This document shows positions 1-64,000 of a stretch of DNA of 64,000 nt, piece after piece. The DNA lies in NCBI GenBank assembly GCA_047967505.1, contig CM106538.1; one strand, given 5' to 3'. The first letter of the stretch is position 1; each line of letters opens with the position of its first letter. The position numbers and the translations under genes are program-made. The stretch comes from Dipteris shenzhenensis. Taxonomy: Eukaryota. The notes beneath the pieces are model-generated. The model was not told the origin of the DNA, did no database searches, and saw only the letters and a program-made list of their open reading frames with translations.

Positions 1-3000
1 ACTGGTGGCATTCTCCATAGAGATTTACACAAATCCATATGATCTCTGCACATGTGAGTTTAGGCTTCTCAATGCCATTTCTTAGGGCCTAATAAGAGAT
101 TGGCACCACTGCCATTCTCCACTTGTACAAATGTTTACCCTACCATTCTGAGAGGTATTCCAATGATCATAGGAGAGTGGTGTCCTATTCCATTCCACAT
201 GTGAGTTTGATGATCTCAGTGTCATTATGTAGTTGCCAACATGAGATTGGCATCACTGCCATTCTCCGCTAGTGGTAATCTAGACAAACTACACCTATAG
301 ATTGACATTCCACTAATTTTATTGGCTGCAGTAGGATAATGGCAAAAGTGCCAATGCACATGTGAGTTTAGGATTCCTTGTGCATGTTTTTAGGTCATGG
401 TATAAGATTGGCACCACCGCCATTCTCCATTGGTGGCATTCTCCACAGAGATTGACACAATTCCATATGATCTCTCCATAGCGGAGACAGTGATCACTAC
501 ATAGAAGAATGCACATGTGAGTTTTGGCTTCTCAATGCCATTTCTTAGGGCCTAATAAGAGATTGGCACCACTGCCATTCTCCACTTGTACAAATGTTTA
601 CCCTACTATTCTAGGAGGGGTCTTCCAGTGATCATAGGAGAGTGGTGTCCGATTCCATTCCACACTAGTGGTAGTCTAGACAGCATGAGATTGGCAAGCA
701 TGAGATTGGCATCACTGCCATTCTCCGCTAGTGGGAATCTAGACAAACTGAACCTATAGATTGACATTCCACTAATTTTATTGGCTGCAGTAGGATAATG
801 GAAAAAGCGCCAATGCACATGTGAGTTTAGGATTCGTTGTGCATGTTTTCAGGTCATGTTATGAGATTGGCACCACTGCCATTCTCCACTGGTGGCATTC
901 TCCACAGAGATTGACACAATTCCATATGATCTCTACTCAGTGGAGACAGTGATCACTACATAGAAGAATGCACATGTGAGTTTCGGCTTCTCAATGCCAT
1001 TTCTTAGGGCCTAATAAGAGATTGGCACCACTGCCATTCTCCACTTGTACAAATGTTTACCCTACTATTCTAGGATGGGTATTCCAGTCATCATAGGAGA
1101 GTGGTGTCCGATCCCAATCCAAACGTGAGTTTGATGATCACAATGTCATCATATAGTTGCCATCATGAGATTGGCATCACTGCCATTCCCCACTAGTGGT
1201 AGTCCAAACAAACTAAACCTATAGATTGACATTCCAGGGCCTAATAAGAGATTGACACAATTATATCTGATCTCTACATCGCGTAGACAGTGATCACTAC
1301 ATAGAATAATGCACATGTGAGTTTAGGATTCTCAATGCCATTTCTTAGGGCAAGCATGAGATTGGCATCATTGCAATTCTCCGCTAGTGGTAATCTAGAC
1401 AAACTAAACCTATAGATTGACATTCCACTAATTTTATTGGCTGCAGTAGGATAATGGCAAAAGTACCAATGCACATGTGAGTTTAGGATTCCTTGTGCAT
1501 GTTTTCAGGTCATGGTATGAGATTGGCATTCTCCACAGATATTGACACAAATCCATATGATCCCTACAAAGTGGAGACAGTGATCACTACATAGAAGAAT
1601 GCACATGTGAGTTTAGGCTTCCCAATGCCATTTATTAGGGCCTAATGAGAGATTGGCACCACTGCCATTCTCCACTTGTACAAATGTTTACCCTACTATT
1701 CTAGGAGGGGTATTCTAGTGATCATAGGAGAGTGGTGTCCGATTCCAATCCAAATGTGAGTTTGATGATCTCAATGTCATTATATAGTTGCCAGCATGAG
1801 ATTGGCATCACTGCCATTCCCCACTAGTGGTAGTCTAGATAATCTAAACCTATAGATTGACATTCCAGGGCCTAATAAGAGATTGACACAATTGCATATG
1901 ATCTCTACACGGTGGAGACAGTGATCACTACATAGAGGAATGCACATGTGAGCTTAGGATTCTCAATGCCATTTCTTAGTGCAAGCATGAGATTTGCATC
2001 AATACCATTCTCCGCTAATGGTAATCTAGACAAACTAAACCTATAGATTGACATTCCACTAATTTTATTGGCTACAGTAGGATAATGGCAAAAGTGCCAA
2101 TGCACATGTGAGTTTCGGATTTTTTGTGCATGTTTTCAGGTCATCGTATGAGATTGACACCACTGCCATTCTCCACTGGCGGCATTCTCCACTGGCAGCA
2201 TTCTCCAGAGAGATCGACACAATTTCATATGATCTCTACACATCGAAGACTGTGATCACTACATAGAAGAATGCACATTACCACTAGCGGAGAATGGCAA
2301 TAGGATAATGGCAAAAGTGCCAATGCACATGTGAGTTTAGGATTCCTTGTGCATGTTTTCAGGTCATGGTATGAGATTGGCACCACTGCCATTCTCCACT
2401 GGTGGCGTTCTCCACAGAGATTGACACAAATCCATATGATCTCTACACAGCGGAGACAATGATCACTACATAGGAGAATGCACATTACCACTAGCGGAGA
2501 ATGGCAGTAGGATAATGGCAAAAGTGCCAATGCACATGCGAGTTTAGGATTCCTTGTGCATGTTTTCAGGTCATGGTATGAGATTGGCACCACTGCCATT
2601 CTCCACTAGTGGCATTCTCCATAGAGATTGACACAAATCCATATGATCTCTACACAGCGGAGATAGTGATCACTACATAGAAGAATGCACATGTGAGTTT
2701 AGGCTTCTCAATGCCATTTCTTAGGCCTAACTAGAGATTTGCACCACTGCCATTCTCCACTTGTACAAATGTTTACCCTATTATTCTAGGAGGCGTGAGA
2801 TTGGCACATGTGAGTGGTGTTCGATTCTATTCCACATGTGAGTCTGATGATCTCAGTGTCATTATGTAGTTGCCAGCATGAGATTGGCATCACTGTCATT
2901 CTCTGCTAGTGGTAATCTAGACAAACTAAACCTATAGATTGACATTCCACTAATTTTATTGGCTGTAGTAGGATAATAGCAAAAGTGCAAATGCACATGT

Positions 3001-6000
3001 GAGTTTAGGATTCCTTGTGCATGTTTTCAGGTCATGGTATGAGATTGGCACCACTGCCATTCTCTGCTAGTGGTAATCTAGACAAACTTAACCTATAGAT
3101 TGACATTCCACTAATTTTATTGGCTGCAGTAGGATAATAGCAAAAGTGCAAATGCACATGTGAGTTTAGGATTCCTTGTGCATGTTTTCAGGTCATGGTA
3201 TGAGATTGGCACCACTGCCATTCTCCACTGGTGGCATTCTCCATAGAGATTGACACAATTCCATATGATCTCTACACAGCGTAGACAGTGATCACTACAT
3301 AGAAGAATGCACATGTGAGTTTAGGATTCCTTGTGTATGTTTTCAGGTCATGGTATGAGATTGGCACCACTGCCATTCTCCACTGGTGGCATTCTCCATA
3401 GAGATTGACACAAATCCGTATGATCTCTACACATGTGACTTTAGGCTTCTCATTGCCATTTCTTAGGGCCTAAGAAGAGATTGGCACCACTGCCATTCTC
3501 TGCTAGTGGTAATCTAGACAAACTGAACCTATAGATTGACATTCCACTAATTTCATTGGCTGCAATAGGATAATGGAAAAAGTGCCAATGCACATGTGAG
3601 TTTAGGATTCCTTATGCATGTTTTGAGGTCATGGTATGAGATTGGCAACACTGCCATTCTCCACTGATGGCATTTTCCACAGAGATTAAAACAATTCCAT
3701 ATGATCTCTACACAGCACAGACAGTCATCACTACATAGAAGAATACACATGTGAATTTAGGCTTCTCAATGCCATTTCTTAGGGCCTAATAAGAGATTGG
3801 CACCACTGCCATTCTCCACTTGTACAAATGTTTACCCTACTATTATAGGAGGGGTATTCTAGTGAGCATACGAGAGTGGTGTCCGATACCAATCCAAACA
3901 TGAGTTTGATGATCTCAATGTCATTATATAGTTGCCAGCATGAGAGTGGCATAACTGCCTTTCCCCACTAGTGGAAATCTAGACAAACTAAACCTATAGA
4001 TTGACATTCCAGGGCCTAATAAGAGATTGACACAATTCCATATGATCTCTACACACAGCGGAGACAATGATCACCACAGAGAAGAATACACATGTGAGTT
4101 TAGGATTCTTAATACCATTTCTTAGGGCAAGCATGAGATTGGCATCAGTGCAATTCTCTGCTAGTTGTAATCTAGACAAACTAAACCTATAGATTAACAT
4201 TCCACTAATTTTATTGGCTACAGTAGGATAATGGAAAAAGTGCCAATGCACATGTGCGTTTAGGATTCCTTGTGCATGTTTTCAGGTCATGGTATGAGAT
4301 TGGCACCACTGCCATTCTCCACTGGTGGCATTCTCCTCAGAGATTGACACAATTCCATATGATCTCTACATAGTGGAGACAGTGATCACTACATAGAAGA
4401 ATGCACATTACCACTAGCAGAGAATGGCAGTAGGATAATGGCAAAAGTGCCAATGCACATGTGAGTTTAGGATTCCTTGTGCATGTTTTCAGGTCATGGT
4501 ATGAGAATGGCACCACTGCCATTCTCCACTGGTGGCATTCTCCACAGAGATTGACACAATTCCATATGATCTCTACACAGCAGAGACGGTGATCACTACT
4601 TAGAAGAATGCACATGTGAGTTTAGGCTTCTCCATGCCATTTATTAGAGCCTAATAAGAGATTGGCACCACTACCATTCTTCACTTGTACAAATGTTTAC
4701 CCTACTATTCTAGGAGGGGTATTCCTATGCCAGTCCAAATGTGAGTTTGATGATCTCAATGTCATTATATAGTTGCTAGCATGAGATTGGCATCACTGCC
4801 ATTCCCCACTAGTGGTAGTCTAGACAAACTAAACCTATAGATTGACATTCCATGGCCTAAAAGAGATTGACACAATTCCATATGATCTCTACACAGAGGA
4901 GATAGTGATCTTTACATAGAAGAATGCACATGTGAGTTTAGTATTCTTAATGCCATTTCTTAGGGCAAGCGTGAGATTGGCATCACTACCATTCTCCGCT
5001 AGTGGTAATCTAGACAAACTAAACCTATAGATTGACATTCCACTAATTTTATTGGCTGCAGTAGGATAATGGCAAAAGTGCCAATGCACATGTGAGTTTA
5101 GGATTCCTTGTGCATGTTTTCAGGTCATGGTATGAGATTGGCACCACTACCATTCTCCACTGGTGGCATTCTCCACAGAGATTGACACAATTCCATATGA
5201 TCTCTACACAGCGGAGACAGTGATCACTACATAGAAGAATGCACATGTGAGTTTAGGCTTCTCAATGCCATTTTCTAGGGCCTAATAAGAGATTGGCACC
5301 ACTGCCATTCTTCACTTGTACAAATGTTTACCCTACTATTCTAGGAGTGGTATTCCAGTGATCATAGGAGAGTGGTGTCATCCAAATGTGAGCTTGATGA
5401 TCTCAATGTCATTATATAGTTGCGAGCATGAGATTGGCATCACTGCCATTCCCCACTAGTGGTATTCTAGACAAACTAAACCTATAGATTGACATTCCAG
5501 GGCCTAATAAGATATTGACACAATTCCATGTGATCTCTACACAGCGAAGACAGTGATCACTACATAGAAGAATGCACATGTGAGTTTAGGATTCTCAATG
5601 CCATTTCTTAGGGCCTAATAAGAGATTGGCATCACTGCCATTCTCCGTTAGTGGTAATCTAGACAAACTAAACCTATAGATTGATGTTTACCCTACTATT
5701 CTAGGAGGGGTATTCCACTGATCATAGGAGAGTGGTGTCCGATTCCAATCCAAATGTGAGTTTGATGATCTCAATGTCATTATATAGTTACCAGCATGAG
5801 ATTGGCATCACTGCCATTCCCCACTAGTGGTAGTCTAATTTTATTGGCATTCTCCATAGAGATTGACGCAATTCCATATGATCTCTACACCGCGGAGATA
5901 GTGATCACTACATAGAAGAATGCACATGTGAGTTTAGGCTTCTCAATGCCATTTCTTCGGGCCTAATAAGAGATTGGCATCACTGCCATTCTCCACTTGT

Positions 6001-9000
6001 ACAAATGTTTACCCTACTATTCTAGGAGTGGTATTCCAGTGATCATAGGAGAGTGGTGTCCGATTCAAATCCAAATGTGAGTTTGATGATCTCAAATTCA
6101 TTATATAGTTGCGAGCATGAGATTGGCATCACTGCCATTCCCCACTAGTGGTAGTCTAGACAAACTAAACCTATAGATTTACATTCCAGGGCCTAATAAG
6201 AGATTGACACAAATCCATGTGATCTCTACACAGCGGAGACAGTGATCACTACAACTACATAGAAGAGTGCACATGTGAGTTTAGGATTCTCAATGCGATT
6301 TCTTAGGGCAAGCATGAGATTGGCATCACTGCCATTCTCCATTAGTGGTAATCTAGACAAACTAAACCTATAGATTGACGTTTACCCTACTATTCTAGGA
6401 GGGGTATTCCACTGATCATAGGAGAGTGGTGTCCGATTCCAATCCAAATGTGAGTTTGATGATCTCAACGTCATTATATAGTTACCAGCATGAGATTGGC
6501 ATCTCTACCATTCTCCACTAGTGGTAGTCTAATTTTATTGGCATTCTCCACAGAGATTGACACAATTCCATATGATCTCTACACAGCGGAGACAAGGATC
6601 ACTACATAGAAGAATGCACATGTGAGTTTAGGCTTCTCAATGCCATTTCTTAGGGCCTAATAAGAGATTGGTACCACTGCCATTCTCCACTTGTACAAAT
6701 GTTTACTCTACTATTCTAGGAGGGGTATTCCAGTGATCATAGGAGAGTGGTGTCCGATTCCAATCCACATGTGGGTTTGATGATCTCAGAGATTGACACG
6801 ATTCCATATGATCTCTACACAGCAGAGACAGTGATCATTACATAGAAGAATGCACATGTTAGTTTCGGATTCCTTGTGCATATTTCCAAGTCATGGTATG
6901 AGATTGGCACCACTACCATTCTCCACAGAGATTGACACATCTCCATATGATTTCTACATAGCGGAGATAGTGATCACTACATAGAAGAATGCACATGTGA
7001 GTTTAGGATTCCTTGTGCATGTTTTCAGGTCATGGTATGAGATTGGCACCACTGCCATTCTCCATATAGATTTGTGTCAATCTCTGTGGAGAATACATAG
7101 AAGAATGCACATGCAAGTTTGGGCTTCTCAATGCCATTTCTTAGGGCCTAATAAGACATTGGCACCACTGCCATTCTCCACTTGTAGAAATGTTTACCCT
7201 ACTATTCTAGGAGGGGTATTGCACTGATCATAGGAGAGTGGTGTTCGATTCCATTCCACATGTGAGTTTGATGATCTCAGTGACATTATGTAGTTGCGAG
7301 CATGAGATTGGCATCACTGCCATTCTCCACTAGTGGTAATCTAGAAACACTAAACCTATAGATTGACATTCCACTAATTTTATTGGCTACAGTAGGATAA
7401 TGGCAAAAGTGCAAATGCACGAGTGTAGGATTCCTTGAGCATGTTTTTAGGTCATGGTATGAGATTGGCACCATTGCCATTCTCCACTGGTGGCATTATC
7501 CATAGAAATTGACACAATTCCATATGATCTCTACATAGCGGAGACAGTGATCACTACATAGAAGAATGCACATGTGAGTTCAGGCTTCTCAATGCCATTT
7601 CTTAGGGCCTAATAAGAGATTGGCACCACTGCCATTCTCCACTTGTACAAATGTTTACCCTACTATTCTAGCAGGGGTATTCCAGTGATCATAGGAGAGT
7701 GGTGTCCGATTCCAATCCACATGTGAGTTTAATGATTTTAGAGATTGACACAATTCCATATGATCTCTACACAAATGATCTCTACACAGCAGAGATAGTG
7801 ATCACTACATAGAAGAATGCACATGTGAGTTTAGGATTCCTTGTGCATGTTTGCAGGTCATGGTATGAGATTGGCACCACTACCATTCTCCACTGGTGGC
7901 ATTCTCCACAGAGATTGACACAATTCCATATGATCTCTACACAGCGGAGACAGTGATCACTACATAGAAGAATGCACATGTGTGTTTAGGATTCCTTATG
8001 CATGTTTTCAGGTCATGGTATGAGATTGGCACCACTACCATTCTCCATTGGTGGCATTCTCCACAGAGATTAACACAATTCCATATGATCTCTACACAGC
8101 GGAGACAGTGATCACTACATAGAAGAATGCACATGTGAGTTTAGGATTCCTTGTGCATGTTTTCAAGTCATGGTATGAGATTGGCAGCACTTCCATTCTC
8201 CACTGGTGGCATTCTCCATAGACATTGACACAAATCCATATGATCTCTGCACATGTGAGTTTAGGCTTCTCAATACCAATTCTTAGGGCCTAATAAGAGA
8301 TTGGCACCACTACCATTCTCCACTTGTACAAATGTTTACCCTACTATTCTAGGAGGGGTATTCCAGTGATCATAGGAGAGTGGTGTCCTATTCCATTCCA
8401 CATGTGAGTTTGATGATCTCAGTGTCATTATGTAGTTGCCAGCATGAGATTGGCATCACTGCCATTCTCCGCTAGTGGTAATCTAGACAAACTGAACCTA
8501 TAGATTGACATTCCACTAATTTTAATGGCTGCAGTAGGATAATGGCAAAAGTGCCAATGCACATGTGAGTTTAGGATTCCTTGTGCATGTTTTCAGGTCA
8601 TGGTATGAGATTGGCACCACTGCCATTCTCCATAGAGATTGACACAATTCCATATGTTCTCTACACAGTGGAGACAGTGATCACTACATAGAAGAATGCA
8701 CATGTGAGTTTAGGCTTCTCAATGCCATTTGTTAGGGCCTAATAAGAGATTGGCACCACTTCCATTCTCCACTTGTACAAATGTTTACCCTACTATTCTA
8801 GGTGGGGTATTCCAGTGATCATAGGAGAGTGGTGTCCGATTCCAATCCAAACGTGAGTTTGATGATCTCAATGTCATTATATAGCTGCCAGCATGAGATT
8901 GGCATCACTGCCATTCCCCACTAGTGGTAGTCTAGACAAACTAAACCTATAGATTGACATTCCAGGGCCTAATAAGAGATTGACACAATTCCATATGATC

Positions 9001-10246
9001 TCTACACAGCAGAGATAGTGATCACTACATAGAAGAATGCACATGTGAGTTTAGGATTCTCAATGCCATTTATTAGGGCCAGCATGAGTTTGGCATCACT
9101 CCCATTCTCTGCTAGTGGTAATCTAGACAAACTAAACCTATAGATTGACATTCCACTAATTTTATTGGCTGTAGTAGGATAATGGCAAAAGTACCAATGC
9201 ACATGTGAGTTTAGGATTCCTTGTGCATGTTTTCAGGTCATGGTATGAGATTGGCACCACTACCTTTCTCCACTGGTGGCATTCTCCACAAAGATTGACA
9301 CAGTTCAATATGATCCATACACAGCGGAGACAGTAATCACTACATAGAAGAATGCACATTACCACTAGCGGAGAATGGCAGTAGGGTAATGGCAAAAGTG
9401 CCAATGCACATGTGAGTTTAGGATTCCTTGTGCATGTTCTCGATAGAGATTGACACAAATCCATATGATCTCTGCACATGTGAGTTTAGGCTTCTCAATG
9501 CCATTTCTTAGGGCCTAATAAGAGATTGGCACCACTGCCATTCTCCACTTGTACAAATGTTTACCCTACTATTCTAGGAGTGGTATTCGAGTGATCATAG
9601 GAGAGTGGTCTCCGATTCAAATCCACATGTCACTTTGATGATCTCAGTGTCATTATGTAGGTGCCAGAGTTTGGCATCACTGCCATTCACCACTAGTGGT
9701 AGTCTATACAAACTAAACCTATAGATTGACATTCCACTAATTTTATTGGCTGCAGTAGGATAATGGCATAAGTGCCAATGCAGATGTGAGTTTAGGATTC
9801 CTTGTGCTTGTTTTTAGGTCATGGTATGAGATTGGCACCACTACCATTCTCCACAGAGATTGACACAATTCCATATGATCTCTACACAGCGGAGACAATG
9901 ATCACTACATAGACGAATGCACATGTGAGTTTAGGCTTCCCAATGCCATTTCTTAGGGCCTAATAAGAGATTGGCACCACTGCCATTCTCCACTTGTACA
10001 AATGTTTACCCTACTATTCTAGGAGGGGTATTCTAGTGATCATCGGGGAGTGGTGTCCGATTCAAATCCACATGTGAGTTTGATGATCTTAGTGTCATTA
10101 TGTAGGTGCCAGCATGAGTTTGGCATCACTACCATTCTCCACTACTGGTAGTCTAGACAAACTAAACCTATAGATTGACATTCCACTAATTTTATTGGAT
10201 GCACATGTGAGTTTAGGCTTCACAGTGCAATTTTCTAGGGCCTAAT
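1..10246. repeat. Complex satellite array: ~460-bp monomer of three related ~150-160-bp subunits, shuffled
   Basis: Anchors CACATGTGAGTTT and GAGATTGGCACCACTGCCATTCTCCA recur about every 150-160 bp (e.g. starts near 48, 196, 357, 512). A small set of distinct modules lies between them in variable order. Confidence 0.95.
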
Positions 10247-10417
10247 TATGGAGGCTAAAGGTCACCGTGCCTTTACCCCGGTTATGTACAATACTCAAAC
10301 ACATATATAAATGAATGAAAAAGAAGATTAGGGTGGTTCTGCACCCACCAAAACTTGTGTGGCTCTCTGTCTCTCTCTCTCCTTCTTCTGTTCTTGCTTC
10401 CGTTGAGAGCACTCTCA
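10247..10417 (+). repeat. Copia-1 5' LTR, copy a (171 bp), followed by PBS at 10420-10431
   Basis: TA..CA termini (TG mutated to TA), TATATAAAT box, TGGTATCAGAGC directly after. Confidence 0.9.
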
Positions 10418-12203
10418 ACTGGTATCAGAGCGCGAGTGATCTAGCTGAGCATGCATGAATGCTTGGAAGCTCAGCAGCTTTGTGGGAGGAAGGAGAAGCT
10501 CTGTGGGAAGCTTTGTGGGTGACTTTACTTGCATCCGAGTGTGTAGAGACCTTGGAGGAACCTTTGGAAAAGTCACTTTGGTTTTGTGAAGTGGTTTTTA
10601 GAGCCTGTTAAGTGTTTTAAAAAAAAAAGTCGTTTTTTGAGCTTTTCCCTGTTCCATTCGATGACAGAGATTCCATATTGACTTGTAGAGGCAACTATTG
10701 CTTGCTTTTGGTGTCCACTTCACTTCGGGAGCTTGGAAACACCTTCATTCTTGAATCTAGGATCATTTCATTAGATTTCTGACTCACTGTGTCAGTTTCT
10801 GCGTTTTTTTCCCGGGTGTTGAAACTCATGTTTGGAGCAACCATTTGCAGATCTGTCAGTTCCAGTGGACTCAGAAGGTCCTAAAACTTCTATGTTGCTC
10901 ATCATTCACACTCTGGTGGAGTTTACAAATAGCTCTATTTCCAAAAACGTTCTTTAGTCCGTGTGTTGGACCCAGTGATTGAGACCACGGTTTCCAAAAC
11001 CATCTGTCATTTCTTAGGGCCAGCATGAGTTTGGCATCACTCCCATTCTCTGCTAGTGGTAATCTAGACAAACTAAACCTATAGATTGACATTCCACTAA
11101 TTTTATTGGCTACAGTAGGATAATGGCAAAAGTGCGAGAGCACATGTGAGTTTAGGATTCCTTGTGCATGTTTTGAGGTCATGGTTTGAGATTGGCACCA
11201 CTACCTTTCTCCACTGGTGGCATTCTCCACAGAGATTGACACAATTCCATATGATCCATACACAGCGGAGACAGTGATCACTACATAGAAGAATGCACAT
11301 TACCACTAGCGGAGAATGGCAGTAGGGTAATGGAAGAAGTGCCAATGCACATGTGAGTTTAGGATTCCTTGTGCATGTTCTCCACAGAGATTGACACAAA
11401 TCCATATGATCTCTACACATGTGAGTTTAGGCTTCTCAATGCCATTTCTTAGGGCCTAATAAGAGATTGGCACCACTGCCATTCTCCACTTGTACAAATG
11501 TTTACCCTACTATTCTAGGAGTGGTATTCGAGTGATCATAGGAGAGTGGTGTCTGATTCAAATCCACATATGAGTTTGATGATCTCAGTGTCATTATGTA
11601 GGTGCCAGAGTTTGGCATCACTGCCATTCTCCACTAGTGGTAGTCTATACAAACTAAACCTATAGATTGACATTCCACTAATTTTATTGGCTGCAGTAGG
11701 ATAATGGCATAAGTACCAATGCAGATGTGAGTTTAGGATTCCTTATGCATGTTTTTAGGTCATGGTATGAGATTGGCACCACTGCCATTCTCCACTAGTG
11801 GCATTCTCCATAGAGATTGACACAATTCCATATGATCTCTACACAGCGGAGACAATGATCACTACATAGAAGAATGCACATGTGAGTTTAGGCTTCCCAA
11901 TGCCATTTCTTAGGACCTAATAAGAGATTGGCACCACTGCCATTCTCCACTTGTACAAATGTTTACCCTACTATTCTAGGAGGGGTATTCTAGTGATCAT
12001 GGGGGAGTGGTGTTCGATTCAAATCCACATGTGAGTTTGATGATCTTAGTGTCATTATGTAGGTGCCAGCATGAGTTTGGCATCACTACCATTTTCCACT
12101 AGTTGTAGTCTAGACAAACTAAACCTATAGATTGACATTCCACTAATTTTATTGGATGCACATGTGAGTTTAGGCTTCACAGTGCGATTTTCTAGGGCCT
12201 AAT

Positions 12204-12374
12204 TATGGAGGTTAAAGGTCACTGTGCCTTTACCCTAGTTATGTACAATACTCAAACACATATATAAATGAATGAAAAAGAAGATTAGGGTCGTTCTACA
12301 CCCACCAAAACTTGTGTGGCTCTCTGTCTCTCTCTCTCCTTCTTTCGTTCTTGCTTCTGTTGAGAGCACTCTCA
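12204..12374 (+). repeat. Copia-1 5' LTR, copy b (171 bp), followed by PBS at 12377-12388
   Basis: About 95% identical to copy a by eye, with the same TA start and the same upstream CTAAT. Confidence 0.9.
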
Positions 12375-14347
12375 ACTGGTATCAGAGCGCGAGTGATCTA
12401 GCTGAGCATGCGTGAATGCTTGGAAGCTCAGCAACTCTATGGGAGGAAGGAGAAGCTCTGTGGGAAGCTTTGTGGGTGACTTTACTTGTATCCGAGTGTG
12501 TAGAGACCTTGGAGGAACCTTTGGAAAAGTCACTTTGGTTTTGTGAAGTGGTTTTTAGAGCCTGTTAAGTGTTAAAAAAAAAAAAGTCGTTTTTTGAGCT
12601 TTTCCCTGTTCCGTTCGATGACAGAGACTCCATATTGACTTGTAGAGGCAACTATTGCTTGCTTTTGGTGTCCACTTCACTTCAACAGCTTGGAAACACC
12701 TTCATTCTTGAATCTAGGATCATTTCATTGGATTTCTGACTCACTGTGTCAGTTTTTGCGTTTTTTGCCCGGGTGTTGAAACTCAAGTTTGGAGCAACCA
12801 TTTGCAGATTTGTCAGTTCCAGTGGACTCAGGAGTCCTAAAACTTCTATGTTGCTCATCATTCGCACTGTGGTGGAGTTTACAAACAGCTCTGTTTCCAA
12901 AAACGTTTTTCAGTCCGTGTGTTGAACCCAGTGATTGAGACCACGGTTTCCAAAACCATCTGTCATTTCTTAGGGCCAGCATGAGTTTGGCATCACTCCC
13001 ATTCTCTGCTAGTGGTAATCTAGACAAACTAAACCTATAGATTGACATTCCACTAATTTTATTGGCTGCAGTAGGATAATGGCAAAAGTGCCAATGCACA
13101 TGTGAGTTTAGGGATCCTTATGCATGTTTTGAGGTCATGGTATGAGATTGGCACCACTGCCTTTCTCCACTGGTGGCATTCTCGACAGAGATTGACACAA
13201 TTCCATATGATCCATACACAGCGGAGACAGTGATCACTACATAGAAGAATGCACATTACCACTAGCGGAGAATGGCAGTAGGGTAATGGCACTCTGGTGG
13301 AGCAACCATTTGCAGATCTGTCAGTTCCAGTGGACTCAGGAGGTCCTAAAACTTCTATGTTTCTCATCATTCACACTCTGGTGGAGTTTACAAACAGCTC
13401 TGTTTCCAAAAACGTTTTTTAGTCCGTGTGTTGGACCCAGTGATTGAGACCACGGTTTCCAAAACCGTCTATCCCATTGCGTTTCGGATGCCCAAAAACC
13501 CCTACCTGTCAGTTCTTGTGCAATTCGGTGGAGGATTTTTAGAGTTATAGATCTCTGTGTATTCGATTTCGTCTCTCTATTATGTGTTTTTCATTCTAAG
13601 GTTTTGAAACGTTAGATTTATGCCACATGGCAGTGGATAAGTGTTGACTCCCATTTCTCATTCATCGGTTGGGATTTTGGAGTTCTGGCAGAAGAGAGAT
13701 ATTTGCAGATTTTCTTGCTGATTCCGATTATGCAATGGCACCCATGTTTTGAGGCATCTCAGGTTCTATTTTGAGTAGCGGTCATTACCGTGGGACTATG
13801 ATTTCTTGAGCATACCTTATGCAGATCACTCTGGTTGCAGTTTGAGCAGTGTGCGCTCATTCGTGGTATGCATTGGGTTGTAGTGGATGATTTATAGGCC
13901 ATTTGGATGCATTGCGGTCCTTATTGGATGCGGTGATAGGCCCAAATTGCCTTATGGGATGCTATTTTTTATGGACACTTTGCACATGGATGCTATTTTA
14001 TGCTAAGGGACAGCTTTGACACATTGCAGGTAATGCATTGATAGTGCTATGCTCTCTTGGATGAGATATTATTAATGCATATGCCAGTGGACGGTGTTTA
14101 TGCTTGAGTCATTTAGCACTTATTGGCATTTTGGATTGCCATTGTAGTTGGCATTTTCTTTTGGGCCAGATTTGCTCATATGGATGCATAGTATATGCAC
14201 ATGAGTCAGATGCATCTTTTGATGCTTTGAGCTTTGAGTTTTGGTGATATTTCACTCTATTGTGGCATACACATTTGGGTGCACCTGGTATTTGGTGTGA
14301 TTCTCTCTTGTATGCACTAGCATTTGGGATTTTGTTTTATTTGCATT

Positions 14348-17300
14348 ATGGCATCCTCTTCCATGTCTGAAAAGGAGTTTTCCAACATTAAAAAGTTTGA
14401 TGGGACAAACTTTTCGTTGTGGAAAGAACAAATAAGGGATGTGCTTATTCAAAAGAAGCAGATTAAACCCTTGGTAGGGATTGAAGCTAAGCCTGCAAAT
14501 ATGTCAGAGGATGATTCGAATGAGTTGGATGCATTAGCAAAGTCTACTATTAGACTTCATCTTGCAGAGTCAGTTTATTTCATAGTAGTAAATGAGTAGA
14601 CTATGGAAGATTTATGGAAGAAACTGTGTGCCACTTATGAGAAGGAAACTGCCTCTAATAAAGTTTACCTCATGAAGAGGTTGTTTGAGCTGCAGATGAA
14701 GGAGGATGCGTCAATTTTACAAGCAAAAACCTATGAGCAGGTTTATCCAAGCGTGTTTTTCAAGAGATTTAAAAAATAGTATTTCTTTAGGAAACATGGT
14801 ATTTTCACTTTTATTTTATACAGACTAGTCACTCATTCATTTTTACATAACATAAATCTTCTTATTCATAGACATCCATTTGTACCCTTGTTATTACCTT
14901 AAAAAAGTGTTGAAAAATAATTCCTTTAAGATCACTCTCAATGTAATAATATTATACATAAATAATTACTTATTAAACACATTTATATCATATGGCAATA
15001 TCTTTTTTATAGTATTAATAACAAGATATTTATGGACATGTTTTTAAAGAAGTTTAAATTACTATAAACAAGTATTAACTTGGGCTTAAATATCAATTTC
15101 ATAAAATACATGTAATATTTAATACTATATATGCAATATTTTCCAAAATATAACCACATAGATGTCCTCAAATGGGGTTTTCCGATCAATTTGAGTGGCT
15201 GAATGACTATATTTGGACATTGGATGTGAAAGTTATGTCACTTTTAAAAGTGCTGTCCAAGGTAGTTTCGCCAACGAAACTACCTTGGAAGACTACTTCA
15301 AAGGGGTTTCGTTGGTGAAACTACCTTGATGGCTTGCTTCAATGACTTTTATTTAGAGAAGCCCTTTCATGAAGATAGGTTGAGAGAGATTTTTGAATGT
15401 CACCCCCTATTAAGTAAAAGTTGTAAGAAGGATCATAAGGGAATTTTCATGGAGAAGTCTACTCTACATGTGGGTTTCTTCAAAAGCCATCTCATTCTGT
15501 TCTCACCATTCCCAAAGATTCACGTAAAGATTCGTGTATAAAATAGGTATTGCTATAATACTTTGCATATTTCTAAGTGAAACTATGTTTACTTTCGATC
15601 CCTTTTTGCCATATTTTTGCAGAGTTGGAAGCTTTTTTTTTCCTTCGCTCGGAGGCTCAGAAGATTTTGCTCAAAAAATGCTCGTCCCCCAGATGAAGGA
15701 AGGGGTCTCCATTGCTTCTCACTTGAATGAATTCAATATTATTTTTAGCCAGCTTCAGGCTCAGAAGATGAATTTTGATGTGGAGACTAAGGTAATATTT
15801 CTCTTATGTTCATTGCCATCCTCATGGGATACCTTCCGTATAGCTGTTAGTAACTCTGCACCTAGTGGAGTACTAAAATTTGATGATGTTGTGGATAGCT
15901 TGTTGGCCGAGGAGATAAGACGGAAGTCTATGGATGGCAACAAGCAGGATGCAGCCTTAAATGTGCAAAGGGGAAGATCACAGTTCAGGGGGAAGTGCCA
16001 AGAAAGAGGGAAGTCACGTAGCAAATCCAGGGCACGGAACATTGAGTGTTACCACTATGGCAAGAAGGGCCATATGAAAAAGGATTTCTACAAGCTAAAA
16101 AGAGAGCAAAAGGATAAGAAAAAGAATGCAAATTGGGGTGCAAATCAAAAGGAAGAGAGTCCAAGGGAGGACAAAGGAAAAGTGAAGATCGAGGAGATCA
16201 ATGCAGTCACACATGATAGTGACAATGACGTTCTCTTCATGTCTAGTTTATCTGCAGAGTTGCTTACCACTTCAGATGATGCATATTCCCAGGATTGGAT
16301 TTTGGATTCTGGTGCTTCATTCCATGTTACTCCCCATAGGGAATGGTTCTCCACTTATGACAGTGGAAAGACAGGTTGTGTGCATCTTGGAAATGACTAT
16401 GCATGTGACATAGTGGGAGCAGGTGACATAAAGTTTTTTTTTGCAAATGGGTCTGCATTTGTTTTGAAACATGTGAGACATGTGCCTAAGCTGACCAAGA
16501 GTCTTATTTCAGTGGGTCAACTAGATGATGCTGGTTTTCACACCACTTTTGGCTTTTAGAGTTGGAAAATTAAGAAGGGCTCTATGCTTTTGGCCAGGGG
16601 TGCCAAGTGTGGGACTTTGTATCCCTTATATGTATCAGGGGTATTTGATCATGTTGTTGCAATAATCGAGCAGCCAAGCACTTCTTTGTGGCATTGCAGG
16701 TTGGGGCACATGAGCCAGAATGGAATGAAACTCTTATGCTGTTTGGGTTATGTACCGCATTTGAGTTTCTCTGATTTTGAATTTTGTGAGCATTGTCTCT
16801 ATGGGAAGCAGACTAAATCAGCCCATAAAAGAAGGGGAAAGAAAGAGTTTGAAAAGCTTGATTTGGTGCATTCAGACGTATGTGTTCCCATGCCTACACA
16901 ATCATTAGGCGGGGATGAATACTATGTGACATTCATTGATGATGCAACTAGGAAAGTGTGGGCTTATGCTATAGCTCGGAAGAGTGATATTTTAGAAATG
17001 GCTGGCCTTGGTTGAGAATCAGTCAGGTAGAACGCTTAAATGCCTATGGGCTGACAATGGTGGAGAGTATCTCTCTCATGACTTTCAGCATTTCTGTGAT
17101 ACACGTGGGATTAAGAGGGAGCTCACATCCCCTCGTACTCCAGAGCAAAATCGAGTTGCAGAAAAGATGAACCATACCATTCAAGAAAGGTTGCAATGCA
17201 TGCTTTCCAATGCAAGTCTTTCTGGTGGTTTTTGGGCTGAGGTAATGAAGACTGCAGTGCATGTGATCAATAGATCACCTAGTAAGAGTTCGGATGGTGG

Positions 17301-19272
17301 TATTCCTGAAGAGGCATGGAGTGGCAAGAAGCCCTCTTACTCTCATTTGTGTATATTTGGGTGTGAGGCATATGCACATGTGCCAAAAGAGCTTTGAAAG
17401 AAGCTAGATCCTAAGTCTAGGAAATGCATCTTTTTGGGTTATGGTGAAAGTGGAGAGATGGGCTATCGTCTCTGGGATCTAGAAGCAAAGAAGATCATAC
17501 GCAGCCATGATGTAGTCTTCAATGAGAAGAAGATGCATAAGGCACCATGAGGGATGTGGAAATGAGGAGAATCACTTTCCAGGATGTGAATCCACCTGCA
17601 TACGTTGATAGAAAGCAAGCTGTCCATGCACCAAATGTGCAAGAAATGGTACCACCAAGTACTCCCACAGGTATACAATCAAGGGTTGATGATGGATCAT
17701 CTATTGGTGGAAATGATGAGTCAAATGTGGCTGATATCCAGGTGGGACAGCAAGTTGAAATGCCCTTGAGAAGATCTTCTAGAGTGTCTAGACCGCCTGA
17801 TAAGTTTATTCTAGGGGTAGACTATGTGATGCTTACTAATTGCGGGGAGCCTTCTTGCTACAAAGAGGCTATGATGCGCGAGGATCAACGCAAGTGGGAG
17901 TATGCTATGCAATCAAAGATGAGTTCACTTATGAAGAATAAGAATTGGGACTTGGTTTCTTTGCCACATGGAAAGAAAGCATTGCCATGTAAATGGGTCT
18001 ACAAGATGAAGGTCACAGGTGATGACGTGCCTAGGTACAAGGCCCGTTTGGTTGCTAAAGGGTTCAAGCAAGAAGGGTGTGGACTTCGATGAGATATTCT
18101 CTCCGGTTGTGAAGATGACCACACTTAGATGCATGCTTGGACTAGTGGCAGTAGAGGATATGGAGCTTATGCAGATGGATGTCAAGACAGCTTTCTTGCA
18201 TGGGGATTTGCATGAGGAAATTTACATGGTGCATGCGGAAGGCTTTGAAGAAAAGGGCAAAGAGCATTTAGTTTGCAAGCTAAAGAAGAGTCTCTATGGT
18301 CTTAAGCAAGCGCCTAGAGAATGGTATCAGAAGTTTGATGCTTTCATTCAGTCCCAGGGTTTTAGAAGGAGTGAAATTGATCATTGCCTCTACACTAAAA
18401 GGGCTAAGGATAATAGCCTGATAATCTTGGCACTACATGTGGATGATATGCTATTGGCTAGCAAGAATACTTACGAGCTAGATGCATTAAAGGCCAAGTT
18501 GCATGAGGCCTTTGATATGAAGGATTTGGGATTTGCAAGTCATATTCTTGGTATGCACATCACGCGTGATCGGAGTAGGAAACTCCTTTGGCTTTCACAA
18601 AAAGAGTATGTTACAAAAGTATTGCACCATTTCAATATGGAGGGGGGGAAGGCAATGAGTACTCCATTGCCTCCATATGTGAAACTGAGTCATACAGATA
18701 GTCCCAAATCAGATGAGGAGAGGGCCATGATGGCCAAGGTTCCTTATGCATCAGCAATTGGGAGTCTTATGTATGCTATGATAGCTACTAGACCAGACAT
18801 TGCATTTGCAGTGGGAGTTGTTAGCCGGTATATGGCTAATCCAGGAAAGAGGCATTGGGAGCCAGCTAAGTGCATCATGAGGTACATGAAGGGTACCAAG
18901 GAGATGTGCATCTGCTTTGGTAGAGGAGACATGCGTGTACTTGGGTACAAACTATGCAGGGCATGTGGATAGTAGGAGATCCACTTCTGGTTATGTGTTC
19001 ACCTTTGCAGGTGGTGCAGTGTCGTGGATGTCTCGTGCACAGAAGTGCGTTGCTTTGTCTACCACAGAGGCCGAGTATGTTGCAGCCATAGAGGGTCGCA
19101 AGGAGGCTATATGGCTTGATCGGCTAGTGGGAGATTTGGGGATTCATACTTGAGGACAAGCGCATAGAGCTTGTCAAGGTTCATACAGATGATAACCCTG
19201 CCGATATGCTGACGAAGAGTCTACCTAGTCAGCGGTTTGAGTATTGTCATGTATTGATGGGCATTGGATAGT
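14348..19272 (+). pseudogene. gag-pol: Copia-1 gag-pol polyprotein, disrupted by stops, frameshifts, a DNA-TE insert and an RNase H deletion
   Basis: Gag KFDGTNFSLWK, degenerate zinc knuckle CYHYGKKGH, PR WILDSGAS, GAG-pre-integrase LWHCRLGH, INT VHSDVC/TPEQN, RT QMDVKTAFLHG and LHVDDML, RH SRRSTSGY/STTEAEY. Confidence 0.93.
14702..15689. mobile_element. Non-autonomous DNA transposon, MULE-like (~0.99 kb), inserted in Copia-1 gag
   Basis: 9-bp direct repeat CAGATGAAG at 14693-14701 and 15690-15698. Imperfect ~35-bp terminal inverted repeats starting with G, AT-rich body. Gag frame (ELQMKE|GVSIASHLNEF) is restored on removal. Confidence 0.75.
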
Positions 19273-19324
19273 ATGCTCACTAGTTGTTCTCCCTTAAAGG
19301 CACATTGTCCTTTAAGTGGGAGGT

Positions 19325-19475
19325 TGTGGGGGTTAAAGGTCACTGTGCCTTTACCCAAGTTATGTAAAAAGAATGAAAAAGAATATTAGGGTGGTTCTGC
19401 ATCCACCAAAACTTGTGTGGCTCTCTGTCTCTCTCTCTCCTTCTTCCGTTCTTGCTTCCGTTGAGAGCACTCTCA
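19325..19475 (+). repeat. Copia-1 3' LTR (151 bp; lacks a ~20-bp segment containing the TATA box)
   Basis: TG..CA termini, PPT before, TSD CTAAT after. Confidence 0.92.
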
Positions 19476-21683
19476 CTAATAAGAGATTGGCACCATTGCC
19501 ATTCTCCACTTGTACAGATAATTACCCTAATATTCTAGGAGGGGTATTCCAAGGATCATAGGGGTATTCCACATGTGAGATTGGCACCACTGCCATTCTC
19601 CACTGGTGACATTCTCCACTGGTGGCATTCTCCACAGAGATTGACACAATTCCATATGATCTCTACACAGTGGAGACTGTGATCACTACATGGAAGAATG
19701 CACATGTGATTTTAGGCTTCTCAATGCCATTTTCTAGGGCCTAATAAGAGATTGGCACCACTGCCATTCTCCACTTGTACAAATGTTTACCGTACTATTC
19801 TAGGAGGGGTATTCTAGTGATCATAGGAGAGTGGTGTTCGATTCCATTCCACATGTGAGTTTGATGATCTCAGTGTCATTATGTAGTTGCCAGCATGAGA
19901 TTGGCATCACTGCCATTCTCCACTAGTGGTAATCTAGAAAAACCAAACCTGTAGATTGACATTCCACTAATTTTATTAGATGCACTAGGATAATGGCAAA
20001 AGTTTCAATGCACATGTGAGTTTGATGATCTCAGTGTCATTATGTAGTTGCCAACATGAGATTGGCATCACTGCCATTCTCCACTAGTGGTAGTGCCAAT
20101 GCACATGTGAGTTTAGGATTCCTTGTGCATGTTTTTAGGTCATGGTATGAGATTGGCACCACTGCCATTCTCCATAGATATTGACACAATTCCATATGAT
20201 ATCTACACAGCGGAGATGGTGATCACTACATAGAAGAATGCACATGTGAGTTTAGGCTTCTCCACTAGTGGTAATCTAGACAAACTAAACCTATAGATTC
20301 ACATTCCACTAATTTTATTGGCTGCATATGTGAGTTTAGGCTTCACAGTGCCATTTTCTAGGGCCTAATAAGAGATTGGCACCACTGGCATTTTCCGCTT
20401 GTACAAATGTTTACCCTAATATTCTAGGAGGGGTATTCCAAGGATCATAGGAGAATGGTGCCCGATTCCAATCCACATGTGAGTTTGAGGATCTCAGTGT
20501 CATTATGTAGTTGCCTGCATGAGATTGGCATCACTTCAATTCTCCACTGGTGGCAGTCTAGATAAACTAAAATTGTAGACTGACATTCCACACATTTTAT
20601 TGGCTGCAATAGTATAATGGCAAAAGTGCCAATGCAGATGTGAGTTTAGGATTCCTTGTGCCATTTTTAAGGTCTTGGTATGAGATTGGCACCACTGCCA
20701 TTCTCCACTGGTGGCATTCTCCACAAAGATTGACACAAATCCATTCTCAAGTGGTGCCAATCTCTTATTAGGCCCTAGAAAATGGCATTGAGAAGCATGC
20801 ACATGTGACTTTAGGCTTCTCAATGCCATTTTCTAGGGCCTAATAATAGCTTGGCACCTTGCCATTCTCCACTTGTACAAATGTTTACCCTACTATTCTA
20901 GGTGGGGTATTCTAGTGATCATAGGAGAATGGTGTACGATTCCAATCCACATGTGAGTTTGTTGATCGTAGTGTCATTATGTAGGTGCCTGCATGAGATT
21001 GGCATCACTGCCATTCTCCACTAGTGGTAATCTAGACAAACTAGACCTATAGATTGACATTCCACTAATTTTATTGGTTGCAGTAGGATAATGGCAAAAG
21101 TGCCAATGCTCATGTGAGTTTAGGATTCCTTGTGCATGTTTTAGAGAATGGCACCACTGCCATTCTCCACCTGTGGAACATAGAAGAATGGAATGTGAGT
21201 TTAGGCTTCTCAGTGCCATTTTCTAGGGCCCAATAAGAGATTGGCACCACTACCATTCTCCCTCAGTATAGTTGTTTACCCTAATATTATAGGAGGGGTA
21301 TTCCAGTGATCATAGGAGAATGGTGCTAGGTTCCAATACACATGTGAGTTTGGGGATCTAAGTTCCATTATGTAGATCCCAATGGAAATCTACACAAACT
21401 CAACATGTAGATTGACATTCCACTAATTTTATTGGCTGTAGCAGGATAATGGTCAAAGTGCAAATGCACATGTGAGTTTAGGATTCCTTGTGCATGTTTT
21501 CAGGTCATGGTATGAGATTAGCACCACTGCCATTCTCCCCACTGGTGGCATTCTCTACAGAGATTGACACAATTCCATATGATCCATACATAGCAGAGAC
21601 AGTGATCACTACATAGAAGAATGCACATTACCACTAGTAGAGAATGGCAGTAGGATAATGGCAAAAGTGCTAGAGTTTAGGCT
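19476..21683. repeat. Satellite, higher-order unit copy 1
   Basis: Same modules as 1-10246. 19476-~21435 is colinear with 29425-~31368. Confidence 0.92.
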
Positions 21684-22028
21684 TGACAAAATATGAAGAG
21701 GGGAGAGGAGAAGAGTGGAGATGAGGAGAGAGGGCACAGCTAGAGAGCACACCACAAATGACTAACTGTACACTAGATTTAGTTGAAAAAATAGAATATA
21801 TACAAACCCTTTTAGGGTTAGGGTTAGGGGATCTAACCCTTTCCTTTATAGCACTCTATAAGGTTAGTGCTATGCACATATGATCACGTGATGGTGCTAT
21901 GCACACATGATCACATGATGTTTAGCATGAACTCTCAACACCTTCCCTCAAGATCAACATCATGAAGTAGGCCTTCCGTCAAGATGATGATTCTGGGGAA
22001 TCGAAGAAGGACTGAGCATTACATTCCA

Positions 22029-25000
22029 TCACACCCCTTTAATGGGAATGTCCTTCCTCTGCATCAAACCAAGAGCTAGTTGGTGTTTCTCGAATAGCTC
22101 TTTACCGAGTGGTTTGGTAAAGATGTCTGCAACATTTTCTTTGCTATCACAATGCTGCAGTGTGATGTCACCAAGTAACGCTCTTTCTCTGATGAAGTGC
22201 TCTCTCACATCAATGTGCTTTGTCCTGGAGTGATATACTGGATTTTTGGCCAATGCTTGAGCCGATTGATTATCACAATATATTGTTGTTGGCTTTAACT
22301 CATCAAAGTAATCTGTTTCTGACAATAGTCTTCTGAGCCATATAGCCTCACATGCACCTGTAGTGAGTGCCCTATATTCTGCTTCAGTCGAAGACAAAGA
22401 AACAATTGGTTGTTTGTTTGACAACCATGATATAGCACCTTGACCGGAAAAATGCATATCCCTATGTCGATCTCCTGGTCTCATGATCTCTAGCATAGTC
22501 ACTGTCATAGTATCCATGCAACCGTGGATGACTTCCTCTGTATTCTATCCCAAACTGTCTTGTACCTCTGATGTATCTCAAGACTCTTTTGGCTGCATTC
22601 CAGTGAGACTGTTTTGGATTTGCCATAAACTGTGCTAGTGAGCTTACTGCATAACAAATATCTGGCCGTGTGATTGTCAGATATATAAGAGATCCAATGA
22701 GCTACCTGTAGTATCTGTCATTGACTATAGGCTTTTCTGAATCTTTAGTAAGTTTCAAACTCTGCTCCATGGAAGTGGCTGCAATCTTGCAATTTGCCAT
22801 ATGAAACTTCTTCAGGAGACCGTCAACATACTTGAGCTGACTCATAAATGTGCTATCTGAATCTTTCCAAAACTCAATTCCAAGACAATAGTGCATAAGT
22901 CCAAGATCTTTCATGTCAAACTCTACAGATAAGTCTTGTTTTAGTTTTCTGATGAAGCTATCCTTGCTTCCTGTCACAATCAGATCATCTACGTACAAGA
23001 GTGCAATAGTAATTTCTTCCCCTTGAACTTTGTAGTAGAGAGTATGATCTGCATTGGACTTCATGTATCCCAGATCAACAAAAGACTTGTCAATTCTGCT
23101 GTACCAACTTCTGGGTGCTTGCTTTAAGCCGTAGAGACTTTTCTTAAGATGGCAAACCTTGTTCTCTTTTCCTGGTTCAACATAACCTGCTAGTTTTTGC
23201 ATGTAGACTTCCTCGTCTAGATAACCATTGAGAAATGCATTCTTGACATCGAGCTGATACACATTCCATTTGCTGAGTGTCGCTAGTGATATCAAGAACC
23301 GTATGGAATCCATCTTTGCTACTGGAGCATAAGTCTCATCATAGTCTTGACCATATTGTTGTGCAAATCCTTTTGCAACTAATCTGGCTTCATATCTTTG
23401 AATACTGCCATCTGGATTGTACTTCACTTTGTATACCCATTTGTTGGCTATGGCCGCCTTTCCTGGTGGAAGTTCGCATAATTCCCAAGTGTTATTTTTA
23501 TACAAAGCATCCATTTCTTCATTCATAGCAGTTTGCCATTCTGGCTTATCTACTGCGTCTTTGAAGTACACTAGCTCTTCTGTAGCCATGATGGTAGTCA
23601 TAAGAGCATAGTTGGTGGTTTCCACCTGAATTGCTTTGCCTTTCTGAGCATATGTTAATATGACTGGTGGTCTGCTTTCCCTAGTAGACCGTCTGAGTTG
23701 TTGTGGTGCTGCTTGGGGTGTTGCTGGCAATTCTTGCTCTTCTTCATCAACCTGTTCTGTAGATGACTGTGAAGTCGATGCTTCTATCTCCTGTGTAGGT
23801 GAGGTTTTCCATTCTGATTCCTCATCGAAGATTACATCTCTAGAGATAATGACTTTGCGGATGATGGGATCATACAATTTGTATGCTTTGCTTTCTTCAC
23901 TGTAGCCAACCATGATGCATTTGCGTGACTTCGCATCCAATTTCCTACGATGATCATCATGTATGTGGGCATATGCTATGCAACCAAATATGCAGAGATG
24001 CCCAATGCATGGCTTGTGTCTAGTGAATGCTTCATAAGGAGTCATACCTTGTATTGGTTCGGTAGGAAGCCGATTAAGCAAATAGTTAGCTGTAGCTATT
24101 GCTTCTGCCCAATACTGATTCGGAAGATGCTTTTCACTAAGCATTGCTCTAGCACTGTCTGCTAAAGTCCCATTCTTCCTTTCAGCTCTTGCATTTTGCT
24201 GAGGAGTATCTGCACATGTGAATTGTCTTCGTATGCCGTGATTTTTGCAAAAGTTCATGAATGCTGAAGACATGTATTCACCTCCTCTATCTGATCTCAT
24301 GACCTTGATCTTTCTGCCTGTTTGGTTTTCTACCATGGCTTTGAATTCTTGAAATCTGGAAAACACTTCAGATTTTTCTTTCAGAAAGTAGACCCAACAA
24401 TATCTGCTATAGTCATCGATGAAGGTCAAGTAATAAAGTGAACCATTAATGCTGCGGGTTTGGGCATAACCCCATACATCTGTATGTATCAAATCAAGAA
24501 TACCTCGTGCACGAGAGGTACTTCTAACAAAGTTGGTTCACTTTTGTTTGTCGAAGCAGCATGCTTCACAAACCTTTCCAAGAAACTGTAGCTTCGGAAT
24601 CCCAATTGCCATATTCTGATTCCTGAGGTCTAACAAGTACTTGAAGTTGACATGACCATATCTCTTGTGCCATTTTGCAGATAGTGGCATCTGTTGCATT
24701 TGAGCTGACATGGCATGCTTATCTGGTACTGTAGCTAGCATCCTGTATAAGCGTCCTTCCTTGACACCTTTTGCTACTAGCTTACCTCTTTTGAATTTGT
24801 CTCTGATAGTGCATTCATCACCGTCGAAGATGACTTTGTAGTTGTGTTCCATCATTTGACCTACTGACAAAAGGTTCTTGCTGAGCTTTGGAACATAGAG
24901 CACATCTTTGACTAATCCTTTTGTACCAGTGAAATTGTTCATAGGGATAACACCTGTCCCTTGAACCGGATTTGGTGTATTGTCTGCTGTGTAGATGACA

Positions 25001-26292
25001 TTCTTTTGAACTTCTAATGGCTTCATTTCTGTGAACCATTCCTGATGATTTGTCATATGAGATGATGCACCGTTGTCGATGTACCAAGGATCCTGTTCCA
25101 CTTGGTCGACTTGATGGTTGAAATCCTCTTTGGGATTGAAATCAGTGTCTAGGTGCATTATATCAGTCTGATGCAATTCCTCACTTGCAAGAAACATATT
25201 TCCATGTTCATTTGCAAAATGACTGTGACTAGAATGTCCACCACGATGATTTCCTCTTCCTCGGGAATTCCCTCGATTACTGCTGGATTGATCGCCTTGG
25301 TCATACTGCTTCTTGCGGCAATCTCTTTCATAGTGTCCAAACTTGTGACAGTAGTTGCACTGAATGTTTGACACATTGGTGGATGCATTCCCTCGTCCTT
25401 GGAATCTTCCTCGATTGGAATGATTTCCTCTTTGCTGATTTTGATGTTGCTGAGGATGATGATGATGCTGATGCTGATTTTGACTTTGATTTTGTTGATG
25501 ATGACCACTTTTTTGATATGATCTACCTCTGTTTCTGCCTTTGCCTCGGCTTCTATCTGAAGCTATGAAAGCCTGATCATTAGAATGACCTTTACGTGCT
25601 TGAATAGCCTCAGTCCTGAGTTCTTCACCAAGTAGAATTGACTGAAGTTCTTCCAGTGTTGGAATTTGCCGTTGGATGGCAATACTCTGGACTAGATTCT
25701 CATATCCTTCTCCTAGTCCATTCAGGATTACTTGAACCATTTCTGTGGGATTCATAGTCTCTCCTACTGCTACAAGTTGATTGTTGTAGTCTTTGATGCG
25801 GAGTATATAAGCATGACCAGTTTCATTGCTGTTGCGGAAACTCTGGTTGATTGGGTTTCTCAGGGTGAGAATCCTGGATGTGTTCTTGGACTCGTAGAGA
25901 GCTGCGAACATATCCCATGCTTCTTTTGATGTCTTAACTGTGTTGAGCTGTCCTAGCATGACATCTTGCACATTCTGCTTGATCAGGTGATAGGCATACT
26001 TGTCTTTCTTATCCCATTCTGCTTGAGCTCGGGCAATGGCAGGATCTGCTACTGGTGCGGAAACTGTTTGTGTAGATGTAGATCCCGATGTAGATCTCGT
26101 TGTTGGTGCTGTGACAATAGATGGAGTAGAGCTACTGGTGGCTGGATCGGCCAATGGTCTAGGTATAGATCCATCGACATACTCCCATTTGTCTTGAAGC
26201 ACAAGAATGGTCTCCATTCGGTATTTCCATGTACCATAATTGGAGTTGTCTAACTTAGCAGATGCCTCTAGATTGAGGTTGCTAGTCGACAT
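22029..26292 (-). pseudogene. gag-pol: Copia-2 gag-pol with in-frame stops at 24538-40 and 22702-04 and a lesion near the RT/RH junction
   Basis: Gag KLDNSNYGTWK, zinc knuckle CNYCHKFGHYERDC, PR WYIDNGASSHM, KWHKRYGH, INT IHTDVWG/TPQQN, RT QLDVKNAFLNG and LYVDDLI, RH SSTEAEY/IYCDNQSA/ADIFTK. ORFs 24538-26292 and 22702-24492 are in the same frame. Confidence 0.95.
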
Positions 26293-27264
26293 GGTGCAAA
26301 CAATGTACTCAGAATGTCCTGAAAAACTCTGTATGAATCAACTGCAAATACACTGAAGATGCCAAATGAAATCTCTGTACCGTCGGTGAAGATAGAACTG
26401 CAGTATATAAGATCTGATCTGTGTTACAAGGCTTGTGGCAATGATGCCGGGAATAGCCAAGAGGCTTTACAAGGCTGAAAATGATGTACACAATGCCGTG
26501 AGATAGCCGAATAGGCTTTACAATGGTGGCATGTGTGTGTGAAATCAAGTGCTATCTGCCCACTGAATCAATCTGCAATGCCTCTAAACTCTGAAGTCTG
26601 CTCACTGAACTGATGAACGTAAGGTTTCAGGTAATGTAATGATGTGAAATCGGATGTGAGTGTATGGACTGACTCCGAGTAGGTACTAGTCGAGAATTTT
26701 GGGCATGGCTTAGATTGGCAACTTGGGGAAATTCAAAGCGTCCCCTCTATGGCGATCTAGTCTACTCTGATCTAGATCGAAACCAACCGTCGATCGATGA
26801 AAGAACAGCAAATAATTCCTTTTCTTTTGTTCTTTTTAAGTGCTGGGTCAGATGCGTCGATGTAGAGGCAAATGTGCGTGAAGGAAATGGTTTTGTTGGC
26901 GAGGGTCAAATGTGAGTGTAACTTGCGCCGAAATGTGTGCATGATGTGACGAGCGCGTAGAGCACAAAAAAACGAGCGACTTTCCTTTTTGGAGCACCCT
27001 CAAATTCTTCCTGGATCAAGAGATACGTCTTGATCTAGGTAGAGGGGCAAAAGGAGTGCAAATGGTGCTCAATGATGATGTCACTGTGAGTCACATGCAA
27101 TGATGATGTGGCACTGTGCTTAGCAAGAGGTGTGCTAGTGAAGCTCTGTGCTGAGATGGCAAGAGTGTGCACATGCAGTGTGTGCACAGTGTGCCTGGCA
27201 AGGGACTGTGCTTGTAGGGGACAGTGTTGAGGTGGCACTACTGACGTGGCAGAGGTGACGTGGC

Positions 27265-27490
27265 AGTGATGATGTGGCCTGATGATGTGGCTTGATGATG
27301 TGGCTTGGTGATGTGGCATTGATGATGTGGCTTGATGATGTGGCTTGATGATGTGGCTTGGTGACGTGGCTATCGGTGCTGACATGGCAGGATGACATGG
27401 CCTGCTTACGTGGCACTGATGATGTGGCACTATGGCTAAGGATGCCACATGGCAGAGGATAAGACAGCTACACGTGGCACATCTGGGTGC
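27265..27490. repeat. 13-bp-type tandem repeat (TGATGATGTGGCT) in the Copia-2 5' leader
   Basis: About 8 near-perfect copies, then degenerate ACGTGGCA/ATGTGGCA copies. Confidence 0.85.
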
Positions 27491-29397
27491 CTAATGACGT
27501 GGCAATTGGAGATAAGGTGATGACATGGTACCCGATGGTGATGTGGTGTGATTAGATGAGGTTGCCACGTGTCAACTACGTGAGGTGGTAGATAGACCTT
27601 AGGTGGCCCTCACCCTTGGAGCCTTACTGTGGTTAGGTAGGTACCCACTGCACAACCTCGGGTCATCGTAACCTTACCATGGGTAAATCCTATCCTCCAC
27701 GTGGCCTCTTTGTTGAGACCTTAGGAAGAATGTTGCAGAGATGGCGACGTCCTGAATCGGTGAGCCAGACGCTATCGCCTTCTTACTCCATCCACACTGA
27801 TCTTTGCCACTGAGAGCTGGCTTCGCCTTCCGAACTAGCTGCTCCGACTACTACAGTCGAGCCGGCTCTCACGCGCAGGCGTGCGCAGGCGTTCCTTGTC
27901 GGTTAGAAGCACGGCAGCGCCATCGTTCGACAAATACATCAACCATCAAGCGCTCAAAATCGAAGTAGGGAAGGACAATATGTTGGGAGGACTGAGTCCC
28001 CTCAGATCAGAAGCGACTCGTTGCAGCACCAAAGCCGGTCATTGGAGGATCCTTCGGAGATCGTCCGTTGGCTGGCTGTAGAAGGAGCCGTAGGCTAATG
28101 GCAGCCATTCGGTGGGCAATGGCTAATGGCAGCCATTCAGTGGGCTCTGCGCTATGAGAGCTAATGGCAGCCATTTGGTGGGCTGCGCTGGCCTTCGACT
28201 GGTTGCCCATTCATTTGGGTGGCTATGGAGACTTTGTAGAGGTGAGTCGATGAGCTAGGAGCGGCGCGTTAGGCAAAGGCAGCAGGAGGTCGGCAAAGGC
28301 TTTGGAGCCTTTGACTGTTGAGTCGCGCTGGATGCAGAAGCTCGTTGAGGAGGCTGAAGCTCCTAAGGATCGTTGATGGGCTTGCTTGAGCAGAGACCGT
28401 GAAGGAGCGTTTGTTGTAGACGCTGCTGGCTATGGAGAGCCAGGAATCCGAGTAGGTGGGCTGAGCCTTTGGAGCCTTGGCTAACTCAAACTCTCTGTCA
28501 TAAGCATATCTCTCTCACGAAGAGCTCTCACAAACTCTAAATAGTCTCTGAAATCTCTCTTTTCTCTCAAATGAACTCTCCCTATATCCGAGCTTTGTAG
28601 TTCGGAGTAGCCGTCAATGGGCGACTTGTGGGAGTTGTTCACACCCAGGAGCTTGATGGAGCATGTTGGAGTTGTGTCCGAGGAGATGGAGCTGTGCTGA
28701 GTTTTGGAGTCTGCATCAACACCTCGTAGGTAGGTGCACTTTGGCAGCAGCGTTTGGCTGTGGAGCGTGACTCAGGAGCTCGCAGGGTTGATGCGCCTCA
28801 GGTATAGTCGTTGAGGGAGTCTAAGAACTCTTTCTCACAGATATCTCAAAACCTCTCTCTCTTTCACACAATCTCTCAGAGTGAATCTCTCTCAACCAAA
28901 CCTCTCACAATAAGAATGTCTCACAAAATGAATTGAAATCCTCACAAGGAAATCTCAAGAAATGAATGGAAATCTCTTAAGCAATGATGGAAATTTTCTC
29001 TCAATGGACGGAAATTCTCTCTACGGAAGTGAAGGGAAAAATCTCACAATCACTCAAGAGAACTCTCAATCTCACAATCTCTCTCACACTCTCAAGAAGA
29101 ATGGCACCTCAGCGGAAGGCAGAACCAAGCTCTGATACCATGACAAAATATGAAGAGGGGAGAGGAGAAGAGTGGAGATGAGGAGAGAGGGCACATCTAG
29201 AGAGCACACCACAAATGACTAACTATACACTAGATTTAGTTGAAAAAATAGAATATATACAAACCCTTTTAGGGTTAGGGTTAGGGGATCTAACCCTTTC
29301 CTTTATAGCACTCTATAAGGTTAGTGCTATGCACATATGATCACGTGATGGTGCTATGCACACATGATCACATGATGTTGAGCGTGAACTCTCAACA

Positions 29398-31370
29398 AGG
29401 CTTCACAGTGCAAGTTTTTAGGGCCTCATAAGAGATTGGCACCATTGCCATTCTCCACTTGTACAGATAATTACCCTAATATTCTAGGAGGGGTATTCCA
29501 AGGATCATAGGGGTATTCCACATGTGAGATTGGCACCACTGCCATTCTCCACTGGTGGCATTCTCCACAGAGATTGACACAATTCCATATGATCTCTACA
29601 CAGCGGAGACTATGATCACTACATGGAAGAATGCACATGTGAGTTTAGGCTTCTCAATGCCATTTTCTAGGGCCTAATAAGAGATTGGCACCACTGCCAT
29701 TCTCCACTTGTACAAATGTTTACCGTACTATTCTAGGAGGGGTATTCCAGTGATCATAGGAGAGTGGTGTTCGATTCCATTCCACATGTGAGTTTGATGA
29801 TCTCAGTGTCATTATGTAGTTGCCAGCATGAGATTGGCATCACTGCCATTCTCCACTAGTGGTAATCTAGAAAAACTAAACCTGTAGATTGACATTCCAC
29901 TAATTTTATTGGCTGCAGTAGGATAATGGCAAAAGTTTCAATGCACATGTGAGTTTGATGATCTCAGTGTCATTATGTAGTTGTCAGCATGAGATTGGCA
30001 TCACTGCCATTCTCCACTAGTCGTAGTGCTAATGCACATGTGAGTTTAGGATTCCTCGTGCATGTTTTTAGGTCATGGTATGAGATTGGCAACACTGCCA
30101 TTCTCCATTGATATTGACACAATTCCATATGATACCTACACAGCGGAGACGGTGATCACTACATAGAAGAATGCACATGTGAGTTTAGGCTTCTCCACTA
30201 GTGGTAATCTAGACAAACTAAACCTATAGATTGACATTTCACTAATTTTATTGGCTGCACATGTGAGTTTAGGCTTCACAGTGCCATTTTCTAGGGCCTA
30301 ATAAGAGATTGGCACCATTGCCATTTTCCGCTTGTACAAATGTTTACCCTAATATTCTAGGAGGGGTATTCCAAGGATCATAGGAGAATGGTGCCCGATT
30401 CCAATCCACATGTGAGTTTGAGGATCTCAGTGTCATTCTGTAGTTGCCTGCATGAGATTGGCATCACTTCAATTCTCCACTAGTGGCCGTCTAGATAAAC
30501 TAAACTTGTAGACTGACATTCCACACATTTTATTGGCTGCAATAGTATAATGGCAAAAGTGCCAATGCACATGTGAGTTTAGGATTCCTTGTGCCATTTT
30601 TAAGGTCTTGGTATGAGATAAGTACCACTGCCATTCTCCACTGGTGGCATTCTCCACAAAGATTGACACAAATCCATTCTCAAGTGGTGCCAATCTCTTA
30701 TTAGGCCCTAGAAAATGGCATTGAGAAGCATGCACATGTGAGTTTAGGCTTCTCAATGCCATTTTCTAGGGCCTAATAATAGATTGGCACCTTGCCATTC
30801 TCCACTTATACAAATGTTTACCCTACTATTCTAGGTGGGGTATTCTAGTGATCATAGGAGAATGGTGTACGATTCCAATCCACATGTGAGTTTGTTGATC
30901 GTAGTGTCATTATGTAGGTGCCTGCATGAGATTGGCATTACTGCCATTCTCCACTAGTGGTAATCTAGACAAACTAGACCTATAGATTGACATTCCACTA
31001 ATTTTATTGGCTGCAGTAGGATAATGGCAAAAGTGCCAATGCACATGTGAGTTTAGGATTCCTTGTGCATGTTTTAGAGAATGGCACCACTGCCATTCTC
31101 CACCTGTGGAACATAAAAGAATGGAATGTGAGTTTAGGCTTCTCAGTGCCATTTTCTAGGGCCCAATAAGAGATTGGCACCACTACCATTCTCCCTTGGT
31201 ATAGTTGTTTACCCTAATATTATAGGAGGGGTATTCCAGTGATCATAGGAGAATGGTGCCAGGTTCCAATACACATGTGAGTTTGGGGATCTAAGTTCCA
31301 TTATGTAGATCCCAGTGGAAATCTGCACAAACTCAACATGTAGATTGGCATTCCATTGATTTTATTGGTA
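29398..31370. repeat. Satellite, higher-order unit copy 2; right edge of the array
   Basis: Colinear with 19476-21435, including the same inverted segment; decays after ~31370. Confidence 0.92.
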
Positions 31371-31769
31371 GTGTATCATTGATATTTTTTATTTTGGTAC
31401 CAAATTTTGCACATAAATCTTGACTAGTGTTGCAAGTCTTTCAATTTATCTCAAGGGATATTGGCACTAGTGCCACTCTCAAGGACTTCTTATGAAATCT
31501 TGGAGAATGGCACTAGTGCCATTCTCCATTTAAAATTAGAATTTCAATCTCTAAATTTGCCATTCAATTATGAAAATCAAAATTGAGATTGAAGTTTAAC
31601 TTGAAATCAAAATTTGAAATCCACATTTGGTAGGATTTGGAAATCAGACTTAAAAAATGTAGCCCTTGTTTGCTAAGATGAGTGAATTCTCTAAATGTAG
31701 CTTGTGCAGCCTCAATTGGCAGCCACAAAAAGTCAAGATGAGCACAATTCACTGATGGAAGAGAGAAAG

Positions 31770-34700
31770 ATGCATATTGTATGAGAGCCTAAAATCCTTG
31801 GAGGACAGTCCTACAATGACCACATACATTAGGGACTTTCTCAGGTTGGTAAGTACGTTACCATCATTGTACATCAAAGCCCACTCAACATTATCCCGAA
31901 TAGTACAGTCATTCAAAGGGCCTTCTTACCCCAACACAAGGTGCCAAATACCTTACACGGCCTTTCGATGCTAAATTTCTCAAAGTACAACCTCTCCTCG
32001 CCAAGGACACAATGTTCCATAGGGATGGGATATTACTTCACACCGTCCTTAACCATCGCCTCAAGGAAGCAGCACAAGTCCTATCCACTATCCTGGGGGG
32101 GGTTAAGTGCGGTAATAATTGATCCCTTACACCCTGCACATTTGTTTTGCTGAGTAGGAAACTAAAGCAAGATTGGATCTAGCACTTAGTCATCTTCTTC
32201 ACAAAAAACTAGATGGTTCATCAGGCCAAAAATGTAAAATTCCACACTAATTGGCTATAATCATAAAAAAAGAGCTATAGGGATGAGAAATGGCTCTGCC
32301 CCAATCACCAAAACCTTTTGAGGAGTTGGACATTCCCTTCTCACCAGTATGGGAGCCGTCACCAACTTCTCCTATTATCACATTGGCAAATGCAGATACC
32401 TCACAAGAAATGCCTATTCTAGAGGTCAGAATTGAGGAATTGCCCCACAAGATGCTATAACTTGGTGCACAACTGCAACCAATATATCTCTAATAACAGT
32501 AGCAACTAGATCCTGAGGCAGGATCGGCACCAAAGCCTGAGGCAAGATCGGCACCAGAGCCTGAAACCAGAGCCTGAGGCTACATCAGCACCAACATTGT
32601 GCCATGCTAGTCCATGAGCCACAAGGGGAGCTAGTGATAGAACAACAGTATGACTATTGTACCCAAGTGACTGAAATACCATTGAAATGACCCCCCACAA
32701 CTACTACAGAATCATTAGTATGGCTATATGGGCATTAATTGTATTAGCAATATCGTGAGCATCATCACCGTCTGTCATTCTCCATCATCAAGCTAGCCAA
32801 ATGATCCAAATGTACAAACTATTCACTAGCTTGGCCAATGAATAATATGCAAGAGAATTGGACAGATAGACTGCAATAGAAATCAAAAACCAATTCCAGC
32901 CAATTGCCATAGAGGTTAAGGCACTTTGAGTGCAAATAGATAAGAAGGAGGTTGAAGAACTGCGCATGAACCAAGCTTTCCAAGCTCAAGAGAAGGCAAT
33001 GAGGGATGTGACCTCTAGCCTCCACCAAAGCCAAACATAGCTGACAGTAGCAGTACAAGCAACGGCAATCCTATAGACCTACTATAACTAGTTGACCTCC
33101 GCACATGCTCAGCAGATGGAGGCATTGGCACAAACTCGACTCATTCTAATTCACAAAGAAGAAGAGCTCCAAAATTACCAAGACCAGCTTGAAGACATGC
33201 AACACAGTCTTTGGCAATACGCATGTTCAGCATTGAAGAGCTTAGAAGGGAATCAAGCACAAGTCTTGGACCAATGTTCCAATAACACTAAAGACATTCC
33301 TCAACAGGCGAAGGTAACCTTGTAGATGAGAAAGCTTAAGGAGGCATATACATCCATCTACCATAAATACAAAGAAAAAATGGATGAGATGCAATCCCAA
33401 AAGATAATCATCTCTAAGCTTAAACTCCAATTGCTAGTGCACAACAATGAGGCAATGGAAAACAACACCAATGAAGCCCCACTACAATGCACAATAGTGG
33501 TGTACAAGAGCATGTGGTTGCTCTACAAGTGAAAGATCACCTCAATGCACAAGTGCTTATCCAATGGAAGAAACTCCAAATCAGGATCATATCTGCCGAT
33601 CCAACAATCAAATGGGAACGTTCCATAGGGATCAAAACTCTGCACATAATTTGCCAAGACTTGTCCGAAGATGAGAAAAATATATTCTGGCTATCTACAC
33701 ATGCCGGGTTTATAGCACTCGAGACAGATGCTTGCATCGCATATGTATGCCTCATGGGTAGTCCTTCCCTTAGTGTTATTGCTATTTTATTGCCATTGCT
33801 ACAAAGTCCATCACTATTATTTGCAAGGCATGACATAATCGACATCCCATCCTTGCAGTCGATGATCCCATCACACCAGCAAAAAGAAGCCTCGGAAGAT
33901 GATAGGGCCTATCTCACATCCAACTTTCCATATCTAACCACTCTCTTTGCCAACCTCATAGTCTTACTTCCCCTTGCTGCTACCACCCTCTTCCCTAAGC
34001 TCCATCCTAACATCTATTCCCTTCATCGTCTCTTTGCTCATGCCTCTTACCATTTTCAACTAACACAACGGTTCACAAACTTATGAGCCTCACACCTAGC
34101 TTCTTCCCTTCCCTTGCTAATCCTACCCTCGAGGATTACCAAGCTGCTCAAACCATTTGCCCAATTCTTCCCCCCTCCCCTCTACTCCCCCTTCCACAAC
34201 TAATACTCTTCCATATTTCTTCCCCATGTCCCCAAATTCTCTCCCTGCTCCATCATCACCTTTGACACTACTTGTGCTGCCATCAATAAAAAAAGACACA
34301 GTATTTGATTTTGAATATCAAGATCCAGATAATCCAATTCATACTCCCATGCCAAGTTCCAATGATGGTATGATTTTGATGAGATACCACTTCCCAATAA
34401 CCCCATCAAGGAATTTTAGAGAAAATATCTTGATATGAAAACTCGAGGTGGATGGACCCTAGACAACTTCCCTACCAACCTTGGTCGGCGTCAAATTAGT
34501 GAAGATTGGATAAGTAAGTTGGATTCACAGAGCAAACATCCACACAACCCATTATGTCCTTCATACATTGATGTTTGGTGCTCTAGTAGTCGTGGCAGTC
34601 TCTTCAAAACCTACAGAGATCCTGTACATTATGTCGTGTGTTCCTTAGTCGCCCCTACTCCACTACTACCCTTCAACTTGGATCTCACCCAAGCCCATGC

Positions 34701-34800
34701 ACTTGGACGTTGTACTTCACCTAGTCGCTATCATGTGCAATCTTCTCTTTTACATGAGCTAGCACAGAATCAATGTCCCCGATCACCCAAACATGGGGAA
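31770..34800 (+). pseudogene. Decayed long ORF of unknown function, probably TE-associated, with P/E-rich repeats and a coiled-coil-like segment
   Basis: Chain of + strand ORF fragments in shifting frames (31777, 31941, 33092, 33326, 33487, 34157, 34435). GCCTGAGGC-type repeats near 32510-32585 and a Q/E/K-rich heptad-like stretch at 33092-33470. No recognisable family motif. Confidence 0.4.
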
Positions 34801-34867
34801 CTGGGTTGGGGTTTTGGGAGGACAACCATGGGTGAGGGCGTGGTTGTTCCATTTAGAATCTTTTTGA

Positions 34868-37040
34868 CAAAAAAAAGAACCAAATATGGCTAAGGAGCAA
34901 AAGAAAAAAGAACCAAATATGGCTAAGGAGAAAAAGAGAGAAAAGAGAGGGGAAAAGAAGAAAAGAGTGGAAAAAAGAGAGGGGAAAAGAAGAAAAGAGA
35001 GAAAAAAAGAGAGGAGAAAAGAGAGAAAGAATATCCTTATGCTTATGCATGAGCATATGAGCATATGCTCATGCATAAGCATAAGCATCTACTTTAGGAT
35101 ATGCTTATGAAAAGAGGGAAAAGAGCATGAAAGAGAGGGGAAAAGAGAGGGAAAAAGAAGAGAAGGAAGAGGGGAAAAGAGAGGGCCAAAAGAGAGGGGA
35201 TAGAGAACAAAAGAGAGGAAAAAAGAGAGGGGAAAAGAAGAAAAGAGAGAAGAAAAGAGAGGGGAAAAAGAGAGAAAGCATATGCAAATGAGAGGAAAAA
35301 AGTGAGGGGGAAAAGAGCTTATGAAAATAGAGAAAAGAGGAGAGCGAAAAGAGAGAGAAAAGGAGGGGGAAAAAGAAGGAAAAGAGAGAGGGGAAAAGAA
35401 GAAAAAAGAGGAAAAAAGCGAGGGGAAAAGAAGAGAAGGAGAGAAAGCATATGCTTATGCTTATGCATGAGCATATGAGCATATGCTCATGCATCTACTT
35501 TAGCATATGAGCATGCATATGCTTATGAAAAGGAAGAGGAAGGAAGAGGAAAAAAGAGAGGACTTTGAGAAAAGAGGATGAAAGAGAGGGAAAAAGAGGG
35601 GAAAAGAGAAGGAAAAGAGAGAGGGGAAAAGAGACGGGACAAAGAAGAAAAGAGAGGGAAAAGGAGAGGGAAAAAAAATAAAAGAGAGGGGAAAAAGAGA
35701 GAAAGCACATGCAAATGAGAGGAAAAAAGTGAGGGGAAAAAGAGCTTATGAAAATAGAGAAAAGAGGATGAAAGAGAGGGAAAAGAGAGGGTTGAAGAGA
35801 AGGAAAAGAGAGAGGGGAAAAGAAGAAAAGAGAGGAAAAAAGAGAGGGGAAAAGAGAAGAAAAAGAGAGAGGGGAAAAGAAGAAAATATAGGAAAAAAGA
35901 GAGGGGAAAAGAAGAGAAGGAGAGAAAGCATATGCTTATGCTTATGCATGAGCATATGAGCATATGCTCATGCACGGGCATATGAGCATATGCTCATGCA
36001 TCTACTTTAGCAAATGAGCATATGCATATGCTTATGAAAAGGAAAAGGAAGGAAGAGGAAAAAAGAGAAGACTTAGAGAAAAGAGGGTGAAAGAGAGGGG
36101 AAAGAGAGGGAAAAAGAGGAAAAGAGAAGGGAAAGAGAGAGGGGAAAAGAAGAAAAGAGAGGAAAAAAGAGAGGGGAAAAGAACAGGAGAGAAAGCATAT
36201 GCTTATGCTTATGCATGAGCATATGAGCATATGCTCATGCATCTACTTTAGCATATGAGCATGCATATGCTTATGAAAAGAAAGAGGAAGAGGAAAAAAG
36301 AGAGGACTTAGAGAAAAGAGGATGAGAGGGGAAAAAGAGAGGGAAAAAGAGGGGAAAAGAGAAGGAAAAGAGAGAGGGGAAAAGAAGAAAAGAGAGGAAA
36401 ATAGAGAGGGAAAAAGAAGAGGCATGAGCATATTATGAGCATATGCTCATGCATGAGCATAAGCATATGAGCATATGCTCATGCCTCTACTTTAGCATAT
36501 GAGCATAAGCATATGCAAATGCATATGCTTACGAAAATAGAGAAAGAGGATGAAAGAAAGGGGAAAAGAGAGGGAAAAGGAAGAGCGGACGCGATTGAAA
36601 GAAAGGAAGAGATAAACAAAAAGAGAGGGGAAGAAGAGAAGGAAGAGGATGAAAGAGAGAAAGAGAGAGGAAAAAAGAGAGGGGAAAAGAAGAAAAGAGG
36701 AGTTCAGAGGATGAAAGAGTAGAAGGAAAAGAGAGAAACAATATGCTTATGCTTATGCTTATGCATGAGCATATGAGCATAAGCTCATGCATAAGCATAA
36801 GCATAAGCTTATGACCATATGCTTTTGAGCTCATGTATAAGCATAAGCATATGAGCATATGCTCATGCATAAGCATAATCATATGCTTATGAGCTCATGC
36901 ATAAGCATATGCGAAATAGCGGAAAAGAGAGGGGAGGAAGAAGAGGAAATAATAGAGGGAGGGAAAGAGGGGGGAAAGAGGGAGGAAAAGAGGGGCAGAG
37001 GGAAAGAAGAGGGAATAAGAGAAGAGAGGGGAAGAGAGGG
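34868..37040. repeat. Polypurine (GA-rich) tracts alternating with palindromic GCATGAGCATATGCTCATGC blocks
   Basis: A/G-only runs of 100-300 bp separated by ATGC-rich blocks at ~35035, 35447, 35928, 36195, 36421 and 36742. Larger internal duplications are present. Confidence 0.93.
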
Positions 37041-39050
37041 TTCCTATGCCCATCACTACAACTAGCGCTTAAGGCACTAGCTATAGTCCAATGCAAATCA
37101 TGAAATAAAAATAGGAAAAGACAAGGATCCCGCTCGGTGTTTCATGGACTCACCCTACAAAAGAGAACAAACGTACCGTTTTTTAGATAACTAGTTAGAG
37201 AAAGGAGGAGTTGGAGAAGCAACTTTCCAAAGAGATTGGATTGAGGGGACAAGCATAAACCTACAAACAAGGAGAAAGAACAAAAGGAAGTAAAGAGGAG
37301 GAAGAGAAATACCAAAAAGAGAAGAGATGAGTCTTCTTTCTTTCACCAAATCTCATTTTTTGTTCTTAACCTCTGAAAATCAAGCATGAAAATTAGCACA
37401 TAGGCTTAGCAATGCAAGGAGAAACATGTTTCAACACTCACAAAATGAAATCTCACAAAAAATGAGCCTACATTGCTTAAAGAGACACACCTTCTTGAAA
37501 AACTTCCTTTCACATGAGCAGAGAGGGAGAAGGGTGGAGAGGGAGCACAAGTGTTGGGAGAGGGACTAGGTAGGAGTGAGGAGTGTGGGGAAGTGGTTGG
37601 AGGAAAGCGAGGTCCCCGAATATAAGGTTGGAGGAAAGATTTTTACTTTTCCCGCAATAGATTTGTGAAAGATGGCATCATGCAGGGTTTCAGGTTTTAG
37701 CCCCCAGCGTCGCTATATAGCGACACTGGACAATTGCTATATAGTGACACTTATATCCTAAAAGCATCACTATATAGCAACAGAATAGAACATAACATCA
37801 CCATATAGCAACGGTTTAGGGCACTTAATCCAAGGAAAGAGGGAAGGAGCTCATGGGTGGCTATTTTTTGGATCTTAATGGATTTCCTTGCATTTTGTGT
37901 TGTGATTTTGGAGGTGTGCAGATGGAAGGGACGAGTGGAAGCTGATGCGCCAACGCCCGAAAATGCAGAGTGGCTTATGGAGAGGTTGTATTGTCATTGC
38001 ACTCATTGTTGCAAGCGAGAAGTATGACATCAATGCCGTGTTGTCATGTGCCACTTGCAGATGTATGGGGAGGAGCCACGCCACCAGTACCCACCGTTGG
38101 TGGTGCATGTGGTGATCATCAGTAAGTTAATGCTATTTTAGTTCATGTGATTAACATTGCATGTCTACATGACACGAAACCTTGAGACAAGATCTTATAT
38201 TCACAGGAAACCTTGAGACAAGATGAGGAGGGTGGCAAGGGTGCACATATACCTTCACACTTTGAGCAGGATTATAGTCTCCCGGATGTGCTAGATGATG
38301 GCAAGGGTATGGTGGACATGATGGATTCTATTTTTAGGGGCACTACATCACATGTACACGTGATGTCCGAGTCTAAGGTCAATATGTGAGAGTTTCAATC
38401 AACACAGTTGTACGAGGATGCTAGGATGTCAAAACTACGGGCTTGTCTCTCAATCTTGAATCTACAAAAGCAAAGTATGGGTGGTCGGACACGTGTCTCA
38501 GCCTTAATGAGGTTAGCTCCTGCATAAATTTGTCTCATTATTTGGATATTGTTTGTTTTGAGAATCATCATACTTTCTTATTATTCAAAGCCTATGTTTG
38601 TTTGAATTGTAATAGGTTGCTCCAGAAAATGTTGCTTGCACCAAATACCATGCCCGCATCAAGAGATGAAGCGAAGAAGATGCTAACAAGAGTGGGTATG
38701 TATTATGATACGATCCATGCTTGCCATAATGTTTGTATTCTCTTTCATCTCGTGAAAGCATGGAGATTTAGCTAGCCGTACGAAGTGTGGGGAACAACAA
38801 TATAGAGATGACTTGTAGGGTGAACAGATCTCGATAAAGGTCTTGAGACGCTTTCCCATCATTGCTACAATACAGCACATGTTTCGATGCAAATCCATAG
38901 CGAGGTTAATGACTTGGCATGCTACACATCTGATGACACATTGAGGATTCCTAGAAATTGTGAAGCTTGGAAGCACATAGAAAATTAGTGGCCAAACTTT
39001 GCGATGGAGCCATGCAACTTACATCTTGGGCTCGCCATGGATGGCGTGAA

Positions 39051-41699
39051 TGTTGGGATATATCAAGGCGTATGCCTCAGGCACACTTGGTTTCTATGTG
39101 TGAGTGCTAGAGGCACAGTTAGGTGCCCATAAGCATAGTTAGGTGGTGGTAAGCCACATAGGATGATTGAGAGAATCTAGGAGCAGATCGAGGAGATGAT
39201 TGTGGAGCTCTGAAGTCATCAATGATGTCAGTGAGCATGTAAGGGGTGCCTACATAAGGACCTCACTCTTCTTCATTCTATATGCAAGTATTCTGAATTT
39301 GTGTCCACTCTACTCTTTCCTTTCAGTTTACCAACATGGTATCAGAGCCATTTGATCCTCCTTGATTCCATTTCTGCCACATCATCATCTTCTTCTCCAC
39401 CTTCTTCTTCACCATCTCTTCCTCTTCTTCCCAAAACTTGCTTAAGCCTGTTCTCCTCCATTTCTCTACCGTTCTCCACGCCCTTCCTACTAGAGATACA
39501 CCTCAAAGGGGCGAACCCTTGGCTGCAAGGAATCAACAAATTATCGCTTCTGTTCGTCGCCATTTCATGTAGATCGTCGACCCTTCTTCCTGTGTTTTCT
39601 CTTAGAATGCTCCATGCTTCTCTAATTCCTTTCAGAGGGAGCTTGTCCATACCTAGAGCTATCCTGTTCTGAAATCTAAGTAGCAATGGCTACATATTCA
39701 AGCTGAAAACAGAGAAAAACCAGTCGAAAATGGAGAGATAAGCTATGGTTCCCTGACGTGATTTTGCGCCCTTTCTCCTCAGTGGACCTTCTATGGTATA
39801 CAAGCTTTATTTTGCTTCAAAAATCCCCTTTTTCTTTGCTCTGGAGAGTGAGATTCAAGCCCTCCAAGTTCAGTCTTTTGATTTTGACAGTTTTGATAAG
39901 TTTTTGAGAGTGATGCTACATAAGATGCTATTCTAGCATTTCTGAGTTTTTGAAGTTTTCAATAACATCAATACAACTGTGGCTTCAGCTTTACTTTGAG
40001 TTGCTATACCTGGTTTTGATTGGAAAGCTTTCATTTTTAGCCACCTCTATGAAGCATGTAAGAAAAAGTATCATTGATTGAATTTTGGTCACTAGTCTTT
40101 GCTACATTAAATGCTTATATTTGGAAGCCTTTCAATTGTTATTCTAGCCTTGTAAGAGAGAAGACACTGCCCAATACTTGGGTTAGACCCTCTCATGGCT
40201 ACCATATTGAATATAGATAAGTTCAATGGAAAGGGCTTCCACACATGGCAGATGAAGGTGAAATTTGCATTGATGAGGGAAAACCTCTGGGGACTTGTCA
40301 AACCGACTTCAACTTCTTCTTCTACAGCCTCCAATGCTGGAGAATCCTTAGCTCTGACATGCTCGACGAGGGATCCCAGAGAGGAGAAAGCATATGGTAT
40401 CATTGCTCTTGCTTTAGGAGATGATTATATTCATCACATATCTGACTTAGAGTCTCCTTTTGAAGCTTGGCAGAAGCTTGATATGATTTTTGGTGCTAGT
40501 TCTCACATCTCAAAATTATCACTTAAAATCTCTTTCTTTGAATTAAAGATGGTTAGTGGCACTCCTTTGGCAGCCCATGTCAATTACATGTGGAGTCTTA
40601 TGACTCAACTTGCTTCTATCAACTCTCCTATCACTACAGATGATGCTATGGCAGTGTTGCTTAAGAGTATGCCTGAAGATTATGATCATATTGTTACCAC
40701 TTTAAAAAATCTTCCTAATCCTAATCTTGAAGGTATTATCTCTGCTCTCCAAGAAGAAGAAAGGCACATGGAGCTCAGGAAAGGCAATGACATAGCTTAT
40801 GCTATAAAAATCCAGAAGGGCAAGTTTACACCTTGCAATCATTGTGGGAAGACAAATCACCTTTCAACTACTTCAAAATCAATCCATGCAAACACTGTGG
40901 CAAAAACAATCATCATGAGAAGTTTTGTAGAGCCAAAAAGGAAGAAACTTCAAAGACAGAAAATGCCAATCTACTTTCAGTTGATGTGCCTCCACAACAT
41001 GAGGCATCCTTTGAAGATTATGCATTTTAAATCATCTCTATGTATGCTCCAGATCTCTCTTTTTTATCTTGAGTCAAGGTACTTAGCCTGGATAGTCCTC
41101 CAAAATGAATGAAATAAACTATTGTGTCTTGTGTGTTTTTTGTAAACACCTCTGGTGACCTTATTATGTAGACCATGTGTATGTGTTTTGCTCCATGGTA
41201 CCTCGTGCAGACATTGTGTGCATGTACATACAGGGGAGATAACCATTGGAAGGTCTTTTTGTATCCCTTTTGTTTACCTTATACCCATGGGAACCCTTGC
41301 TAGCTTGAGATCCTAGCCATTGATAGATCCATGACCACCATGAGATGGCATGAGACACCTTGTGCTAGCTGTATCCTTGACATAGCCTGAGGCATTCCCT
41401 TGAGGGGGGGTTTGTTAGGATATATCAAGGTGTATGCCTCAGGCACACCTTGGTTTCTATGTGGGAGTGCTAGAGGCACAGTTAGGTGCCCATAAGCACA
41501 GTTAGGTGGTGGTAAGCCACATAGGATGATTGAGAGAATCTAGGAGCAGATTGAGGAGATGATTGTGGATCTCTGAAGTCATCAGTGATGTCAGTGAGCA
41601 TGTAAGGGGTGCCTACATAAGGACCTCACTCTTCTTCATTCTATATGCAAGTATTCTGAATTTGTGTCCACTCTACTCTTTCCTTTCAGTTTACCAACA
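39051..41699 (+). mobile_element. Gag-only non-autonomous LTR retrotransposon A (TR-GAG-like, 2.65 kb)
   Basis: LTRs at 39051-39336 and 41413-41699 (TG..CA), TSD GTGAA, PBS TGGTATCAGAGCC, PPT GAGGGGGGG, no pol. Confidence 0.93.
40195..41030 (+). pseudogene. gag: Copia-type Gag with two CCHC zinc knuckles, frameshifted between the knuckles
   Basis: IDKFNGKGFHTWQMK, LLKSMPEDYDHIV, CNHCGKTNH, then CKHCGKNNHHEKFC in another frame. Confidence 0.88.
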
Positions 41700-42678
41700 G
41701 TGAACCCTTTCAGATTATGCTCGACATCTTGGTCGACATGGCCCATAGACTTGGTGAATTACAATATCCCACCATGGCTAACAAGAAGAGACACCTCATG
41801 CTTGCACTACTTATGCCAGGGAAGTACAAGGCCAAGAATATGGATGTGTACATGTCACCTTTGATAGAGGAGTTACAGATCTTATGGAGAGGAGTGTGGG
41901 TCTTTGATATTTCCAGAGCTCCTAGACATACCAATGACATTTTGGTCAAGAGAATATTGATGTGGACCATACATGACTACCTAGGATATGGAGAGTGCGC
42001 AGGTACGTGGTTGTGTCTTTACATGTATAATATATGATTATGCTTTTATGAGTCTCTTTCGTGTGCATGTCTTATACTAGCACATTCATGCACGCATGCA
42101 GGACTTGTTACAAGTGGGTACCATGCTTGTCCTATTTGTGGGCCGAGTCATACTCGATACCTTTCGCTGGACCACATCTCGCGCATGGAGGCCAGCTTGA
42201 TCCACCACCACCATATTTGAAGGCAAGTGATTGGATTCAGGCTTGGAGGGTGAATGGAGAGGAGCCTCCTTATGGTATGAAGAGGCTATCCATCTTTCAC
42301 GAGCTTCCTTACTGGGGTCACAGTTACAAATCAATCATCTCTTGGATCCCATGCATATCTTCAAGAATGTGGGGAATACTATTTGGCACACTTGGTTGGT
42401 TCCAAAGACTCCAAAGGAGTGTGAGAAGACTTGTGCGCTATGAATAGGATTCCTTGTTTGTGGCCCCAAGTGCCTGTTCATAAAGTTGTCCTCCCAAAGT
42501 AACATGGATCCTCTCCAAGAGAGAGGAGGCAGTGGTCAAGGTGGACATTGCCTCTTCTCGAACACCGATAGGGTACATGCATTGCTTGAAAGGAGCATTT
42601 TCAAAGGACAATAAGCTTAGTGCACTCAAGTCCCATGATTAGCACAAAGTCTTATAGGTATTCTAAGCTGTAGGATTA

Positions 42679-45446
42679 TGTTGGGATAAGTATGATCAAG
42701 GGCTTGCTCTATGGTGCATGTGTGCATCTCGGGAGTCACATGTGTGTTTGTGTGTGTTGTAAAGGCACATCAAGTGCTATGATGTGTCTAGTGTGTGACC
42801 TAAGTGATGATGTAAGCCAAAGGCCCCCACAGGGGAGGTTGATTTAGGCTAGTCCCACTGATTTAGGGACTGATTCCCACTAATGTAGGGGCTGATTGCC
42901 ACTTATGTAGGGAAGGTGCTACCTTCTCCCCCTTTCTATAAGAGAGATTCCTCTCTCACACAATCTATAATAGAGAACTACATTTTTGGTTTCATTGTGC
43001 TCTCACTCCTCTTCCAAGATGGATCTATTCTATCCTACAGGATTCTACACTTGGTATCAGAGCTTTAGGTTCTAGATCTAGCCTAGCCTAGCATTAGATT
43101 CTCTCTCTAGCATAAACTACTAGTTTTTGAAAGCTTATTCATCATCTCCATTTTCCTCTTTCTTCCCCAAATTTTGTAAGAGCATGTTCTCTACCTACAG
43201 GCAACTATTCTCCAAGTCCTCTGAGCTGTAGACTCCTCGTGTATGGGTTCCCTTCCAGCTGCAAGCAATTAGAGAAATATTACCTGTACGCGCAATGCCA
43301 ACACGAAGATTGTCTGTCGATGAATTGCAAAATTTTGCCTCTGTGGTCACCTATCTGCAAATCCCTCTGAGCTTGAGCTGGACAACACTACAGGCAAGCT
43401 GCTGATGAAATCTGAACCCATTTGGTCAAGAATTGGAGGCGCAACAGACAAAAAACCAGTCGATTTTCCAAAGCTTGGCTATGGTGACCTGGCGCAATAT
43501 TGTGCTCTTCCTTGGTGGAGGACCTTCTCTGGTATAAGGCCTTTCTTCCCTGTATAAAAATCCCCTTGAATAGAGCTATGAGCTATGAGAATTGTACCCT
43601 CCAAGTTCAGGCCTCTGTTTTGGACAGTTTTGACAATGTTGTGAGTTTGATGCTACAATAGATGCTACTCTAGCATTTCTGATGTTTTAAACTCTTGAAT
43701 AGCATCAACAACTGTGGCTACAACTTTCCTTTAAGTTGCTATACCTGTATTTACTTGGAATACTTTCATTTAGCCACCTCTATGAAACATGCAAGTTGAA
43801 GCATCATTTCCATTATGATTTGTAGTATGGAATTTGGTTACAAGTCTTTGCTACACTAAATGCTTGTACTTTGAAGTTTTTCAACTTTTTCTAGCCTTGT
43901 AAGAGAGTAGACACTGCCCATTTTGGGTTAGACCCTCTCATGGCTACCTTCTTGAATATGGATAAGTTCAATGGTAAAGGCTTTCACACATGGCAGATGA
44001 AAGTTAAGGTTGCATTGATGAGGGAAAACCTCTGGGGGCTTGTCAAACCTACTTTCACTTCTTCTTCAACAACCTCTAATGCTGGAGAATCCTCAGCTCC
44101 TACATGCCGGGCATGAGATCCTGCTAGAGAGGAGAAAGCTTATGGCACTATTGCTCTTGGCTTAGGAGATAACTATTTTCATCTCCTTCTAAAGCTTGGC
44201 AGAAGCTTTATATTATTTTTGGTGCTAGCTCTCACATCTCAAAATTGTCACTTAAGATTGCTTTCTTTGAATTGAAGATGGCTAGTGGCACTCCCTTGGC
44301 TGCCCATGTCAATCACATGCAGAGTCTCATGACTCAACTTGCTTCTATCGACTCTGCAATCACTACAGATGATGCAATGGCAGTATTGCTCAAAAGTATG
44401 CCTGAAGATTATGATCATGTTGTTACCACTTTGAAAAGTCTTCCTAATCCTACTCTTGAAGGTCTTATTACTGCTCTTCAAGAAGAAGAAAGGCACATGG
44501 AACTCCGGAGAGGCAATGACATAGCCTATGCCATAAAAACTCAAAAGGGCAAGTTTTCACCTTGCAGACATTGTGGGAAGACTAATCACCTCTCAAAAGA
44601 TTGCTTCAAGATCAATCCTTGCAAACATTGTGGCAAAAACAATCACCATGAAAAGTATTGTAAATCCAAAAAGGAAGCAACTACAAAGCCAGAAACTTCC
44701 AATTTACTTTCAGTTGATGTGCCTCCACAAGATGAGGCCTCCTATGAAGAATATGCTTCGTAAGCACTTTGTCTTTTTTATTTTTTTTAATCATCACTTG
44801 GTCAAATTTTGAGGTTCTCTACCTGGAGTAATACTCCAAAAAGAATATCATATGTTATTTTGTAAATCACCTCTAGTCACCGTATGATGTAGACCATGTG
44901 ATATGTGTTTTGTCTATCCCGTTTCTGTGAAACTCACACCCTTGGGAACCCTTGCTAGCATGAGATCCTAGCCATAGATTTATCTTTGACCACCATGAGA
45001 TGGCATGAGAAACTATGAGACTAGATGTATCCTTGACACTGCAAGAGGCAAACCCTTGAGGGAGGGTATGTTGGGATAAGTATGATCAAGGGCTTGCTCT
45101 ATGGTGCATGTGTGCATCTAGGGGAGTCACATGTGTGTTTGTGTGTGTTGTAAAGGCACATCAAGTGCTATGATGTGTCTAGTGTGTGACCTAAGTGATG
45201 ATGTAAACTAAAGGCCCCCACATGGGAGGTTCCTTTGATTTAGGCCAGTCCCACTGATGTAGGGACTGATTCCCACTAATGTAGGGGCTAATTGCCATTT
45301 ATGTAGGGAAGGTGCTACCTTCTCCCCCTTTCTATAAAAGAGAGTCCTCTCTCTCACAATCTATAATAGAGAACTACATTTTTGGTTTCATTGTGCTCTC
45401 ACTCCTCTTCCAAGATGCATTCTATTCTATCCTACAGGATTCTATA
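42679..45446 (+). mobile_element. Gag-only non-autonomous LTR retrotransposon B (2.77 kb), in a transposase intron
   Basis: LTRs at 42679-43049 and 45069-45446, TSD GATTA at 42674-78 and 45447-51, PBS at 43052, PPT GAGGGAGGG. Confidence 0.93.
43939..44763 (+). pseudogene. gag: Gag homologous to element A, with an early stop and a small deletion
   Basis: ATGGCTACC start, MDKFNGKGFHTWQMK, TGA near 44115, knuckles CRHCGKTNHLSKDC and CKHCGKNNHHEKYC. Confidence 0.88.
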
Positions 45447-45690
45447 GATTAGTATACCGATACTCATGATGCGTTAGTGTAATTATGATTATGTTATATT
45501 ATTGACATGACATCTTTATACCTTGGATAGTTCATCCTCTCAATTACAGGTGAAAGGGTGCTTACAAGAAGATGTTAGAAATGCTATATTCAAGATCAGC
45601 GGTATTGTGAGGTATGCTTATTATCAACTTGCATTGATTGCATTTTCTTCAATTTAAGTTGAATAATCTGTAGACTAATTATGAATATAT

Positions 45691-47550
45691 TGTGACATGA
45701 AGTTGGGGGTAATAAACTTCACACACCTCTTCACTTCCTACTGCTTTTAAACTAAGTGACAAAGATATTTATCATTGAGAAAGGGACATTAAAAAGAAGC
45801 TTTTATGCCAAGATACCACACCATACTTTCCTCCCTTAGATGAGAATGAAGATGGTAACATCCTAGGTGATGTTGTACTCAAGCATAGGGAGAAGGAAAG
45901 GATCAGCAGAGGCCATAATCTCAGCAAGTTGGTCTGTGCCAAAGAGAAGAGCGATACGTTGTTGAAAGAAGATCTTGCAACTCAACATGACATGAACTAA
46001 TATATATCGAGGAGTTTGAGGGGGCTGATTGGGTCGGAAACATTGCACCTCCTTCATAGATACCTTTACACTTAGCTCAAAACACTCTGCAAACTGCCAT
46101 TAGACATAGAGGCCTATAACTTGCAGTAGAGACATGATACCAAATATTCAAACATATATAGAGATGCGCCTTGAGATGGGCTTTGCGTTGATATACATTT
46201 CGTAAGAAACAAAGAAGCGGTGAGAAAGTTATGGACAGTTTATTAGACGGGGTAAAAATTGTCATGAAAACAGACTATCAAACACAAAGACTCATAACTT
46301 TTTGCTATAGTATTTGATTCAAGGTCTAATAACATGAGAATAACATAGAGACATGCTGTTGAAGAGAGCTTTGTGTTGATATATTTTTCATCAAAATCGG
46401 ACTAACGAGTGGAAAGTTATAAGCAAAACACTAATAGAGGGTCAAACTATCATGAAAACTATCCTCCACCCATGCTAATTTCATTTGAGCAGGATGCTCC
46501 CTCAAGACTCCACCTTCATCAACGATCCACCACGCATAGATTTTGCCTAGAATTGGTGGCTGGAGAAATAGATGGACCATGTGTGTGCAATGAGTGGCCG
46601 AATAGAAAGAACTTAGGAAAGGAAGAAAAGGGAAGAGAGACTCAAGAGAGGGAATACGAAGTGATCTTCATTGTCAATAGAGTGAGACTCCACTCCAATG
46701 CAACTCAAAATACTACAAACACAAGGGAGAAGAAGAGGTTTCATACATGTACAAGAGGGAGCTAAAGCTCCAAGACTACTCATAAAGAGAGAATAAGCTA
46801 GAGAGAGATGGACTCAAGAGTCTACATAAGAGAATATTTACTACAAGAGGTAGAGAAGGCTCATGGAAGAGGCTTGAGGAGAATAGAGCTATAGCAACAT
46901 GAGGCCTAATGGTGGAAGAGATGATGAACAAGGGAGAGGAGGGCTCCTTTTATAGAGATTTTGTCACCCTCCTTCACCCATTTATGATTGCTGCCTGTAG
47001 ATTCTTTTCCTCATCAATCACATAAGCCCGTATATCACCATTGATGTCCTATTTGGCTACTCTTGCCATGTGTCCCATTAAAAGATGCTCATGACTCTTA
47101 AAATATTGAAAAAGTCAAGAGTCTCCCCACATGGAGCCCATAGGGACCCTCTCTTTTCCATATGTCCACATCCTCCTTATTCCACATAGGAATTCTAGAA
47201 AGATTCCTCTTGACTCCACACTCCTCCACATGCCTTCCACATGCTTGGCATGTGGCCTTTCTTATATTATTAGAACACATGGACATGAGCCCACCTCTTT
47301 ATATGACTCACTCTTCCTATTTTCTAAAAACCCCATAATATCCCATACACAAATAACTCTCACCCCATACTAAGGTATTTATAATTCATACCTATGGTAC
47401 TTACAATGATCCATTCCACTCATCCTCTCAATCCCACAAAATAGAAATAAGTGAGAACCGCTAGGCTATCACTTGATACTCAAACTCTTATCAAACATAG
47501 AAGAAAACAATACCAACGCCAAATTAAAAGTATCAATTTTTGGCATCACA
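45691..47550 (-). repeat. Probable 3' LTR (~1.86 kb) of the Gypsy element
   Basis: TGTGA...TCACA inverted termini. On the - strand it follows a PPT (GGGGGGGGAAAGA) just past the integrase end. The partner LTR is not in the window, so the left boundary is inferred. Confidence 0.6.
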
Positions 47551-47606
47551 TCTTTCCCCCCCCAGCAGATCCTCTCTAGTGAGAGATAGAGAGGGTCTAC
47601 TAGCCC

Positions 47607-50129
47607 TCAAGGTGGTCGAGCATAGAAGAATTTAAGGCGATACTCATTGGTGCATCTGGGTTTCATCATGCCATCAACATCCTCAAGCTGATAGGTTCCA
47701 TTTGTGAACTTCTCTTTGACTCGATATGGTCCCTCCCATCGACCAATAAACTTTTTGTCTAGCCGCTTGTCCAGACGGCTATCAAATCTCATGACCAAAT
47801 CTCCTTTTACAATATCTTTCTTCTTGCGTAGTTTGGTGTCAAAACAGGCCTTGCACCTTTTTTAAGAAGCTTCCAAGTGTTGTAAGGCCTGTAATCTACA
47901 TTCATCCAAGGCTTCTAGTTGTACCAAGCATTGAGCATAGGCATCCTCCTGTCTTCTTTTCTTGCAACAGCAATGCGAAGACTATGTATCTCCAATTCAA
48001 TGGGCAAAATGGCTTCTATTCCATATACTAGTTGGAATGGTGTAAACCCAATAGCTAGCTTGTGTGTGGTTTTGTAAGACCATGAAACTTCTACCAAGTG
48101 CCTATCCCAATGCCTTTTCTTGGTGTCTACAAGCTTTCCCATTGAATTGCACAACAATCCATTTGTTTTCTTAGCCAAGCCATTACATTGGGGATAGTAC
48201 ACCACATCTTCAATAAGTTCATTTCTAAAAGAGGTTCCTCCATCAGTGAGAATTTCCAAAGGACAGCCAAAGTGTAAACAAATTTGATCAAAGAGAAATT
48301 TTGCAACTGTGCTTGCCTTGCTGTTGACTATGGCCTTGGCCTCTACCCACCGAGTCGCATAATCTGTGGCCACCAATAAATAATGCTTGCCCTAAGATGA
48401 CGAGGAAGTGGTCCCACAAAGTCCAACCCCCACCTCTCAAATGGTCCATATATGCTATAATAGGCTTCAAGGGCCCAGGAATCAACTGTCGCCTTCCAAA
48501 ATTTTGGCATACTTTACAACTTCGACACCATTCATATACATCCTTATGGAGGCATGGCCAAAAGTAACCTACATTAAGAATTCTCCTAGCTGTGCTCGTT
48601 GAAGGAAAATGACCGGAGCATTCATGACACATTTGTAGGATTCTCCTAGTCTCCATGGGATGGAGCACCCGACGGAGCACCTTATCTTTTCCTAATTTAT
48701 AAAGAATGTCATCAACAATAGTATAGGGACAAGCCTTCCTTACCAATCTTTGCTTCTATTGTGGAGTTAACCCTCAAGAAAACATGCCTTCTTCCACATA
48801 TTGCTGAACATCTTCCAGTTCTTGCCATCCAATGTCTACCAAAGAAACCTCCCCCCGGTCTAGTACTACAATGGCTTTAGTAGCTAACTCGTCTGCCCTT
48901 TGATTTTCTTTTTTGTTTATATGAACAAACTTGCAAAAATCAAATTGACTACATAGTGCCATAGCCTTTTCATTAAGCTACTTCAAATGAGGACTTCTTG
49001 TCTTGTAATGCCCTTGCATTTGCTTTATAATAAGCTGACAATCTCCTCTTACTTCCAATTCTTTAACTTGACTTTGAAGACAACCCTCCAAACCAAGAAT
49101 CAAAGCATTATACTTAGTTGCATTGTTAGTTGTGATACTTGGAAGCTCTTGTCCTCTTGCCCATACTTCTTGACCTCCCTTCAGGATTCATCAAGACCAT
49201 CCCCCCAACTCCTTGTTGGTGTGAAGGACTAAAAGCTCCATCAAAATACAAGACAAAAGCTGTTGGTGGTGTCTCCCTTTCATCTTTAATGTTCTCCTTA
49301 CATTTCTTTTCTTCTCCTAGATCCTCCCGTCTTGTGAGCAAATCTACCATAGTGGACCTAGTGGTATTTTCAGTGTGACAAAAGAGAAAGAGAACTCTTG
49401 AAGCTCTGACAACCATTTTGCAAATCTCCCCCCAGGATTAGGCTTGCAAACTAGATATGCTAATACAAACTGAGAGGTAAGGAAGAAAAATGGTCGAGGT
49501 AATAAACAGGAGCGAAACTTTCTGACTAAAAACACTAAAGAGAGAGCTTGCTGCTCCATTTCTTCATACCTTGTTTCCACCTCTGTAAGTTGTCGGCTGG
49601 CATAATAGATGGGTTGCATTCCACCTGCCTCTCCTTTTTGTAGCAATACAGCACCAACTTAATGCAAAGATACAATTGGATTTACATAAAAATCTTGAGA
49701 CCAATCAGGGGGCTTCAATATTGGGCCCTTACTCATGGCCTCCTTAAGTTGCTGAAAAGACTCTTGTTGCTCCACACCCCATTGGAAAGAAACTCCTTTT
49801 CTTGTCAACAAGTTCATGGGATGCACTAAATCTGTGAAATCATCACAAAAGTGTTGATAATACTTGCTCTTTCCTAGAATTCTATGAACACTAGTGACAC
49901 TCTCAGGACTTGGCAATGCCAAGATTCCTTGAACCTTGTCAGGATCCATTTGCAAGCCTTCTTCAGACACAATATGCCCCAACAAGCCTACTTTTTTTAA
50001 AGCCAAATGACACTTGCTAGGATTTAGACACACTTTTGCTTCATCAATCCTAGTAGCTAAGGCCATCTTTAACTTCTCCATGTGATCTATGCGCCGAGAA
50101 AAAATGCAAAAATCATCCAAAAACACCCT
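47607..50129 (-). pseudogene. pol: Ty3/Gypsy (Tat-like) pol: RT C-terminus, RNase H, additional RNase H (aRH), integrase
   Basis: RVFLDDF, PILKPPDWSQDF, PIYYASRQL, LYFDGAF..GVGG (aRH), ENQRADELA, CHE..GHF..CRSCKVCQ, VATDYATRWVEAKA, YYPQCNGLA, WEGPY. Confidence 0.9.
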
Positions 50130-50274
50130 GGAGAGACTCTTTTTTTTGGGGGGGGGGAATGAAAGCATTTTCAACGTAGCATTTGTCTCTCTCTCATTAA
50201 TCTCAAAGGCCCCAAAATGAGCTCCATTTTTTTCTAATACCAGCCCTTATTTCTGACCCCTAGTGTGGTGCCTT

Positions 50275-50276
<2 letters not shown>

Positions 50277-50332
<56 letters not shown>

Positions 50333-50338
50333 CCCCTC

Positions 50339-50385
<47 letters not shown>
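50277..50385. repeat. (CT)n microsatellite
   Basis: Direct observation. Confidence 0.97.
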
Positions 50386-50386
<1 letters not shown>

Positions 50387-52476
50387 GCTCCAGGTCCATC
50401 ATTAATTTTCTCTTCTTGAACCAAGTTTCTAGCTAGCATTTGAAATCACTCTTTAAGTACTAAGTGCTCAGATTTTGTGAATTGAATATTGAAGCTGTAT
50501 TTAAGTTCGAGAAAGGTTTTAATGGTACCAAAGCATGGAAGCATCATCTTTTATGGTGATGATGACAATCCCAACATGAAAGACTGGAAGAGATTTGCTG
50601 CAATCCAGAGAAAGAACCTCCTTAATGAAGCTTAACAACCCATTCTCATTTCCTCCAATTGCCCTTTGTGTTACCCTTCTCGCTTATCGGGTCGATCCCA
50701 GATTCTTTTTTCGGCCATATGCACGCACCAATGTATCGAGAGCTTTTCGGCAGCAAAGAAAAAAAACTAAACTTTAAACGATCACGAAAATAGTCATTCA
50801 TTCAAAAAAAGCTCGAAAACCCGTAGCCCAAATCATGCACTAAGGTCCTTAAGCAATCATAATTGAGTTACATATCATGACTTATATGTTGATGGAATGA
50901 ACTAGCTAAGGGGATGCAATCAGCCCTAGCATGTTGGCAGGATCCACCTAGGCTAAGCTACCCAATCAGTTTTATGTGATCGGCCACCAAAAGCAAGAGG
51001 ATTCCAATTTTTTGATGGCCTCAAATCGTGGTGTTTTGATGCAAGACTTATTTCTCTATTAGCCCATCATAGCAATGGCTTATTATGTTCATTCCTACTC
51101 AAAGTTTTGGTTCAAAAATAATGAAAGATTGTTTTGAGCCCTTGTGAAAATTCGAGGCATTGCTTATGGAATATGTTTTCTTAAAAAAGCAAGATGGGTG
51201 GTTGGGACCTTATCCTCCACAAGTAACCTTGCTTATGGAACATGTTTTGTCTAACAAAGCGAGATTGGTGGTTGGGACCATATCCTCCACCAATAACCTT
51301 GCAACCTAGAGATCAAACGAGTTGTATTTGTGATATGGAGATAGAGCAATATGATGATATTACATCAGAGTTTTCTTATGATAGTGGACAAGAATCCCCC
51401 ACATACCATAAAGTCATAGCATGGCTCGACTCATGGGAACCTCCATGATGTTTGAACTAAGTTTTGGGGAATCTACCCCAACAAAGTTTTGGGGAAGTAT
51501 ACCAAAAGGCTAAGTACATTAATGCTTATTAATTACTTTTTGCCCTAGTCCTTGTGTGTGTTGTCTCTCCTGATTGTTTCAAGAATATAGGATATTTAGA
51601 GTTTAAACATGATCTGAAAAGTTTATTTTAAGTCCAAGGCTTCAATTAAGAGGGTGTGAAATCAATTTTCACATAGTTATTGTTTCGAGTTATATTATCT
51701 CAAGCTCTAAAGATTTCAGTTATAATAACTCAATTATATTATTTCTAATATGGAACCAATTTCTTCTATTTAGTCAAGATCATGGACTTGTAGTTTTGCC
51801 ATTACAAAGAATCTTCTCCATTGGGCACAACTAATTAGAAGTCTACAAGGTGTTGCAAAAATGTACTTCTTCCAAAAAATAAAGAGAAATCTTCTATTTT
51901 TGACTCTGGCCAGAGAGAGTTGACTTTGGTCAACTAGAACAAGTTTCATTTTCCTTTGTTTTACATTAGTTAGTGTGCATCGTGGGGATGCCCACAAGGG
52001 AGTAGCATTAGTCCAAGAACTAGAATGCATGCATTAGCTAAGCTTTAATGGCTTAAAGCATGTTGGATATTATAGCAGGACCTTGGAGAGTGCAAAGAGG
52101 CCCTCATTATTTAGGGAAAGCACAAAAGTCGGCTTTACAAGAGAAAAGCCAAATACAAAGCACCCAATTTGGGAAGAAAGCATATCGCAATGGGCAGGTA
52201 GCCTAAAAGAGAGCCAGCAAGGAGATCGCCAATTTGGATAAGAAAGCTAAAGCTTTTAAGGGAAAGTCAACTTATTTGGCTTAAAGCCAACATTTTGGAA
52301 AAAGCCAAGGTGCCAAGCTTATGAATTAAATGGCAACCTTGGTCTTCGTATGGATGAGAATCCAAGTCGTATCAGAATCATGCTCCCTTTGGGCAAGCTT
52401 TGTAATATATTTCTATTGTAATAAATAACTTTGAGAGGTGCCAACCCTTATTCCTGGTGCCTAGTGTGGAAACTTG

Positions 52477-52515
<39 letters not shown>

Positions 52516-52646
52516 ATTCCAGCTTCGTTATTAAGTTTTTATTGCTGAACCAAGTTTCCAGCTAGCATGCAAAATTGTTTTTTAAGTGCTAATAGATAGA
52601 TGTGCTGCAAAGTCAATATATAAGTTGTCTTTTAGTTCAAGAAAGA

Positions 52647-52762
<116 letters not shown>

Positions 52763-54119
52763 TATAAGTACTTGAGTAAGAAGTTTGAATACCTTGATAA
52801 GGGTCCTTCTAATAATTAAGGAGTTGGATGGTTGACCTTGATTGTTATGATTGAGAGGGCATTTATAAGCTCAAAAGTAAATACTAGCCACATAGATAAT
52901 GATAATAGAGGACAGCCCATGGGTGATGGAAGAAGCATCAGGAGCTGTAGAGGTAGATTGGCAACAACCATGATTAAAGCTATGAAAATGAGAAATAATG
53001 GAATCAAAATATCTCATAGAGTTCTTGTTTGGATATTGCAAAAAGCACACTTCTCTACCATAAATTTTAACAAGCGTACATGCATGCACAGTCTTACAAT
53101 CCTCCAAAAAGGAACAAAAACCAAATATCTCAACCAATGAATATCATGACTTGCAAATTTTGTGTCTGGTATTGTCCACAACAAAAATGTTGGGAGTTTC
53201 AAAGTCTCAAATAGTTCGAGAAATTCCAACATCTCAAAAGAATGGATCTCAATATTTAGAAATATAAAGCTCTAGTCGAGGAGCTCTAGTCATCATCCAC
53301 ACCAGTTGGTTGATCTGTTATTGGAGTCATGCAAATGCCGATGAGCTAGTAGATAGTCAGTGTGCAATAAAGCTGGATTTATCTCTACCAACTGTGTATC
53401 TGTTGGATTGCACAAATCTTTTGTAGATTGTTGTGTTTGTGTCTCTTCAGAGTAAACAACGGTTAGTCATATTTAACCATGTTTGAACTATAAACATTAG
53501 GATTGAGTAAAAACTCAAGAAAGAGTGAGCATTGTGTGACTCCAACCATTACTAGTGACTTAGGTTAAAATCCATGCATAAGCATAAAAGGATTTCTAAT
53601 AGGTAAAAATCTAGTCATCTTTGTCAATGAATATACTCAATGAATATACTATAGCCCATATGGAATCATGACCCTTGTGCATTTGTGGTAAACCTGTGAT
53701 AAAATCCAATGGATTTTCAAGGGCTATATTAACCCCATGCTTTGAATGCGTTCAGCCTTGGTCACTTGACAAGGAAAGTATGTTTCACAAGAGATAGAGT
53801 CTCGTGTACGCTAGGATGTCTTGCACTAGGTGCATCATGACACTCCTAGAGAAGCTTAGATTGAAGATTCGACACATTCGGTACACAAATTTTATCATTT
53901 TGGAACAACCCCCCATTTCGAATCATGAATTGATTAACCTCCTACTGCTTGTATAGTAGGTAGCATAATCCCTGAGACTTTGTCAATCATTGAGCTCCCA
54001 TCCTGGACTTTTGTCAATATTGACTGAAATGACTATTAGTCGTGCAAAGCCCTCTCAAGGATTGAAATAGGTTAGAGGATATCTCAATAAATGATAGAGC
54101 ATTTACAAACTTGATCTGA

Positions 54120-54464
54120 CTTAAAGCATCAACCACACTATTTAAGGAAACTTTACGATTTGCATTAGCTCAACCCATCTATCCTTTCTTTCCCTAAGTC
54201 CAAACCATCACAAACATACTTATTTGACTGATGAGTGATTAGGAAATATAACAAACTTAGAACCATAGACATAGTGTCTCCAAACCTTGAGATCATACAC
54301 TATAGCATAAAATTCTTTTTCCATTGTGGCTAGCGATATTGATTGTCATCCATCTTTTTACTTTCAAAAGCTACAGGTCTACCCTCTTGGAATAATGCTG
54401 CCTGAATCATATAAACACTCACACTGGCCTCTAAAACATAAGGCCGAGTAGGATCAAGCAGTGC
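54120..54464 (-). pseudogene. Ty3/Gypsy RNase H fragment
   Basis: LDPTRPYVLEASVSVYMIQAALFQEGRPVAFESKKM resembles the Gypsy RNase H pattern PDxxxPFxLxTDAS..GAVLxQ.G.PVAF.S.KL. Confidence 0.7.
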
Positions 54465-54769
54465 AACCAAGTCCCAACTCTTGTTCTTCATGAGCGAACT
54501 CATCTCTGATTGCACAGCATGCTCCCACTTGCATTGATCGGCATGCATCATAGTCTCTCTGTAGTAGGAAGGCTCCCCGCAATCAGTAAGCATCACATAG
54601 TTTGTCCGTGGAACAAGTCTCTCAAGTGGTCTAGACACTCTACCAGATCTCCTCATGGGCATTTCAGCTTGCTGTCCTACTAGCATATCAGCCTCATTTG
54701 GCTCATCATTTCCACCAATACATGATCCATCATCTGCCCTTGATTGTGTACCTATGGGAGAACCTGGTG
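54465..54769 (-). pseudogene. Copia-1-family INT-RT linker fragment, inverted relative to the adjacent RT
   Basis: Homologous to ~17655-17957 (QVEMPLRRS..YVMLTNCGEP..WDLV). Confidence 0.85.
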
Positions 54770-54770
54770 C

Positions 54771-55981
54771 AAAGAAATCATTGCCATGTAAATGGGTCTA
54801 CAAGATGAAGGTCACAGGTGGTGATGTGCCTAAGTACAAGGCTCGTTTAGTTGCTAAAGGTTTCAAGCAAGAGAGGGTGTAGACTTTGATTATATCTTCT
54901 CTCCGATTGTGAAGATGACCACACTTAGATGCGTACTTAAACTTGTGGCAGTAGAGGATATGGAGCTTATGCAGATGGATGTCAATAGAGCTTTCTTGCA
55001 TGGGGATATGCATGAGGAAATTTACATGGTACAGCCGGAATGATTTGAAAAAAATGGCAAAGAATATTTGGTTTGCAAGCTGAAAAAGAGTCTCTATGGC
55101 CTTAAGCAAGCGCATAGAGAATGGTATCAGAAGTTTGATGCTTTCATTCGGTCCCAGGGTTTCAGAAGAAGTAAGATTGATCACTACCTCTACACTAAAA
55201 GGGCTAAGGATAATAGCATGATACTCTTGGCACTTTATGTGGATAATATGTTATTGGCTAGCGAGAACACTTATGAGCTGGATGCATTGAAGGCCAAGTT
55301 GCATGAGGCCTTTGACATGAAGGATTTGGGAACTATAGGTCATATTCTTGGTATGCACACCATGCATGACCAGAGTAGGAAACTCCTTCGGCTTTTACAG
55401 AAGGAGTATGTTACAACAATGTTGTAGCATTTCAATATGGAGGGGGGAAGGCAATAAATACTCCATTTCCTCCATATGTGAAACTAAGTCAGGCAGATAG
55501 TCCCAAATCAGATGAGGAGAGGGCCATGATGGCCAAGGTTCCTTATGCATCAATGGTTGGGGTTCTTATGTATGCTATCATAGCATACATAAGACCGGAC
55601 ACTGCATTTGCAGTGGGAGTTGTTAGTCGATATATGGCTAATACAAGAAAGAGGTATTGGGAGGCAGTTAAGTGCATTATGAGGTACATGAAGGGTTCCA
55701 AGGAGATGTGCATCTGCTTTGAAAGAGGAGATATGCATGTTCTTAGGTACACAGATTCAGATTATGCAGGGCATGTGGATAGTAGGAAATCCACTTCTAG
55801 TTATGTGTTCACCTTTGCAGGTGGTGCACTATCGTCGATGTCTTGCGCACAGAAGTGTGTTGCTTTGTCTACCACAGAGGCTCAGTATGTTGCAGCCACA
55901 AAGCATTGCGAGGAGGCTATATGGCTTGATCGGCTAGTGGGAGATTTGGGGATTCATACAGGTGTACCGACATTGCATAGT
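54771..55981 (+). pseudogene. pol: Copia-1-family RT/RNase H fragment
   Basis: Colinear with ~17972-19150: KKSLPCKWVYK, LKKSLYGLKQA, LYVDNML, YTDSDYAG, STTEAQY. Confidence 0.9.
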
Positions 55982-55989
55982 AAGAAGAG

Positions 55990-56893
55990 ATAGGGTGTAG
56001 CTCCGAGGAGTCCAACTCAGAGGGTAATGTGGAAGGAGTGGCGTTTGGTCTTTGTCTTGGTGCTAATCGAGATGAGTCAAGAAGGAACAAGGTGGTGGTG
56101 CAAGAAGACCCTGTAGAGACACTTCATGTCGAGGATGTGGAACACACTAAACGATGCCAATGCAATGAAGAGCTTCTTGGTGATTCTCTATCAAGGTAGT
56201 GAGAAGCTCCAGTACTTGGATATGTTAGATTATTTTCCATGTCTCTTTGTAACAAGCTATTCACAGGTTTGACTAGTCTCTCTTGTGGAGCACAAGATTG
56301 ATTTGAAGCTAGAAAGCAAGCCAGTTGTGCAACACTTAGGGCGATTGGGGGTGATCTAAGCTGAGGCACTAAAGAAAGAGGTAACACAACTACTTGAGGC
56401 AGGATTCATCTTTCCTATTGATGATTCAGAATGAATATCTCCTATACTTGTCACACTAAAGAAAGGAAATAAGTGACGGGTTTATGTGGACTTTCGTCCT
56501 TTGAATGCCTACACTAAGAGGGATCATTTTCCTTTGTCATTCCAAGATGAAATACTAGACCAAGTAGCATGGCATGAGATGTATTTTGTATGCAATGGGT
56601 ATTCTCGGTACTTTCAAATTTGTATTTGGGAGGAAGATCAAAAGAAAACATCATTTATCACACCTTGGGGAGTTTTTACTTATAGAGTCATGCCTTTTGG
56701 GTTGACCAATGCACGAGCTACATTTCAAAGGTTCATGAGTCAAGTGCTCGAGCCTTACTTGGGAAAGTTCATAAGGGTGTTTTTGGATGATTTTTGCATT
56801 TATTCTCGGTGCATAGATCACATGGAGAAGTTAAAGATGGCCTTAGCTAGGATTGATGAAGCAAAAGGGTGTCTAAATCCTAGCAAGTGTCAT
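55990..56893 (+). pseudogene. pol: Gypsy RT N-terminal half, same element as 47607-50129 but opposite strand
   Basis: LLEAGFI, VDFRPLNAYTKRDHFPL, YRVMPFGLTNA, RVFLDDF. The last 120 bp are the reverse complement of 50007-50129. Confidence 0.9.
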
Positions 56894-57655
56894 AATCACT
56901 ATATTAGAGAATTTGGGAAAATCCCAATTCCCACGAAATAAAATATAGTCACTTTAAAAGTAAAATTTGATGTTTTTTATTGAAACATTAGCTCCATTGA
57001 GGACCATGCACAATACTTTCCCAATTCCTAGAAACCCAAGCAAAAATCTTCCGTATGTTGCTATGGCAAAAGGCCTTAATAGATGTGAACATGGCTCCAT
57101 GGCCAAAACATTTGTTGATTTGCTAGTGAAAGAAAGATGTTTGTTGTTTCGTATGCATCAAAACCACAAACAAAAGCCAATTTATAGATGTTGCATTAGG
57201 AAGATTCATTGGAGTAAATTAAATTGCAGTATTGATATATGCAATAGGATTGTTATTGATCTTTAACATCCATCATATAAATGTGGTCTTCAAAAACAAA
57301 ATTAAACTTGCAACAACTGTTAATTTTTATTTGGTATATTAGATGTATCAAATTAATGTCAAATGCATATGTTTCTATGTTGATAAATTGTAGTATTGAC
57401 ATATGCAATAGGATTATGGTAGAGCTTTGACATCCATCATATAAATGTGGTGTTCAAAAACACCGTTCCATCACAATTTCCATCACAATAGAGCTCATGA
57501 AACTCTCCATCACAATAGAGCTCATGAAACTCAGAGACATGGTCTTGATAAAAACCTTTTTTTTAATTGCTTTCTTGTACTAAATATAATCAAAACCATT
57601 GACACATAGCCAATTTTTCACCACATCGTTTAACATAATCATTAACAATTCCATA

Positions 57656-58213
57656 CTAGTATTCATACTCACAAAGTAGCTCATCTCCAAAGGAGATATC
57701 CTTTATGGTTTGCATAGTAATGTAGCCATGGGCACTCAAATTTCCTTGTGACTTTTGAGCCCAAGGTGGTAGTTTAGGGATGTATACAAATATAACATTT
57801 GTTCTTTCTTTATAATACATTGAGCTATTTATATATCCAGCAATGTTTCTATACAATACATCTCCCACAATACATTTCACATCTGTCAATGGCTCAATGA
57901 ATGGATCTTCAAACATTCCATAAGTCTTCATCCTTGGGAAAAACTTGAGGAGAGATCTCCAAGTATCATAATCATACTTTGGACCATTATATACCATCAA
58001 ATCTTGTTTTTTCTTGATGCTCGTATGTACAAAAAGACCATATCCTACCCTAGGTATTGTTGATTTCTTTACTTCATATTGGATGCCATTCATTTCGAAC
58101 ACGTGCTCAATGGGTATGGGCAATTTATGTTTCCATAAGCCATTGGATTCAGGATCAAAATTTGTAATAAGATAGCTCTTCAACTTTTCAGGACAATCTG
58201 CAACACCTATCAT
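57656..58213 (-). CDS. Compact SET-domain (lysine methyltransferase-like) protein or terminal exon
   Basis: VKKSTIPRVGYGLF (GxGxF motif I), NIAGYINSS (variant of RFxNHS), IKDISFGDELLCEY (GxELxxDY); open for 185 aa. Confidence 0.8.
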   Translation of the reverse strand: MIGVADCPEKLKSYLITNFDPESNGLWKHKLPIPIEHVFEMNGIQYEVKKSTIPRVGYGLFVHTSIKKKQDLMVYNGPKYDYDTWRSLLKFFPRMKTYGMFEDPFIEPLTDVKCIVGDVLYRNIAGYINSSMYYKERTNVIFVYIPKLPPWAQKSQGNLSAHGYITMQTIKDISFGDELLCEYEY

Positions 58214-58460
58214 ATGTTTAAAATCAAAGAATCATTCTTTTAGTGGAGGAATACAAACTCACATCACAAAGCACATAGCATTTTTTGGACAAGGTACTAA
58301 CTCAATGTCTATTAATTCTTTCACAAAACAAATTGGAACATAATGTTTTGCAAATTGAATCTAACCAAATAGTGTCCAAATATAAATCAGAATGTAGGTA
58401 CAAATGTTTTAGTTGAGCATTTGTGTCTACAACTCTAATTAACAAGATCACTCACATTCC

Positions 58461-59749
58461 CTAAGGGTTGTCTATGCAATAAAATCGAATCAAGTTGGCT
58501 AAGAATGCCCTTGCAGCATCGGTAGTGATTCCCCTTTCCTTGCATCCAAGAACCATAGCAAAGCGTTTTGCCTCACTATCTTTCGATGGCCCCATTTTGG
58601 CAATTTTTCCTAGCATGCATTCTTCCTCTTCATTCAATGTAACATGTTGAGCATGCACCATACTTCTTGTAGTAGGACAAGTCCCTCTCACTCTAGTTTT
58701 GTTTATAGGTGAAGTAATACCTTTCTCTGTGTCTTTTCTTGAACTACGAGTAGACATATGAGATTCGACATTCATCCTTTCGAGAACTTCTTTGTTTTTT
58801 TCTTTGAATTCAAGGATCACTGGTTGAAAATAATAGAACATATCATGCCCTTCGACAATCGGAGCTTGACCAAATCTGTTAGAAGAGATGGCACTGCGCA
58901 CATCTACTGCATCATCTAGCATCTGTAGGTACGATAATAACTCATGAAGCAAAATAGAATCACCACAATCTATATCAAATTTTGTAGGGAAAATGCAATT
59001 TTCTGCTGGATTAACACAACCCGTGTAAGGCAAAACATCAATGAACACTGTTCTTGTTGGTTTGCATTCCTCTTTAAAACAACACCACACTCTCATTAAT
59101 GGTTTAAACTCTGCTTCCACATTCATCCTATCTGGTCGAATGATTCTACTCTTTGTGTGCTTGTGGCATGCCATCACACCCCAAACCATGAAGAAATGTA
59201 ACTTTCTGTTAACATGATGCTCCAAAGTGTCCAGCATGTGTTGCACCATGCCCTTTTCTCCTGCAGTGGACCAAATGCCAACATGGTAGTGATCGAGCAA
59301 CCATTGTAGAAACTCTAAACACCCAGGATGGAGAACAAGCCAATGCTTCCCATTGTGCAAGCTCATATGTTTATTTGACTTCAAAAAACAACGCTCGAGC
59401 AATAACCCTTTCAAATCTATTATCACTACTAGTCTTATTTTTGTTATCACCTCTTTTGACATTATTTCTGAGGGTGACATTATGTCTTCTCCTTTACCTT
59501 CTAAGATTTCTTCTTGCACCTTGGCTTCATACAATGACATTGCATCTTCTCCTTTACCTTCTAAGCTTGCATTCACATTTGTCAATGGAACATTAACTGT
59601 AGACATTGCATCCTCAACATTTTCAATCAACCATGTTGAGCTTGGAACTTGCATGCTAATGTTCAAATTAGGCACATAATGAATCATTGGATCAGGTGTC
59701 ACATGTATAGGCAATGCTTCTAGCGATGTGAAATTGAGATGGCCAATAT
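58461..59749 (-). CDS. FCP1/NIF-family HAD phosphatase-like exon
   Basis: VVIIDLKGLLL (motif I variant), HPGCLEFL..VGIWSTA, TVFIDVLPY..NPAENCIFP. The exon starts after acceptor TTTCCTTGTTTATCAACAG at 59750. Confidence 0.75.
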
Positions 59750-60448
59750 CTGTTGATAAACAAGGAAATGAAATTCATAAGTAGAAACAAACTAAAGATT
59801 GAGATGGAAAACCAAATTGTCAAACTTTAGGTTGTGTGCTCAATGCAATTTGTTTGTGTGAAAGCATTCATGTTTTTCTTTTTCAAAACAAAATTGGAAT
59901 ACTAAAAAAAAGAAAGCATTCATGTTCATATGCTTAGTATACCCCCTAAAGTTGTTGAATCTATACCCTTTCAAGTTATTTTAATCCCCAAAACTACATA
60001 TCCTTACAATGCCAAAAACCTTTGCATAATAGATAGAGTGGAGTCCTACATTATCTAGCATTGCCCGAGTGTTCCCACTAAGAAAAGATTTGGCCAAATG
60101 GCCAAAACATATTTGAGCTTTCATATGAAGTGAATAAGGATAGAAACAACAATTTACACTAATTCATTCATCACGATCAAGACTCAACACACTTTTTAAC
60201 ATTTATGAACTCATAAATAAATTTGGATGTGTATCACACTCCAAAGGTATTACAACATGCAAACACATCTTTTCATGAAATATAGAAAATTAAACATATT
60301 CAAGAATACATATTAATGTTTGAATTATGGCAATGAGACAGAAGAAATTTCCAAGTACTTTGGAACAAAATTAATACATCATATGGAGAATATAGCAAGA
60401 TAACATATGGAAAACACGAACACCATATAAAAGGACAATTTCAAGGAC

Positions 60449-61964
60449 CTGTTGCTTCCTCTTCTGTTTCCCAAAACTTTGAAGCATGTTTTTGTAAATG
60501 CTCACGCTGCTCTTCATTAAAGGGTTGAAGCTCTTTTTGTCCTAGTATGGTATCAATTTCTTTATCCCCTCCACCTTCAATTGTATCATCTTCTTTTGGT
60601 ACCCCCTCTATTGCCAATATTGGTTCTTACAAGCCAGCCCATTGTCGAATTTCATGATTACTGTAAGCATACATGCAACATATACTTTCAACCTTTGCCA
60701 ACTCCTCATAAGTCTCAACAACTAAAACAACACGCCTCTTACAAGAAAGAGACTCTATTGCAGCAAGCCCCTCAGAGAACAAGTCCAATACATACTCATC
60801 TTCTCGACAGAAACCCATGATCATGTCTTTCATGATACTTGAATGTTTTCTTTTCAAGGATAATTCAATGTCAAATTCATCATCATCATCCTCGTCATCA
60901 TCATCCTCATCACCTGATTCTTCTGCACCACTTGATTTTTCATATTTTTCATCTGCAACATATATTGATGGCTTACATTGTGCATTGGTATAGCACTCAA
61001 TATCATTGAAATGCTTTTCCTTGCTTACCAGTACACACGCAATTAAGCCATCCATAGATCCAGTGACAAATATATCTGCAGTTTCAAAATTAAGGCAACC
61101 GAAGTGTATTTTATATTGTCCGCATGTCTTATTTAATGCATTCTTCAAACATGATACATGATCCATGGTCAAGAACGCCACAAGAAGGAATTGCACTAGG
61201 GGAGAAGCGATTGTCATCAAGCTTTTCAACAAACACTCAAAGCGATCCTCATTCCAATTTCTACTTCTGCTTGGTCCATACATTACATCCAAAAAGGCAA
61301 CCCCTATTGCCATTGGCTCTTGGTACACATTATGTATAAATTCCATTCCCTCCATGTTTGAACTGACTGTGTAGAACCTCCAAGGCCGGGTGGAATTCGG
61401 TTCATGACTTGCACCTTCACTTTGTCCCATAATCCACCTCAGATACCCCTTTGCAGCATTAGGCAATGGTGGAGTTTCCTTGCCGTGTTGAAGCTTCACT
61501 TTTAACCATGAGTCAAAGCAACCACGAATCCGATGATACAATTCTGGAGTAATTTTAAAATGTAATCTGCACTCATCCCAATTTTCTAACATTAAAGAAG
61601 GCCGTCCTGCCGATATAAACATATAAAGTTCTTCTTGTAGTGCAGCATCTCTCTTGATCTGCATAGCTCGTCCTTTAATATCAAGAATCATGGCATCAGT
61701 CTTTGTTTTAGCTATGACTACTCTACCTTCCTTAATGTCATTTTGAATTTGACTAATTTGATCATCACTCAATCCACGCAAGCATCTAAACATTAAGACT
61801 GTGGGTTGCCTACGGCATTTTCCATCTTGTGAATATTTGCCTGCAATGTAATCCTCAAGGATGGAGATCCAACCATCATAAATGGCATCGCTTGTGATTA
61901 TCATATGTACATCCTTCGTGGCAAAGCTATTGCCCAATGTTACCTTGCCAGTGTCAATGAAAGC
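60449..61964 (-). pseudogene. Exon with helical region, beta-class amino (N6A/N4C) DNA methyltransferase-like domain and acidic tract; one in-frame TAA at 60627-29
   Basis: IGVAFLDVMYG (DPPY-like motif IV, 61289-61278) lies upstream of REDEYVLDLFSEG..RRVVLVVE (SAM-binding motif I/II, ~60791-60720). Acceptor TTTTGCAG at 61965, donor CAG|GT at 60448. Confidence 0.6.
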
Positions 61965-62049
61965 CTGCAAAATATATGAATCCATTATAATGCAATAATT
62001 AAGAAAACCGACTTGTAAAAAATGATTCATAATTAAAATCTGTACTTAC

Positions 62050-62556
62050 ATCCCAATTCTGACGATCTGGATGTCCTTTTGCAAGCCCTTGTTGTGCTTT
62101 TTTGGGTATGTTAAAGAGAATCCATTGTCCCCTCACCTGCTTAAGTATATCAATGTATGGAGATTGTCTCAAGATATTTTGAGACTCCAGGTTTGCCATC
62201 TTTGATATCTCCACACAAAAGCGTGCAGGACAATTCACTACAATCCTCACTAGCGGATGCGGTAGTAGTTCTTTCTTTGGGCTGTGCTGTTATCATCATT
62301 AGATGTGAATATTTTAGCAGCATATATTGAATGTTGTCCAGATAGTATCCAGTAGTGGCACTTGGTTAAATCCTTTTTATCTACCCTTTCCAGGGGCTGC
62401 TTTGTTTCAGGATTGAAAGGCATTAAATCCGCTACAGCAATAGGAGGCCTAGAGTTATAACCGAAGTCTGCAGCAAGCTTCTCCACATGCTCTTTGTTCA
62501 ACCCTCTATATACATAGCTTGGAGGAGCTTTTTGACATCTTGCAACTGGAATTGAA
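62050..62556 (-). pseudogene. Exon encoding a ParB/Sulfiredoxin-like domain; one frameshift at ~62251, 5' part cut by an LTR insertion
   Basis: SIPVARC..YRGLNKEHVEKLAADF..YWILSGQHSIYAAK..VRIVV..N matches the ParB N-terminal pattern (R-x-L..V..LA..; hhhxGxHR..A). Donor GAT|GTAAGT at 62049. Confidence 0.65.
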
Positions 62557-64000
62557 TGTTGGGATATCTCAAGGTGTATGCCTCAGGCACACCTTATGTT
62601 TCTATGTGTGAATGCTAGAGGCACAGTTAGGTGCCCACAAGCACAGTTAGGTGGTGGAAAAGCCACATAGGATGATTGAGTGAATCTAGGAGCAGATTGA
62701 GGAGATGATTCTGGAGCTTTGAGGTCATCAGTGATGTCAGTGACCTTGTATGAGGTGCCTACTTAAGGACCTCTTTCTTCTTCATTCTATATGCAAGTAT
62801 TCTGATTTTGTGTCCACTCTACTCTTTCCTTTCAGTGTTCCAACATGGTATCAGAGCCATTTGATCCCCCTTGAGCCCATTTTTGCCACATCATCATCTT
62901 CTTCCTCTTCTTCTTCTTCACCATCTCTCCCTCTTCTTCCAAAAATTTGCTTGAGCTTGTTCTCCTCTGATTCTCACCCATTTCCCACGCCCTTCTACTG
63001 GAGATCCCTCTTGTTGGGGCGAGTTTACGGCTGCAAGCAATTGAAGAATAATACGCGCTGCTGGTCGCCATTGCACGAAAATCATCGATTCTTCTTCCTG
63101 TGATTTCTCTGCGCCTGCTTCGTCTTTGTCTAATTCCTTCCAGGGCAAGCTTCTCCATACCTAGAGCTACCTTGTGCTGAAATCTGAGTAGCAATGGCTG
63201 CATATTGAAGGAGAAAACAGAGAAAAACCAGTCGACTTTGTTCAAGAAGGTGAAGGCGACCTGACGCATATTTTCGCCTCTTCTTCCCAGAGGATCTACT
63301 GTGGTATACCAGCTTTCTTTTGCCTCATAAATCCCCCTTTCTTTTGATTTGAAGAGTGTGATATGAGCCCTCCAAGTTCAGCTCTCTAGTTTTGACAGTT
63401 TTGACATACTTTTGAAAATGATGCTACATAAAATGCTACTCTAGCATTTCTGGTCTTTTGAAGTTTTCAATAACTTCACTACAAGTGTTGCTTCAGTTTT
63501 GTTTTGACTTGCTAGACCTGGTTGTGATTGGAAAGTGTTTATTTCATCCACTTCTATGAAGCATGCAAAAAGTAGCATCATTGTTTGAAAACTAGTCACT
63601 ACTATTTGCTACATCAAGTGCTCATACTTTGGAAGCATTTCAATTATTTTTGCCTTGTAAGAGAGATAGACACTGCCCAATATCTGGGTTAGACCCTCTC
63701 ATGGCTACCTTATATAATCTTGAGAAGTTCAATGGAAAGGGCTTCCATACATGGCAAATGAAGGTAAAATTTGCATTGATGCGGGAGAACTTATGGGGAC
63801 TTGTCAAACCTACTCCTACCGCTTCTTCTACGGCCTCAAATGCTAGACAATCTTCAACTCCGACACGACCGGCAAGGGATCCAGCAAGAGAAGAAAAAGC
63901 ATATGGTCTAATTGCTTTAGCTTTGGGTGATGATTACATACATCATATATCTGACTTGGAGTCTCCATCGGAAGCATGGCAGAAGCTAGACTTGATTTTT
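62557..64000 (+). mobile_element. LTR retrotransposon C (same family as A), truncated by the window end
   Basis: LTR at 62557-62845 similar to A's LTRs, PBS TGGTATCAGAGCC at 62846, leader homologous to A and B. Confidence 0.9.
63701..64000 (+). CDS. gag: Gag N-terminus, open to the window end
   Basis: MATLYNLEKFNGKGFHTWQMKVKFALMRENLWGLVKP, homologous to the gag of elements A and B. Confidence 0.88.
   Translation, partial: MATLYNLEKFNGKGFHTWQMKVKFALMRENLWGLVKPTPTASSTASNARQSSTPTRPARDPAREEKAYGLIALALGDDYIHHISDLESPSEAWQKLDLIF

Follow-up and report, generated by a model that had tools for sequence, protein, structure and literature searches.

The window analysed here, i.e., the whole stretch of 64,000 nucleotides from Dipteris shenzhenensis, is eukaryotic DNA rich in repeats, among which are satellite arrays and remnants of retroelements. 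On its minus strand lies a gene of three exons, whose product is composed of ParB-like, helical, pseudo-methyltransferase and NIF-like parts. Exons 1, 2 and 3 are the three regions of the window matched by Adiantum gene models, which reach 1246 residues. In a metagenome locus (L001), this gene is found again, its three exons being open and free of stops and its introns located correspondingly. The span 60700..61330, which the original prediction had singled out, is part of one exon of this larger gene; the ParB-like and NIF-like domains, the SET neighbour, the lesions, and the transposon context had escaped that prediction. By searching 1.84 billion representatives, we retrieved 54 relatives at E 0.001 or better (best identity 34-37%), and all the named ones come from ferns, i.e., Adiantum nelumboides throughout and one Ceratopteris richardii protein. 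The features are as follows.

56897..56933, minus strand: probable element end, downstream of the gene, shared with L001
57092..57105, no strand assigned: one-mismatch copy of TGGCC-N4-GGCCA, near the element end
57656..58231, minus strand: SET-domain open frame, 191 codons bounded by stops, lying between gene and element end
58461..59749, minus strand: exon 3, linker, NIF/FCP1-like HAD domain (Pfam NIF, E 5.8e-10) and small C-terminal helical domain
59750..60448, minus strand: intron 2, predicted from the sequence and homologous gene models, GT..AG, phase 1
60449..61964, minus strand: exon 2, helical domain, beta-class methyltransferase-like domain and acidic linker
about 61964-61400, minus strand: helical domain within exon 2
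about 61394-60645, minus strand: methyltransferase-like domain within exon 2
61275..61298, minus strand: position of motif IV, AFLDVMYG
60876..60911, minus strand: acidic tract DEDDDDEDDDDE, 12 trinucleotide units
60768..60791, minus strand: position of motif I, VLDLFSEG
61965..62049, minus strand: intron 1, predicted, 85 nt, GT..AG, located as in L001 with respect to the protein
62050..62556, minus strand: exon 1 remnant, putative ParB/Srx-like domain (WILSGQHS), 40-44% to the Adiantum protein P0060, in two frames
62557..64000, plus strand: LTR retrotransposon inserted into exon 1, LTR from 62557 to about 62845, running off the window

AFLDVMYG, DEDDDDEDDDDE and VLDLFSEG share one minus-strand frame and occur in that order. 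Exon 3 matches P0060 at 40%, and its acceptor site matches that of L001.

Lesions and variation of the window copy

The window copy is a dead pseudogene because of a Copia-type insertion, a frameshift and a stop. The retrotransposon inserted at 62557, which we take to be Copia-like, has its primer-binding site at 62846 and cuts off the 5' part of exon 1; an element with the same LTR start is found at 39051 (82% over 1456 nt). The frameshift is located in exon 1, near 62251, and exon 2 is interrupted by an in-frame stop at 60627-60629. A contig from a related sample matches 61283-62554 and then continues with 523 unlike letters, which is consistent with an empty insertion site.

Sequencing reads of a related organism were also mapped on this stretch. 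In two DNA runs, it is covered at about 96% identity, and in both of them around half of the depth skips 356 nt (60571-60928), so that this shorter form misses both the acidic tract and motif I. Of the coding differences that separate the window from the related sample, 23 are listed, and 14 of these change a residue, which is near neutral for these 23 and is not a dN/dS estimate; 181 more differences lie outside that list. In two RNA runs of the same organism, the mean depth is about 5 or less over the coding bins, no spliced joint was found (including over intron 2), and 96-98% of the reads continue into unlike sequence, mostly at the microsatellite. These RNA runs are no evidence for or against expression.

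Several other repeats were observed in the window. Three LTR-element pieces are related to one another (39051-41699, 43443-44760, and 62557-64000), and the LTRs near 39051 and 41413 resemble the one starting at 62557 at about 90%. A satellite-like array, with a unit of roughly 150-160 nt, occupies 1-13300, 19476-21630, and 29377-31344; two satellite blocks, separated by 9.9 kb, are about 98-99% alike, and an element located between them may have these blocks as its LTRs. From 34919 to 36912, purine-rich low-complexity repeats are interleaved with palindromic GCATATGC/CATG-rich units.

The methyltransferase-like domain

The original prediction had proposed a methyltransferase with the beta permutation, i.e., with motif IV before motif I, and both the fold and the motif order bear this out. 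Modelling with AlphaFold2 on 31 sequences (mean pLDDT 78.2) confirmed, beyond chance, that the domain folds as a beta-class amino-methyltransferase, with the permuted Rossmann-like fold and motif IV ahead of motif I that characterize PF01555-type enzymes. When the model was compared to known structures using VIA-align, the top 11 matches were all beta-class amino-methyltransferases (Z 12.9-14.9, rmsd 3.6-4.3, 186-225 residues aligned, identity 14% or less), the METTL3/MTA1/METTL4 group came next (Z 8.9-10.8), and unrelated folds were found at Z 6.3 or less. The best PDB matches in Foldseek were CcrM, M1.HpyAVI, Mod subunits, M.BceJIV, M.MboIIA, M.PvuII, rotifer N4CMT, and M.RsrI (best E 1e-6), and viral structures agree on the fold.

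At the sequence level, a Pfam scan of the window copy did not detect the domain, and, among 21 aligned sequences, PF01555 was found in P0053 only (E 7e-5, which does not reach the curated cut-off). A language-model search pointed to a N6_N4_Mtase cluster at 0.89, which is a lead only, and M.RsrI could be aligned by profile over the motif X/I region (E 0.02, weak), the PDB giving nothing beyond this match by sequence. Fold searches with a model of P0060 (1125 residues, pLDDT 52.6) were uninformative, because the model is poor and the gene model is devoid of the motif I half.

We then counted the motifs in the 50 sequences in which more than 170 domain residues are covered, the 18 shorter ones of the 68 profile hits being excluded. 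The motif IV Asp is kept in 49 of these 50 sequences and is followed by Pro at +1 or +2 in none of them; the pattern [DNSH]PP[YFW] is absent anywhere in the protein in all 68 profile hits. The three residues after the Asp vary freely, giving 17 different strings in the 50 sequences, of which DAAH and DTTH are the commonest; these, DNTE and similar strings are also found in intact, recently multiplied relatives. Because many of the 50 sequences are near-identical, we also made the count on 16 lineages sharing less than 70% identity. Of these, 14 have the motif IV Asp, and all 16 have the SAM-motif core D/E-x-F/Y-x-x-G (D/E394, F/Y396, and G399) as well as L406. Relative to D-x-F-x-G-x-G, motif I has the first Gly in 6 of the 16 lineages, and it lacks one residue when compared to M.RsrI. 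As for the Tyr of DVMY, it aligns with His in the closest relatives (TAT versus CAT in L001) and hence need not be a relic of DPPY, although the fragment P0026 carries DGAY.

Read from these alignments, the loss of the catalytic motif is a family trait and not the decay of one copy. The original prediction had left the choice between a family of pseudo-enzymes and a copy decayed from DPPY/FxGG. The former stands, all the relatives found being without the motif, and the latter fails, intact relatives having DAAH, DTTH, or DNTE at this place.

The domain is nevertheless not free to vary. Between L001 and an Adiantum copy, 226 of its 240 residues are identical (94%), versus 173 of 213 in the linkers (81%, p 3e-5), a difference which shows constraint on the fold, not on what the fold does. 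For the NIF exon, dN/dS is 0.20-0.24 in 3 of 15 pairs, which belong to one subfamily and are not independent, and for the methyltransferase exon it is saturated in all three pairs. With such a constraint, and with the SAM-motif core and most of the Asp preserved, intact members might be active methyltransferases with a non-standard site, modifying DNA, RNA, or a protein although they have no Pro-Pro-aromatic loop; the relevant parts of the publications on the algal analogues present these as enzymes predicted to be active (PMC12477816, bioRxiv 2025.02.11.637652). We consider this improbable, in view of the free variation after the Asp, of the short motif I, and of the TRD loop, of which neither the length nor the sequence is conserved among relatives. 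Moreover, Pro-Pro-aromatic is needed to position the target base. On this comparison of motifs, the intact proteins very probably do not methylate DNA.

The acidic tract, for its part, is a (GAT)n microsatellite of 12 units encoding 12 acidic residues. It is located in the loop between the last strand of the motif IV half and the helix preceding motif I, which is where the TRD of beta-class enzymes sits, and in the model it falls in a disordered part (residues 328-357, pLDDT below 50). In the 47 sequences spanning this loop, the longest D/E run reaches 12 residues in the window copy and 5 in a single relative, and does not exceed 3 in the 45 others. Within this set, the tract is private to the window copy, and it plays no conserved part. 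The idea of the original prediction that it could be a histone-binding addition is thus unsupported, since all 46 relatives have runs of 5 or less. Most relatives (19 of 24) nonetheless have a loop of net acidic character, with a charge of -3 to -9, and the linker following the domain contains 15-49% D/E in the 14 relatives measured; an acidic surface or function in the family is therefore possible. That the tract itself is functional is hardly credible for a trinucleotide repeat seen in 1 of 47 sequences, in a copy broken three times and of which a second form, in the related sample, does without the 356 nt that include the tract and motif I. We give the same very low likelihood to decay of the window copy alone, the canonical motif being found in no relative.

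The origin of the family was also searched for. A word-index search returned no relative among 3676 candidates with the single exon, and one match, already known, with the 31-sequence alignment; tblastn on phage records gave none for both queries, and there was none among 72 candidate viral contigs and 25 candidate prokaryote genomes. In these searches, which reach close relatives only, neither a donor lineage nor a relative with an intact catalytic motif was found. The most divergent relatives, P0053 and P0022, have the most canonical motif X/I (FSGG and YSGG), and P0053 matches PF01555 and phage methyltransferase profiles; the catalytic motif is missing in both of them too. They are the best seeds for tracing the origin of the family.

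Other domains, probable cargo and probable mobility

The ParB/Srx nucleotide-binding motif is of the GxRR or DGQHR type. In the exon 1 region of the family, it reads IIDGQHS or IISGLHS, with Ser where Arg is usual. Profile matches are weak (best E about 0.01) and include PHROG ParB-like (4 of 17), DGQHR (1 of 17), DUF6551, and DUF1015, and the region is modelled at pLDDT under 50. From the motif and the convergence of several weak matches, we tentatively call this region ParB-like. The nearest language-model neighbour of the ParB-plus-helical part is DUF3723 (PF12520; score 0.96, 12 of 30 hits, without alignment), and the Pfam DUF3723 profile matched no protein scanned. On the other side of the gene, the NIF/FCP1 profile (PF03031) scores 39.5 bits in the window, versus a cut-off of 21.8, and 61 bits in P0066. 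Its DxDx(T/V) motif is replaced by DLKGLL in the window and, among 16 pattern-matched proteins, by DLNGLL in 14 and SLCGLL in 2.

Downstream of the gene, the open frame at 57656..58231 matches the SET profile (PF00856) over its whole length, with 19.8 bits versus a curated 22.4 (E 0.0011). It has no solved relative by sequence and no tblastn hit in the five loci L001-L005, and is probably further cargo. In L002, a second, divergent NIF-like frame (3219-4037, E 6e-12) lies downstream of the family gene, between palindrome arrays, and is probably variable cargo. Hence the downstream cargo differs between loci, i.e., SET in the window, a second NIF-like frame in L002, and neither of them in L001.

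The probable element end contains a hairpin, TTGGGA-N3-TCCCAA (56913-56927), and CACTA on the plus strand (56897-56901). It matches L001 at 7272-7304 (33 nt at 88%, E 6e-5), while the two proteins are only about 34% alike, and the best local alignment of the non-coding tails scores 47, versus at most 38 in 200 shuffles; by themselves, the hairpins are modest (z -1.9). In the window, the end is adjoined by a truncated reverse-transcriptase remnant whose match to another copy stops at 56893, which leaves 3 nt unexplained; beyond the end motif, L001 carries a zinc-knuckle frame. The motif rests on these two loci, and L001 reads CTCCA where the window reads CACTA; elements of the EnSpm/CACTA (CMC) superfamily end in CAC(TA)..(TA)GTG and make a 2-3 bp duplication. 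An alternative end two to eight bases further in, TAG[A/G]G, fits both loci as well, and TAG[A/G]G is how hAT elements start. Helitron and Harbinger readings were also considered, and neither fits both loci.

Copy number gives a further view of mobility. In Adiantum nelumboides, one subfamily (the P0066 cluster) comprises 20 gene models at 90% or more; 15 of these 20 are listed on contigs of 15 different sizes, at 94.7-99.6% identity to one member. Chimeric gene models show different, unrelated flanks, the labels of these flanks being our assumption. We thus have a dispersed multi-copy family with a shared end, this end being seen in two loci only. No transposase, second end, or target-site duplication was found in the window or in L001, the other end lying beyond both. 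One Adiantum gene model, P0067, has an extra N-terminal region (residues 1-348), which we take to be hAT/ZNF862-like in appearance, and neither Pfam nor the PDB supports this; the region might represent the transposase that is lacking elsewhere, or else a neighbour by chance. Separately, a transposase remnant of CACTA type was observed at 41660-42444 on the plus strand (Transposase_21, E 2e-14, with the Transposase_21 remnant placed at 41660-42034), between LTR-element pieces, with no link shown to the element studied here.

A further recurring feature is a palindrome, TGGCC-N4-GGCCA, which is a candidate binding site. It is present in 4 of 6 loci, with one exact copy in the window, in intron 2 (60091-60104), three copies in L001, four in L002, and one in L005; L003, L004, and 40.6 kb from elsewhere in the window have none. 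For each of these four loci, the count was reached by 0 of 100 shuffles. These shuffles overstate its significance, because the pattern was chosen after seeing L001 and L002, and the window and L005 are the fairer tests. Just upstream of the L001 start codon, a 59-nt tandem repeat (86-238, 2.6 copies) holds the palindrome or its one-mismatch form in each copy. In L003, which belongs to a distant subfamily, the palindrome differs, being of the GCTCAAA/TTTGAGC type (46-63, 2112-2129, and 2203-2222), with 7 half-sites versus a shuffle mean of 0.95. The palindromic site and the protein might therefore change together.

The dispersed copies, the shared 3' hairpin motif, and the recurring palindrome together indicate a DNA-transposon accessory gene, and it is quite likely that the unit is a mobile DNA element of which 56897 is one of the ends. 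Alternatively, these could be host genes, domesticated or never mobile, the Adiantum copies resulting from polyploidy, segmental duplication, or assembly redundancy. Such genes would explain the conserved introns, the purifying selection, the lack of a transposase, and the low copy number of the window subfamily, which, in the two DNA runs of the related sample, looks like one or two copies (identity of 85% or more) and not like a large family. They would account less well for 20 copies at 90% or more, which exceed the usual ploidy, for the differing flanks of the chimeric models, for a cargo varying among the window, L001, and L002, for a common end motif beside retroelement remnants, and for a dead window copy nested among retroelements. 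We therefore see little chance that host genes are the explanation.

Proposed role and comparison with known systems

Our main reading, to which we give a probability of about 0.7, is that the stretch is the catalytically dead methyltransferase-like domain of a fern DNA-transposon accessory gene, whose window copy is a pseudogene. What the protein would do is more tentative. We infer that it could be a DNA-binding scaffold, with distinctly less than even odds, and, by analogy, a role in self-recognition of the palindromes and in anti-silencing is no less doubtful. In such a mechanism, the target of the ParB-like and helical part would be the TGGCC-N4-GGCCA palindromes of the element itself. 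The methyltransferase fold would be retained for its structure or for SAM binding, similarly to the dead subunits of the METTL14 type, and the NIF-like domain and the SET neighbour would act on host transcription and chromatin, and thereby help the element to be expressed or to move. A bolder version, which we regard as unlikely, is that the accessory protein assembles three disarmed folds (ParB without Arg, beta-methyltransferase without Pro-Pro-Tyr, and HAD phosphatase without DxDxT), binds its own palindromes, and uses bound SAM/SAH as a sensor against silencing. If true, VANC would not be alone in land plants, and a second sequence-specific system against silencing, unrelated to it, would have arisen from a ParB-methyltransferase fusion of bacteria or phages.

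No description of the fern family was found in the open-access literature. The 2011 work of Iyer, Abhiman and Aravind is cited for green-algal cases, and ParB-HTH fusions in chlorophytes are among the subjects reviewed in PMC4738411. Among the closest known systems is a gene of the Ectocarpus element Sola1-1_Ec32, whose product of 1104 aa combines ParB-like and N4C/N6A methyltransferase parts and is presented, in the passage devoted to it, as a possible new class of accessory proteins, proposed to bind the element's own sequence (PMC12477816). As is likely for the fern family, a ParB-like domain and a prokaryote-type amino-methyltransferase are fused on a transposon, and the sizes are alike (1246 aa in Adiantum models). 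Compared by description, the fern family differs by the catalytic motif, missing throughout, and by the added NIF-like domain; that same passage makes no mention of motif loss (PMC12477816).

In red algae, the Plavaka accessory genes PAG2 and PAG3, on elements of the EnSpm/CACTA group, are reported to carry PF01555 methylase, SET, and ParB domains; inverted-repeat arrays adjoin the ParB gene, and the cassette moves between transposon superfamilies, according to the sections concerned (bioRxiv 2025.02.11.637652). In these algal genes, the fusion partner of the methylase is SET and that of ParB is a 2OG oxygenase, whereas in the fern gene, again compared by description, the ParB, methyltransferase-like, and NIF-like parts are fused and SET is separate and variable. 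DUF3723 (PF12520) is described as a conserved cargo of fungal Starships, and is thus mobile-element cargo too (bioRxiv 2021.12.13.472469, in the part concerned).

With the beta-class enzymes (CcrM, M.RsrI, M1.HpyAVI, M.MboIIA, M.PvuII, EcoP15I Mod, and rotifer N4CMT), the fern family shares the fold and the motif order, but it has no (D/N/S)PP(Y/F/W) and its motif I is one residue short. Marchantia MpDN4MT1 is likewise a land-plant protein with a beta-class 4mC methyltransferase domain; according to the passages on this protein, it differs in keeping TSPPY, in being active, and in being a host gene (bioRxiv 2021.02.12.428880), and it was not among the named hits of our family searches. Amino-methyltransferase folds kept without catalysis are known from METTL14 / Kar4 and from the inactive methyltransferase domains of DIRS1, the latter on a mobile element, as the relevant part of the review reports (PMC4738411). 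These belong to other clades and architectures than the fern family, for which an active partner is not known.

In conclusion, ParB-methyltransferase accessory genes have already been published for algal transposons, and the fern version, very probably without catalysis, is a variant of this kind. The algal genes have been proposed to bind and to methylate their own element. In ferns, the fusion is under constraint after catalysis has very probably gone, which argues that binding, and not methylation, is the core job, and the fern family offers a candidate target sequence together with intact copies.
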